Part shown: positions 1-43,378 of the stretch, piece after piece
How positions within the stretch are numbered: position 1 is the first letter of the stretch
Layout: the number at the start of each line of letters is the position of its first letter
From: Eubacteriales bacterium
Lineage (GTDB): Bacteria > Bacillota > Clostridia > Oscillospirales > CAG-272
Assembly (NCBI GenBank): GCA_045536155.1
Contig: JAZSMZ010000067.1
Location: forward strand, 1-43,378
Direction: 5' to 3'
DNA: 43,378 nt
Made by a program: the position numbers and the translations under genes
The notes under the pieces: model-generated
Databases searched by the model: none
What the model was told of the DNA's origin: nothing
The model's input: only the letters and a program-made list of their open reading frames with translations

Positions 1-93
1 AACGAGCTTGTAATGTCGCTTGACAAAAAGTACAAGGGATTCAAGCACCGCGCATTCGGTGCCATACAGAAATCGCATATCGACGGTTATTGA
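1..93 (+). CDS. 3' end of an unidentified CDS entering from the left edge (...KKYKGFKHRAFGAIQKSHIDGY*)
   Basis: Frame 1 is open from the window edge to TGA at 91-93. A hairpin plus T-run follows at 118-149. Confidence 0.3.
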   Translation, partial: NELVMSLDKKYKGFKHRAFGAIQKSHIDGY

Positions 94-117
94 TCATTAT
101 TATATTAAATACAAATC

Positions 118-149
118 GCTCCGCGGTATTTTGCCCCGGAGCTTTTTTT
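118..149 (+). terminator. Rho-independent terminator
   Basis: gctccg...cggagc stem followed by a run of 7 T. Confidence 0.55.
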
Positions 150-293
150 GCTGTCATTTAATACTTTTTTATATTTTTCAAAAATTTTTTTATTTTTTTG
201 AAAAATATAAAACCGATTCGATTTTTCATTCCCCTTTATGAGTGTAAGGCAAAAACAAAAAACAAAAATGCCAAAAAAGAGAGGATTAAAAAA

Positions 294-833
294 ATGACAA
301 ACTACGAAACCATGAACAACACTACCCGCACCGCAAACACAAACACCGCCGCAAGAGGCGAAAGAGCAAGACAGATGAACGCCGAATACGCCGCAAAAAA
401 AGCAGCCGCAAATCAGGCCAACGCAAGAGTTGAGATTTTAGATAAAGAGAAAGAAACGGAAGATAATTCCCTTGTAACGATCTGGGCAACCATCCGCTTT
501 ATCTGCCACTTCCTTCCCATCCTGACCTCCATCGCAATGCTCATCGCATACACCTGCAATCCTTCCAATTTCGTTGCCGACTACATACTCGTGCCCATCG
601 CTTTCATCGGCTGGATCGCAGCTATCATCGCAAAACCGTTCGCCATTATCAAATCGGTATTCAGCATCTCCTGGAAGATATTCAAGTTCTTCTTCTGTAT
701 GCCCGTATTCCTCGTAAGCACCACCGCAGCCTTCGTAGCCGGCATTGTTAGTTTCGGCATCCTTACCATGATCGCTGTTTTCGCGCCCGCAGTATTCACC
801 ATCATCCTTCTCATCAAGGAAATGAAGGAATAA
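294..833 (+). CDS. Small integral membrane protein, function unknown
   Basis: ATG at 294 lies 8 nt after an AAGAGAGGA RBS. The N-terminus is hydrophilic and Ala/Asn-rich, followed by 3-4 hydrophobic helices. No family recognised. Confidence 0.6.
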   Translation: MTNYETMNNTTRTANTNTAARGERARQMNAEYAAKKAAANQANARVEILDKEKETEDNSLVTIWATIRFICHFLPILTSIAMLIAYTCNPSNFVADYILVPIAFIGWIAAIIAKPFAIIKSVFSISWKIFKFFFCMPVFLVSTTAAFVAGIVSFGILTMIAVFAPAVFTIILLIKEMKE

Positions 834-845
834 ATAATACACCAT

Positions 846-874
846 TTGACACGATCCGATCGGTATGATATAAT
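846..874 (+). promoter_or_regulatory. SigA-type promoter (TTGACA-17-TATAAT with TG extension)
   Basis: TTGACA at 846-851, 17-nt spacer ending in tga, TATAAT at 869-874. It lies about 210 nt upstream of the sigma-factor gene. Confidence 0.5.
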
Positions 875-1085
875 ATATACGTCTGTGTTATATAAACAGA
901 GGTTTTAACAAATGACAACGACAAACAATGAAACCGCACTTTGCCCCATAGCGCCCAGAAAGCATTTTTTGCACATCATCTTCCATAAAGACCAAAAAGC
1001 GCATCCCATGCCTGAAAATTGGGCAAGCTTGATTCTCAAAATAATACTTTCCGCATTAAACCGAAGATAATAAAGGAGAAAAGCC

Positions 1086-3095
1086 GTGGACAGCCGCGAA
1101 TTAAAGGAAGTCGTCTTGCGCGCACAAAAAGGCGACAGCACAGCAATAGAGAAATTATATACCGAATTTTACGAGAGCGTTTTCTATTTTGCAAAGAAAA
1201 CGCTCCGCGATGACGAACTCGCATGTGATATCACGCAGGAGACCTTCATGGAGGTCATCCGCACGATTGACAAGCTTGAAGCTCCCGAGGCCTTTGCATC
1301 GTGGATACGTCAGATAACCTATCATCAGTGCACCCGCCATTTTAAAAAGAAAAAGGACGTGCTTGTCGACGAGGACGAAGATGGCAACAGCGTATTCGAC
1401 AATCTCGAGGACGAGGACACTCCCGTACCCGAAGAGGTGTGCGAAAACGAGGAGTTCCGTTCGACCATTCTCTCAATAGTCGATACCTTGAGCGAGGAGC
1501 AGCGTTCCGCCGTCCTGCTTTTCTATTACGACGAGCTTCCCATCTCTAAAATCGCCGAAATGCAGGGCGTATCCGAGGGCACTGTAAAGAGCCGTCTTAA
1601 CTACGCGAGAAAGGCGATTCGAAGCGGTGTTGAGCAATACGAGAAAAAGACCGGCACCAAGCTCTACGCCATTCCCTTTTTGCCCCTTATCCGCATCTTC
1701 TTCAGTGCACCCGAAGCGATGGCCGCATCTCAAAGCGCTGCTATCGGCGGTGCAGTATCTGCTGCGGCTTCTGCCGCGGCTACGACAGCCGCGATTGCAG
1801 GAGCATCGGGCAGTGCGGCAACTGCGGCCGCAGTCGGAATTACAGCCAAGCTTGCCGCTATACCCTTCGGCGCAAAAATTTTCGCCGCTGTGCTCGCTCT
1901 GTCGGTAACGGTCACTGCAGGTGCCGTTATTGTAAGCAATACCAAGACACCGTCCGATATCGATAACAGCGACATCGCCGTAGAAAGCACCGTTGAGCCT
2001 GAAACCGACGTTCTTACGACCGAGCCACCCATTGAAGAAGCCACCGTTGAAGCCGAGCCCGAAGAAACGCGCGACACTCATCCTGACAGCGATTCAAACG
2101 GAATGTGTGACAACTGCGGAGAATATCTCTGCGCGCTCTATCTTGCTCCCCACACTACCAACTACGAAGACCGCATATATGATGAGATCTGCGATGTATG
2201 CGGATATTACGCCGGAGGTGCCATGGGATGGGATGAAGAGTATTCCCACGACGATGCCGACGGTGACGGAATTTGCGATTGCTGCGGCGAGCGCAGCTGC
2301 GACATTCCTATGTTGGAAGCAAATGGCGGTATAGATGCCGACGGCGACAACATCTGTGACTTATGCGATCGCTACATGTGCGATTTCCACAGCAAAAAGG
2401 TATTTCACAAGGACATCGATGCCGACGGCATGTGTGACAGCTGTCCGCACAGCATCTGCGCACACGGATACGTCGATCACACCGATCAAAACGGCGACAG
2501 AACTTGTGATATCTGCTATGCCATTGTGCCCACTCCCATCGTAGATGAGGAGGAAACCGCCCTTGCCGAAACGGAAATAATTGTTGAAGAAACGATCGAA
2601 GAAGCCGAAACAGAGCCGGCTGTTGATGAAATCGCGACTGAAACTGCCGAAACAGAAGAGGCAATCCCCGACGATATGGCACAAATGATACCCTGCTGTC
2701 TTACCGCCCACGTCGCACCCACTCTCACCATTGAAAACGATATTCTGACCATTAAAAACAACGCGTGGGCACTTGACGAAGGCAATCACACCTCCTGCAA
2801 CTACGAGATATTAGTCAACGGAAACACGATATTTATCCCCAACGAAAGACTCGGTATGCTTTGCAACTACGTCAGGGTTGACGACACCTTCAGCTTCTCC
2901 CTGCTTGACTATTATGCCACAACCAATGAAGGGCTCAACGTCATCACCGTTCAGCCAAGCTGTGTCGGCGATGTTAATAACGGATACCTATACTGCACGT
3001 ATCTTGATCAAAACGGATACGGCGGAATCTCATCCACCATTGAATACTACCGCAACGACGGTGCCGTTGAAACAGTGGAAGATATCGAAGCATAA
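1086..3095 (+). CDS. ECF-type sigma-70 family factor fused to a transmembrane segment and a large Cys/Asp-rich extracytoplasmic domain
   Basis: GTG start 7 nt after AAGGAGA. Region 2 (DITQETFMEVIR...WIRQITYHQC) and region 4 HTH (LSEEQRSAVLLFYYDELPISKIAEMQGVSEGTVKSRLNYARKAIR) are recognisable. An Ala-rich linker and TM helix span aa 255-285. Six D-x-D-x-(D/N)-G-x-C-D-x-C repeats span aa 333-478. Confidence 0.85.
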   Translation: MDSRELKEVVLRAQKGDSTAIEKLYTEFYESVFYFAKKTLRDDELACDITQETFMEVIRTIDKLEAPEAFASWIRQITYHQCTRHFKKKKDVLVDEDEDGNSVFDNLEDEDTPVPEEVCENEEFRSTILSIVDTLSEEQRSAVLLFYYDELPISKIAEMQGVSEGTVKSRLNYARKAIRSGVEQYEKKTGTKLYAIPFLPLIRIFFSAPEAMAASQSAAIGGAVSAAASAAATTAAIAGASGSAATAAAVGITAKLAAIPFGAKIFAAVLALSVTVTAGAVIVSNTKTPSDIDNSDIAVESTVEPETDVLTTEPPIEEATVEAEPEETRDTHPDSDSNGMCDNCGEYLCALYLAPHTTNYEDRIYDEICDVCGYYAGGAMGWDEEYSHDDADGDGICDCCGERSCDIPMLEANGGIDADGDNICDLCDRYMCDFHSKKVFHKDIDADGMCDSCPHSICAHGYVDHTDQNGDRTCDICYAIVPTPIVDEEETALAETEIIVEETIEEAETEPAVDEIATETAETEEAIPDDMAQMIPCCLTAHVAPTLTIENDILTIKNNAWALDEGNHTSCNYEILVNGNTIFIPNERLGMLCNYVRVDDTFSFSLLDYYATTNEGLNVITVQPSCVGDVNNGYLYCTYLDQNGYGGISSTIEYYRNDGAVETVEDIEA

Positions 3096-3127
3096 ACAGC
3101 GCGTTGTTATAATCCTCTCACAACGCG

Positions 3128-3162
3128 AAAAAAAGACAGAGAAAATTTTCTCTGTCTTTTTT
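3128..3162. terminator. Bidirectional terminator
   Basis: Perfect palindrome agacagagaaaa/ttttctctgtct, flanked by an A-run and a T-run, between convergent genes. Confidence 0.7.
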
Positions 3163-3164
3163 AT

Positions 3165-3887
3165 TTACTTAATATCCGATACTGTAAATCTCGCCTCAAC
3201 TCCGACACTGCCGTCCTCGTTTTGAGTGGAGAAAAAGTAATCGTTTCCGTCGCTTCCCATGAGTATGAACACGTCCTTATCATAGGGAGCTTCGTGTATG
3301 TAGCTTATCACAAATGACTCAACGCGCTTGTTTTCGATACCGTCGATAGAAGAAGCAAGCATATCGGGATAGTTGGTGTTGTTCATGTGACGGTTTAAGT
3401 CACAATCGCCGTATCCGATGTGTCTTTGGCTGACCTTTGTAAGTGCCGGCTCCTTGGGAAGTCGGAACCTTATGGGAAAAGGAAGCTCGAGCGGCTCTTC
3501 GGTATCGAAATTCAGCTTAAGCTCCTCAACTCGGCAAAGACGTCGGTCACTAAGATCGACAAGCGCCCAAACGGTCATCATCTCGGCGACAAGCTCATCT
3601 CCTCTCTTTATTCTCGCACAGCGGGTAAAGGAGGTCAGCTTGCTCGGGCATGCCCACGTTTCAACGGTGATCTCGTCATACGCGTGTAGCGGAATGGGAT
3701 TATTTACCCCGACTCGGCACAGTATAAATGCCTTGCCGCTTTTTCGCAGATCTTCGTTGGACGGTCCGAGATTGTGAAGCTGCTGATTTGCCGCCTCCTG
3801 CATATAGCGGACTATAAGAGAAGGACGGACGTTGCCGTTTAAATCGATATCATGCGCGCTCACGCGCATTTTTTCGGTCCAAACCAT
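3165..3887 (-). CDS. Acyl-ACP thioesterase
   Basis: 240 aa with a FatA/B-like double hotdog signature (MVWTEKMRVSAHDIDLNGNVRPS..., second half HIGYGDCDLNRHMNNTNY). Confidence 0.8.
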   Translation of the reverse strand: MVWTEKMRVSAHDIDLNGNVRPSLIVRYMQEAANQQLHNLGPSNEDLRKSGKAFILCRVGVNNPIPLHAYDEITVETWACPSKLTSFTRCARIKRGDELVAEMMTVWALVDLSDRRLCRVEELKLNFDTEEPLELPFPIRFRLPKEPALTKVSQRHIGYGDCDLNRHMNNTNYPDMLASSIDGIENKRVESFVISYIHEAPYDKDVFILMGSDGNDYFFSTQNEDGSVGVEARFTVSDIK

Positions 3888-3899
3888 GTTATATTTAAA

Positions 3900-4862
3900 T
3901 TAGAGGGTATTCTGGGATCCGAGAACGTTGACGATCTTGTGGGTAACCATCTTCTTAACCTCTTCGCGAGCAACCTTGAGATATTCTCTGGGGTCGAAAG
4001 CGGAGGGCTTTTCGGTAAGAACGCGGCGGATACCTGCGGTGAATGCAAGGCGGATATCGGAGTCGATGTTGATCTTGCAAACTGCGCTGGTAGCGGCACG
4101 GCGAAGCTGCTCTTCGGGAATACCTACTGCATCCGGAAGTGCGCCGCCGCGAGCGTTGATCTCTTCAACACATTCCTGAGAAACGGAGGATGCGCCGTGG
4201 AGAACGATCGGGAAGCCGGGGATTCTCTTTTCGATCTCTGCGAGAATGTCGAAACGGAGCGGAGGGGGAATAAGAATGCCCTTTTCATTTCTGGTGCACT
4301 GTGCGGGAGTAAACTTGTATGCGCCGTGAGAGGTACCGATGGAGATTGCGAGAGAGTCAACGCCGGTGCGGGATACGAAATCCTCAACCTCTTCGGGACG
4401 GGTGTAGGAAGAATGCTCTGCAACCACGTCATCTTCAACGCCTGCAAGAACGCCGAGCTCACCTTCAACAACAACGCCGTGAGCGTGTGCATACTCAACT
4501 ACCTTTTTTGTAACGGCGATATTCTCTTCGTAATCGAAGTGAGAGCCGTCGATCATAACGGAAGTGAAACCGTTGTCGATACAAGCCTTGCAGATCTCGA
4601 AATCTGCGCCGTGGTCGAGGTGGAGAGCAAAGTCAAGACCGTTGGTGTCCTTAACTGCAGCCTCTGCAAGACCGATAAGGTAGTCGGGCTTTGCATACTT
4701 TCTTGCACCTGCGGATACCTGCAAAATAACGGGAGATTTATTTTCGATAGCGGCTTCGGTGATAGCCTGGATAATCTCCATGTTGTTGATATTGAATGCG
4801 CCTATTGCATACCTGCCTTCGTATGCTTTTTTGAACATTTCGGTAGTTGTTACCAATGCCAT
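3900..4862 (-). CDS. fba: Class II fructose-1,6-bisphosphate aldolase
   Basis: MALVTTTEMFKKAYEGRYAIGAFNINNMEIIQAI...VILQVSAGARKY...LHLDHG...VMIDGSH are typical FbaA motifs. Confidence 0.92.
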   Translation of the reverse strand: MALVTTTEMFKKAYEGRYAIGAFNINNMEIIQAITEAAIENKSPVILQVSAGARKYAKPDYLIGLAEAAVKDTNGLDFALHLDHGADFEICKACIDNGFTSVMIDGSHFDYEENIAVTKKVVEYAHAHGVVVEGELGVLAGVEDDVVAEHSSYTRPEEVEDFVSRTGVDSLAISIGTSHGAYKFTPAQCTRNEKGILIPPPLRFDILAEIEKRIPGFPIVLHGASSVSQECVEEINARGGALPDAVGIPEEQLRRAATSAVCKINIDSDIRLAFTAGIRRVLTEKPSAFDPREYLKVAREEVKKMVTHKIVNVLGSQNTL

Positions 4863-4994
4863 AATAAATACACTCCTATAATTTGCTCATAACGAGCTTT
4901 CATTTACACAGCATTGTACTATATTTTTTCACTTAAATCAAGCATATTTTTTGAATATAGCCGTCAAAAAATGAAATTCACATATTTTTAACAA

Positions 4995-5396
4995 TCATCC
5001 GATAGCTCCGTTGTCGGGTACTGTTTCTGTCGGCACAAGACCGAAGCTTACCGATATCGCCTCGTCGACCTGCCGCATAAGGGCGTCGTCGAGATGTCCC
5101 ATCTTTTCTTTAAGACGCCGTTTGTCTATCGTGCGTATCTGCTCGAGCAAAATCACCGAATCGCGCTGAAGTCCCGCGCCGTCGCCGTCGATCGAGCAGC
5201 TTGCGCGGCTTACCTCTATATGAGTGGGCAGTTTGACCTTGTCGATCCTGCTCGTTATCGCCGCCGCAATGACGGTCGGACTGTATCGGTTGCCTACATC
5301 GTTTTGAACGATGAGTACGGGGCGCACTCCTCCCTGCTCCGATCCGACAACGGGGCTGAGATCGGCATAGTAAATATCTCCTCGGGTTATGTTCAT
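4995..5396 (-). CDS. mazF: MazF/EndoA-type mRNA interferase toxin
   Basis: [49 protein letters not shown]...[17 protein letters not shown] is nearly collinear with B. subtilis EndoA (NdoA), from memory. ATG at 5396 lies 7 nt after GGAGA. There is a C-terminal tail of about 17 aa beyond EndoA length. Confidence 0.9.
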
Positions 5397-5830
5397 TTTC
5401 ATTTCTCCGTTTTCAATGTAAAGCATTTAAAGGCATTTTCACGATCCCTTCACTGTTATTTTCTCCCGCTTCGGCGTTTTTAAACACAAAGACAAAAACT
5501 GACAAAAGTATATTTTTCTCGCTTTGTGCAACAATAGTATTGCGACCGAAAAAGTGACGAAAAATGAAAAAACGAAAGGAGTCTTCGCCTGTATTTTACC
5601 CCTAAGCGAAGACGGTGACAGAAAAATGTTTGAAAAAGAGACGTTTGCACCATATGCAAAGCGCGTATACCGCGATATCTCGCAAAAATACTGCTCGCGC
5701 ATAGACGACAACGTAATAATCGTACGAAATACGGCTCAAAATCCGGCGCATTACGAGTGCCTTTCCTCCCACCTATGCCCCTCAAACACGAGCTGTACCA
5801 TAAGCAAGCTGCCCGACAACAAATTCGAGT

Positions 5831-5870
5831 AAAAAAACAATGCGTGTCACATGACACGCATTGTTTTTTT
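5831..5870. terminator. Bidirectional terminator
   Basis: 14-bp stem aacaatgcgtgtca/tgacacgcattgtt, flanked by an A-run and a T-run. It sits just downstream of lnt. Confidence 0.8.
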
Positions 5871-7488
5871 ATTTTACTTTTTTCTTATTATTTACCGGTT
5901 TGGCATCTTCTTTTTTGTCGTGTTGTACGAAGGTATATTTGAATGCAATAAATACACCCATCAAGATTGCCGAAAAGAACACGATCACGTTGCCCACTCT
6001 CGCATAGGGAGTTGCGCTGTTTGTAAAGACTATATCCTCGCAGATATATCCTTCTTTGAGCGCATCAACGCTCTTGATCACCTCACCTGTGGGAGAGATA
6101 ATGCTTGAAACACCCGTGTTTGCCGCGCGAAGCAGATACCGACCGTTCTCAACGGCGCGAAGGACAGCGTGCTTGTTATGCTGATACACCGCCGCCGAAT
6201 CGCGATACCACGAATCGTTGGTGGAAAGCGCTATAAGCTGTGCGCCGTCGCGCACCGAATCGCGCACGATGCTGTCGTATATCGAATCAAAGCAGATAAG
6301 TCCGCCGATCTTGCCGTAAACTGTGTCGAATATCTCGCTGTCAGAGCCTGCTTCAAGATCGTTTTGCATAATATTTACATCTGAAATTGTCGGCAGAACA
6401 GACGTTAAAAGTCCGCCCATCGGCATATATTCGCCAAAAGGAACGAGCTTGCGCTTGGAATACACCGTTTCGGACACACGTCCGTCGGGCAGGAACAGAT
6501 ACTGGGAATTGTAGGTTTTCTCTCTTCCCTCTCCGTCGGTTTTATTTGAAAACGTACCGACAACGATATAAGCATCGCATTCGACCGAAAGCTCAGATAT
6601 CTGATTTTTGATCACCTCGGCGGAGTCGATCTGCACGTTTATTACCGTTTCTGGCCAGACGACGATCTTAGCCCCGTTTTCTTCAACGGCTTTCCTTGTC
6701 AGATCGCAATATATATCACAGCAATCGCGTACAGAATACGATTTCCACTTTTCAACCGACGAGATATTGCCCTGAATTACCGCAACGGGGATATCCTCGC
6801 CGTCATCGACGTAATAGAGCATGAAAAACAGTCCGAAAAGGAAGTTGAGCGCCATGACCGATGCGCCTATTGCGGCGGCAACGTTGGGCTTGAACTTGAA
6901 TTTTTTCCTCTCCTTTTCCTTGCGAGCTTCAATGTGCTCGCTTTCACGCAAAAATCCGAGCGCGAAGCAGGCATTCGAAAAGGCGATCATAAACCCAATA
7001 AAGAGTGATCCGAAAAGGGCTGAGCCCTGGATCATCTGTCGGCAGGCGACCTGCGAAAGGGCGAGACGGAAAAAGGGAATTCCCGCAAATGTAAGGCTTT
7101 GCGCCCACTCGAGAATGGTCCATAATGCCGCCAGCATAACGGGATACAGCCATCTCTTTTTGCCCTTGGCAAGACGGAAAAGCGGAGAGATAAGAGCCGT
7201 TCCCAAGCTTTGTATAAGAGCAAAACCGATCCAGCCCGCAGCGCAGACGAGCGCACCCTCAGACGGGCTGAGTCCCGCGAAATCCATCGGATAAAGGGCT
7301 ATAAACCAATGATAGAGCACGCCGTAGTATCCGAGCGAAAATACGAGTCCGTGTCGGTACTTCGGAGTGTCCTTTATTAAAACATAGAAAAATGGCACTA
7401 TCGATATCCAAGCAAGCCACCACAGCGAATCGAATATGAAAGGCAGAGCGGTAAGTATGCCCGATATCAGACAAATCAAATAACTCAA
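5869..7488 (-). CDS. lnt: Apolipoprotein N-acyltransferase
   Basis: Polytopic N-terminal half plus a CN-hydrolase domain (VVWPETV, KRKLVPFGEYMP, GGLICFDSIY). TTG start 6 nt after GGAGA. Confidence 0.8.
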   Translation of the reverse strand: MSYLICLISGILTALPFIFDSLWWLAWISIVPFFYVLIKDTPKYRHGLVFSLGYYGVLYHWFIALYPMDFAGLSPSEGALVCAAGWIGFALIQSLGTALISPLFRLAKGKKRWLYPVMLAALWTILEWAQSLTFAGIPFFRLALSQVACRQMIQGSALFGSLFIGFMIAFSNACFALGFLRESEHIEARKEKERKKFKFKPNVAAAIGASVMALNFLFGLFFMLYYVDDGEDIPVAVIQGNISSVEKWKSYSVRDCCDIYCDLTRKAVEENGAKIVVWPETVINVQIDSAEVIKNQISELSVECDAYIVVGTFSNKTDGEGREKTYNSQYLFLPDGRVSETVYSKRKLVPFGEYMPMGGLLTSVLPTISDVNIMQNDLEAGSDSEIFDTVYGKIGGLICFDSIYDSIVRDSVRDGAQLIALSTNDSWYRDSAAVYQHNKHAVLRAVENGRYLLRAANTGVSSIISPTGEVIKSVDALKEGYICEDIVFTNSATPYARVGNVIVFFSAILMGVFIAFKYTFVQHDKKEDAKPVNNKKKVK

Positions 7489-7506
7489 ACTATTTCTCCG
7501 TTTTGC

Positions 7507-8439
7507 TTAAAACTCTTTTAAAAACCACATTTTGTCGGCATTGGGCTCTATTTCATAAGTTTTGCCGTCAAGGATAAGTTTATACGAGTAGAGAGACTGA
7601 TATTTATATCCGCGGCGCTTGTCGTCGCGATTTACGCCGTATTTGCCGTCGCCGAGCAGCGGATGACCGATCGACGCCATGTGAGCGCGGATCTGGTGAG
7701 TGCGTCCAGTTTCAAGCTCTACCTCGAGAAGGGAAAGATCACCCTTTTCGGCAAGCACTTTATATTTTGTGATGATGGTCTTGACGTCGCGCATACCGTT
7801 CGGCTTATTTTTGTAAACGGTTACCTGCTTTTCCTCGCTGTCCTTGGTCAGATATCCGACAAGTCGGTCGCTCTTTTTCTCCATCTTACCGTGGACGGCG
7901 CAGAGGTAGAATTTTCTGATCTCGCCATTTTTGATCTTCTCGTTTATTCTTCTGAGAGTGGGCGCGTTCTTTGCCGCGATAACGATTCCGCCTGTATTGC
8001 GGTCGATACGGTTGCAAAGTGCGGGAGAAAAGCTGTTTTCGGCATCGGGATCGTACTCGCCCTTGCGGTAAAGGTAAGCCTTGACGTGCTCGATAAGAGT
8101 GTCGGCAACCTCTCCGTCCTCGCCGCTGTGCGCGAGCACACCGGGCTTTTTATCAAGCAAAAGGAAGTTTTCGTTCTCGTATACTATATCGATCTTCGGC
8201 ACTATTACCTTGCAGGCATCGTCCTTATTTTCCGAGAAGAATTCCTCCGCAATAAAAAGCTGAACCGTATCGCCGACACAAAGCATCTGCGATATCTCGG
8301 CACGCTTGCGGTTGACCTTTATCTTTTTTATGCGGATAAATTTATACATCAGCGCCTTCGGAAGAAGGGGGATCGCTTTTGAAAGAAATTTGTCAAGGCG
8401 CTGGCCCGCATCGTTTGAATTTATTTCTAAAATTCTCAT
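7507..8439 (-). CDS. RluA-family 23S rRNA pseudouridine synthase (RluD/RluC-like)
   Basis: N-terminal S4 domain, catalytic NRIDRNTGGIV motif, and HQIRAHMASIGHPLLGDGKYG. Confidence 0.85.
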   Translation of the reverse strand: MRILEINSNDAGQRLDKFLSKAIPLLPKALMYKFIRIKKIKVNRKRAEISQMLCVGDTVQLFIAEEFFSENKDDACKVIVPKIDIVYENENFLLLDKKPGVLAHSGEDGEVADTLIEHVKAYLYRKGEYDPDAENSFSPALCNRIDRNTGGIVIAAKNAPTLRRINEKIKNGEIRKFYLCAVHGKMEKKSDRLVGYLTKDSEEKQVTVYKNKPNGMRDVKTIITKYKVLAEKGDLSLLEVELETGRTHQIRAHMASIGHPLLGDGKYGVNRDDKRRGYKYQSLYSYKLILDGKTYEIEPNADKMWFLKEF

Positions 8440-8457
8440 CTTATTTTTCCATTCGTG

Positions 8458-9324
8458 TCAGTTTTCTGCCTTTTTTTCGAGCATATAGCTGTAGACTGCG
8501 TTTTTCGAAAGTCCGCGATCGCGGGCGACCGCCTTGACCGATGCCATTCTTTCCATACCCGAATTAAGGTAGAACTCGACGTGCTCTTCTATACTCATGT
8601 CCTCCCAAAAGCCCTTTTCCTCGCCCGCTCCTTCAATTACGATGACGTATTCACCGCGGCTCTCGCGATTTTCAAAGAGCTCGACCGCTTCTTCGACGGT
8701 TCCGCGCCATACCTCCTCATTGAGCTTTGTCAGCTCGCGGCAGAGGGCGATGCGGCGGTGAGGCATGGCCTCGTGCATGAGCGATACCGTTTTCTTTATC
8801 TCGTGGGGAGATTCGTACATTATAACAGTGCGCTTTTCCTTTGCCAGATTGGCAAAGAATTCGCGTTTGGCATTGGTGTTTCCCTCGGGGAATCCCTCAA
8901 AAACAAATCTTCTGGTATCGAAACCCGAAAGGGTGAGTGCGCATATCGCCGCGCAGGCACCGGGGACCGATGTCACGTTGATGCCGTTTTCTATGCAGAG
9001 GCGTGTAATATCTGCACCCGGATCGCTGATGCAGGGAGTGCCGGCATCGGTGACGAGGGCGCACGATTCGCCGTCGAGCAGACGCGATGCGATCTTCGCT
9101 CCGCACTCGCGCTTGTTGTGCTCGTGATATATCACCATCGGCTTTGATACTCCGATAGCCGACAAAAGCTTGGCGCTGACGCGGGTATCCTCGGCCGCGA
9201 TAAAATCAACTCCGGCGAGTATCTTCTCACCTCGGTATGAAAGATCGGACAGATTTCCGATCGGGGTGGCAACGAGATAGAGTGTACCGCCTTCTATTTT
9301 ATTCTTTTCTTTAACGTCGTTCAT
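8458..9324 (-). CDS. rsmI: 16S rRNA (cytidine1402-2'-O)-methyltransferase
   Basis: LYLVATPIGNLSDLSYRGEKILAGVDFIAAEDTR tetrapyrrole-methylase-fold signature. Confidence 0.9.
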   Translation of the reverse strand: MNDVKEKNKIEGGTLYLVATPIGNLSDLSYRGEKILAGVDFIAAEDTRVSAKLLSAIGVSKPMVIYHEHNKRECGAKIASRLLDGESCALVTDAGTPCISDPGADITRLCIENGINVTSVPGACAAICALTLSGFDTRRFVFEGFPEGNTNAKREFFANLAKEKRTVIMYESPHEIKKTVSLMHEAMPHRRIALCRELTKLNEEVWRGTVEEAVELFENRESRGEYVIVIEGAGEEKGFWEDMSIEEHVEFYLNSGMERMASVKAVARDRGLSKNAVYSYMLEKKAEN

Positions 9325-9356
9325 TTTTATCTCCGAAATTTCAGAAAAATATATTT

Positions 9357-10097
9357 TTATAAATCAAGCTTACCGCTTTCGTATATTTTCTTTGCATCAT
9401 CCGACATCTCTCCGCCGAGATTCAAAAACAGCGGTCTCGGTACGATAAGCGAGGGTGCGGCGCCTTTTTTTGCCGATACAAGAAGGAGCGAGGGAGCGTG
9501 ATTTTCATCGGCACATACGAAGATCAGCTTTTTGGGCTCAAGCTTATTTTCTCTAAGAGTACAGAGCAGATCGACCATGCGGTCGGGGCGGTAAACAACG
9601 TAAAAATCGCCGCCGTCGCTTAGACATCTTGATGCGCATTCGCAAAAATCGTATATTCCGCCGTTGCGCTCGCGTCGGGCGATATCACGTCCGTCGTCGT
9701 CGCTTGATTTGCCGCTCCCCGTCTTCATATACGGCGGATTGGCAAACACGATGTCGCATTCAATCTTCACGTCACGCAGATCGGCTAAAACAGGCTCGAC
9801 GATACCGTCAAGCGAATTAAGACGGGCATTCCGTCCGATTATATCGGCAAATTTTTGCTGTATCTCAACAGCGTAGATCTTCTTAAAATGTCCTCTGGCC
9901 GCCGCAAGCAGAGCGATAACTCCCGTTCCGCTGCCAAGATCGACTGCAACTGCCCCTCTCGGCTTTTTGATAAATGAGGCCAGCAAGAGAGCATCACTGC
10001 CGAAGGTGAGTCCGCCTTTTTTCTGTATCAGTTTTAAATTGTCGTTGATCTCGGTAAGCGTTTCGTCGCTTAACAGTTCAAAAAGCTTTTCATCCAT
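9357..10097 (-). CDS. tRNA (adenine-N6)-methyltransferase (YfiC/TrmN6, YabB-like)
   Basis: SAM motif VDLGSGTGVIAL and N6-adenine motif FANPPYM. It sits next to rsmI, like the yabB-yabC pair of Bacillus. Confidence 0.7.
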   Translation of the reverse strand: MDEKLFELLSDETLTEINDNLKLIQKKGGLTFGSDALLLASFIKKPRGAVAVDLGSGTGVIALLAAARGHFKKIYAVEIQQKFADIIGRNARLNSLDGIVEPVLADLRDVKIECDIVFANPPYMKTGSGKSSDDDGRDIARRERNGGIYDFCECASRCLSDGGDFYVVYRPDRMVDLLCTLRENKLEPKKLIFVCADENHAPSLLLVSAKKGAAPSLIVPRPLFLNLGGEMSDDAKKIYESGKLDL

Positions 10098-10140
10098 AAT
10101 CTATGTAAATCTTTTTTGGTTTTATAAAAAATCATTTTAA

Positions 10141-10176
10141 AAAAATTGAGGTCAGAGCATAAAATCCCCGACCTCA
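10141..10176 (-). terminator. Rho-independent terminator of the ferredoxin gene
   Basis: gaggtcgggg...ctgacctc hairpin followed by a T-run on the minus strand. Confidence 0.7.
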
Positions 10177-10195
10177 TTTTTGAAATTGTCTCAAC

Positions 10196-10366
10196 TTATG
10201 CCTGAACAGGAGCGTCAACAGGGCAAGTATCAGCGCAAGCGCCGCAATCGATGCATTCGTCAGCGTTGATAACGTACTTACCGTCTGCCTCGGAAATAGC
10301 GTTTACGGGGCACTCTTCAGCACATGCACCACAAGCGACGCATTCATCAGTAATCTTATATGCCAT
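10196..10366 (-). CDS. fdx: Clostridial-type 2x[4Fe-4S] ferredoxin (56 aa, not in the ORF track)
   Basis: My translation is MAYKITDECVACGACAEECPVNAISEADGKYVINADECIDCGACADTCPVDAPVQA, with two CxxCxxCxxxCP motifs. A GGAGG RBS lies upstream. The listed + strand ORF 10251..10505 is its antisense shadow. Confidence 0.92.
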   Translation of the reverse strand: MAYKITDECVACGACAEECPVNAISEADGKYVINADECIDCGACADTCPVDAPVQA

Positions 10367-10401
10367 GATCAAAATACCTCCATTGGTTTTATTATGGCGT
10401 T

Positions 10402-10430
10402 ATTATATCACAGTTTTTTTCAAAAGTCAA
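10402..10430 (-). promoter_or_regulatory. SigA-type promoter for ferredoxin (TTGACT-17-TATAAT, TG-extended)
   Basis: Minus-sense sequence reads TTGACTtttgaaaaaaactgtgaTATAAT. Confidence 0.5.
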
Positions 10431-10527
10431 ACGATATATGTGAAAAATTGCAAATTTTTTATAAAATTAATGTGCCTCGGACTGCATTTTTATGTGTTTT
10501 TTTAAATATAATTGTCCGAAGGACGCT

Positions 10528-11199
10528 TTATATCTTAACAACGCTGTACTCGCTGCCCGAAACGATGATATGCGCTCTCATCAGTATGCCCATTATTTCG
10601 AACACCTCATGAAGCCTTCTCGTCAGCATAACGTCCTGCGGCTAGGGCTCGGTCGTGCCCGTGAGATGATTGTGAGAGAGAATAAATGACGATGCGCCGT
10701 ATTTTACCGCGATATCCATTATGGTACGGGGTGAAAAATAGACCGCCGACATATCGCCCGAATCGACGTCGACAGTATTGGTCATCTTGCCCTTTTCGTT
10801 GAAAACGAGCATATAGCATCTCTCGCTTTCCTCACCGATGAAAAGCTTTGTCAAAAATTCGCCCGAGCTTTCAATATCCTCGACGTTCTTTTCCGAAAGA
10901 TAGTTCTCAACCGCGAACTTCTTCCACAGCTGAGGTATCATCTTTATCAGCACCGCCGAGCTCTCGCCGATGCCCTTGACGGTGCACAGCTGATCGGTGC
11001 TTGCAGTGAACACGTTTGAAAGCGTGCCGAATTTGTCGAGCAATGCATGAGCGATCTCGTTGGTGTCCCTTCTCGGAATCGAGAAAAAGAGCAGAAGCTC
11101 AAGCACGTTGTGGTCCTCGAAATTGTCGACTCCCTCGTTTAAAAAGCGTTTGCGAAGTCTTTTTCTGTGATTGATGTGAGGATTTATCTTCTCTGCCAT
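10528..11199 (-). pseudogene. radC: RadC-like JAB/MPN-domain gene interrupted by one in-frame TAG (10642-10644)
   Basis: MAEKINPHINHRKRLRKRFL...HhH...ILSHNHLTGTTEP-TAG-PQDVMLTRRLHEVFEIMGILMRAHIIVSGSEYSVVKI*. The same frame continues through the amber codon into the conserved RadC C-terminus. Confidence 0.75.
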
Positions 11200-11269
11200 A
11201 CTAAAACAAATGCACAAATAAATCACTTTATTTGTGCATTTATCCTTTTGTTTTTTTAGCTTATATTTT

Positions 11270-11722
11270 TCAGCGCTTGTCTTTAAGCTCCTTGAGCTCC
11301 TTCATGAAGGTATCGACGTCCTTGAACTCGCGATAAACCGAAGCAAAGCGGACGTATGAAACCTCGTCGAGGCTGCGCAGGCGCTCCATAACCATAACAC
11401 CGATCTCGGTGGTGGTATGCTCGGTGGAAAGGGAGTTCGAAAGCTCGCTTTCGATCTCGCCGACAAGCTCGTCGATCTGAGCATCACTGACGGGACGCTT
11501 ATAGCATGCCTTCATAATACCGGTCTTGACCTTGTTGCGGTCGAATATCTCGTGTGTACCGTCCTTTTTGGTGACGATTACCGGTACGGTGTCAATAATT
11601 TCATATGTAGTATATCTCTTTTTGCAGGACAGACACTCGCGTCTGCGGCGGATAGACCCGCTGTCGGTCGGTCTGGAATCGATTACCTTGCTTTCCATAT
11701 AACCGCAATTAGGACACCTCAT
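11270..11722 (-). CDS. nrdR: Transcriptional repressor NrdR
   Basis: MRCPNCGYMESKVIDSRPTDSGSIRRRRECLSCKKRYTTYE zinc ribbon plus an ATP-cone. Confidence 0.95.
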   Translation of the reverse strand: MRCPNCGYMESKVIDSRPTDSGSIRRRRECLSCKKRYTTYEIIDTVPVIVTKKDGTHEIFDRNKVKTGIMKACYKRPVSDAQIDELVGEIESELSNSLSTEHTTTEIGVMVMERLRSLDEVSYVRFASVYREFKDVDTFMKELKELKDKR

Positions 11723-12011
11723 GCTTACCTCCGAGTGATAAAATGCTGTATTTTTGTCGCTTTAATGTATTACAATGATGCATATATTATTATAACACAG
11801 TATAAATATTTTGTAAAGTACATAAGCAAAATTATCTCATAAAAAATTGCTTTTTTGTACTTGTAACGGCATCAATTATTGTAAGTTTTCGCTGTTTTGT
11901 CTTATAAATATGCAGTCTAAATCACTTAGTTTACAATACCACATAGGTGCTTTTTTTAGTGTATTTGACCGATTTTTCTTGCTAAAACAGCCCTTTTTAA
12001 TAAATATCGCC

Positions 12012-12040
12012 TTGACAAGTGATTTGCTATTATGTATAAT
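12012..12040 (+). promoter_or_regulatory. Consensus SigA promoter (TTGACA-17-TATAAT)
   Basis: TTGACA at 12012-12017 and TATAAT at 12035-12040. The first plausible ATG (12048) is only 8 nt downstream. Confidence 0.5.
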
Positions 12041-12047
12041 TTATTGT

Positions 12048-13808
12048 ATGAATAATTTATTTTCTCGCGTACAAGATTTTAAAGACAAACACATCAAACA
12101 TGAGAAGTCTGTCAAGAAAGAAATTGAGGCCAAACGTCATCCTGCAATAATGAAGAATATACGCGATATTCTTTCAACCAGCGCTGATATGTTTGGCGAC
12201 CATCCTCTTTATATATTCAAGAGAGACGGTCAGGAGAACAGGGTTACCTATCGCGAATTCCGTGACATGGTAAACTATGTAGGCACCGGCTTTTCCGCCT
12301 ATGGACTCATGGGCAAAACCGTTGCGGTCATTGGCGATTGCTGCCCCGAGTATCTGGCTGCATATCATGCTGCCGTTGCGGGCAACGGTGTAATTGTTCC
12401 CATCGACCACGATCTTTCCGAAGAGGCCATCGTCGGATTCCTCAATTGGTCTGAGGCCGAAGCTCTCGTTTATACCGAGGCTTTCAACGGCAAGCTTCTT
12501 AAATTGGCAGATCAGCTTACCACAGTTAAATATTTCATACCCGTACACGGCGAAACACAGGAAGGAGATAATATCCTTCCCATGTCAAAGCTTATCAAAA
12601 GCGGACGTCACGCACTCAAAAACGGTGACCGCAGCTTTATCGATTGCAAGCCCATTATGGAAAAGATGTCAGTTCTTCTCTTCACATCGGGTACAACCGG
12701 CACAAGCAAAGGCGTTATGCTTTCGCACCGCAACTTAATTGCTGCTATAAACGCGTCTGTTCAGTCTACCGAATACGATGATGACGATGTTCTGGTCGAC
12801 CTTCTCCCTCTGCATCATTCTTACGAAATGACCTGCAGTCAGCTTTCGGCATCCGCCTGCGGAATGACTATCTATGTCAATGACGGTTTGAAAAACACAA
12901 TGCGTTCGATCAATGCAGCCAAGCCCACACTTTTGGTTGTCGTTCCCCTTTATATTGAAACAATGCGCAAGCGCATCTGGAACGAGATTGACAAAAAGGG
13001 CTTGCGCAAAAAGGTTGAGCTTGCAATGAAGCTCAGCGATACTGCCATGGCTGTCGGACTTGATCTGCGCGATAAAATATTTGCCCAGATCCGCAACTCG
13101 CTCGGAGGCAATCTCCGTTCGATCGTTTGCGGCGGTGCGCCTCTTGATCCCGATCTGGTCCGTGAATTTGACCGTTTCGGCATCGCTATCTTCGAGGGAT
13201 ACGGAATTACCGAATGCGCTCCCCTTGTTGCGTTCAACCGCGCAGGAAAGCGCCGTCCCGGATCTGTCGGTCAGCCCGTTTACGGATGTATGGTCCGCAT
13301 CGACAACGGCGGCGGAAACGAGCCCGGCGAAATACTTGTCAAGGGCGATAACGTCATGATGGGTTATTACAAAAACGAAGAAGCCACCCGCGAAGTGTTT
13401 ACCGAGGATGGCTGGTTCAGAACGGGCGACATCGGATACATTGACAGCGACAACTATGTTTATATAACCGGACGCAAAAAGAATGTTATCATTCTTTCGA
13501 ATGGTAAAAACGTCTTCCCCGAGGAGCTTGAAGAGCATCTTTCCCGCGAGGAAATCGTTTTGGAAACTGTTGTTGTTGCCCGCAAAAAGTATCAAAGTGA
13601 AGATATCGTTATAACCGCGATCATCTATCCCGATCCTGAGCTTACCAAGGGCATGACAAGTGAAGAGGAATTTGCAGCCGTTAAAGAGGCGGTAAACAGG
13701 GTTAACAAAAAGCTCCCCGTTTACAAGCAGATCCACGATATTGAGATTCGCGACACCGAGTTTGAAAAGACCACCACCAAGAAGATAAAGCGTTTTCTTG
13801 TTAAATAA
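12048..13808 (+). CDS. Long-chain fatty acid-CoA/ACP ligase (AMP-forming, FAA1/COG1022 type)
   Basis: LFTSGTTGTSKGVMLSHRNL P-loop, GYGITECAP, TGDIGYID..YVYITGRKKN. Start is 12048 (MNNLF) or 12150 (MKNIRD). The listed 11847 start is improbable. Confidence 0.85.
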   Translation: MNNLFSRVQDFKDKHIKHEKSVKKEIEAKRHPAIMKNIRDILSTSADMFGDHPLYIFKRDGQENRVTYREFRDMVNYVGTGFSAYGLMGKTVAVIGDCCPEYLAAYHAAVAGNGVIVPIDHDLSEEAIVGFLNWSEAEALVYTEAFNGKLLKLADQLTTVKYFIPVHGETQEGDNILPMSKLIKSGRHALKNGDRSFIDCKPIMEKMSVLLFTSGTTGTSKGVMLSHRNLIAAINASVQSTEYDDDDVLVDLLPLHHSYEMTCSQLSASACGMTIYVNDGLKNTMRSINAAKPTLLVVVPLYIETMRKRIWNEIDKKGLRKKVELAMKLSDTAMAVGLDLRDKIFAQIRNSLGGNLRSIVCGGAPLDPDLVREFDRFGIAIFEGYGITECAPLVAFNRAGKRRPGSVGQPVYGCMVRIDNGGGNEPGEILVKGDNVMMGYYKNEEATREVFTEDGWFRTGDIGYIDSDNYVYITGRKKNVIILSNGKNVFPEELEEHLSREEIVLETVVVARKKYQSEDIVITAIIYPDPELTKGMTSEEEFAAVKEAVNRVNKKLPVYKQIHDIEIRDTEFEKTTTKKIKRFLVK

Positions 13809-13838
13809 AAAACATTAATTTTTTCGGAGGATATCACC

Positions 13839-14069
13839 GTGTTTGAAAAGGTTAAAGAGATTTTGATTGAGGACCTTCAGTTGTCCGAAAGCGATATCAA
13901 AATGGAAGCTGAATTAATTTCCGATCTCGGCATCAATTCTCTCGAGCTCGCCGACCTCATTTTGATGTGCGAGGAAAAATTCAATATCGAGATCAAGGAT
14001 GACGACATCCACAAGTTCATCACCGTCGGTGACGTTGTCAACTACCTTACCGAGGTTTGCGCAAAATAA
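13839..14069 (+). CDS. Acyl carrier protein
   Basis: 76 aa, GTG start after GGAGGA, phosphopantetheine site DLGINSLE. Confidence 0.85.
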   Translation: MFEKVKEILIEDLQLSESDIKMEAELISDLGINSLELADLILMCEEKFNIEIKDDDIHKFITVGDVVNYLTEVCAK

Positions 14070-14197
14070 TTTTTACGACATATCATTCGCTGTAATTATA
14101 TTGGATAACTGATATTTTTACAGCGAATTATCTCGTTATTTTGCACTTTTTGTAACTCAACAAAAAAATTGGCAGTATTGGAGGAAAAGCGTTTATT

Positions 14198-14875
14198 ATG
14201 GATTTCTTTGCAAAATTCAGTATAGCTCTCGCCGTCATTTGTGCGGCAGTGCTTCTTGTCTGGCTCTTTTTCATAATCAAGCGCATGATCACCTCGAATA
14301 TGCTGCTTAATATGCCCGACCGAAGCGAAAAGACAGTTTTGAAGCTGCTTACCGTAAATTACAAATCGGACAAGCTTTTAAAGAACGTCGTATTTCCCTT
14401 CAATCTTTCGCCCGATTCAAAGCTTTTCCGCACCGATGCGATACTTGTAAACCGCGGCGGAATCCTTATCGTGACGATACGCAATATGCACGGCACTATC
14501 GAAAATCCTTTCCACGGCGATTGGAGACAATTTTACAACAACTCTATCATGCAGCTGCGCAACCCGCTCGAGCTCAATGCCGCCTACACCAAGGCGCTCA
14601 ATGCTCATCTGCATCACCGAGACATTGAAAACGTGCCGATAAACTCGATCGTTGTATATATCGACAACAAGACCAAGTTCAAAACGAAGATCTCGCAGAT
14701 CGTTTCCATCGACAGAATGCTCATGTATATTCACGACATGAACAACAATCATTTCCTTTCGATGGCCGAGCAGCGTAAAGTATCGGCGGCCCTTCGTGAT
14801 CTGGCCCGCAAGCCCAAAAAGATGCAAGGTCCCGCTAACTACAGAAGCAACGATCCAAGCAAGCGTCCTCAATAA
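14198..14875 (+). CDS. Membrane-anchored NERD-domain protein
   Basis: N-terminal TM helix, then TDAILVNRGGILIVTIRNMHGTI, which resembles the NERD core. Confidence 0.55.
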   Translation: MDFFAKFSIALAVICAAVLLVWLFFIIKRMITSNMLLNMPDRSEKTVLKLLTVNYKSDKLLKNVVFPFNLSPDSKLFRTDAILVNRGGILIVTIRNMHGTIENPFHGDWRQFYNNSIMQLRNPLELNAAYTKALNAHLHHRDIENVPINSIVVYIDNKTKFKTKISQIVSIDRMLMYIHDMNNNHFLSMAEQRKVSAALRDLARKPKKMQGPANYRSNDPSKRPQ

Positions 14876-14877
14876 CA

Positions 14878-14918
14878 AAAAAACAAAAGGAGGCATCGAA
14901 TCGATGCCTCCGATTTTT
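14878..14918. terminator. Bidirectional terminator
   Basis: ggaggcatcga-a-tcgatgcctcc palindrome flanked by an A-run and a T-run. Confidence 0.75.
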
Positions 14919-14925
14919 ATGCATT

Positions 14926-16128
14926 TTAGTCAGCAGCGTAGTTGGTGAAGTAACGCTGAATGAGAATGATGGGTGTTCCCTTGTCGCCGCTGCCAGAGGT
15001 GAGGTCACAAAGCGAACCGATAAGGTCGGTGAGTCGACGGGGAGTAGTTCCCTGAGTTGCCATTGTACCCTTGAGGTCGGCCTCTTTATTCTTGATGGAG
15101 TTCTTGATTGCCTCCTTGAGGTCTTCGCCGCTGAGATCAGCGAAATCGTTATCCGCAAGATATTTGAGCTTGAGCTCGTTGGGTGTGCCCTCAAGTCCCT
15201 TGGTGTATGCGGGAGAAACTACCGGGTCGGCAAGCTCCCAGATCTTACCTACGGGATCCTTGAATGCGCCGTCGCCGTATACCATTACCTCGAAACGCTT
15301 GCCGGTCTTTTCGTAAAGTCCTGCAGCAACGGCTGCAACGAACTCCTCGCAGTCGCGGGGGAAGAGCTTAACGGTGGTCTCGGTTGCCTTATTCGAGCCG
15401 AGCAGACCGTACGATGCATTGAATCCGCTACCGTTGACGGGTGCGGTCATAATGTCGTCGAGGCAAAGCACCTTGGCTCCTGCCTTTTCGAGTATGCGCT
15501 TCGAGCGTGCGCGGGTGTGGATATCACAGCAGAGCACGTTGTTTGTATAGTTAAGAATGGTCTTTACGTTGTTAGCGAAAATAACCTCAACATCGCATCC
15601 CTCGCCTCTGATAAGCGAAGAATAGTACTCAACGTAGTCAACGCCGGTAAAGGTGTGCTCTACACGTCCGAAAAGCTTACGGAACTGCTCTTCGGTGAGA
15701 ACGTCGGACCAGGGATTGACGTTTGCGTCATCAAGCTGATCAAGAGAGATAAGATGGTTACCAACCTCATCGGAAGGATAGCTGAGCATGAGGGTGATCT
15801 TTTTTACACCTCTTGCGATACCGCGAAGGCAGATCGCAAAGCGGTTACGGCTGAGTATGGGGAATACAACACCGATCTCGCCCTCCGGGAATTTTGCCTT
15901 AACGTCGGCCGCAATGTCGTCAACCGATACGTAGTTTCCCTGTGCGCGTGCAACAACCGCCTCTGTTACCGCAACAATATCACGGTCCTCAAACTGAATT
16001 CCGTCGAGTCTGTTTGCGTCCAATACAGATTCAACAACTATATTCGCCAGATTGTCGCCCTCTCTTATAATGGGAGCTCTGATTCCGCGGGATATAGTAC
16101 CGACAGCTGTCTTTTTATTTTCCTCCAT
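14926..16128 (-). CDS. CofE-like (F420-0:gamma-glutamyl ligase family, PF01996-like) protein
   Basis: GIRAPIIREGDNLANIVV...DRDIVAVTEAVVARAQG and the C-terminal DLTSGSGDKGTPIILIQ resemble CofE family motifs. ATG at 16128 lies 7 nt after GGAGGA; the track start at 16143 is a TTG. Confidence 0.5.
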   Translation of the reverse strand: MEENKKTAVGTISRGIRAPIIREGDNLANIVVESVLDANRLDGIQFEDRDIVAVTEAVVARAQGNYVSVDDIAADVKAKFPEGEIGVVFPILSRNRFAICLRGIARGVKKITLMLSYPSDEVGNHLISLDQLDDANVNPWSDVLTEEQFRKLFGRVEHTFTGVDYVEYYSSLIRGEGCDVEVIFANNVKTILNYTNNVLCCDIHTRARSKRILEKAGAKVLCLDDIMTAPVNGSGFNASYGLLGSNKATETTVKLFPRDCEEFVAAVAAGLYEKTGKRFEVMVYGDGAFKDPVGKIWELADPVVSPAYTKGLEGTPNELKLKYLADNDFADLSGEDLKEAIKNSIKNKEADLKGTMATQGTTPRRLTDLIGSLCDLTSGSGDKGTPIILIQRYFTNYAAD

Positions 16129-16396
16129 GACTAATTCCTCCAAAACAAATTACTTTTGTATTGTATCACTATTTATTGTTATTTTAAAGCAAATTTTGTG
16201 AACATATTATATTTTACCGCATTTTTTTGAAAAAACCACCCTATTTTTGATATATTTTTTTGATATGAAAGACGAAAATAATCGATTTTTAATAATTTTT
16301 CCCTTTTTATCGCCCGAATACGACCGACATTATTTGTACAGCATATTACACAGTTTTTAATTTTCCAATTTGTGGAAAATTTTATCCTCAATTGTA

Positions 16397-16425
16397 TTGA
16401 CATTTCTTCCAATTTATGGTATTAT
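16397..16425 (+). promoter_or_regulatory. SigA-type promoter upstream of spo0A (TTGACA-17-TATTAT, TG-extended)
   Basis: TTGACAtttcttccaatttatggTATTAT. Confidence 0.45.
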
Positions 16426-16530
16426 TATAGCAAGTTAAGACGTGAGCCGATAAAAAGCACGTACAAAAACAAAAAAATACATAAAAAGCGCGTAAAAACG
16501 GACGGCGCGCAAACGAAAGGAACCGGTAAA

Positions 16531-17313
16531 ATGAATAACGATATCAAAATTCTCATTGCGGACGAAAATGCAGAATTCCGCGCTAGTCTTAAGAATGCAC
16601 TCTATGCAAGAGGGGCGAAAACCGTATATGAGGCATCAAACGGTGACGACGCCCTCTTAATGATAAAGAAGACCCATCCCGACTTTGCCCTTATCGACAT
16701 CTGGCTTCCCAAAAAGGATTGCATCCGCCTCATGCGTGCCATGGAAAACGTGGATTTCACTCCCGATGCTCCTCCCTCCTTTATCCTGCTTTCCTCTGTT
16801 ACCAACAAGCTCATTTTCGACGAAGCCCTTGAGGCGGGAGTGGACTTTTGCATGACAAAGCCTCTTGACATGGACACTCTCGAGGAGAGAATGCTCCGCA
16901 TGCAGGCGATGAAAAATCCGTCGGTGCTGAGCCGCACGGTAAAGAAACCTCATCCCAACGATTTTGAAACCCAGGTCACCTCGATAATTCATCAGCTCGG
17001 CGTGCCCGCCCATATCAAGGGATACCAGTATCTCAGAACGGCGATCCTTCTGGCCATAAACGACAACTACATAATGGAATCTGTAACGAAGGATCTTTAC
17101 CCCGCCGTAGCCCGCAGCTACAATACAACTCCATCCCGCGTCGAGCGTGCCATCCGCCATGCGATAGAGGTAGCGTGGAATCGCGGCAACGTCGACACCA
17201 TCACATCCTATTTTGGATATACAATCCATTCAGAGCGCGGTAAGCCCACCAACAGTGAGTTCATTGCGATGATCGCCGACTGCGTCCGCCTGTCCAACAA
17301 AAAGGCTCAATAA
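16531..17313 (+). CDS. spo0A: Sporulation master regulator Spo0A
   Basis: Receiver domain (KILIADEN...[10 protein letters not shown]) plus the diagnostic Spo0A C-domain ([23 protein letters not shown]...[21 protein letters not shown]...[14 protein letters not shown]). Confidence 0.93.
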
Positions 17314-17347
17314 AATACCCTCACATATAAGAAATTGGCAAAACCCC

Positions 17348-17376
17348 TTGACAAATCTCTTAAACTGTGCTATGAT
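17348..17376 (+). promoter_or_regulatory. SigA-type promoter for tRNA-Lys (TTGACA-17-TATGAT)
   Basis: TTGACAaatctcttaaactgtgcTATGAT, about 24 nt upstream of the tRNA. Confidence 0.55.
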
Positions 17377-17399
17377 ATTTAGGCACTCGAAAAAGCTAT

Positions 17400-17475
17400 G
17401 ATTCATTAGCTCAGTCGGTAGAGCATTTGACTTTTAATCAAAGGGTCCGGGGTTCGAATCCCCGATGGATCACCA
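17400..17475 (+). tRNA. tRNA-Lys (anticodon UUU), CCA encoded
   Basis: Cloverleaf by hand: acceptor GATTCAT/ATGGATC, D-arm AGCTCAGTCGGTAGAGC, anticodon loop CTTTTAA, T-arm GGGGTTCGAATCCCC. Confidence 0.9.
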
Positions 17476-17509
17476 AAAATCCCGTACCGGTCTTCGGTAC
17501 GGGATTTTT
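17476..17509 (+). terminator. Rho-independent terminator after tRNA-Lys
   Basis: aaaaatcccgtaccg/cggtacgggattttt long stem plus T-run. Confidence 0.8.
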
Positions 17510-17550
17510 CTTAAACAACTTTTGTGTGACATATTTTAACGGAGGTAATC

Positions 17551-18243
17551 ATGCCTTTAATATCCTGCAAAAACTGTACCCTTGCATACGACAGCAACAT
17601 TCTGATAAAGGATCTCAGCTTTAGCGTCAATGCTGGCAATTATCTCTGTATCGTCGGCAAAAACGGTTCGGGTAAGAGCACGCTGATGCACGCTATTCTT
17701 GGACTGAAATCGCTTAACGGCGGCGAGATCGAATACGGTGACGGACTTACCAAAACGAGCATCGGATTTCTCCCTCAGCAGACCAACGTGCGCTTCGACT
17801 TCCCTGCATCGGTATTCGAGGTCGTGCTTTCGGGCTGCCGTTCATCGCATCTGCACCACACCGCTCACGATAAAAAGAATGCGGAAGACAAGCTCGAGCT
17901 TTTGGGAATATCTCATCTGAAAAAGCATCCCTTTGCCTATCTTTCGGGCGGTCAGCGCCAGCGCGTGCTTTTGGCGCGTGCCCTCTTTGCCACAAAAAAG
18001 CTTTTGCTGCTTGACGAGCCCACGTCGGGACTCGACCCGATGGCCACCGTCGAGCTTTACGACCTTATCGAAAAAATAAACAAAAGCGGCATCACCGTTA
18101 TAACGGTATCTCACGACCTTGCGTCGGCAATGAAATACGCATCGCACATTCTGCACCTCGGCGACGATTTCATCTTCTTCGGTACTACCGAGGAATACGA
18201 AAAGAGCGACGTCGGGCATTATTATCTCGGGAGCTGTGACTGA
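17551..18243 (+). CDS. Metal (Zn/Mn) ABC transporter ATP-binding protein
   Basis: Walker A GKNGSGKST, signature LSGGQRQRV, Walker B LLLLDEP. The stop overlaps the next start (TGATG). Confidence 0.85.
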   Translation: MPLISCKNCTLAYDSNILIKDLSFSVNAGNYLCIVGKNGSGKSTLMHAILGLKSLNGGEIEYGDGLTKTSIGFLPQQTNVRFDFPASVFEVVLSGCRSSHLHHTAHDKKNAEDKLELLGISHLKKHPFAYLSGGQRQRVLLARALFATKKLLLLDEPTSGLDPMATVELYDLIEKINKSGITVITVSHDLASAMKYASHILHLGDDFIFFGTTEEYEKSDVGHYYLGSCD

Positions 18244-19052
18244 TGTTCATCGAAATGCTTACTTATCCTTTCATGCAGCGCGCCCTTATCTGCGGCACGC
18301 TGATCGCACTCTGCTCCGCCCTTTTAGGAGTATGTCTTGTGCTTAAAAGATATTCAATGATCGGCGACGGACTCTCCCACGTCAGCTTCGGCGCAATGTC
18401 GATAGCCTCGGCTGTCGGACTTGCCCCTCTCGGTTTTGCCATTCCCGTTGTTATGGCGGCGGCGGTGTTTTTGCTCCGCATCAGCGAGAGAAAAAAGATA
18501 AAAGGTGACTCGGCTATCGCCCTCATATCGACGGCATCGCTTGCAGTTGGTGTTACCGTCACCACATTTTCTCAAAATTCCAACATCGATCTGTCGGGAT
18601 ACATGTTCGGCAGCATACTTGCGATAAAGAGCGAGGATCTGATACTCAGCTTGATCCTTTCTCTGGTCGTCGTTATTTCCTTTATCGTATTTTACAACCG
18701 CATTTTTGCCGTCACCTTCGACGAAAATTTCGCCGCATCGGCGGGCATCAAGGTCGGGTATTACAATATGCTCATCGCGATGCTCACCGCCGTCACCGTA
18801 GTGCTCGGGATGCGTCTTACCGGTGCGCTTTTAATATCGGCTCTGATAATTTTTCCGCCCATGAGCGCGATGCGGGTATGCAGATCTTTCCGCGCAGTCG
18901 TCATCGTTTCGGCGGTGATCTCGGTCGTCTGCTTTAACGTCGGACTTATCGCATCATATTTCCTCGCCACCCCCGCAGGCGCGAGCGTCGTGCTTGTCAA
19001 CATTATCGTATTCGCCGTCTTTTCGCTGGCGGCAAAGATCAAAAGCAAATAA
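18243..19052 (+). CDS. Metal ABC transporter permease (ABC-3 / ZnuB-like)
   Basis: YPFMQRALICGTLIALCSALLGVCLVLKRYSMIGDGLSHVSFG is typical of the ABC-3 family. Confidence 0.85.
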   Translation: MFIEMLTYPFMQRALICGTLIALCSALLGVCLVLKRYSMIGDGLSHVSFGAMSIASAVGLAPLGFAIPVVMAAAVFLLRISERKKIKGDSAIALISTASLAVGVTVTTFSQNSNIDLSGYMFGSILAIKSEDLILSLILSLVVVISFIVFYNRIFAVTFDENFAASAGIKVGYYNMLIAMLTAVTVVLGMRLTGALLISALIIFPPMSAMRVCRSFRAVVIVSAVISVVCFNVGLIASYFLATPAGASVVLVNIIVFAVFSLAAKIKSK

Positions 19053-19078
19053 AAAGCGAGGCTAACGCCTCGTTTTTT
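19051..19078. terminator. Bidirectional terminator
   Basis: cgaggc-taac-gcctcg hairpin with flanking A and T runs, between convergent genes. Confidence 0.65.
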
Positions 19079-19088
19079 ATTCGTCTTG

Positions 19089-19397
19089 TCAGTCGAGCAT
19101 AGCAAGGATCTGCGCCTTGGGACGCACGCCCATAAGCTGTTTTACAGCCTTGCCCTCCTTGAAAAGGATGATAGTGGGAATGCTTGAAATTGAGAACTGA
19201 GAAGCGAGGTCGCCTTCCTCGTCGACGTTGACCTTGCCCACTTTGATGTCGCTTCTTTCGTTTCCGATCTGCTCGATAACAGGTCCGAGCATGCGGCAGG
19301 GACCGCACCAGGGTGCCCAGAAATCAACGATAACGGGAACGGTAGAATTTAAAACTTCGCTTTCGAAGTTTTCACTTGTGATTTTGAGTTCTGCCAT
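19089..19397 (-). CDS. trxA: Thioredoxin
   Basis: 102 aa with WAPWCGPCRM active site. Confidence 0.95.
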   Translation of the reverse strand: MAELKITSENFESEVLNSTVPVIVDFWAPWCGPCRMLGPVIEQIGNERSDIKVGKVNVDEEGDLASQFSISSIPTIILFKEGKAVKQLMGVRPKAQILAMLD

Positions 19398-19471
19398 AAT
19401 AATAACCGTGGCTTTCGTTTACGAAAGCTTCCTTTCTTTAATCTTGAATTAATAGTACTGTTTCTAAATCA

Positions 19472-19500
19472 ATAATACCATTTCTCTTCGTCCGTGTCAA
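19472..19500 (-). promoter_or_regulatory. SigA-type promoter for trxA (TTGACA-17-TATTAT, TG-extended)
   Basis: Minus-sense sequence reads TTGACAcggacgaagagaaatggTATTAT. Confidence 0.5.
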
Positions 19501-19687
19501 TATTATTATCGCGCAAAGTAAAAATATACAAAAAAGCCGTCGGTTTGCCGTCTCGGATAAAAGGCACTTCAGAGCCTCTCGTAAAACCGCAAGGCATCCC
19601 GCCGACCGCTAAAGGAGAAAAACAACGAGCATCAAATAAAAGCTCGTCCGCAGTGGAAAAATGCAATTTTTCGACAAAATCGGCAAG

Positions 19688-19716
19688 TTGACAAAGGAAA
19701 CAGTAGATGATATAAT
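19688..19716 (+). promoter_or_regulatory. Consensus SigA promoter (TTGACA-17-TATAAT, TG-extended)
   Basis: TTGACAaaggaaacagtagatgaTATAAT, about 60 nt upstream of ATG 19775. Confidence 0.55.
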
Positions 19717-19774
19717 TGTTTTGTGAGTTATTGAAAAAATATCCTTAACATATAAGCGAGGAGAAAATATCAAA

Positions 19775-21547
19775 ATGAGTATATTCCTTTTGATGCTTTG
19801 GCCTTTGTTCTGCGCTTTTGCAACGTTTTTTATACCCAAGCTGAAAAAGCTTCGCGATAATTCGGCATCGATACGCGAGATGTTTGCCATAATCGGCTGC
19901 ACTGCAGAGCTGCTTCTCGTCTCATTTTTGATGACAGAGAACGTAAGCGTCGTTATGCCCTTTTTTGACGGCATAGGACTCGTGCTCTCGTTCTCGGGTG
20001 CAAACGCCGTATGCTGCTTTATCGTATCTCTGGTGTGGCTTACGATGACCGTGTTCGGCCGCGCGCACATAAGAAAGCATGACGACAGCGGCATCTTTTA
20101 TCTCTTTTCTTTTTTCTCGCTGAGCTCGGCGATCGGCTATTTCCTTTCCACCGACTTTATCGCATCACTTCTCTTTTTTACGCTCGGTTCTGTCTTTACG
20201 TATCCCGCTCTTATTTGCACAAAAGATGCAAAAAGCAAGAAGCGCGCGGTAGAATTTGCGCTGTCGAGCGTTGTGTCAATATGTCTGCTGTTTTTTGGAA
20301 TGTCGCTTATACATTATCAGACCGACTCGCTGACATACTCAAGCATCGGCACGTTTGCGCCGCTGATGAACAAAAAGCTGGTCTTTTTGGCGGCCGCCGT
20401 TATCTTTTTTGCATTCTTGATCCGTTCGCTCTTCTTTCCCCTGCTATTCAGAAAAACAAGCGAGGATAATTCCCCTGCTCTTCTCTCGCTCGCACCCGTC
20501 GAATCGATGATCGGTCTTTACGGCATCTTCAACGTCACCTTCTACATGTTGCCGAACAGCGCGCCGTGGCATCTCATGCTTTTGATCATCGGATCTGTTC
20601 TCCTTTTGTCGGGTGCTCTGATCTCACTGCTCTCATCGCGGCTGGACCGAATGATCATCTTTTCGCTTATCTCTTCACTCGGATGCACCCTCATCGGAAT
20701 ATCCCTTTATCCGTTGACGGGCACTTCCGAAAGCATCGCGTCCTGCCTTATCCACCTGTTCACCACCACGATCGCGTTTACGCTCGTTCTGTCAATAACG
20801 ACGCTGATATCAAATGATTCATCAAAGATGCACACCGCATCTCTGCGCGGCTTTTATCACGACGTACGCGCCATGAGCCTTTGCTTTCTGTCGGCATCGC
20901 TCGGAATTGCGGGCATACCTGCATGGAGCGGTTACATCGGACACGCGCTTATCAACGATTCCCTTCAAAGGAGCGGAATTGCTGCGTGCTCGATACCGCT
21001 TGTGATCGCCGGCAGCTTCACCGTCGCCGCATTCACCCGTGCATACGTGCTCATCTTTTTGCGACGCCCGATAAACACAAGCATCGATTCGAAAAAAAAT
21101 CGCTCCCATGATTTTGCCACCTGCATCGTGGGCATAATATCGGCGCTGATTTTGCCCTTTTTCGGAATATTCCCCAATATCACCGTCATAAAATTGGCAA
21201 ACAGGATGCTCACATCACTGCGCCGTCCGGCCATACTCCATCTTGACGTATTGGAAAGCGAAACGCTTTCGTTCGGACTTTTGACGGTAGTCATCGGCGC
21301 TTTGATATTCATAATACTGGATCGTTTTTCAAAGCCTGACGATTTCCGTCTTGCCGATCCCGACAACTTTACCGAATCGGGAAGGAAGAAGGGGATCACG
21401 CGAAAAATCGCCGATTTCATATACGATTTTTCGACCGAGGGCGATATAAAGCTCACCTTCAAGCGGATATTTATATCTCTTGTCTGTGCACTTTTCATGG
21501 CGATTGCAATAATACTTCTGTCAATTCTGTTTATCGTTGTAATATAA
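19775..21547 (+). CDS. Polytopic membrane protein, divergent NuoL/M/N-MrpA/D (proton-conducting transporter subunit)-like
   Basis: About 14 predicted TM helices. GIAGIPAWSGYIGHALI resembles the GxPPxSGFxxK motif of PF00361 proteins, but the central conserved motifs look degenerate. GAGGAG RBS. Confidence 0.45.
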   Translation: MSIFLLMLWPLFCAFATFFIPKLKKLRDNSASIREMFAIIGCTAELLLVSFLMTENVSVVMPFFDGIGLVLSFSGANAVCCFIVSLVWLTMTVFGRAHIRKHDDSGIFYLFSFFSLSSAIGYFLSTDFIASLLFFTLGSVFTYPALICTKDAKSKKRAVEFALSSVVSICLLFFGMSLIHYQTDSLTYSSIGTFAPLMNKKLVFLAAAVIFFAFLIRSLFFPLLFRKTSEDNSPALLSLAPVESMIGLYGIFNVTFYMLPNSAPWHLMLLIIGSVLLLSGALISLLSSRLDRMIIFSLISSLGCTLIGISLYPLTGTSESIASCLIHLFTTTIAFTLVLSITTLISNDSSKMHTASLRGFYHDVRAMSLCFLSASLGIAGIPAWSGYIGHALINDSLQRSGIAACSIPLVIAGSFTVAAFTRAYVLIFLRRPINTSIDSKKNRSHDFATCIVGIISALILPFFGIFPNITVIKLANRMLTSLRRPAILHLDVLESETLSFGLLTVVIGALIFIILDRFSKPDDFRLADPDNFTESGRKKGITRKIADFIYDFSTEGDIKLTFKRIFISLVCALFMAIAIILLSILFIVVI

Positions 21548-21577
21548 AAAGAAGGTTGATTTTCAACCTTCTTTTTT
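21546..21577. terminator. Bidirectional terminator
   Basis: aaaagaaggttga/tcaaccttctttt hairpin between convergent genes. Confidence 0.75.
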
Positions 21578-23157
21578 TACATAAGGGGGGCCATGAGGCG
21601 CAAAAGAGTTTGTATGACCGAGATGAAAAATCCGCGCTTGCAGTCTTCTGCTTTTATCTCGCGAGATTCATTTTCCGTATCGAAAAAATCCCTTTTGACG
21701 TCCTCTATCACTTTCTCGTCCATAAAGCAGCAGCCGCACTCGAAATGGTGGTAAAGCGAGCGATAGTCTAAATTGACCGTGCCCACCGTTGCCACAGCGT
21801 CGTCCGAAACGAAGAGCTTGGCGTGGCAAAAGCCGTCCTTGTATTCAAATATACGTACGCCGTTTGAGATCAGATCGTGATAATACGAGCGCGTTGTGGT
21901 GTGAACGTACCAATGATCTCCGATTTCGGGCGTGATGATACGCACGTCCACTCCGCGCTTGGCGGCGTATACGAGGCTTTCGGTCATGGCATCGTCGATT
22001 ATGAGATAGGGGGTTGTGATATAGAGATACTTTTGAGATGAGCTGATAATGCTCGTGTACACGTTCTCGCCGACGTATTCGCGATCGAGCGGACTGTCGG
22101 CATAGGGCTGAACGTATCCTTGATGCTCGATATCGCTCTTGCCGGGATAGAATACCGTCAAGTCCTCATCCGCTTTGAAGGGGCATCTCTTTTCGGCACA
22201 GCATATCTGCCACATCTCGAGAAAGATCAGTGTAAGACTCCACGCTCCGTCACCTTTTATCATGACGGCGCTGTCCTTCCACCTGCCGTGCTTTTCAATT
22301 TCGTCGATATATTCGTCGGATATATTGATTCCGCCCGTGAAGGCAACCTTGCCGTCGACAGATACGATCTTTCTGTGGTCGCGGTTATTCGATGCGGTGG
22401 TAAGGAAGGGTCGGAATTTGTTGAACACCATGCACTCGATGCCGTAGCTCGCGAGTATTTTCGGGTAATTACTCGGCAAAAAGAAGAAGCTTCCGATATC
22501 GTCGTATATGATCCTTACCTTGACCCCCTCGGCGGCCTTTCTTACAAGGATGTCGAATATCTCACTCCACATCTTGCCGCCGCAAATTATAAAATACTCG
22601 ATAAAGATGTATTTTTCTGCCTTTTCGAGCTCCTCTTTGAGCCGTTCGAGCTTTTTTACACCCGATGGGAAATACTCGCATTCGCTAGCCGAAAAAACGG
22701 GAAAGGCGCACTTGTTTTGTAAATATCTCATTCTGCCCGCGCTTTTGGGACAGTCCTTTACGGCCTTTTCAAGGCAATCGCCGTTTTTGAAGAAGAGCGG
22801 GCCTATCTCTCTTTCGTTTTCACTGTATTTTTCTTTAAATCTCCGAAGCGACTTTTGGGTCATGAAAAATAGGTAAAGCATACCGCCGAAAAGCGGGAAC
22901 GCCATTATCATAAACACCCAGGCGAGCTTGAATGAGGATTTTTCGCTTTTGTTTACGATGTGAATGCAGACGATTACACTCAGCGCGTTCAAAAAAAGGG
23001 CGATCGTGCTTGACAAAAGGCTTGACGAAAAGATGAGGTATATGATAAATGCAAGCTGGATAGCAAGCAGGAGAATAGTTACGATCCTGCGGCGCATCAA
23101 AAAATACACCCAGCTCTTGTTTTTCACTTCTTTTAGCGTATTTTTCGTTTTTTTCAT
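21577..23157 (-). CDS. cls: Cardiolipin synthase
   Basis: Two N-terminal TM helices and two PLD HKD motifs (HRKIVSVDGKVAFTGGINISDEY and HAKLFVSDDAVATVGTVNLDYRS). ATG at 23157 follows GGAGA. Confidence 0.9.
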   Translation of the reverse strand: MKKTKNTLKEVKNKSWVYFLMRRRIVTILLLAIQLAFIIYLIFSSSLLSSTIALFLNALSVIVCIHIVNKSEKSSFKLAWVFMIMAFPLFGGMLYLFFMTQKSLRRFKEKYSENEREIGPLFFKNGDCLEKAVKDCPKSAGRMRYLQNKCAFPVFSASECEYFPSGVKKLERLKEELEKAEKYIFIEYFIICGGKMWSEIFDILVRKAAEGVKVRIIYDDIGSFFFLPSNYPKILASYGIECMVFNKFRPFLTTASNNRDHRKIVSVDGKVAFTGGINISDEYIDEIEKHGRWKDSAVMIKGDGAWSLTLIFLEMWQICCAEKRCPFKADEDLTVFYPGKSDIEHQGYVQPYADSPLDREYVGENVYTSIISSSQKYLYITTPYLIIDDAMTESLVYAAKRGVDVRIITPEIGDHWYVHTTTRSYYHDLISNGVRIFEYKDGFCHAKLFVSDDAVATVGTVNLDYRSLYHHFECGCCFMDEKVIEDVKRDFFDTENESREIKAEDCKRGFFISVIQTLLRLMAPLM

Positions 23158-23244
23158 TATTTTCTCCATTGGGATAAGGGGGGGTAAAAATGCCGCACGC
23201 AAAAGACAGTCGTGTCGATCGGCGCGCGGCGTCATTTTTATGTA

Positions 23245-24009
23245 TTAATGCTCGGTCATCCATTCGTTGACCGTCATGCCGGTGTTGTAGCGGAAAAAAT
23301 CCTGCATGGATTTGAGGCTTTCAAATCCTGCTGTCTTTGCCGCTTCGGCGGCGGTCATGTCGGAGGCAAGCGAAAGCTTTAAATAGGACAGTCGGACGGC
23401 GTCGATATACGATTTAAGTCCGCGGGAATAGCGCGCGCAAAAGACGACCGACAGATACTTTGCGGTATATCCGAAATGCTCCGCCACCTCAGCGCTCTTG
23501 CAAACGCCCTTCTTTTCGTGGACGTAGTCGCATATTGCACTGCAAAGCTTGAGCTTTTCATTCGAATCGTCATCAACCGGAAGACCGTCGACCTGCAGTA
23601 CCGTGATTATCAGGCGCAAAATGCTGTCAACCGACTCGGCAGGATATTCGGGCAGACTGTAATATTCGAGTATAAGCGAAAGGAGCTGTTCAAAGCGCTC
23701 CGGGTGAGCGGGAATGAACACCTTATGGGCAAGAACGGCGATGTCGGCATCGCTTATCGAGCCTTCGAAGACGATGCGCGTGAAAAAGGTATCCTCGCTG
23801 CACTCGCGAAAGCCGTAGTGCCTGTTCTGGCCGTCAAGCAGCAGTACCTGTCCCGCCTTCAGACGATATTCGCGGTATCCTTCGCAGATATCGAGACTTC
23901 CGCTGTGAAGATAGAGTATCTCGCCTCGTCCCGCTTTTCTTGAAGGATAGAGCATTCCTGCGTGAATGCATCCCTTACCGTATGAAAGAAAATGAATGCC
24001 GTCGTACAA
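23245..24009 (-). CDS. AraC-family transcriptional regulator (cupin plus HTH)
   Basis: C-terminal double HTH (AEVAEHFGYTAKYLSVVF...AAEAAKTAGFESLKSMQDFFRYNTGMTVNEW). TTG start after AAGGGGG. Confidence 0.8.
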   Translation of the reverse strand: MYDGIHFLSYGKGCIHAGMLYPSRKAGRGEILYLHSGSLDICEGYREYRLKAGQVLLLDGQNRHYGFRECSEDTFFTRIVFEGSISDADIAVLAHKVFIPAHPERFEQLLSLILEYYSLPEYPAESVDSILRLIITVLQVDGLPVDDDSNEKLKLCSAICDYVHEKKGVCKSAEVAEHFGYTAKYLSVVFCARYSRGLKSYIDAVRLSYLKLSLASDMTAAEAAKTAGFESLKSMQDFFRYNTGMTVNEWMTEH

Positions 24010-24111
24010 AAAAGCTGCCCCCTTTAATCGATTTTTATATGAAAAAGGTAATTGACGATAGTAAAAAGATGTGCTATAATTATCTGACAGTATGCGAAAG
24101 GAATTTTTTCA

Positions 24112-24651
24112 ATGAAACTGATTATTGCATCCGATATACACGGCTCGTCCTACTATTGCTCGCTCCTTTTGGAGAAGGTGGAAAAAGAAGATCCCGACCG
24201 CCTTTTGCTGCTCGGCGATATACTCTACCACGGTCCGCGCAACGACCTTCCCCGCGATTACGATCCGAAAAAGGTAACCGCATCGCTCAACGCGATCGCC
24301 GACAAGATCCTTTGCGTTCGCGGCAACTGCGAAGCCGAGGTTGACCAGATGATGCTCTCCTTCCCCGTTTTGGCCGATTATGCCTTTCTTTTCGACTCAA
24401 AAACAAAGATCACGGCAACTCACGGGCACAAGCTCGATTCGTTCACTCCTCCGAAATCGGATGAGGTAATCGTATACGGTCACACCCACGTTCCGGTAGA
24501 TCACAAAAGCGATAACGGTGGAAGATTTATAAATCCCGGCTCAGTATCCATTCCAAAGCAGTCGTCGCCCCACAGCTATATCGTCTACGAAGACGGCGTT
24601 TTCACCTGGTACGACCTTGAAAGCGGAGAAAGCTACCTCCCCGAATTCTGA
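24112..24651 (+). CDS. yfcE: YfcE-type metallophosphoesterase (phosphodiesterase)
   Basis: MKLIIASDIHGS...LLLGDILYHGPRN...VRGNCE...THGH...YGHTH motifs. Confidence 0.8.
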   Translation: MKLIIASDIHGSSYYCSLLLEKVEKEDPDRLLLLGDILYHGPRNDLPRDYDPKKVTASLNAIADKILCVRGNCEAEVDQMMLSFPVLADYAFLFDSKTKITATHGHKLDSFTPPKSDEVIVYGHTHVPVDHKSDNGGRFINPGSVSIPKQSSPHSYIVYEDGVFTWYDLESGESYLPEF

Positions 24652-24671
24652 TATCGAATATGCAAATTTTC

Positions 24672-24710
24672 AATGAGGTGTCGCAAACGCGGCACCTCAT
24701 TTTGTTTTTA
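24672..24710. terminator. Bidirectional terminator
   Basis: aatgaggtg...cacctcatt hairpin plus T-run between convergent genes. Confidence 0.7.
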
Positions 24711-25832
24711 TCTTATTATAACCTTGATGCCCATAGCATCGAAATCGGAAAGCATCTTTGCATCGAGTTCGGCACCGTTTGCAACACAAATCATCTTCTT
24801 TACTCTGCCGCCGATGAGCGCAAGCTCATTGGCAAACTGCTTTTTGGACAGATCAAGATGGAATTTCTTGAGCTTTGCGACGAGTGCGATCTTCTTGTCG
24901 AATTTTCCCTCGCCGCCGTTCTTTGCAGCTTCCGCCTTCATGGCCGCATAGATCGAATCGAGCATGGCAACGGTAACGTGAAGCACGTCGGGGCGGTATT
25001 TCTTGATATCGCGGACCGAATTCTTGCCGTTGTCGCCGAATGCGACCGATGCACCTGCCATAAGGGGAGCGAGAATTCCGTAGAACATCTCGTTAATATT
25101 GCCGAGGCGCTGTACCGATACGAACAGATCCTCGCCCGAATATTCAACTGCGGCATGGATCTCGTTAAGCTTGTCAAAGAACTCTTTTTGAGTCATGGTG
25201 GTCATGTTGCCTTCGTCGTCAAAGAATACTGCGCATTCCTTGTCGGGCTTGGGCGCGGGCATGGGCGATGCCTTGCCTATATTATGCAGCGCAAAGCCAA
25301 ATTTTATGAATGTAGCGTAGTCGAGAGTGGTAGATTCGGGCAAAACGTCGTCGCGGTTGCCCGACTGATCGATGAATTTCGCATTGGTATCTACCTGAAT
25401 AAAGAAGCGCACCTTGGGCAGCTCGCTCTGACGTCCTATGTAGTTGCTGCGGCTTCCGCGAGTGAAAACAACGCACTCGCACTTGGCTTCGTTGATCTGC
25501 GCACGCTGTACTTCGGGATCAAGTGCGGGATCGATGTATACAGCACTTGCGGGAACGCACATAGCAGCAAGGTAGCAGGCAACGAGCTCGACCGATTTGT
25601 CGCCTACGACTGCAACTCTCGTACCCTCCATGCCCAGCATCTCAAAGCCTACTCGTGCGGAATCGACAACGTTCTTTATTGCCTCGTGGTTGGCGTGCAT
25701 GTCAACCGAGCCCTTCATGTACATATAGGAAGCTCTGGTGGGATTTTCAAGAGCGTTTTTGCGAACGATCTCATTTATAGAGGATACGGTAAAACCCGTT
25801 CTTACGGATGCATTCTTTTTCTTATCTGCCAT
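24708..25832 (-). CDS. Truncated, P-loop-less paralogue of the adenylate-forming ligase at 12048..13808
   Basis: Collinear with the first 60 percent or so of the FadD-like protein. TSGTTGxxKG is replaced by DDEGNMTTMT, and the protein stops (GIKVIIR*) just before the GYG-TE motif. Confidence 0.6.
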   Translation of the reverse strand: MADKKKNASVRTGFTVSSINEIVRKNALENPTRASYMYMKGSVDMHANHEAIKNVVDSARVGFEMLGMEGTRVAVVGDKSVELVACYLAAMCVPASAVYIDPALDPEVQRAQINEAKCECVVFTRGSRSNYIGRQSELPKVRFFIQVDTNAKFIDQSGNRDDVLPESTTLDYATFIKFGFALHNIGKASPMPAPKPDKECAVFFDDEGNMTTMTQKEFFDKLNEIHAAVEYSGEDLFVSVQRLGNINEMFYGILAPLMAGASVAFGDNGKNSVRDIKKYRPDVLHVTVAMLDSIYAAMKAEAAKNGGEGKFDKKIALVAKLKKFHLDLSKKQFANELALIGGRVKKMICVANGAELDAKMLSDFDAMGIKVIIR

Positions 25833-25929
25833 TTGTCTTTTTTCTCCTTGAATTTGCTTTGTTTATATTTATCCTTATTTTATATTATATACCCAACAAA
25901 AAGGAATGTCAAGCGATTTTCTCTCTCAT

Positions 25930-26772
25930 TTAGCCGTTTTTAGCCTTTTCGGGGCTTTTGCCGAAATGATTCTTATACGCGCGTGAAAACGAATATATCG
26001 ATTGATATCCAACGATCTCGGCCACCTCGGTCACCCTCTTCGTTTTCAGCAGCTCACGCGCCGAAAGCAGGCGTATTTTGTTGCGGTACTGTATCAGCCC
26101 TACCCCGAATTGCTTTTTGAACAGCTTTTCTATGTGGTATTTGTTGTATCCGAACTGTCTTTCAAAATCGTCAAGGCTCATTTTATGTGCCGACTCCGAT
26201 TTGATAAAATCCTTGATGTGGTGCGCGAGTGAATATCCCCCGTCTTCATTGGAAGAGAGCGCATTCTGAAAATTCTCTCCGATTATTATATCGAGTATTT
26301 CAAGGAGCAGACCCCTTTTTTTGATCTGATTTTTGTCGCTTTTGTCACATACGATACGGTAAAATATCTCTAAAAATTCGCTTTTATCCTCGCATTTGAC
26401 AAAGGGACTCGTGTAAAAGGCAAAGGGATCGTGCTCAACGAGCTGCCTTTCGCTTTCGGTAAAGTCAGACGAATCCTTGAACGATATCGGAGTTGCACTG
26501 CTCTCGGGCGAATATTTCAGACTGAAATGAATATGCGGCTGGGAGATCTCGTCACCGTTGCTTTTAATGCTGTGTCTGACGTTCGGATGAAAAAGGATTA
26601 TATCTCCCTCTTTCGCACCGTATTCCCGACCGCCGTACCAAAGCACAAAGCTCCCTCTTTCGACGTAGATAAGCTCAAAATCGAAAAGAACTCTCCGCTT
26701 CATGTAAAAATCCTTCGGCAGAACCGACTCCGTCGCCAGACGTATGTATGGATTTATCGTGTTAATATTCAT
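25930..26772 (-). CDS. AraC-family transcriptional regulator (cupin plus HTH)
   Basis: N-terminal cupin and C-terminal HTH_18-like sequence (VTEVAEIVGYQSIYSFSRAYKNHFGKSP). Divergent from the GH172 gene. Confidence 0.85.
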   Translation of the reverse strand: MNINTINPYIRLATESVLPKDFYMKRRVLFDFELIYVERGSFVLWYGGREYGAKEGDIILFHPNVRHSIKSNGDEISQPHIHFSLKYSPESSATPISFKDSSDFTESERQLVEHDPFAFYTSPFVKCEDKSEFLEIFYRIVCDKSDKNQIKKRGLLLEILDIIIGENFQNALSSNEDGGYSLAHHIKDFIKSESAHKMSLDDFERQFGYNKYHIEKLFKKQFGVGLIQYRNKIRLLSARELLKTKRVTEVAEIVGYQSIYSFSRAYKNHFGKSPEKAKNG

Positions 26773-26874
26773 CGCATCACCGCAAGAAATGTTAAATTAA
26801 TGCCAACAATAGATATTTGTATTATAGCGCAATAATGTTAAAATATCAATAGCTAAATTTTTAAGGAGCAAAAT

Positions 26875-27936
26875 ATGTTAAATTCGCTGACGACCAAAAA
26901 GAATATAAGATCATTTTCTCTTTCCGCCGAAAACATCACAGGTGAAAAGGGCAAGGGCGCTATGTGTCCCGTTGAGGAAGGTACCGCTCACGTTGCGGCG
27001 CGCGAGCTTGGAGTGGGCTGGAAGGTCAACCCCTGCCTTGAGATCGCCGCTAAGGGCAAGCTGACTCTGGCTGACATAAGCGGTCAGGGCGTGATAAAGC
27101 ACATCTGGATCACCGACACCCTCGCCGAGGAAAGATGCCTTATTCTGCGCATCTACTTTGATGGTCATCAAAATCCCGCCGTTGAGGCTCCCCTCTCCGA
27201 CTTCTTTGCGGCGGCAATTCACAACGAATACCGCCAACTGTCGAGCATAGCAGTGTGCGTTAATCCGCAAAAGGCGATGAACTGCTATTTCGAAATGCCC
27301 TATTTCACCGGCTTCAGAATCGAGGTCGAAAACCTCAGCACAAGCTCGGGACATATTTATTATCAGATCGATTGCGAGGAAAAAGAACTGCCCGAGGACA
27401 CTCTCTACTTCCATGCACAGTTCCGCCGTCAGAACCCCATCCCCTACAAAACTCCCTACACCATCCTTGACAACGTCAAGGGCAACGGACATTACGTCGG
27501 TACCTACCTGTTTTGGGGTGTCAAGAGCAACGGCTGGTGGGGCGAGGGCGAGATAAAGTTCTATATCGACGGCGACGGCGAATATCCCACCATCTGCGGC
27601 ACGGGCACCGAGGACTATTTCTGCGGCTCGCACAACTTCGACGTAAAGGGCAAATATACCGAATTCTGTACTCCCTATGCCGGAATGTACAAGGTAGAGC
27701 GCACCGACGAAACGTATCAGGCACAGAGATATTTCAATATGTACCGCTGGCACGTCACCGATCCGATATACTTTAAAAACGATCTCAAGGTAACCATTCA
27801 GGCGCTCGGCTGGCGAAGCGAGGGCAGATACCGCGCGTTAATGGACGATATCTCCTCCGTTGCGTATTGGTATTCGGACACGCTCGACGACGTTTATCCC
27901 ACCTTCCCCACAAAGGACGAGCTTGAACACTGCTGA
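26875..27936 (+). CDS. DUF2961 / glycoside hydrolase family 172-like protein
   Basis: GNGHYVGTYL...WWGEGEIKFYIDGD...PTICGTGTEDYF matches DUF2961 core motifs, from memory. Confidence 0.7.
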   Translation: MLNSLTTKKNIRSFSLSAENITGEKGKGAMCPVEEGTAHVAARELGVGWKVNPCLEIAAKGKLTLADISGQGVIKHIWITDTLAEERCLILRIYFDGHQNPAVEAPLSDFFAAAIHNEYRQLSSIAVCVNPQKAMNCYFEMPYFTGFRIEVENLSTSSGHIYYQIDCEEKELPEDTLYFHAQFRRQNPIPYKTPYTILDNVKGNGHYVGTYLFWGVKSNGWWGEGEIKFYIDGDGEYPTICGTGTEDYFCGSHNFDVKGKYTEFCTPYAGMYKVERTDETYQAQRYFNMYRWHVTDPIYFKNDLKVTIQALGWRSEGRYRALMDDISSVAYWYSDTLDDVYPTFPTKDELEHC

Positions 27937-27950
27937 CAAAACCGACATAA

Positions 27951-27980
27951 AAAGCGCGGATATCAAATCCGCGCTTTTTT
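27951..27980. terminator. Bidirectional terminator
   Basis: aaagcgcggat-atcaa-atccgcgcttt hairpin plus T-run. Confidence 0.8.
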
Positions 27981-27984
27981 GCGT

Positions 27985-28443
27985 TTAATCCTCAAATTGT
28001 TTTCCGAGAAATCCTGCCGCCGTCTGCACAAGCTTCTGCTCGATGTCGTTTGCGGGGACATAAAGCTCGGCCGCAGAGCGAAGGGAGAGCACGCAGCCGG
28101 TGATGTCGCCGTCCGCTATTATGGGCATGGCGCATCCGACCTGCCAGCCGTTTGAATCGTCGTTTGATACCAAAACTGTCTTGTCCTGATTTGCCACGTA
28201 AAGTGCGCGCTTTTCGATGATGCCCTCAAGCTCGGCCGAAAGCCGCTTTTCGTAGAGCTCGCGCTTGGGAAGTCCGGCACATGCGATAACCGCATCGCGG
28301 TCGCATATCGCAACGGCAAACCCTCCCGTTTTGTGCAGCGTTTCCGCATATTGCGCAGCAAATTCGCTTAATTCGCCGATAGGCGAGTATTTTTTGAATA
28401 TCACCTCGCCGTCGCGATCGGTGTATATTTCAAGCGGGTCGCC
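27985..28443 (-). pseudogene. spoVT: 3' fragment of spoVT (from GDPLEI of the AbrB-type domain through the GAF-like domain)
   Basis: GDPLEIYTDRDGEVIFKKYSPIGELSEFAAQYAE...ICDRDAVIA...PIIADGDITGCVL...TAAGFLGKQFED is collinear with B. subtilis SpoVT, from memory. The first 30 codons or so are missing. Confidence 0.8.
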
Positions 28444-30210
28444 GCCACAGATAACATTGACACGAAAAACCTTATCGCGCCGCTTTTTAGCGCGTTGGGC
28501 TGCCACGATTGTATAATCATCGTCGGCTCTTTCGATATTTTCCGTGCCTAAATTAAAATTTACAGCTTCTTCGCTTTCTTCTCCATTCTTAAAATGCTCT
28601 ATTGTACCGGTGCGAAGAAGTTCATCGATATCGGCTTTAAGTTTGACATCGATATGATCTTCATAAACTATTATCCTATCAATAATCAAATTGATGTCGT
28701 TTCTGTCAAGTTTATCTTTTTCAATAATAGCATTAAATAAATCTATGACCGTCTTTGACACGCGATTAACTCTTATAATTGTATTGGCAGCGTCGGATAC
28801 CATAACAAGTTGATTGGTAAGACCTTCAATTCTATTGTTCGCCTCTTCGATTAATGCATCGTAGGTTTCTTCCAGTATCTTTGCATTGTCCTTATGCCTT
28901 ATCATGTCGCGTGTCTTTTGACGAGTCAAGGTCATCAATTCTTCTCTTTCGGCATCAATCTGTCGACTAAGCTCTTCGGCAGCTATCTTACTGCTTTCAG
29001 TTGCTCTTTGCTCATGACTCAACACCTCTTTTAAAATGTTCATCATACTCGAAGAATTATCTCTTACACGCGCTATATATTCTTTAAGCACGGTATCAAG
29101 AAACCTGGCTTTGATATGATGAGAAGTACAACCGGCACGTCCTCTTACGTGATACGTTCCGCATGTATATGCTTCTTCAAGATCCTTACGGCTCATGGCA
29201 AACATATGATTGCCGCAATCACCGCAAAAAAGATATCCGGAGTAAGTATTGTCATACTTTTTCACACCGCGATAAGCGTTTTTTGTGCGTTGTTTAAGAA
29301 GTTCTTGCGTAGTAGCAAAAACTCGGTAATCAACAATTGCCTCGTGATGGTTTTCGAATACAATATGCTCACTTTTGTCCAACGGCACAGCATTGCCGTT
29401 GATTTTTTTACGGTGATATTTTCTTTCGCGCAACGTGCCGATATAGAAATCATTATTTAAAATTTCAGAAACGGTGATAATGCTCCACTGTTCTCTGACC
29501 TTAGCTCTATACTCATCTCCTGCAGCTTCTTTGCGTGCCTTTTCTCTCATTCTCGGTGTGGGAATATGTTTGTCGGTTAAATAATTTGCAATTCTTTTAT
29601 AACCCCAGCCATCAACATAAAGCTTAAATATCGTTCTGACAACTTCGGCAGCCGGCTCGTCAACCTCAAAGATCATTTTCTTGGAATTTGTAATTACATA
29701 TCCGTACGGCACAGAACAGATCCATTCCCCTTTGGCCTGACGGCTTGCAATAACATCGGATACCTTTCGGCTGGCATCGGTTACCGGCATTTCATTTACA
29801 AAAAAGTAGAGCTTAATCTTCAGCCAGTCATCGGTATGATCCTGATAGTAATCCACTCCATCACCAATTGCAATAATTCTGATATCATGTTCAGCAAGAT
29901 CTTCAAATTCGGCAAGCCCCTTTCCCGTACGTCTGGAAAAACGGCTTAGATCTTTAACGATGAGTATATCATACTCGCCGCCGAGCAATTTGGGGCGAAG
30001 TTTTTGATAGTAATCGGGACGCTGCTCAAAAGTATATCCCGAATGATCTCTATCCTCGTAATAGTCAACCGTACTTGTCGGAAAATGAAGTTTACAATAT
30101 TCGCTGATTATTGCTTTTTGATTTTCAATACTTGTATTGTCCTTATTCAATTCAAGATCAACAGATATTCGCGTATATGCGGCTATCTTCAATTCATTCA
30201 ACAACATCAT
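27985..30210 (-). CDS. Large serine recombinase ORF reading in frame into the 3' part of spoVT (741 aa as it stands)
   Basis: The N-terminal 589 aa or so carry resolvase catalytic motifs (AAYTRISV, DRDHSGYTFERP, VKDLSRFSRR), a recombinase domain, a Zn ribbon (CGDCGNH...CGTYH...C) and a coiled coil. The last 152 aa are SpoVT-like. Confidence 0.9.
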   Translation of the reverse strand: MMLLNELKIAAYTRISVDLELNKDNTSIENQKAIISEYCKLHFPTSTVDYYEDRDHSGYTFEQRPDYYQKLRPKLLGGEYDILIVKDLSRFSRRTGKGLAEFEDLAEHDIRIIAIGDGVDYYQDHTDDWLKIKLYFFVNEMPVTDASRKVSDVIASRQAKGEWICSVPYGYVITNSKKMIFEVDEPAAEVVRTIFKLYVDGWGYKRIANYLTDKHIPTPRMREKARKEAAGDEYRAKVREQWSIITVSEILNNDFYIGTLRERKYHRKKINGNAVPLDKSEHIVFENHHEAIVDYRVFATTQELLKQRTKNAYRGVKKYDNTYSGYLFCGDCGNHMFAMSRKDLEEAYTCGTYHVRGRAGCTSHHIKARFLDTVLKEYIARVRDNSSSMMNILKEVLSHEQRATESSKIAAEELSRQIDAEREELMTLTRQKTRDMIRHKDNAKILEETYDALIEEANNRIEGLTNQLVMVSDAANTIIRVNRVSKTVIDLFNAIIEKDKLDRNDINLIIDRIIVYEDHIDVKLKADIDELLRTGTIEHFKNGEESEEAVNFNLGTENIERADDDYTIVAAQRAKKRRDKVFRVNVICGGDPLEIYTDRDGEVIFKKYSPIGELSEFAAQYAETLHKTGGFAVAICDRDAVIACAGLPKRELYEKRLSAELEGIIEKRALYVANQDKTVLVSNDDSNGWQVGCAMPIIADGDITGCVLSLRSAAELYVPANDIEQKLVQTAAGFLGKQFED

Positions 30211-30310
30211 ATTTCTCCATAAAAATTATTAACATCATTGTAACTAATATTTTTACGTTTGTCAATCATTTTGAGTAATAAAAACAATAACTAACGGTTA
30301 ACAATAATTG

Positions 30311-30338
30311 AAAAATGCCTTAAGTTTATCTTAAGGCA
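30311..30338 (-). terminator. Rho-independent terminator between the 73-aa gene and the recombinase
   Basis: tgccttaag-ataaa-cttaaggca followed by TTTTT on the minus strand. Confidence 0.65.
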
Positions 30339-30356
30339 CGTTTTGTTTGTATTGTA

Positions 30357-30578
30357 TTACATTGATTTGTCATCAACATCAATGGCATGCTTCAAAATAT
30401 CTTTTGTTAATGTTGTCAAATCTCCGTCACCTGACTTAAATACTGCAACTCGATACTTTTTCATTTTATATTCTGCATATATCGGTTTTAATTCGTCCTG
30501 TAATTTCGAATCATAGGCCTCCGATTTTGTAAGCCATATCGAAACATATTTATTTTCATCGTGTATAATCATTTCCAT
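30357..30578 (-). CDS. Hypothetical 73-aa protein
   Basis: ATG at 30578 lies 8 nt after AGGGAGG. No recognisable family. Its position next to the recombinase makes a directionality-factor role conceivable but unsupported. Confidence 0.5.
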   Translation of the reverse strand: MEMIIHDENKYVSIWLTKSEAYDSKLQDELKPIYAEYKMKKYRVAVFKSGDGDLTTLTKDILKHAIDVDDKSM

Positions 30579-30833
30579 ATGGCTCACCTCCCTTGATTAC
30601 AATTTTTAACTGATGTATATATAATTATTCATTCATCTGATTGTAGCAACCGTTGTTTTTTTAATATTTTACTTTGATATATTGATGAAAACTTTTATCA
30701 TCCCAAACTTTGCTCATTTCTCTTTATTGGAAATTATGCTATTATGCGCATGTTCGACAATCCTTCATTTGATAATATTATACTCTTTTTCGAAGAAGAT
30801 CCCTTTGTGCAATACAATATAGCGCCATTTAAT

Positions 30834-31952
30834 TTAACTGAAAAACGCTTTTTCCCATTTTTCGAAGCTTATAGTTTCGAACCGTACCCTTTCACCCAAA
30901 TATTGTTCGAGCACCTCTTTTTGGTAATCAAAGCAAACAACCACTCCTTCCATATCATAAATCTCCAAGCTCCTTTTGAAGCGTTTGATACGCGGCCAAT
31001 CGAAGGTATGCGCAAACAATACCGGAAGTCCATCCTCGGTAAATGCATCATTTTCGATTGCGGAAGATGGATTATGTTCGCAAAGATCGGTTTTTAAAAT
31101 CTCATTCAGCTGTTTGTTCAAATACGTGTCGCAAAGTAATTGAATCAGTCGTTCACCTTTACGGTCATTGGTCAGAAAAAAGAAATGCTCATAGCAATCT
31201 TCATCTATTGCATACAACGTGTTTGTGGCAACTGTAAGAAGCTTATACGCCGTTTCTATATTATTGGCAAGCAGTATCGCCTTTCCTTTATTCGGAAGAT
31301 ACAGACCATATTGCCGCTGCAAACAACAGTTATTCATCAAAAATACTTTTGTTCGCATTTCAGCATTATTCGACCACTTCATCAATGAACCGCCAAGATT
31401 GTATACGACAAATAAATCATCTGCCGAAAGCAGCACCCCCACGGAACGTGCACCGGAGATCTTTACAGCTTCTTGACCTATTGACTTGATCTCACGTGAA
31501 TTAAAGAAAAAAGGTTCATCGATCTGCAATGCGGTTGATAGGGGTATGGGCGTAAATACATTAGGCTTTTCGTCGCGGTAAACGTGCACACCTGCATTGA
31601 TCATAGTAACCGTAGTTTCTGCTATACGACGCAATCGAATCCGACGAGTAATCTCACTTTTGAGATGATTTGTGTCGTTGTCGCCGGTTAACCAGAATTG
31701 AAACCTATCAGGATTTTTTTCGAGCAGCAGCGTCTTACCGTTTTTTGAAAGACGAAATGCTCGATACTTATCAGCGTAGTATGTATGAATCATTTTTTGT
31801 TTTTTTAGTTCTTTAATCAAATTCATTTTGTATCTCTCTCCACCGGTCAATCTGGGCAACTGGTCAACCGGGAATTCGCCGCACATGGCGATTAAAGAGA
31901 GTATAAGATATCGTATTGAGTTATCCATGGGCATAGGTATTTGTTTTTTCAT
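30834..31952 (-). CDS. Hypothetical 372-aa protein
   Basis: GGAGGA RBS. The N-terminal 80 aa or so look like a winged-helix domain (IRYLILSLIAMCGEFPVDQLPRLTGG...). The rest is unrecognised. Confidence 0.6.
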   Translation of the reverse strand: MKKQIPMPMDNSIRYLILSLIAMCGEFPVDQLPRLTGGERYKMNLIKELKKQKMIHTYYADKYRAFRLSKNGKTLLLEKNPDRFQFWLTGDNDTNHLKSEITRRIRLRRIAETTVTMINAGVHVYRDEKPNVFTPIPLSTALQIDEPFFFNSREIKSIGQEAVKISGARSVGVLLSADDLFVVYNLGGSLMKWSNNAEMRTKVFLMNNCCLQRQYGLYLPNKGKAILLANNIETAYKLLTVATNTLYAIDEDCYEHFFFLTNDRKGERLIQLLCDTYLNKQLNEILKTDLCEHNPSSAIENDAFTEDGLPVLFAHTFDWPRIKRFKRSLEIYDMEGVVVCFDYQKEVLEQYLGERVRFETISFEKWEKAFFS

Positions 31953-32117
31953 AGCTGTTTTCCTCCATTATTTTTTCTTACCGCTACCTCCAATCATTTC
32001 GGTAAAAAAATCGAGTATGAGACAAGCATTTTTCCCTGCAAATAAGCGTTTTTCAGATCTTTTTACCGTCCTGCCAAATTGATTGTTTTAACTTTTGCGG
32101 TTTTGGTATCCCTCAAT

Positions 32118-32879
32118 TTAGCTTTTCGAACGCTCGGAAAGCCATATCAAAAATTGTTCTTTTCTCATAATTAGTATTCTTGTTAAATCCTTTTCGCCAA
32201 GCACTGTTGTATGATATGCGTCGCAATTAAGTCCGCTATCATCCTTTAGAAAAAAAGCCGCCACAACATCAAGAAGCTTTTTTTGCTCTGTGTTATCATA
32301 GTCAAGCACTCGTCCGATACCGAGGGTTTTGTCATATTCATGAATGAAGCAAACAGCACATTCATCAAAATGCTGTATCGTATGAGACTGTACATACTGC
32401 TCTAAAATACGATATGCAGGATCGATCAGATACTCTGAACTCTTCCACGATTTAGCTTTTGGAACAAGTCCGGGAAATGTCAATTCAACGATCCCGTCAT
32501 ATTCGTTCACCGACATATCTAACTGCTCACCAGCTTTAATCAGATAATCCCGAGAGCGGATATCTGTTGCAAGATAGAGCAAATGTCTCAATCTTCGCGT
32601 GATCTGCTCACTCTTAAATGCCGATTCGCTCAATAAATAATTGCTGTTATTGGGAAGGCATTTGGGCAAATGTGGTGTTATAAGTTCGAGCCACAGTATA
32701 ATATTTTTCATCTCTTTACAAATACTTTCGATATTTTTCTTCACCGTAAATAGTGTGTTATTTGTCTCGAAAGACCCCACGTCTGATGCTTTTGGGAATA
32801 AGCCTTCATCACTATCATTAAGCAGCTCAATTTTTCCACATGATATTAATTTGTCATTGTTCTTTTTTCTTTCGCACAT
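32118..32879 (-). CDS. Hypothetical 253-aa protein; the C-terminal half has a RusA-like D-x-D-N...K...D...DD pattern
   Basis: GAGAGG RBS. VLDYDNTEQKKLLDVVAAFFLKDDSG resembles the RusA resolvase core (DLDNLQKAAFDALT...DD). This is a weak, motif-level match only. Confidence 0.55.
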   Translation of the reverse strand: MCERKKNNDKLISCGKIELLNDSDEGLFPKASDVGSFETNNTLFTVKKNIESICKEMKNIILWLELITPHLPKCLPNNSNYLLSESAFKSEQITRRLRHLLYLATDIRSRDYLIKAGEQLDMSVNEYDGIVELTFPGLVPKAKSWKSSEYLIDPAYRILEQYVQSHTIQHFDECAVCFIHEYDKTLGIGRVLDYDNTEQKKLLDVVAAFFLKDDSGLNCDAYHTTVLGEKDLTRILIMRKEQFLIWLSERSKS

Positions 32880-33104
32880 ATAAAAAGCCTCTCGCTATAT
32901 TTCTTCATACAAATTATATCATATATAGAAAAATGACACAAGGAAAGCGCCGAGTAACTTTCAAGTATGTTTTGGGCAAATTATTTTCTTGATTGGTTTT
33001 TCATGATTTATAGATTAATGGAAGAATATAAAACAAAAAAAAATCATGCACATTTGTACATGATTTTCATAATCAATATTGCCTTTTCAGCACCTTGCCG
33101 AGGC

Positions 33105-33761
33105 TTATTCAAACTGTTGATCATCCGCACAGTTTTCAGACAAAAAAGTTCCATAGATGTCTTCTTCCGCTCTATGACGCGCTTTCACAGCATCTTCATA
33201 ATTGCTGTAGGAACCAAAATACATAAGTTTTCCTTTGAACTTCAATCTAACGTGCCACTTCTGATTTCTCTTATGCCAATATACTCCTCTGGTGCCGCTT
33301 GTATTGGCTGCTGTCAGTTTCATATCCTGTATTTTTGATATCTGTGTACCGCCGATAAAACCCGCGGCCTCCTTCATTGCCAACGGAGCTGTTTCTTTCA
33401 AACACTTTTGACACATTCGTTCTTTTTTATCAGAAAGCGATCCTGTGGTTCGTAGCACAATTTCTCCACATTCGCAACGGCATTCCCATAATGTATGTAG
33501 TTGATTCCCTCTTTTTCGTTTTTCGTTTGCCTTTCTGATGACAGTCAGTTTGCCAAAAATCTGTCCTGTAAGATCTGGAGATTTCAAACAACCGCAATTG
33601 GTGACATGGCCGCTTTTAAGATTCCCGGTTGTAACAATATGTGTTTTTCCACAATCACAAAGGCAATTCCAACGTCTATGGCCTTTTTCATTGGACGGCA
33701 TCAACTCCTGAACAACAAGTTTACCAAACCTTTGTCCGATTAGATTTTCATATTCACGCAT
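33105..33761 (-). CDS. AP2-domain DNA-binding protein with N-terminal Cys-rich repeats (phage-type)
   Basis: Two copies of GQxFGKLxV...W.C.C.CG...L.SG...CGC, then GVYWHKRNQKWHVRLKFKGKLMYFGSYSNYEDAVKARHRAE, an AP2/integrase-type DNA-binding domain. Confidence 0.7.
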   Translation of the reverse strand: MREYENLIGQRFGKLVVQELMPSNEKGHRRWNCLCDCGKTHIVTTGNLKSGHVTNCGCLKSPDLTGQIFGKLTVIRKANEKRKRGNQLHTLWECRCECGEIVLRTTGSLSDKKERMCQKCLKETAPLAMKEAAGFIGGTQISKIQDMKLTAANTSGTRGVYWHKRNQKWHVRLKFKGKLMYFGSYSNYEDAVKARHRAEEDIYGTFLSENCADDQQFE

Positions 33762-33877
33762 TTATATGCACTCCTATTTGCCATCCTCGCCCTCATATTG
33801 TGCCAATTTACGTTTTTATAAAAGCAACTATCAAATAATTACTCTTTGGCCAATGTTAAATTAAATTTTGGTTGGTA

Positions 33878-34447
33878 TCATTCAAAATGATACACGCCAA
33901 GATAAGGATTAAAAGGACTTCCACTCGCGCGTCTGGTAAGACCTTCACCGGCAATTACATCCGGATATCCAAAGCCTGCGCCATCAATAAAAAACCATAC
34001 GACTCTGTCAACTACAACATCTTCTTCATCGTAAACATTGCGAAGAAGAATAATCTTTTCTTCATCTTTAACCGCTGCGACCGCCTCGGCAAAAGTATCA
34101 TATGTAACATCTCCGATTTGCGCAGCAGGTCCCTCGGTATCCGACTCGGTTTCTACAGGATCTGTCACAACAACAATCGGCTCTGTTTCCTCTACCGTTG
34201 TTTCCTCTGCAGTTGTCTCTTCGACAGTTGTTTCTTCTGCAGTTGTCTCTTCGATAGTTGTCTCTTCTACAGTTGTCTCTTCTGCAGTTGTTTCCTCGAC
34301 AGTTGTTTCTTCTACAGTTGTTTCTTCATAATCCGTAGAAACAGGGGTTTCAGTTGTATTTACATCAACATCAATATCAGTTACCGCGCATCCTGCGGCA
34401 ACAATTACAAATACAACAGTTAAAATAAGTGCAAATATTTTTTTCAT
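33878..34447 (-). CDS. Lipoprotein with an (EETTx)9 linker and a C-terminal module shared with the giant surface protein
   Basis: Signal peptide plus lipobox IVAAGC. The start overlaps the VanZ stop (ATGA). AQIGDVTYDTFAEAVAAVKDEEKIILL is similar to repeated modules in ORF 36534..43378. Confidence 0.7.
   Translation of the reverse strand: MKKIFALILTVVFVIVAAGCAVTDIDVDVNTTETPVSTDYEETTVEETTVEETTAEETTVEETTIEETTAEETTVEETTAEETTVEETEPIVVVTDPVETESDTEGPAAQIGDVTYDTFAEAVAAVKDEEKIILLRNVYDEEDVVVDRVVWFFIDGAGFGYPDVIAGEGLTRRASGSPFNPYLGVYHFE
34184..34327 (-). repeat. 15-nt tandem repeat, about 9.6 copies, encoding EETT(V/A/I)
   Basis: A near-identical unit (plus strand ttc-n-acagttgt-y-tc) is repeated head to tail inside the lipoprotein CDS. 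Confidence 0.85.
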
Positions 34448-34956
34448 TTTACAGTCTTTCCATTATAAAATTTCTGATTCGATGAGTGAATTGATGTATG
34501 AGAACTTTTTTGAATCTTTAATGTCACAAGTAATTCTCCTATTAATACTCCGCATATCACACCGAAAAAATCAATGATCACATCCGAAACACTGCTTGTT
34601 CGCCCTGTAAAACTCTGGATAAACTCGTCAATAACCGCAACGAGCAATCCACAAAGAAGCGGCAAGGAAATATGATGGTTGCCTTTTGTATAACAAATCA
34701 AAGTTATCATTCCTGCAACCGAAAATCCCAGCAAGGCAAATTCAAGAATGTGTGATGCTTTTCGAACAAAATAATTGATATCCTCGGTAGAGATTGTGTC
34801 GTTCGAGTCAAATATCGATTCGATTAAATCCACCAGACCCTTGCTCTGTTCGTATGATTCCTCTCCGTTTTTCAATGAGTTAGAAATAATAAATACTATT
34901 GAAAACACGGTAAGGATAACAAACACGAACGCACATATTTTTATATGTTTTTTCAT
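34444..34956 (-). CDS. VanZ-family membrane protein
   Basis: FVRKASHILEFALLGF...DEFIQSFTGRTSSVSDVIIDFFGVICG is typical of VanZ-like proteins, with 4 TM helices. Confidence 0.75.
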   Translation of the reverse strand: MKKHIKICAFVFVILTVFSIVFIISNSLKNGEESYEQSKGLVDLIESIFDSNDTISTEDINYFVRKASHILEFALLGFSVAGMITLICYTKGNHHISLPLLCGLLVAVIDEFIQSFTGRTSSVSDVIIDFFGVICGVLIGELLVTLKIQKSSHTSIHSSNQKFYNGKTVK

Positions 34957-35275
34957 GGGTTTCTCCTATCATCGGATATGACACGAAAAATTTCTCACGC
35001 CATCTTATTGACATTGAAAATGTAATACTGGCTTAATGAACGCAATCCCAGTGTTATAAATATGTAATCGGTCATCGAAAAATATGTTTTAAGCTATTAT
35101 ATTTTTTCTGCCCTGTCAGAACATACTTAAAGGGCATATTATATTCGTTGTTAAGTGGCTCCTTATCTTTTGTAAGCAAACTAATAAGGAGACTTGTTTA
35201 TTCGCGTATGTGCCAACTAATCATTATGATCATATTAAAAAGATCACATCTGTGAATTGATATATAGGAGCTATT

Positions 35276-35310
35276 GCATGAAAAAGTGCGGCGTTTGCAC
35301 TTTTTCATGC
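35276..35310. repeat. Perfect 14-bp inverted repeat (gcatgaaaaagtgc / gcactttttcatgc) with a 7-nt loop
   Basis: Read directly from the sequence. It lies in the 450-bp non-coding AT-rich spacer between the VanZ and PqqD genes. Confidence 0.8.
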
Positions 35311-35410
35311 ACTCCTATCCATTGATTGCAACGCTATTTTTTCATATGCGTATATAGATCAATTAAACCATTGACATCCTGACGAACGCCGTCAGGAAAT
35401 CCAACGGTTT

Positions 35411-35674
35411 TTATTCGATGCAGCCGACTTTTTCCAAAGTGGAAATAAACTCGTCCACATCAGACAATGCCTGTTCGCGCTCGACATCGTATTCAGCCAA
35501 AAGCGCATCAGCCATTGCATCACGGTCGCTTCCATTTTCCAATGTTCTCCAAAGAAGAACACCGGAATCGTTTAAAGAAAGCATACCGTTAAAACTTACA
35601 GAGGCTTTCCCTACGGGTAAAACAACCCATTGAGAGGAAACCTGACGAAGGACATATCCTTCTTTAATTCTCAT
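35411..35674 (-). CDS. PqqD-family protein (RiPP recognition element / peptide chaperone)
   Basis: 87 aa. VLPVGKASVSFNGMLSLNDSGVLLWRTLENG...ADALLAEYDVEREQALSDVDEFISTLEKVGCIE is a classic stand-alone PqqD/RRE pattern. The start overlaps the kinase stop (ATGA). Confidence 0.85.
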   Translation of the reverse strand: MRIKEGYVLRQVSSQWVVLPVGKASVSFNGMLSLNDSGVLLWRTLENGSDRDAMADALLAEYDVEREQALSDVDEFISTLEKVGCIE

Positions 35675-36396
35675 AAACCAACCTCCTTAGCAGCACGGCA
35701 CATTGTTTCATAACTAAGTAGTGCTGCATCGGTATCGGGACGATTTTCTAGCTCGAAAATCGGGATACTGCGTATGAATAAGTCAGCCATTTTCAACAAA
35801 TTGCTCATTTCCTCGGCTTCCAGTTCTCTATGCAACGTCTGCGTTAGAAACGAAGAGAACGCCTCCATACCGTCTAATTGGTGAATATGATTATAAGGTG
35901 CTCGTTTTAGAAAACAAACACCAGCCAACGGTACCTTAACATTACAATTGATACCATCCTTACCGCACCATGGCGTACCATATGCATACCAACTGCCATC
36001 GATATAGCGCAAAGCAGGCTTATCATCGTTGAAAACCTTAGCCTTTTCGCCAAATACCTGTTGCCATGTTCTTGTATGTGTGCTTTTGCCCACACCACAT
36101 GGGCCAGAAAATAAGTAGGCCTTATTATCAATCATAACAGCAGACGAATGAAGATAAAAACCCTGGAATGCAATCAACCCACGATAAAACTGATAAGCCG
36201 ATTCCATATAGGCAACTGTATTTTCACCTATCCGTTTATCATACTTATCTGCACGATAATGTTCCGAATGTATAGAGATATCGGATTGTACCGTTTCCGA
36301 ACACACATATTCCGCACAGCGGGAAGCTAAGCCTCCCGCTGTGGGAACTGAAACATATAGGTCAGCAATTTTGCAAAGTATCACTTGCTCATTCAC
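35671..36396 (-). CDS. HPr-kinase-like P-loop protein (HprK-related kinase of RiPP clusters)
   Basis: LHSSAVMIDNKAYLFSGPCGVGKSTHTRTW resembles the HprK C-domain Walker A region. The GTG start directly abuts the TAA of the upstream peptide ORF. Confidence 0.6.
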   Translation of the reverse strand: MNEQVILCKIADLYVSVPTAGGLASRCAEYVCSETVQSDISIHSEHYRADKYDKRIGENTVAYMESAYQFYRGLIAFQGFYLHSSAVMIDNKAYLFSGPCGVGKSTHTRTWQQVFGEKAKVFNDDKPALRYIDGSWYAYGTPWCGKDGINCNVKVPLAGVCFLKRAPYNHIHQLDGMEAFSSFLTQTLHRELEAEEMSNLLKMADLFIRSIPIFELENRPDTDAALLSYETMCRAAKEVGL

Positions 36397-36516
36397 TTAA
36401 AAGATACTGCTTTCCAGACCGATTTCACCGTCGATGAAACCATCTCCGTCCGCAATTCTTTCTTGAATATCAAGAGAAACTATAATAACTTCAGGTTTTT
36501 CGTATTCTTTTTTCAT
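36397..36516 (-). CDS. 39-aa candidate RiPP precursor peptide (not in the ORF track)
   Basis: My translation is MKKEYEKPEVIIVSLDIQERIADGDGFIDGEIGLESSIF. An AGGAGG lies 10 nt upstream. It is translationally abutted to the kinase and carries a lasso-type Y-x-x-P-x-hydrophobic leader motif. Confidence 0.5.
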   Translation of the reverse strand: MKKEYEKPEVIIVSLDIQERIADGDGFIDGEIGLESSIF

Positions 36517-36533
36517 TCTATTGCATCCTCCTT

Positions 36534-39500
36534 TTAGTTTATTTCAGCAGAGGAGTTAACGCCTATGTTGGATACAACAACAGCCGAAACACCCAGAATA
36601 TTGTAACCTTCTGTACCGGTCAATGTTAATGTAAACATCTGTCCATATTTACCTCCAATGGGGTTATAGCTTTCGATATATTTTTTAACCATTTCATCGG
36701 TGAATACAAACTTTTGAGTGCCACCTTCTACATTTCCTGTCGCTTTCGACCATGAAACATGAATCTCAATGGAAACTCCGCTTACATTTTTACCTGTAGT
36801 CAACAGTTCATGTGTAGCTTCACTGAACAGGGGCTGGAACACATATTTACCATTGGATATCGCCACATTGAATTCAATCTCTACAAACTTATATCCATCT
36901 ACAGTACAAACAGGCATCTGCTCGTTGTTGTTGGCAAGTTTAATATTGTCTTTCTCTATAACAAGCAAGCCGGTCTTTTCGTCGCTACTGTCAATCACGT
37001 GGTTTCCGTTGAATGCTACGAGATATGCAGTTTCCAATGTCTTACCGTTCAGGTCTAAGGTTATACCCTTAGTGATCATTACGGTGCTTCCCACAGTATC
37101 TACTAGCAACTTAACAGTATCACCAGATTTCGCAGCGTCGAGTGCGGCTGCGAGGGTTTCATAGTAAGCGTCACCGATCTGAGCTACAGGGTCAAATATA
37201 TCTTCGGTGATAGTATCGCCGGAAATATTGATATGATGTCCTGTACCGCTACCGATATCGGAGCCGTCAGGCGTATTATTGTTCAGAATCAGCTTAACGG
37301 TGTTGCCTTCCTTTGCATCGCCGTTTGCTACACCGTCAAAGTAACCGATAAGGTAACCTACGATAGCATTACCGGTTACATTTGCCTTTTCAGAGGCGGT
37401 GTTGCCAAGGAGAGTAAGTTTTCCGGTGCTGTCAACAGTGTTCCAGTTGGTGGCAGGAAGCTCGGTGTTGACTTCACCGATGAGACCACCTGCGATTTCA
37501 GTTGCATAAACCTTACCGCTTGCAGAGCATCCGTTGAATTCAACAAATACACTCTTACCGTCACCGGACATACCGTTCTTACCGGCAAATCCACCGGCAA
37601 CAGTACCGGAGATGTCACCGGTTGCAGAGCAATCGGTAAAGGTGTACTTATGCGTAGAGTATGCCTGCGTAGCACCTACGAAGCCGCCTGCAATGCCGGT
37701 GCAAGTGATATCAACATCAGCAGAAGCATTGTAGTATTCACAAGCACGTCCTCCAACCTGACCTGCAAAACCACCGTAAATACCGTCAGCACCCTTGATA
37801 GTACCAGCAGCAGAGCATCCGTCGAAGCCCTTTACAGTACCTGCGGAGGTAGTACCGTTGTTCCATGCGATGAAGCCGCCGACAGTCTGAGAGGTTCCCT
37901 CAGCAGCGGTTACATCAAGACCGGTAACGTGGCAGTCTACGAAATAGTTGGAGTGGCTGTTGTAAGTATCGGAGCCGAAGAAGCCGCCGACCTCGGAGCC
38001 GGTGCCGTTCAGGGTGATCGTGATAGCGTCAACGTCACAGTCAACAAAGTAGTTCTGGAGAACGTATTCAGTACCGTCAATGATCTGAACAGTTCCTTCA
38101 AGCCAGTGTGCATTGTTACCTGTAACACCGGCATCCCAAACGTGTGCACGGCCGTATGCGGTGTGACCGCCGATGACGTTGCCGGTGCCGTTTACGGTGT
38201 AAACTGCATTCTTAACGTCAACATTGCCGAGCTGAGACTTCCATGCATAACCGGTTACGGAACCGATGAGACCATCGTTGCCGTTTGCAGTTACGTTGAT
38301 GCCGTCGATGGTGATGTCTTCGAGAACGTTCCAATACTGGAGGTTACCTGCGACTGCACCAACGCGTGCATTGTCTGCGCCAACGGTGAAGTTAACATCT
38401 TTGAGAGTGAAATCGTGGAGATAAGCCTTTTCAATCAGACCGAACAGACCCATGCGTGCGCCCTGAGTCTGGGTCAGATTGCTGATAGTATGGCTCTGAC
38501 CGTCGAACTCGCCTGCGAAGTATACGTCCTCGCCGCCGATGGGAGACCATTCGATACCTGCGAGGTCGATGTCCGCGTCGAGCGTAATGGTCTTGCCGGC
38601 GTACGTTTCGCCTGCGGTAACCAGTTCTGCAAATCTCAGCAGATCATCCTTGTTACGGATCACGAGATCCCATTCCTTGATGCCGTATGTGCCGTCGCCG
38701 TTGTCTTTAGCCATAAAGCCAAGTTCACAGCCGTTGGTTTCAGACTCAGCACTACCGTTTGCAGTATCAAAGAACTTGACATTTTCGGGATTGAAGTTGA
38801 TAAATGTACCGTCGGAGATGACCATCTTGGTAGCATCCTGATCAATACCTACACCGTTGTTGGTGGTAGGCTTGCTGGAGCCGTTCCAGCCCAGCAGATA
38901 ATCGGAATCCTTCTGCTCGAAGGTACCGCCGGTGATGTTCATTGTACCGCCGTGGGAGGGATACAGGAAGATGTTGCTTGCACCGCAGGTCTTACAAGGA
39001 TAATTCGTCCATGTACCACCTTCGATGGTGCCGACAGCATCTACGCCGACCACGTACATACCGGTACCCATGCCGTATACGTCGACCTTACCGGTACCGA
39101 CACTGTCCTTAACAGTGAAGCCGGAGGTTTCACCGGCATTACCGGTAATGGTTACCATGAACAGGGATACCTGACGCTTGTTGCAGTAGTCATCGTGATG
39201 TGCATCCCAGGTGATGCTGTGACCGTTCAGGTCAAGTACAACGCCGGGCTTGGTGATGTGGAACACAGCACCGTTGCCGTGTACTTCAGTGTACTTGCCG
39301 TTGCCGTTGGAGGGGAGCACGAGTGCATTGACAAGTTCGTAATCGGTGATAACGATATCCCGATCAAGGGTTACGTCGTTACCGGCAAGGAGTTCTGCCT
39401 TGATCCACTTGATGTAATCTATAGCCAGTGTATAAACACCGTCTGCATACTGAACCTTGTAACCTTCAACATTGGTAGTTACATTGAGACCTTCAGGAGC

Positions 39501-42500
39501 TGTCAGGGTTGCTGTAGCATCGGTCAGAATGATCTTATGACCGTTGCAGTTAAGTGTAAATTCGCCGCAGTCCAGAACAAGGTCTTTTCCGATATTGTTG
39601 ATTTCAACATCCTCGCTCAGTTCGACGTTTGCCAAAAGAGTGATGGGGCTGTCCTTCTGAGCAACAGCTGCTGCGAATGCCTCATCAATGGTGGCATAAC
39701 CAACTTTCTTGGGGGCGTAGTACGGACCGGTGGTCATGCCGGTATTGACATACGCGACTGCTCCGTCCTTAACAGTCCATGTGCCGTCGGTGGTGTTTGC
39801 AACAACGTAGCAGGTCTTGTCAACAACTGCTTCGTTGCTCCAATGCTGACGGTTGATATCAGCGTTGAAGGTACCACCGGTGATGAGTACATGGTGATCG
39901 CCTGCACCTAGAACATTGAAGATCCATGGCTTGCCGTTTTCACCTGTGCCTACATTACCGAGGGTGAAGGTACCATCCTTGACGGTAACTGCTGCGTCGG
40001 TGTAGCCGCCGGAGTAGACGAGGGAGTCGCTTGCCTTATCGAGCGTGTAAGTACCGTTTTCGATAATAATGGTGCAATCATCTTCATAGTTTGCAATCAG
40101 CGAGTAAACCTTATTTGTTGCGGTTACGTTTACAGTACCGTTGCCGGTGAGAGTCAAGTGACCGCCGTTATCGGTGGAGAATACACCAACCAGCATCGTG
40201 TTGGTTCCGGTGTATTCGCCGGAGATGGTCTTGCCGTTCAGGTCGATGGTTACGGACTTGCCTTCCACGAGGAAGTAGGTGTCGTAACTGCCGTCCAGAA
40301 CCTGCAGCTCGGTATTTGCAAGATCGATGTCAGCGAGAACAGTGATGGTATCGCCGTCCTGTGCAGCGTCGATTGCAGCCTGGATGCTGGTGTAGGTGGT
40401 GTCGCCGATCTTTGCAACGGGTTCATCGCCAATCCATTTTGCATAGTAGGTCTTTACGCTGCTGTTAAGCGCAGTGTATGCTTCGCCGGTAAGTTCAGCG
40501 TTGTCATACCAACCGCCGAATTCAGCGCCGTCCTTGTATGCAGTCTCAACGAGATGGAAATTGCCGCCGCCTGCTGCATCATCTACCAGAGCGGCATATT
40601 CGGGAGAAGTACCGCCGTTGAGGTAGTATGTGTAGCCGTTTACTGTATCGGTGAAATTGTCCATCTTTTCGAGGAACAGAATATTCTGTGCACCGCCAAC
40701 ATAGGTGTTGCCGATACCGCCGGTTACCGTTCCGGTGGAGGTGCTGTTGATCAGTTCTACAACACCGCCGTAAGAAATCAGACCGCCGGCATAAACAGCA
40801 GAGTTGGGGTTGTTCACAACAACGTTACCAGTGTTCTCGCAATCCTTTGCGATCAGCCATGCGCCTGCGGAATAGTAGCCTGCGCCAATACCGGCTGCAT
40901 GGGTTTCGCCGTTTGCCGTTACAGTGATCGTACCGGAGTTCTTACAACCGTCAAATACGATCTTCAGTCTCTGGCCGGCTGCCTGGTTGTGATCGCGGCC
41001 GAGAATACCGCCTGCGCTGGGTGCACCGCCGCCAAGGGAGGTGATGTCACCGGTGTTTACGCAGTTCTTGAAGGTAACCGTTCCGCGCATGGTAACCAGA
41101 TAGTTTCCTTCGCGGGCGCTGTTCATCAGACCGAGAATACCGCCTGCTTCGCGTGCTTCAGTGGTAACATCAGCAGCATTGGAGCAGTTTTCAATGGTAA
41201 TGTCAACTGCGGGCTGGCTCAGCTGAGAGTCCATATGACCGATCAGACCGCCCATGTTGTTGGAAGCCTTGACGGTACCGCTGAGAACGTGGCAGTTGGA
41301 AATTACACTTGTCTTTTCGTTTGCGGGGACGTAATAACCGATGAGAGCTGCAATGCCGGAACCGTAAACCTCGTTACCTGCACTGTCAGTGCGGGTTCCG
41401 CAGTCGATGTCAACATTTGCAAATTTTACATTGGAAATGTTCGCGCCGTATACATAACCAAACAGACCGAAGCTGTACTCGGTGCTGCCGGTTTCGGCGG
41501 AGTCGGGAATATAACCGTTAGAAGTCAGGCCGGTGATGGTGTGATTGTCGCCATCGAAGTTACCGGCAAACATCTTGACGCCGTCGGTAGTAGGAGTCTT
41601 ATCATAGTTGCTTGTACCGATCGGAATCCAAATTTCATTCGAAAGGTCAATGTCAGCAGTCAGCTTGACATACTGACCTGCATAAGTATTGCCTTCGTTG
41701 ACAGAATCACGGAATGCTTTGAGTTCCTTGAGATTGCTGATAATGAAAGGATCGGTTTCTGTACCGGAACCGGAAAGAACAATGTCTTCCTTAACGCTCC
41801 ATGTACCGTTCTTATTTACAGCCTTGTAGCCTTCAGCTACATATGTAGAAGGATCCTGGTCGAAGGTACCGCCGGTGATCGACATCGTACCGCTTACACC
41901 GAGGGTAGCATTCTTACCGCCGGAGAAGTTACCGCCGGTGATGGTAGCCTTAGCACCTGCCTGAACACAAACGGCAGAGCCGCTGTCCATGGTAGTGCCC
42001 TTCGGGCCAACGAATGTACCGGCGTTGATCGTTACATCGGCTGCGCCGGAAATGTTAACCGAATGACGGGTACCTGTTGTCGAAGTCAGCTTGTACTCGC
42101 CGCCTTCGATGGTTGCGATAACAGCACCGTCGATACGAACGCCGTGACGAGCGCTGGAAACATTCACGTCAGTCAGCGTGAGGCTGCCTGCGTTGATTTC
42201 GATTGCGCTGACGGAGGCATTGGTGTTCTTGATAGTACCGTTCTGAACAGTCAGATCTGCATTGGGAGCAAGAATGCTGCCGGTCAGAGTCTTGCCGTTG
42301 AGATCGAGAACAACAGTTGCGTCTGCAGGAACGTTTGCAGTTGCAGTTACGTTCTTAATCAGCGTAACAGTCTCGCCGTTCTTTGCAGCCTCAAATGCAT
42401 CTTCAAGGTCACAATAGGTTGTGAGACCAACATTAGCTACGGTGTAGTCTTTAGATGTACCGTTGTTGTTCGCATAGAACATGTCCATTACTTCTTTGCT

Positions 42501-43378
42501 GCCGAAGGTAATGGTTTCAAGTTTTTCATCATATGCGAAAATTTCGCTGGACTTTGTCCATGTGGGGTTGGAATGTGCGTTGAAATCCTTGAAGTAATCA
42601 ATATGATTTGTACCATGTACACTTACAAGAGTAGCAGGAAGTGTTGCATGCTTCAAATTGTGGCAGTTATTGAATACCCAAGCATGGAGATGTACAGGAC
42701 GGTCTGCGGGGAGTACAACCTCTTCAATAATGAGGTCTTTGAATGCGCCCTGTGCAATACACAGTTCCTCAGTTCCGCCTGCAGCAAAGGTCAGCTTTGT
42801 GAAGGTAGACTTCTGGAATGCTTCCTGACCGATATAAGTAACGGTGGAAGGAATTACCACTTCGCCGGTCAGGTTGGTAAAGCCCTGTGCAGTGAAGGAA
42901 CCGATAGAGGTAACGCCTTCTTCGATCACAAGCTTTTTAACCTTTGTGCGGTCATAAGGCCAGCCTTCTATTGCTTTACCTTCACCGGTGCTGTCATAAC
43001 GGACAGCTTCTCTCCAAGCACCGACTTCATAAGTCTTACCGCTGTTAGGATCAGCTACAGGAGTACCCTTGGTAGGTGCAATGGTGAGCGTACCGTCATC
43101 GGTCAGAGTCCAGTCGATACCGCCCCATGTGCCGCCTTCGTAAGCGGGAACCAAGCCGTAAAAGCCGGTTTCCTCATTCATTTCGAACTTAAAGCCATCG
43201 GCAATCTTGAGTTCCCCGTCAGTAGGATCAACAGTGAACGTACCGCCGGAAATTACCGTTTCATGCTTGCGACCATCATAAGAATTGAAGAAGTCATTAT
43301 AGCCTTCCATCACGAAGTGGCCACCATTAATATAGGTGTAATAGCCCTTTTTATTGCTGCTAGCAGTAAGGCCTTCTA
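36534..43378 (-). CDS. Giant secreted/surface protein (more than 2280 aa; N-terminus beyond the window) with BspA-type LRR, beta-helix-like GGTF modules and GLUG-motif regions
   Basis: The frame stays open upstream of the listed start to the window edge (EGLTASSNKKGYYTYINGGHFVMEGY...). LRR segment: IEEGVTSIGSFTAQGFTNLTGEVVIPSTVTYIGQEAF. GLUG-like segments: FGLFGYVYGANISNV, GGLIGHM, GGILGL. Several IGD.xY.T/S..AAL.AA..GDT..LL modules recur. Confidence 0.85.
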   Translation of the reverse strand, partial: EGLTASSNKKGYYTYINGGHFVMEGYNDFFNSYDGRKHETVISGGTFTVDPTDGELKIADGFKFEMNEETGFYGLVPAYEGGTWGGIDWTLTDDGTLTIAPTKGTPVADPNSGKTYEVGAWREAVRYDSTGEGKAIEGWPYDRTKVKKLVIEEGVTSIGSFTAQGFTNLTGEVVIPSTVTYIGQEAFQKSTFTKLTFAAGGTEELCIAQGAFKDLIIEEVVLPADRPVHLHAWVFNNCHNLKHATLPATLVSVHGTNHIDYFKDFNAHSNPTWTKSSEIFAYDEKLETITFGSKEVMDMFYANNNGTSKDYTVANVGLTTYCDLEDAFEAAKNGETVTLIKNVTATANVPADATVVLDLNGKTLTGSILAPNADLTVQNGTIKNTNASVSAIEINAGSLTLTDVNVSSARHGVRIDGAVIATIEGGEYKLTSTTGTRHSVNISGAADVTINAGTFVGPKGTTMDSGSAVCVQAGAKATITGGNFSGGKNATLGVSGTMSITGGTFDQDPSTYVAEGYKAVNKNGTWSVKEDIVLSGSGTETDPFIISNLKELKAFRDSVNEGNTYAGQYVKLTADIDLSNEIWIPIGTSNYDKTPTTDGVKMFAGNFDGDNHTITGLTSNGYIPDSAETGSTEYSFGLFGYVYGANISNVKFANVDIDCGTRTDSAGNEVYGSGIAALIGYYVPANEKTSVISNCHVLSGTVKASNNMGGLIGHMDSQLSQPAVDITIENCSNAADVTTEAREAGGILGLMNSAREGNYLVTMRGTVTFKNCVNTGDITSLGGGAPSAGGILGRDHNQAAGQRLKIVFDGCKNSGTITVTANGETHAAGIGAGYYSAGAWLIAKDCENTGNVVVNNPNSAVYAGGLISYGGVVELINSTSTGTVTGGIGNTYVGGAQNILFLEKMDNFTDTVNGYTYYLNGGTSPEYAALVDDAAGGGNFHLVETAYKDGAEFGGWYDNAELTGEAYTALNSSVKTYYAKWIGDEPVAKIGDTTYTSIQAAIDAAQDGDTITVLADIDLANTELQVLDGSYDTYFLVEGKSVTIDLNGKTISGEYTGTNTMLVGVFSTDNGGHLTLTGNGTVNVTATNKVYSLIANYEDDCTIIIENGTYTLDKASDSLVYSGGYTDAAVTVKDGTFTLGNVGTGENGKPWIFNVLGAGDHHVLITGGTFNADINRQHWSNEAVVDKTCYVVANTTDGTWTVKDGAVAYVNTGMTTGPYYAPKKVGYATIDEAFAAAVAQKDSPITLLANVELSEDVEINNIGKDLVLDCGEFTLNCNGHKIILTDATATLTAPEGLNVTTNVEGYKVQYADGVYTLAIDYIKWIKAELLAGNDVTLDRDIVITDYELVNALVLPSNGNGKYTEVHGNGAVFHITKPGVVLDLNGHSITWDAHHDDYCNKRQVSLFMVTITGNAGETSGFTVKDSVGTGKVDVYGMGTGMYVVGVDAVGTIEGGTWTNYPCKTCGASNIFLYPSHGGTMNITGGTFEQKDSDYLLGWNGSSKPTTNNGVGIDQDATKMVISDGTFINFNPENVKFFDTANGSAESETNGCELGFMAKDNGDGTYGIKEWDLVIRNKDDLLRFAELVTAGETYAGKTITLDADIDLAGIEWSPIGGEDVYFAGEFDGQSHTISNLTQTQGARMGLFGLIEKAYLHDFTLKDVNFTVGADNARVGAVAGNLQYWNVLEDITIDGINVTANGNDGLIGSVTGYAWKSQLGNVDVKNAVYTVNGTGNVIGGHTAYGRAHVWDAGVTGNNAHWLEGTVQIIDGTEYVLQNYFVDCDVDAITITLNGTGSEVGGFFGSDTYNSHSNYFVDCHVTGLDVTAAEGTSQTVGGFIAWNNGTTSAGTVKGFDGCSAAGTIKGADGIYGGFAGQVGGRACEYYNASADVDITCTGIAGGFVGATQAYSTHKYTFTDCSATGDISGTVAGGFAGKNGMSGDGKSVFVEFNGCSASGKVYATEIAGGLIGEVNTELPATNWNTVDSTGKLTLLGNTASEKANVTGNAIVGYLIGYFDGVANGDAKEGNTVKLILNNNTPDGSDIGSGTGHHINISGDTITEDIFDPVAQIGDAYYETLAAALDAAKSGDTVKLLVDTVGSTVMITKGITLDLNGKTLETAYLVAFNGNHVIDSSDEKTGLLVIEKDNIKLANNNEQMPVCTVDGYKFVEIEFNVAISNGKYVFQPLFSEATHELLTTGKNVSGVSIEIHVSWSKATGNVEGGTQKFVFTDEMVKKYIESYNPIGGKYGQMFTLTLTGTEGYNILGVSAVVVSNIGVNSSAEIN

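Follow-up and report, generated by a model that had tools for sequence, protein, structure and literature searches.

A recombinase–SpoVT open reading frame at the junction of an integrative island inside spoVT

Here we report that, judged from sequence comparisons, a 741-aa open reading frame in an Oscillospirales-type Clostridia genome is the attR junction of an integrative island of at least 14.9 kb lying inside the sporulation gene spoVT. The ORF (27985..30210, minus strand) is found in a 43,378-nucleotide stretch of DNA from a Eubacteriales bacterium, hereafter called the window. Its first part encodes a complete large serine recombinase (LSR); from there the reading frame runs on into SpoVT residues ~31–182 and ends at the spoVT stop codon. 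A preliminary description of this DNA had proposed that spoVT is split by an LSR element whose recombinase ORF runs in frame into the 3' half of the gene, and this was borne out by an empty site in the related genome L087 (breakpoint 28443), by split genes at loci L055, L068, and L084, and by a free attP. We consider it likely that the island is mobile and site-specifically inserted and that its effect is a reversible, tolerated inactivation of spoVT. The window is organized as follows.

1..27948, no strand assigned: host chromosome flank with ordinary housekeeping genes (Pfam; collinear with L087 at 83% nucleotide identity and with locus L004 at 91–95%)
25930..26772, minus strand: AraC regulator, near spoVT (Pfam)
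26875..27936, plus strand: GH172, near spoVT (Pfam)
27949..27980, minus strand: intrinsic terminator of spoVT, AAAAAAGCGCGGAT..ATCCGCGCTTTTT (direct sequence reading)
27985..28440, minus strand: intact 3' part of the host spoVT, codons ~32–182 and stop (SpoVT_C, TIGR02851, 2w1t; L087 homology starts at 28443; GC 0.54)
28416..28463, minus strand: attR, 48 bp, GTGTCAATGTTATCTGTGGCGGC-GA-CCCGCTTGAAATATACACCGATC, element arm P joined to host arm B' (P-arm conservation, matching attL/attP in relatives)
28439..28440, minus strand: GA, inferred to be the crossover dinucleotide, positions 1 and 2 of the Asp codon in G-D-P (centre of the attP palindrome; no biochemical data)
28441..30210, minus strand: LSR proper, about 590 codons, with a C-terminal extension ending ..RDKVFRVNVICG (Pfam, NCBIfam, PHROG, 9dxh; GC 0.40)
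30237..30265, minus strand: putative sigma-A-type recombinase promoter, TTGACA-N17-TACAAT (consensus match only)
30311..30339, minus strand: terminator-like hairpin after the small ORF, dividing it from the recombinase transcription unit (sequence; analogous hairpins in L001, L005, and L007)
30357..30587, minus strand: conserved ~75-aa ORF (homologues upstream of the recombinase in relatives)
30588..43378, minus strand: variable element cargo (Pfam, PHROG, NCBIfam)
36534..43313, minus strand: 2259-aa LRR_5/Flg_new surface protein within the cargo (Pfam/PHROG/NCBIfam)

The far end of the element, attL with spoVT codons 1–33, lies outside the window.

Pfam places Resolvase (PF00239) at residues 10–163 of the ORF, Recombinase (PF07508) at 187–308, and Zn_ribbon_recom (PF13408) at 323–379, giving the order catalytic domain, recombinase domain, Zn ribbon with coiled coil, and C-terminal extension. 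The catalytic-domain motifs YTRISV (S16) and VKDLSRFSRR were unchanged in 18 of 18 relatives, and the Zn-ribbon cysteines C329, C332, C350, and C361 were invariant across relatives. The recombinase part therefore has what defines an LSR, namely a resolvase-type catalytic domain with a nucleophilic Ser and conserved Arg residues, and a recombinase domain with a four-Cys Zn ribbon and embedded coiled coil, in agreement with the preliminary description; the coiled coil was inferred from an alignment with SprA, without computation. We found a match to a PHROG 'integrase' family (7e-84), and a PDB comparison returned SPbeta SprA/YokA (9dxh) as the nearest solved structure and also TnpX. The best NCBIfam recombinase matches, CcrB, CcrC, CcrA, and XisF, all fell far under their cut-offs, and the lineage shares only about 25–30% identity with any characterised member. 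No record matched the 741-aa protein exactly.

The remainder of the ORF is SpoVT. Pfam SpoVT_C covers residues 613–740 (E = 1.9e-37), profile positions 23/30–180 of the 180 in NCBIfam TIGR02851 (spore_V_T) correspond to residues 583/590–740, and residues 24–177 of B. subtilis SpoVT (PDB entry 2w1t) align with residues 583–740 (E = 1e-30). These matches support the earlier claim that the last ~152 aa are collinear with SpoVT to the C terminus. The start had been placed at the last strand of the AbrB-type domain, which needs correction: the retained part begins at G31-D32-P33 and includes the last two strands of that domain and the entire GAF-like SpoVT_C domain. The ORF does not qualify as an intact SpoVT product, as its TIGR02851 score is 150 bits against a cut-off of 235.9, and the intact layout of an N-terminal AbrB-type swapped-hairpin DNA-binding domain followed by a GAF-like C-terminal domain is absent because the N-terminal part is missing. 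When the window was searched by tblastn with the SpoVT N terminus, the single match was 28443..28345 (residues 31–63), and the first ~30 codons of spoVT, already reported as missing, were not found in the window, including 15 kb of element-side sequence. The switch in composition noted previously was also recovered, with GC changing from 0.54 in the tail to 0.40 in the recombinase part exactly at the junction.

Of the 120 top protein clusters, 116 have this in-frame junction, as do 78 of the 80 best among at least 508 GTDB hits (species loci from Oscillospirales, including Ruminococcus flavefaciens), indicating that the fusion is not due to chance. Conservation of this architecture across 78 of 80 loci and over 100 protein clusters could mean that the chimera itself has been selected, for example as a recombinase regulated by the GAF-like domain or as an altered SpoVT brought in by the element. 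The tail forms a complete folded domain, and the integrated and free recombinases differ only in their C terminus, both of which would fit a functional fusion. The preliminary description had held that homologous recombinases carrying the same tail elsewhere would refute an insertion in favour of a true domain fusion. That condition is superficially met (more than 100 clusters), but it fails as a refutation, because the tails are derived from their hosts and are uncoupled from the recombinases that carry them.

In L087, spoVT is uninterrupted in the same downstream neighbourhood, and homology to the window begins exactly at 28443; no homology was found between the cargo of the window element and the DNA upstream of spoVT in that genome. 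At L055, L068, and L084, both halves of spoVT are present around ~11-kb elements. Identities of recombinase and tail were uncoupled across 105 proteins (Spearman 0.05), with 619 protein pairs in which the recombinases were at least 93% but the tails less than 70% identical, and dS in the tails was far above that in the recombinases. Recombinases 98% identical to one another were found in hosts with 74–82% identical flanks and with unrelated cargo. The recombinases of the window and L004 are 99% identical, whereas the host flanks are only ~91% identical, which argues for recent mobility. In R. flavefaciens, the element is present in strain 007c and missing from strain 17, and the flanks of the two strains are 99.6% identical; empty and occupied sites thus coexist within species, and exactly reconstituted spoVT alleles exist within species. 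In empty-site genomes, the DNA that forms the tail belongs to a normal, uninterrupted spoVT, and homology to those genomes starts at the junction. The tails are therefore each host's own spoVT 3' half, and their independence from the recombinase indicates a conserved integration site. Two properties of sporulation-gene intervening elements are met here: a coding sequence interrupted by an attL/attR-bounded element (spoVT is split at codon 32, with attR in the window), and an element encoding its own serine recombinase (the gene abuts attR, and the att arms are co-conserved; activity is inferred).

An alignment of both junctions had been suggested as the way to define the att core. Direct reading gave attL and attR in L055, L068, and L084. 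A matching attP, also reconstructed from attL and attR, is intact on the free contig L096, and the recombinase ORF of that contig ends just after it. The attP site is a 48-bp near-palindrome with outer arms GTGTCAATGTT and AACATTGACAC, symmetric about GA at its geometric centre (12 + 11 bp each side), and lies within the last ~10–30 codons of the recombinase gene, where its core repeats codons E-G-D-P of spoVT, in frame with that gene. The attB site is the highly conserved GGC-GAC-CC (G-D-P) stretch at spoVT codons 31–33. Arm P (GTCAATGTTATCAGT) is kept in about 60 loci, the B' side follows the host, and the codon preceding GGC at the junction is specific to the element. Polymorphisms between attL and attR in L084 confine the crossover to GACCC, and the sequence of L052 departs straight after GGCGAC. 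At the opposite-orientation loci L005 and L006, the core is inverted, with TC in place of GA. The LSR hallmark of imperfectly palindromic att sites of ~40–50 bp with a polarity-setting central dinucleotide is met, with the exact crossover dinucleotide inferred.

Recombination, which we infer to take place at the central GA, swaps the 3' ends of the recombinase gene and spoVT. The integrated recombinase gains SpoVT ~34–182 as a tail, yielding the 741-aa ORF, and at the other junction spoVT codons 1–33 run into the recombinase's short native tail. For the island in the window, the predicted far junction has spoVT codons 1–33 joined at GGCGACCC to the P' arm (..GGCGACCCG-TCACAGAYAACATTGAC-like), and the spoVT stub there would carry a promoter of the GTATA-N17-CATACTA type. 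Because attP lies inside the recombinase ORF in the frame of spoVT, the in-frame fusion is automatic and not an evolved domain fusion; the recombinase–SpoVT "fusion protein" is a by-product of integration. A selected chimera is also contradicted by the host specificity of the tails, by their identity with parts of ordinary spoVT genes at empty sites, by opposite-orientation elements that read antisense into the spoVT 5' end, and by the persistence of recombinases with broken tails in at least 19 contigs. We regard that explanation as largely refuted and give it almost no credence.

Together with its relatives, the window island belongs to an apparently undescribed family in which one LSR lineage occupies the same spoVT site in many gut and rumen Clostridia; our literature search found no prior description of a spoVT-targeting element. 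The conserved module consists of the recombinase, the ~75-aa upstream ORF, and attP, and the rest is interchangeable cargo. In the window, the cargo includes a 372-aa ORF, DUF6100, an HNH-like ORF, VanZ, PqqD, a ScmC-like 241-aa ORF, and the 2259-aa surface protein, and no relaxase was detectable in the 15 kb of the element with Pfam, PHROG, or NCBIfam. An integrative mobilizable element would pair a site-specific integration module with a relaxase/oriT in the absence of full conjugation machinery. Some relatives carry Rep or relaxase genes, the relaxases adjoining the recombinase (NikA-like and Relaxase in L001-3, L091, and L115; Mob_Pre in L005 and L006), and L115 also carries a giant surface protein similar to that of the window. 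A search with the attP pattern gave no matches in IMG/VR and a single match among JGI metagenomes (241 million records). Two candidates for other states of the element were rejected: the short unfused relatives P0116 and P0118 are not excised forms and belong to opposite-orientation elements running antisense into the spoVT 5' end, and P0248 (48 aa) is not an attL stub and corresponds to the C-terminal end of broken tails. Two records labelled 'Bacteriophage sp.', with recombinases ~50% identical, were uninformative: one is truncated where its contig ends, and the other is a further chromosomal fusion.

A spoVT 5' stub within 10 kb upstream of the recombinase was absent in most loci and seen only in L055, L068, and L084, which we attribute to elements exceeding 10 kb. 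It could nonetheless be argued that the window island is a fossil, immobilised after loss of its far end and 5' stub, with spoVT permanently dead in this lineage and possibly a paralog elsewhere. There is no stub in 15 kb of element-side sequence, the stretch common to the window element and the near-identical element at L004 is limited to the recombinase-proximal 6.7 kb (28441..35192), no same-species empty site was found for the window, and decay is documented in another species. The missing stub is to be expected, as other elements of the family are also longer than 10 kb; moreover, the recombinase, attR arm, and tail are all intact in the window, and the excess of recombinase over flank identity relative to L004 points to recent mobility. 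We therefore hold the fossil explanation to be unlikely.

The ~75-aa ORF is the sole gene that travels with the recombinase across the family: at least 66 of 88 loci have a homologue upstream of the recombinase, at a median distance of 139 nt. It had no match in Pfam, PHROG, NCBIfam, PADLOC, or PDB, a homologue search returned only one near-identical protein, and a single-sequence AlphaFold model reached a pLDDT of 58. It remains a candidate directionality or regulatory factor, with its function unassigned. We infer that the recombinase is expressed from the vegetative sigma-A-type promoter, whose −10 region (TACAATGATGT) looks like the att arm motif. The strict extended −10 pattern was present upstream of the recombinase in 44 of 66 loci, and an arm-like motif, at 30232–30242 in the window, in 46 of 92, against a background of ~0.0025 per 160 nt. 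Consensus matching, the only method used here, found no sigE/K/F/G consensus upstream of the recombinase. A weak motif upstream of the small ORF, GAATA-N17-YAAAAAT (30602–30630), is present only in the window's clade and could, on a consensus match alone, be a weak forespore-type promoter. At empty sites, the spoVT promoter GTATA-N17-CATACTA fits the sigma-G consensus. We rejected a model in which a conserved directionality gene at attL is transcribed from this promoter, as the three complete elements have nothing in common there.

The gene spoVT is expressed in the forespore, controlled by sigma-G (B. subtilis) or sigma-F/G (C. difficile), and both C. difficile and B. cereus require it to form mature spores (PMC5061766, PMC3789822), whereas all described targets of intervening elements are mother-cell genes (PMC5595907, PMC10747680). 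The literature thus upholds the earlier remark that spoVT, as a forespore gene, is unlike the known targets, and the requirement that an intervening element's target act in the mother cell, where excision is not inherited, is not met. Integration would split and inactivate spoVT, with function regained only through precise excision, also inferred; it probably switches the gene off reversibly.

The preliminary description had likened the element to skin and SPbeta. This is reasonable as a working analogy, but programmed excision has not been demonstrated, and some of the evidence speaks for plain tolerated inactivation. If the likeness were complete, precise excision in the forespore would rebuild spoVT during sporulation, the small ORF would be a sporulation-controlled directionality factor, and the element would be lost from spores or survive as a circle that reintegrates after germination. 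The general architecture is shared with elements known to interrupt sporulation genes (PMC5595907, PMC10747680). In the strict-junction set, which comprises GTDB representatives, P0104 loci, L004, and the window, none of the 53 complete tails is broken, and at L062, L069, and L073, where recombinase and host seem to co-diverge, tail dN/dS is 0.03–0.06; both would fit selection keeping spoVT reconstitutable, and hence regulated excision. The reconstituted alleles within species and the free attP form, both only indirect evidence, point the same way, as do the Rep and relaxase genes with which some relatives could keep or move a circle and the weak forespore-type motif in the window's clade. However, the split gene is not always maintained: in one species the tail was inactivated three times independently, by a 16-bp duplication, a premature stop codon, and the loss of 1 bp, and the attL core of L068 is mutated. 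Because tail dS is far above recombinase dS, most tail conservation is older than integration, and with elements younger than host divergence, tail dN/dS is mostly uninformative about selection after integration. Also against a developmental program are the sigma-A-type promoter of the recombinase without a sporulation-sigma consensus upstream, the lack of a conserved gene at the attL end, which faces the spoVT promoter, and the single attP contig among 241 million metagenome records. Finally, excision in the forespore is heritable, so the element would cure itself in each spore generation unless it reintegrated, for which there is no evidence. Programmed excision therefore appears unlikely, though less so than the other explanations opposed to ours.

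No excision product of the window's species was found, and the reconstituted window SpoVT is absent from the protein collection, where the closest intact allele is 91% identical. For the species of L033, none of the retrieved samples was listed for both the empty and the occupied allele, so that there is no evidence of within-sample switching. A heritable germline switch remains a speculative option to which we attach little weight: excision would restore spoVT in cells committed to sporulation, the circle would be kept in the spore, and reintegration would follow germination, with directionality set through the recombinase C terminus. The free form would have a native tail of 7–27 aa and the integrated form a dimerising, possibly ligand-binding SpoVT GAF domain, and the small conserved ORF may contribute. 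Returning to tolerated, reversible inactivation, which we favour, a stochastic or conditional on/off state of sporulation at the population level, tolerated in gut and rumen lineages, seems more likely than obligatory developmental excision.

These data extend sporulation-gene intervening elements to a forespore regulator, for which the rationale of a disposable mother cell cannot apply. The interruption of a germline sporulation gene is directly testable, as R. flavefaciens 007c and strain 17 form a cultured occupied/empty pair. Sporulation is tied to the transmission of gut Firmicutes (PMC8340488), and, since gut and rumen Oscillospirales commonly carry this family, integration may be a frequent reversible route to sporulation loss or phase variation. 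The locus is also an annotation trap: a 740-aa 'recombinase family protein' without any spoVT would bias sporulation predictions based on gene content. The recombinase and its 48-bp attP, with an attB in some of the most conserved Firmicutes DNA, would be useful genetic tools for Clostridia that are hard to engineer, and the core inversion is a natural example of reversed integration polarity that is relevant to such tools.

Like skin in sigK, SPbeta in spsM, vfbin in spoVFB, gin in gerE, and yin in yabG (PMC4191935, PMC5499854, PMC5595907, PMC5025042, PMC10747680), the spoVT element is a mobile or prophage-like island within a conserved sporulation gene, bounded by attL and attR, with an LSR at one end and a gene rebuilt only by precise excision. 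SPbeta SprA is the nearest solved recombinase, and the spoVT element, like gin, is non-viral. It differs from these five in having a forespore (sigma-G/sigma-F) target instead of mother-cell targets whose genome is discarded, in lacking an identified sporulation-controlled directionality factor, in placing attP inside the recombinase ORF so that reciprocal in-frame chimeras arise, in its gut and rumen Oscillospirales hosts, which are neither Bacillus nor Clostridium, and in the decay of the split gene in at least one species.

Active lysogeny and phage regulatory switches have reportedly been treated by Feiner et al. 2015. The comK prophage of Listeria (A118/phi10403S family, serine integrase; PMC3556126) likewise interrupts a regulatory gene in a heritable genome, and its active lysogeny, reversible excision without loss of the element, is proposed to combine gene function with persistence (PMC10747680). 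In contrast, the spoVT element is not accompanied by a phage and offers no evidence of reversible excision and reintegration, and the process affected would be sporulation and not competence or phagosome escape. With integrative mobilizable elements and transposons that use LSRs, exemplified by SCCmec CcrA/B/C, Tn4451 TnpX, Tn5397 TndX, and Anabaena XisF, the element shares a small integration module with swappable cargo, but its recombinase is of another lineage and has a different, very specific target.

In the Myxococcus phage Mx8 intP/intX system and in the integration-dependent immunity of mycobacteriophages, attP lies within a gene and integration alters the C terminus of the protein. 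These systems use tyrosine integrases, and it is the integrase or repressor that is truncated or altered. The spoVT element resembles them in that a crossover within an element ORF gives free and integrated forms with different C termini. It differs in the outcome, any regulatory use of which is unproven: a serine recombinase receives an entire 150-aa domain from the host, and the tail of the recombinase passes to the host stub.

The recombinase and the SpoVT remnant of the window share a single reading frame:

27985..30210, minus strand: chimeric recombinase-SpoVT ORF, 741 aa, read from the sequence

Pfam placed Resolvase at residues 10-163 of the product, Recombinase at 187-308, Zn_ribbon_recom at 323-379, and SpoVT_C at 613-740 (E=1.9e-37). 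Residues 583/590-740 aligned to positions 23/30-180 of 180 in NCBIfam TIGR02851 (stage V sporulation protein T), with a score under the family cut-off solely because the N terminus is missing, and residues 583-740 aligned to residues 24-177 of the B. subtilis SpoVT structure 2w1t. These searches bore out all the factual statements that the preliminary description had made about the ORF. The SpoVT part is, as described, collinear to the C terminus; it starts at G31-D32-P33, so the last two AbrB-type strands are kept and not only one. Searched by tblastn with the SpoVT N terminus, the whole window gave a sole match at 28443..28345, and the first ~30 spoVT codons are therefore absent from the window, in agreement with the earlier claim. 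The reported composition change was measured at the junction, with a GC content of 0.54 in the tail (the SpoVT-derived part) versus 0.40 in the recombinase part. Elsewhere in the window, a tRNA-Lys(UUU) in the host flank (17400-17475, plus strand) is the only RNA gene, and a 669-aa ORF (1086-3095, plus strand) joins the N terminus of an ECF-type sigma factor to a long C-terminal extension.

It had been argued that the same SpoVT tail on homologous recombinases elsewhere would indicate a true domain fusion. Such tails were indeed seen: the four-domain architecture is present in 116 of the 120 best homologue clusters (67-99% identity), which come from Clostridia MAGs and are annotated only as "recombinase family protein." The inference of a fusion, however, failed in four tests. 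First, among 105 proteins split at the junction, recombinase and tail identities were uncoupled (Spearman 0.05), and 619 pairs combined recombinases at least 93% identical with tails less than 70% identical. At the DNA level, the tail dS was often 10-30 times that of the recombinase (e.g. 1.7 versus 0.05). Recombinases 98% identical were found in hosts with 74-82% identical flanks and unrelated cargo, and different recombinase lineages can occupy the identical site in related hosts. Second, a relative with an uninterrupted spoVT (contig L087) encodes an intact 182-aa SpoVT (cluster P0121), 91% identical to the reconstructed window protein. The genes that follow it (GH172, AraC, AMP-binding, metallophosphoesterase, HTH_18, and PLD) reproduce the window's left flank exactly, and nucleotide homology (83% over 7.6 kb) starts at window position 28443, which is codon 31. 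Third, three complete elements (L055, L068, and L084) have spoVT codons 1-33, complete with start codon and the region before it, ~11 kb further upstream and oriented the same way. Fourth, the spoVT allele reconstituted from the cultured strain R. flavefaciens 007c exactly matched RefSeq WP_019679518.1; this allele is found in another cultured strain, R. flavefaciens 17 (AFNE01), at an empty site, and the flanks of the two strains there are 99.6% identical. Together, these data confirmed that spoVT is split by a large-serine-recombinase element and that what recurs at the junction is a conserved site of integration rather than a fusion of domains. The tail directly follows the recombinase in 78 of 80 loci from GTDB species representatives, the best 80 of at least 508 GTDB matches.

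Three further cases were recorded. Two 21.7-kb contigs of MAG RGIG3903 (L027 and L047) are 100% identical across the locus and are probably an assembly or binning duplicate. MAG RGIG6172 has two different recombinase-tail junctions (L012 and L028), which could reflect a strain mixture or two spoVT-like targets. A 716-aa recombinase-SpoVT fusion is encoded at 6657-8759 of GenBank MT836658.1, a record from human faeces deposited under the title "UNVERIFIED: Bacteriophage sp."; rather than a phage, this is most likely a piece of a bacterial chromosome.

The ends of the complete element L084 read ..CGGGAGGGCGACCCG|TCACAGACAACATTGACAC (attL) and GTGTCAATGTTATCAGTGAGGGTGACCCC|CTCGAAATATAC (attR); the element arms mirror each other almost perfectly as inverted repeats, and the core between them repeats the spoVT codons E-G-D-P. 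In ~60 loci, the element-side arm GTCAATGTTATCAGT is conserved, even with recombinases only 55% identical, the codon preceding GGC varies by element (GGC, GAC, GAG, AAC, or GTG), and the sequence beyond GGCGACCC tracks the host. An attP pattern search of 241 million metagenome records found only one contig with an unrecombined site (L096, 1-12455, JGI Ga0082212_10009613), GTCAATGTTATCAGT-AACGGC-GA-CCCGAC-ACAGATAACGTTGAC, through which the recombinase ORF passes to a stop immediately after (..VNVISNGDPTQITLT*). Genes for a rolling-circle Rep (PF23343), a T4-type RNA ligase, and a second large serine recombinase lie on the same contig, which has no spoVT; it may represent either a free form that replicates or one element nested inside another.

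From sequence comparison we infer that the crossover lies at or adjoining the GA of the Asp codon (window 28439-28440). The inference rests on arm symmetry (12 + 11 bp each side), on L084 attL/attR polymorphisms that bracket the crossover to GACCC, and on one locus (L052) that diverges directly after GGCGAC. With attP located within the recombinase ORF and in frame with spoVT, integration necessarily yields two chimeric ORFs: the recombinase continued by SpoVT 34-182, as in the 741-aa ORF, and SpoVT 1-33 joined to the native recombinase tail of 7-27 aa, which in L084 ends ..REGDPSQTTLTPEYAFYNAMRDIAERLHIKT*. Integration thus accounts for the in-frame fusion as its by-product. In a small clade (P0116, P0118, and P0119; loci L005 and L006), the core is inverted, ..AGTGTCGGG-TC-GCCC.., and the element sits in spoVT in the opposite orientation, its 622-634-aa recombinases running antisense through spoVT codons 33-1 (L005 11779-11900; L006 11743-11865). 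The clade offers a natural example of polarity being set by the asymmetric central bases.

In the window, the element extends from 28441 to beyond 43378, and the DNA right of the junction gave no match to the L087 DNA upstream of spoVT. Its features besides the recombinase include the following:

30357..30587, minus strand: conserved ORF of ~75 aa with family-wide homologues and its own terminator-like hairpin
36534-43313, minus strand: giant surface protein, 2259 aa, with BspA-type LRR_5, Flg_new, and protease-related domains

The ~75-aa ORF alone is conserved together with the recombinase: it lies just upstream in at least 66 of 88 loci, and it had no known-family match in Pfam, PHROG, NCBIfam, PADLOC, or PDB. 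Cargo differs among close relatives, and the near-identical element of a sister locus (L004) is collinear with the window only up to 35192. The window cargo comprises DUF6100, an HNH-like ORF, VanZ, PqqD, a ScmC-like ORF, and the 2259-aa LRR/Flg_new protein. Other loci carry NikA-like and relaxase genes (L001-3, L091, and L115) or Mob_Pre (L005), and the complete 11-kb element L084 (cargo 560-9400) carries a RecQ-like helicase, a DprA-like protein, a PD-(D/E)XK transposase-family protein, a partial second serine recombinase, and fragments of cas4, cas7, and csd1. The family is best described as an integration module mobilising varied islands, several of them mobilizable.

Within the window cargo, the giant surface protein gene has a host-like GC content of 0.50 versus 0.38 in the rest of the island; a 3709-aa protein with the same kinds of domains is encoded in L115 (1-4380), on the distal side in both elements. 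The PqqD-family peptide chaperone and the adjoining 241-aa ORF (35411-36396, minus strand), weakly similar to the SynChlorMet cassette protein ScmC, look like a RiPP-type cassette remnant. Between VanZ and PqqD, non-coding DNA (35034-35192, minus strand) is weakly similar (E=8.5e-5) to residues 70-137 of a 335-aa protein encoded two genes upstream of spoVT in L087; the similarity ends exactly where L004 collinearity does, which may reflect an internal rearrangement and is unexplained.

Forespore expression of SpoVT, under sigma-G (sigma-F/G in C. difficile), sets it apart from the known targets, as the preliminary description rightly held. B. cereus cannot complete sporulation without SpoVT, and C. 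difficile needs it to form heat-resistant spores (PMC5061766, PMC3789822). The empty-site spoVT promoter, GTATA-N17-CATACTA, fits the sigma-G consensus. Since SpoVT is needed for sporulation and spoVT is split, late sporulation should be blocked unless the gene is rebuilt. Several observations indicate that rebuilding is possible: the att arms are intact, a free attP exists (L096), and exactly reconstituted alleles occur alongside occupied ones in 3 of 9 species tested. In Ca. Apopatosoma intestinale, from the human gut, contigs with an empty site numbered at least 24 and those with an occupied one at least 12.

All 53 complete tails in the strict-junction set (GTDB representatives, P0104 loci, L004, and the window) are intact, and in one group (L062, L069, and L073) recombinase and host appear to co-diverge, with tail dN/dS of 0.03-0.06. 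These data keep alive a rival explanation, that excision is programmed in the forespore and rebuilds spoVT there, which we consider unlikely. Against it, the tail in Ca. Apopatosoma intestinale, where intact-tail and empty-site alleles are also common, has three independent inactivating lesions among 97-99% identical sequences (at least 19 contigs):

L091 ~9.9 kb and L092 ~5.3 kb: 16-bp tandem duplication
L095 ~2.8 kb: nonsense mutation, TAT>TAA
L094 ~4.4 kb: 1-bp deletion

Moreover, the L068 attL (600-640) has the core GGCGCC instead of GGCGAC (GA to GC), and its spoVT stub carries E30M; excision would probably be blocked by the mismatch with attR, which may leave this copy locked in. Next to attL, where spoVT transcription enters, the three complete elements have no gene in common. 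Finally, the recombinase promoter is of the sigma-A type and conserved among relatives, and no sporulation-sigma consensus was found upstream of the recombinase:

30232-30265 region, minus strand: recombinase promoter, TTGACA-N17-TACAAT, consensus match only

Weighing this evidence against an obligatory developmental programme together with the evidence that rebuilding is possible, we favour reversible insertional inactivation of spoVT, tolerated in these lineages.

At and after the promoter -10, a TACAATGTTGTTA-like sequence resembles the att arm and recurs in the same region in 46/92 loci, an enrichment inflated by shared ancestry; in some loci the sequence occurs a second time, inverted, close to the ribosome-binding site (e.g. 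ATAACATTGACA in L067). The recombinase may bind and autoregulate its own promoter. Upstream of the ~75-aa ORF, 14 nt before its annotated start, GAATA-N17-(C/T)AAAAAT (30602-30630, minus strand) is common to 13 of 61 unique upstream regions, every one of them from the window's clade; it bears a weak resemblance to a sigma-F/G-type promoter and is not a proper match.

An attP inside an ORF that changes the protein C terminus on integration is familiar from tyrosine-integrase phages, Mx8 and mycobacteriophages; we know of no such case for a serine recombinase gaining a whole host domain. The closest characterised recombinase in a PDB sequence search, a distant one, was SPbeta SprA; matches to CcrB/C/A and XisF fell far under their family cut-offs, and identity to annotated phage or plasmid recombinases was ~30% at most. 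Literature full text gave no relevant account linking spoVT with a serine recombinase, intervening element, or integrase, and the targets named in recent papers are only sigK, spsM, spoVFB, gerE, and yabG. Our results thus confirm the earlier observation and support its interpretation. The novelty lies in the target, which is a sporulation regulator of the germline, in how broad the family is, and in the reciprocal C-terminus swap. The proposed resemblance to skin and SPbeta holds in that the element, for which sporulation-timed excision and a sporulation-controlled directionality factor are only hypothetical, works like these and the other sporulation-gene intervening elements, vfbin, gin, and yin, but it fails in one feature common to them, as spoVT is not a mother-cell gene.

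Follow-up and report, generated by a model that had tools for sequence, protein, structure and literature searches.

A peptide-kinase-RRE gene trio in Clostridia: the probable front half of a cluster related to the linear polyphosphorylated peptide pathway

The closest described relative of the locus reported here is the Linear Polyphosphorylated Peptide (LPP) family, published in May 2026 and represented by the lppA-K-B-S-D-N cluster of Paenibacillus alginolyticus DSM5050 (Popov et al., Nat Commun 2026, PMC13381572). The LPP pathway combines an HprK-like kinase guided by a RiPP recognition element (RRE), a SipW-like leader peptidase, an MsbA-like exporter, and an NTP-transferase, and its product carries several phosphates on one Ser (PMC13381572). 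Leader and core of the precursor follow the consensus YxxPxVLxHQxIxFETxxS, in which the phospho-acceptor is the Ser at core position +3, and the kinase LppK accepts Ser only (PMC13381572). As far as its role has been tested, the RRE presents the precursor to the peptidase, whose cleavage of the leader is promoted by phosphorylation (PMC13381572). Cores are Gly/Asn/Pro-rich, and some are Lys-rich, at least among the example sequences from the LPP dataset; Clostridial RREs encoded beside SpI genes were labelled "other," not LPP, in the same paper (PMC13381572). The paeninodin-type lasso systems (PadeK/PbaK, PsmN-type NTP-transferases) offer a second comparison, with a discrete PqqD RRE that binds a [Y/W]xxP leader, an HprK-fold kinase that phosphorylates a precursor Ser, and an NTP_transf_5 gene and an ABC exporter in the cluster; HprK-like kinases and NTP_transf_5 enzymes are known as lasso tailoring enzymes.

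The window, that is, the whole 43,378-nucleotide stretch of Eubacteriales DNA that we analysed, contains three genes arranged head to tail on the minus strand, which encode a 39-aa peptide, a 241-aa P-loop protein, and an 87-aa PqqD protein. The first is an lppA-like precursor peptide gene (36397..36516, minus strand; supported by the ORF, its sequence, and the conservation of homologues), which translates to MKKEYEKPEVIIVSLDIQERIADGDGFIDGEIGLESSIF and is preceded by an AGGAGG ribosome-binding site (36527..36532, minus strand) 10 nt upstream of its ATG. This previously unlisted ORF and its AGGAGG had been singled out in the initial annotation; the sequence confirms both, and the ORF is conserved in 62 homologues. 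Next come the gene of an LppK-like kinase with an HPrK/PEPCK-type P-loop fold (35671..36396, minus strand; GTG start at 36396) and that of a discrete, lppB-like RRE of the PqqD family (35411..35674, minus strand). The stop codon of the kinase gene and the start codon of the RRE gene overlap as ATGA, and the identification of the RRE as a stand-alone PqqD protein was equally sound (Pfam PqqD, 2.6e-18). The peptide TAA directly abuts the kinase GTG, as first described, if the start at 36396 is used; however, most kinase homologues begin five codons later (MLCKIADL...), so translation may really begin at the second GTG (36384), in which case the two genes would be separated by 12 nt and would not abut. 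Upstream of the trio lies a giant gene alone, running to the contig end. Within 8 kb downstream, we found no cyclase, protease, or exporter, in agreement with the initial annotation. We propose that the trio corresponds to lppA-lppK-lppB and probably constitutes the front half of a RiPP pathway in Clostridia that is related to LPP.

The precursor peptide carries the YxxPx[V/L] RRE-binding motif as Y5-E-K-P8-E-V10, and the spacing initially pointed out for this stretch holds across the family. In ~60 of 72 related loci, the kinase homologue is immediately preceded by an equivalent small ORF, and the 62 distinct peptide homologues that we gathered all fall in one register, with the motif Tyr in 61, the Pro in all 62, and a Glu or Asp at -2 in 54 of them. 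Their dN/dS is ~0.2-0.3, as measured against relatives at saturating dS. Judged from these comparisons, the small ORF is far beyond chance. Borrowing the register of LppA (Y = -16, cleavage after T-1), we obtain the leader MKKEYEKPEVIIVSLDIQER, with Y5 at -16, P8 at -13, and E19 at -2, and the predicted core IADGDGFIDGEIGLESSIF. By analogy, leader cleavage is thus predicted between R20 and I21, 16 residues from the Tyr and with Glu at -2. The leader therefore shares YxxPxV and the Glu at -2 with LPP leaders in the same register, but it lacks VLxHQxIxFET, the residues in common being limited to Y(-16), P(-13), V(-11), and E(-2).

Since YxxPxV also resembles lasso leaders, the peptide had at first been read as a lasso precursor with its core at A22 and an Asp ring acceptor at core position 8. 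That assignment has no basis, because the related loci contain no cyclase and the kinase is of the LppK type, and the LPP register gives R20|I21 instead. The Arg then noted at -2 occupies this position in the earlier register, whereas the LPP register puts a Glu there, which fits LPP leaders; the penultimate residue of lasso leaders is a conserved Thr (PMC10368454).

The Ser+3 acceptor of LPP is missing from the window core, in which +3 is an Asp (Q-E-R|I-A-D), and a Ser or Thr occurs at +3 in 13 of the 62 clade members. All 62 cores nevertheless contain a Ser, and a conserved core tail, G-[LVI]-[EDMA]-S, encompasses S36 and S37 of the window peptide. The Clostridial cores are also short and strongly acidic, with a median length of 21 aa and a median net charge of -5.

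The P-loop protein displays the motifs LH83-S-S85-A, G98-P-C-G-V-G103-K104-S105-T106 (Walker A), and N123-D124-D125, in the order H-x-S/G-x-V ... GxxGxGKS ... (N/S/A)DD that characterizes HPrK/P and PEPCK proteins, which are also its best structural match. Its AF2 model has a pLDDT of 93.2, and a Foldseek search of the PDB with this model returned 46 matches at E <= 1e-3, all of them HPrK/P or PEPCK; the top ones include 1jb1, 1kkl, and 2qmh, with moderate TM-scores (0.34-0.56). At the sequence level, a Pfam and NCBIfam scan (E <= 0.1) gave no match of the kinase to Pfam Hpr_kinase, TIGR00679, or the TIGR HprK-related models, and a PDB profile search with 69 diverse kinase homologues yielded P-loop noise only, HPrK/PEPCK appearing at E ~0.4-1.6. 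On the strength of the predicted structure, the relation to HPrK is one of fold only, not of sequence models, and the original designation as HprK-like can be kept in the former sense but not in the latter. The protein further departs from HPrK/P in its N-terminal domain and in the lack of an HPr-type substrate context.

The precomputed Pfam label of the kinase is PF27840 "ScmC," and its best NCBIfam model is TIGR04249 ScmC (2.8e-4), which is also the best one for LppK; the lasso kinase PbaK, for its part, matches hpr-ser best. This label and the pairing of a kinase with a PqqD protein recall the SynChlorMet proteins ScmC/ScmD (TIGR04249/TIGR04248), but the ScmC score is only 20.3 bits against a cut-off of 125. 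The SynChlorMet cassette is defined by two radical SAM/SPASM enzymes, and we detected no radical SAM gene among the scanned window ORFs. With the caveat that the reference sequences of LppK, PbaK, and BsfK may include mistakes, having been reconstructed from a supplementary figure read by machine, our HMM of the kinase family assigns 70.7 bits to LppK and less than half of that to the lasso kinases (BsfK, 31.4; PbaK, 30.8). As far as such scores can tell, the kinase groups with LppK, in an LppK/ScmC-like branch, rather than with the lasso kinases, even though the window kinase and LppK are just 26% identical (BLASTP, over 231 aa). The family is large, with 2,652 sequence clusters (90% identity) matching the window kinase.

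The RRE is less discriminating. A profile of its family searched against the PDB retrieved TbiB1 (3.7e-8), TfuB1 (9.2e-7), PbaB1 (9x90; 6.4e-6), and LppB (9x8z; 7.7e-5), thus ranking lasso B1 proteins slightly above LppB and showing no specific closeness to the latter. The best NCBIfam matches are likewise lasso B1 models, which would favour a lasso assignment, but both lasso_PqqD models stay under their cut-offs (NF033530, 41.1 versus 70 bits; NF033536, 26.1 versus 80 bits). N35, Y62, D72, and F76 of the window RRE align with the Tyr- and Pro-binding residues N33, Y60, D70, and F74 of LppB, so that the Tyr-type determinants N33 and D70 of LppB are kept as N35 and D72. At the Pro-kink position, the window RRE has an Asn where a Gly is typical of the paeninodin-type proteins.

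Comparison with related Clostridial loci places the trio in a larger cluster. In these loci, the order peptide-kinase-RRE(-c1)-SpI-ABC/NTP matches lppA-K-B-S-D-N, and complete Clostridial loci agree with LPP clusters in gene set and order as well as in having no cyclase. Among 56 related loci, 34 contain a SipW-like peptidase and 49 an extra membrane protein, c1, after the RRE; this membrane-anchored protein, encoded between the RRE and the peptidase, sets the Clostridial clusters apart from LPP. We rejected the idea that c1 is a second, long precursor, as it has a signal/lipobox N-terminus and no YxxP leader. An HMM of the peptidase family built from the related loci gives 73.5 bits to LppS and 152 bits to a Ruminococcus SpI from the LPP paper dataset. 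Given the frequencies of c1 and the peptidase, the trio by itself is not the conserved unit. What had been envisaged as a minimal kinase plus RRE system making a linear phosphorylated peptide therefore stands as to the kind of chemistry but not as to the three-gene state, and such a system can no longer be called undescribed, since the LPP family has been published (PMC13381572).

In the window, the conserved unit gives way to an AT-rich spacer of 454 nt (34957..35410; GC ~0.34-0.37) without a convincing gene, as had been recognized from the start. This spacer sits where related loci carry c1, the SipW-like peptidase, and an ABC exporter and/or NTP-transferase. An inverted repeat, CCTGACG-gcgtt-CGTCAGG (35378..35396, minus strand), located 15 nt past the PqqD stop, has no T-tract and was not called by a terminator scan; with it, the conserved unit of the window copy comes to an end. 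Searches by tblastn and HMM revealed no remnants of c1, SpI, ABC, or NTP in the window, spacer included. A SipW-like peptidase of the LppS type is absent across the whole 43 kb, and neither an MsbA-like exporter nor an NTP_transf_5 gene adjoins the trio. ABC-related matches in the window are confined to a 230-aa ORF ~18 kb away (17551-18243), far shorter than the exporters with their 550 to 615 aa, and a single, weak NTP-transferase match (E 0.002) is located within the serine recombinase ORF. Unlike LPP clusters, the window copy thus has neither peptidase nor exporter nor NTP-transferase. Downstream genes persist in the nearest relatives whose DNA is readable there: c1 follows the RRE in one (L090; 74% kinase identity), and c1-SpI-ABC-NTP are all retained in the other (L086; 67% kinase identity). 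Based on these two loci, we consider the window copy a derived truncation. The proviso in the initial annotation that the locus might be the remnant of a standard cluster was apt as regards a remnant, but the cluster is of the LPP type and not a lasso cluster.

On the upstream side, the giant gene (36534..43378, minus strand) encodes a secreted adhesin-like protein of more than 2280 aa and has no in-frame stop before the contig end, where it remains open. The protein includes LRR_5, Flg_new, and M26_N-like regions and ends in a C-terminal module of ~205 aa (36546-37163, minus strand; module HMM, 1.8e-61), for which a single-sequence AlphaFold model reached a pLDDT of 40. The same module is common to giant genes that precede LPP-like clusters elsewhere. 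Such tight coupling of the precursor gene to a giant secreted-protein gene distinguishes the Clostridial clusters from LPP. Judged by sequence comparison, the Clostridial branch differs from the LPPs of Bacilli in its acidic cores, the lack of Ser+3, the presence of c1, and the coupling to giant adhesin-like genes.

We suggest the following mechanism. The PqqD-type RRE would bind the Y5-x-x-P8 leader through a pocket formed by Asn35, Asp72, Phe76, and Tyr62, as expected from homology to the LppB crystal structure, and would present the peptide to the HPrK-fold kinase. The kinase may then move one or more ATP phosphates onto a Ser of the acidic core, as the biochemistry of LppK suggests. Phosphorylation in the Clostridial clade, together with its site and number, is inferred by analogy; with an Asp at +3, S36 and S37, which belong to the G-[LVI]-[EDMA]-S tail, are the best candidate acceptors. 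In the complete clusters of the clade, a cytoplasmic SipW-like S26 peptidase would remove the leader, with cleavage predicted after R20, an MsbA-like ABC pump would export the product, and NTP_transf_5 may decorate the phosphate. The window copy appears to have lost these late genes along with the clade-specific c1, its cluster ending at the hairpin. We lean towards a window peptide that is still phosphorylated and would mature only if peptidase and exporter came in trans from a second locus; failing that, the trio would be decaying. Such completion is plausible: SpI, ABC, and NTP are missing from 21 of the 56 loci, and four MAGs each carry two loci.

The window copy is one member of a much larger gut and rumen Clostridial branch that keeps the LPP logic with a changed substrate. 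As the LPP class was defined only in 2026, and in Bacilli, this branch offers a testable lead to LPP-type peptides serving cell-surface biology rather than antibiosis, and its natural variants reduced to the front half could show whether phosphorylation alone has a function.

A dead remnant is a possible, if unlikely, alternative to a working front half: the arrival of the neighbouring low-GC block, or a deletion, would have removed the late genes and left a functionless trio in which mutations are still to come. Everything downstream of the RRE is missing in only 4 of the 56 loci, as it is in the window, and the nearest relatives retain either c1 or all of these genes. A serine recombinase of the phage type is encoded in the neighbouring 7-kb block (GC 0.33-0.41), as is an HNH endonuclease; the genes of this block lie beside no other locus, since a tblastn comparison of its proteins with the related loci found no common neighbours except one distant VanZ. 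The recombinase, at the end of the block, splits spoVT, whose missing 5' part was not found by regular expressions or by a BLOSUM sliding window in six frames. Yet the three ORFs are intact, all invariant or near-invariant family residues are present in them, and neither the ribosome-binding site nor the coupling to the giant gene has been lost. Moreover, SpI, ABC, and NTP are all missing from 21 of the 56 loci (38%), the front halves of which are intact, arguing that the front half is worth keeping.

A speculative reading, quite unlikely in our estimate, is that the LPP-like machinery of gut Clostridia is an accessory of giant surface proteins instead of an antimicrobial pathway in its own right. 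An acidic and possibly glycosylated phosphopeptide, the C-terminal module, and the membrane-tethered c1 would together anchor, assemble, or regulate the adhesin, and giant, peptide, kinase, and RRE in the window would constitute a core that is still functional and that might also travel as cargo of the recombinase element. In a stricter version, which we hold to be improbable, these four would form a self-sufficient surface module with no dedicated peptidase or exporter, the phosphopeptide or its precursor acting, for example, intracellularly or with adhesin secretion or anchoring. The genomic arrangement is compatible with such a module: the giant stop codon and the peptide ATG are 17 nt apart in the window and 6 to 35 nt apart (median, 21 nt) in related loci, the giant C-terminal module is encoded directly upstream in 56 of 72 loci, loci without a giant gene usually have no upstream peptide either, and 38% of loci keep the front half in the absence of the late genes. 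However, the function of the LPP RRE in presenting a phosphorylated precursor for leader removal speaks against a module devoid of peptidase, and the c1 that most loci still have is missing from the window.

A truncated or trans-completed paeninodin-type lasso cluster, as originally favoured, with the kinase in a tailoring role and the genes for cyclase and B2 protease either deleted or located elsewhere, is extremely improbable and close to refuted, because the kinase is LppK-like, none of 309 ORFs of at least 350 aa in 81 related loci encodes an Asn-synthetase-like cyclase (only two bear SGGxDS, at the N-terminus, and at 354 aa they are too short for cyclases), the ABC pump is the only conserved gene cluster of that size class in the related loci, no gene-like window ORF of at least 500 aa is Asn-synthase-like, lasso C and B2 genes were found neither among the scanned window ORFs nor in any related locus, and the leader protease, where present, is SipW-like rather than a B2 cysteine protease. 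Such loci should not be named lasso clusters in annotations. Some of the related loci adjoin the capsule genes Wzz, CpsD, CpsB, and LCP, and a frequent location next to cell-surface loci is a further trait common to the Clostridial and LPP clusters.

The peptide, kinase-like and PqqD/RRE genes lie in tight succession on the minus strand. The 39-aa peptide ORF, read from the DNA as MKKEYEKPEVIIVSLDIQERIADGDGFIDGEIGLESSIF (36397-36516), starts 17 nt past the stop codon of a giant ORF and has an AGGAGG ribosome-binding site (36527-36532) 10 nt ahead of it. Its TAA abuts the GTG of the 241-aa kinase-like ORF (35671-36396), whose stop overlaps (ATGA) the start of the 87-aa PqqD/RRE ORF (35411-35674). 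The latter matches Pfam PF05402 at 2.6e-18, bearing out the stand-alone PqqD protein of the initial annotation. Since most kinase homologues start five codons later, translation of the kinase may in fact begin at the second GTG (36384).

For comparison we used 80 loci from species-representative genomes plus several metagenome contigs; the 80 are all Clostridia, as MAGs or isolates from gut and rumen (Oscillospiraceae, Faecousia, Lachnospiraceae, and others). Most fetched loci carry a small ORF of the same type directly upstream of the kinase homologue. An alignment of 62 distinct peptides, anchored on the leader Tyr, showed that this residue is kept in 61/62 and is followed by Pro at Tyr+3 (62/62), Glu at Tyr+6 (48/62), Ile/Val at Tyr+8 (58/62), Phe/Leu at Tyr+10 (60/62), Glu/Asp at Tyr+14 (54/62), and Ile/Leu/Val at Tyr+16 (53/62). 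The C-terminal parts are variable (median length, 21 aa; median net charge, -5), and every one of them contains Ser. The window holds one copy of the peptide gene, with a dN/dS of ~0.2-0.3 at saturating dS against two of three same-length relatives, the third pair being saturated. The small ORF thus represents a translated, conserved gene. The tail G-[LVI]-[EDMA]-S-x(1-5)-F, kept within the subgroup of the window peptide (GLESSIF, GVESSEF, GVESTDF, GVASSPF, GIMSSIF, and others), makes S36, or else S37, a candidate phospho-acceptor.

The 241-aa protein matches neither Pfam Hpr_kinase nor any TIGR HprK model; among curated models, TIGR04249 ScmC comes closest (2.8e-4, far under the cut-off), and its homologues in a large protein collection bear the precomputed label PF27840 "ScmC". 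An AlphaFold2 model built with 69 homologues was confident (mean pLDDT, 93.2; pTM, 0.90), and all 46 of its Foldseek matches in the PDB with an E value of ≤1e-3 are HPr kinase/phosphorylase catalytic domains or ATP-dependent PEP carboxykinases, the top one being Lactobacillus casei HprK/P (1jb1; E, 1e-5; target-normalised TM, 0.56). Across diverse homologues, the Walker A pair Gly103-Lys104 and Asn123 are among the invariant residues, and His83, Ser85, Ser105, Thr106, Asp124, and Asp125 are nearly invariant. HPrK-type kinases show the motif order H...GxxGxGKS...DD, which the window kinase has in common with them. This comparison drew on the LppK/PbaK/BsfK alignment of PMC13381572. Based on the structural matches and the motif order, the earlier designation "HprK-like" is correct at the level of the modelled fold, though not at that of the Pfam and TIGR HprK models.

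In the related loci, crude gene calls were made, their products were clustered, and HMMs of the clusters were searched against six-frame ORFs. The canonical order is a giant secreted protein, the peptide, the kinase, the PqqD RRE, a membrane protein (c1), a signal peptidase of the S24/S26 type (SpI; ~155 aa), and an ABC exporter (ABC_membrane plus ABC_tran) and/or an NTP-transferase (NTP_transf_5; PF14907, 1.3e-38). Downstream sequence of 5 kb or more was available for 56 loci. Of these, 51 carry PqqD, 49 c1, 34 the peptidase, and 26 the peptidase together with the exporter or the NTP-transferase; 21 lack all three late genes, and only 4 lack c1 as well, which is the state of the window. The c1 proteins, encoded between the RRE and the peptidase (for example, in loci L017, 10989-11543; L001, 7144-8151; and L090, 1802-2179), are membrane or lipobox anchored, with a long low-complexity Thr/Pro/Ser/Glu linker and a conserved C-terminal domain of ~70 aa (..LTYEEYxAMSxxEQQAYxESF....DFFxWYNxAKxxYExxNPxIEIG..G.IDLGD); they have no Pfam match above threshold. 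Some members carry an extra N-terminal domain, which in one scanned member gave a weak, sub-threshold SLH match (E, 0.0014). At L093 (8001-9191), a SipW-like peptidase directly follows the kinase without a PqqD gene between them, and at L094 (2489-3223) and L095 the kinase homologue stands alone, with a two-component system on one side and a giant gene on the other.

Next to the trio in the window, tblastn and HMM searches found no c1, peptidase, exporter, or NTP-transferase gene; the only ABC-related matches lie ~18 kb away, in a 230-aa ORF far shorter than the exporters, and for the NTP-transferase there is a single weak match, inside a recombinase ORF. The RRE stop codon is followed by a hairpin with a 7-bp stem and no T-tract (35378-35396), and the AT-rich spacer downstream of the RRE measures 454 nt. 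Genes missing here are kept by the nearest relatives whose downstream DNA can be read: L090 (74% kinase identity) has c1 105 nt past the RRE, and L086 (67%) has c1-SpI-ABC-NTP. The short state of the window is thus derived. Three independent metagenome contigs (L087, L088, and L089; kinases of 71 to 72% identity) all end ~40 nt past the PqqD stop codon, at a GC-rich hairpin and then a G-run, exactly where the window copy is truncated, and are therefore uninformative on downstream genes; this shared end point may mark a junction that varies between strains, or may be an artefact of assembly or sequencing.

All three genes of the trio remain intact, and every residue invariant in their families is present. 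The absence of the late genes from 21/56 loci and the presence of two loci in each of four MAGs (SVLT01, JAZKXW01, JAUNND01, and JAZNEN01) favour the possibility that maturation is completed in trans; alternatively, the trio may be a recent remnant. The suggestion of a stand-alone peptide-kinase-PqqD unit did not hold: given the rarity of loci without c1 and late genes (4/56) and the retention of these genes in L090 and L086, the locus is compact through a derived loss and does not represent a new minimal system.

Linear polyphosphorylated peptides (LPPs) were described in Bacilli by Popov et al. (Nat Commun, 20 May 2026; PMC13381572). Their precursors carry the motif YxxPxVLxHQxIxFETxxS, and the core genes, expressed as lppA-K-B-S-D-N, encode besides the precursor an HprK-like kinase (LppK), a discrete RRE (LppB), an archaeal/SipW-type signal peptidase (LppS), an MsbA-like exporter (LppD), and an NTP-transferase (LppN), the last being inactive in the heterologous host (PMC13381572). 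LppK places up to four phosphates onto core Ser3, the S3T and S3Y variants are not phosphorylated, and LppS, which requires LppB, cuts the leader off after T-1, a precursor without phosphate being poorly cleaved (PMC13381572). In the LppB crystal structure, N33, Y60, D70, and F74 hold Tyr-16 and Pro-13, and N33 and D70 separate Tyr-type from paeninodin-type RREs (PMC13381572). A literature phrase search found no other papers on LPP-like systems.

Against reference sequences from the supplements of PMC13381572, the kinases of which were rebuilt from a machine-read alignment and may contain small errors, our kinase family HMM scored LppK at 70.7 bits, whereas the lasso kinases BsfK and PbaK reached 31.4 and 30.8, and the window kinase aligned with LppK over 231 residues at 26% identity. 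The top NCBIfam model of LppK is ScmC (8.2e-10), as for the window kinase, and that of PbaK is hpr-ser. The peptidase HMM gave 73.5 bits for LppS, and 152 and 114 bits for two Clostridial SpIs in the data set of PMC13381572, from an uncultured Ruminococcus (SSN cluster 9) and Anaerocolumna (cluster 4); the NTP-transferase HMM gave 64.7 bits for PbaN and 28.6 for LppN, and the RRE HMM 35.2 for PbaB1 and 29.6 for LppB. Searched against the PDB, the RRE family profile found lasso B1 proteins, PbaB1, and LppB (3.7e-8 to 7.7e-5), and N35, Y62, D72, and F76 of the window RRE occupy the positions of the four LppB pocket residues. LppA has Tyr at -16 and Glu at -2 of its cleavage site (PMC13381572); in this register Glu19 of the window peptide is -2 and cleavage is predicted at R20|I21, where the clade conserves its Glu/Asp and then Ile/Leu/Val. 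In contrast to LPPs, the clade leader lacks the HQ/FET part of the consensus, Ser+3 is replaced by Asp in the window peptide (Ser or Thr at +3 in only 13/62), the cores are acidic, the clusters include c1 as an extra gene, and the RREs beside Clostridial SpIs were classed as "other" and not as LPP (PMC13381572). We therefore treat the clade as a variant resembling LPPs rather than as a proven LPP member. The linear phosphopeptide of the initial annotation was right in kind but not undescribed, the chemistry having been published in 2026; the Clostridial branch as a whole is a variant of this known type. A lasso pathway is rejected, as no Asn-synthetase-like cyclase occurs among 309 ORFs of at least 350 aa in the related loci and the kinase HMM favours LppK. 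By analogy with LPP biochemistry, the RRE would bind Y5 and P8 of the leader, and the kinase would phosphorylate a core Ser, possibly several times.

The reading frame of the giant ORF (36534-43378, minus strand) stays open up to the contig end; the GTG listed as its start (43313) is therefore an artefact, and the protein exceeds 2280 aa. It contains LRR_5, Flg_new, and M26_N-like regions, and its last ~205 residues match a C-terminal module (~220 aa) common to the giants preceding these clusters, which lies directly upstream of the cluster in 56/72 loci. Giants of the related loci are secreted proteins of 1.5 to 3.3 kaa with Sec signal peptides; a median of 21 nt separates their stop codon from the precursor ATG, and loci without a giant usually lack the upstream peptide too. 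Capsule genes adjoin some related loci, and LPP clusters often lie within capsule loci (PMC13381572); for Bacilli, in contrast to the Clostridial loci, neither a giant linkage nor c1 is mentioned. The giant-peptide coupling, the anchored c1, and the adjoining capsule genes suggest a possible cell-surface role for LPP-like clusters. An 892-aa ORF antisense to the giant gene (37233-39911, plus strand) is almost certainly not a real gene but the shadow of a GC-rich repetitive one; the crude gene caller was misled by similar long antisense ORFs in several related loci.

Past the spacer come, in order, VanZ (34444-34956), a 189-aa lipoprotein-like ORF (33878-34447, minus strand), an HNH endonuclease (33105-33761; phrog_374, 9.8e-39), DUF6100 (32118-32879), a 372-aa ORF with no family match, and a large serine recombinase. 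They belong to a low-GC block (~28.4-35.3 kb; GC 0.33-0.41, versus 0.42-0.50, mostly 0.46-0.49, in 2-kb bins of the first 28 kb), none of whose genes adjoins any other locus of the family. VanZ is among the domains co-occurring with Bacilli LPP clusters (31 counts; Supplementary Data 2 of PMC13381572) and might thus be part of the LPP-like cluster rather than of the element. The 189-aa ORF carries EETTV/EETTA repeats and a motif, AAQIGDVTYDTFAEAVAAVKDEEKIILL, resembling by eye a cap-like motif repeated in the giant protein (VAKIGDTTYTSIQAAIDAAQDGDTITVL; DPVAQIGDAYYETLAAALDAAKSGDTVKLL); the ORF may represent a fragment or small relative of giant-type surface proteins. The recombinase (Resolvase, Recombinase, and Zn_ribbon_recom; aa 10-379) is fused in frame to SpoVT, from about its residue 31 on (SpoVT_C, 1.9e-37), in a single 741-aa ORF (27985-30210, minus strand), and hence spoVT is split by an integrated element, in the same manner as by the intervening elements skin and SPbeta. 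The first ~30 spoVT codons are missing from the contig. Either the element extends beyond the end of the contig, in which case the giant gene and the trio would be its cargo, or the contig has been rearranged or is a chimera. A "Bacteriophage sp." contig from human faeces encodes a recombinase with 54% identity to this one.
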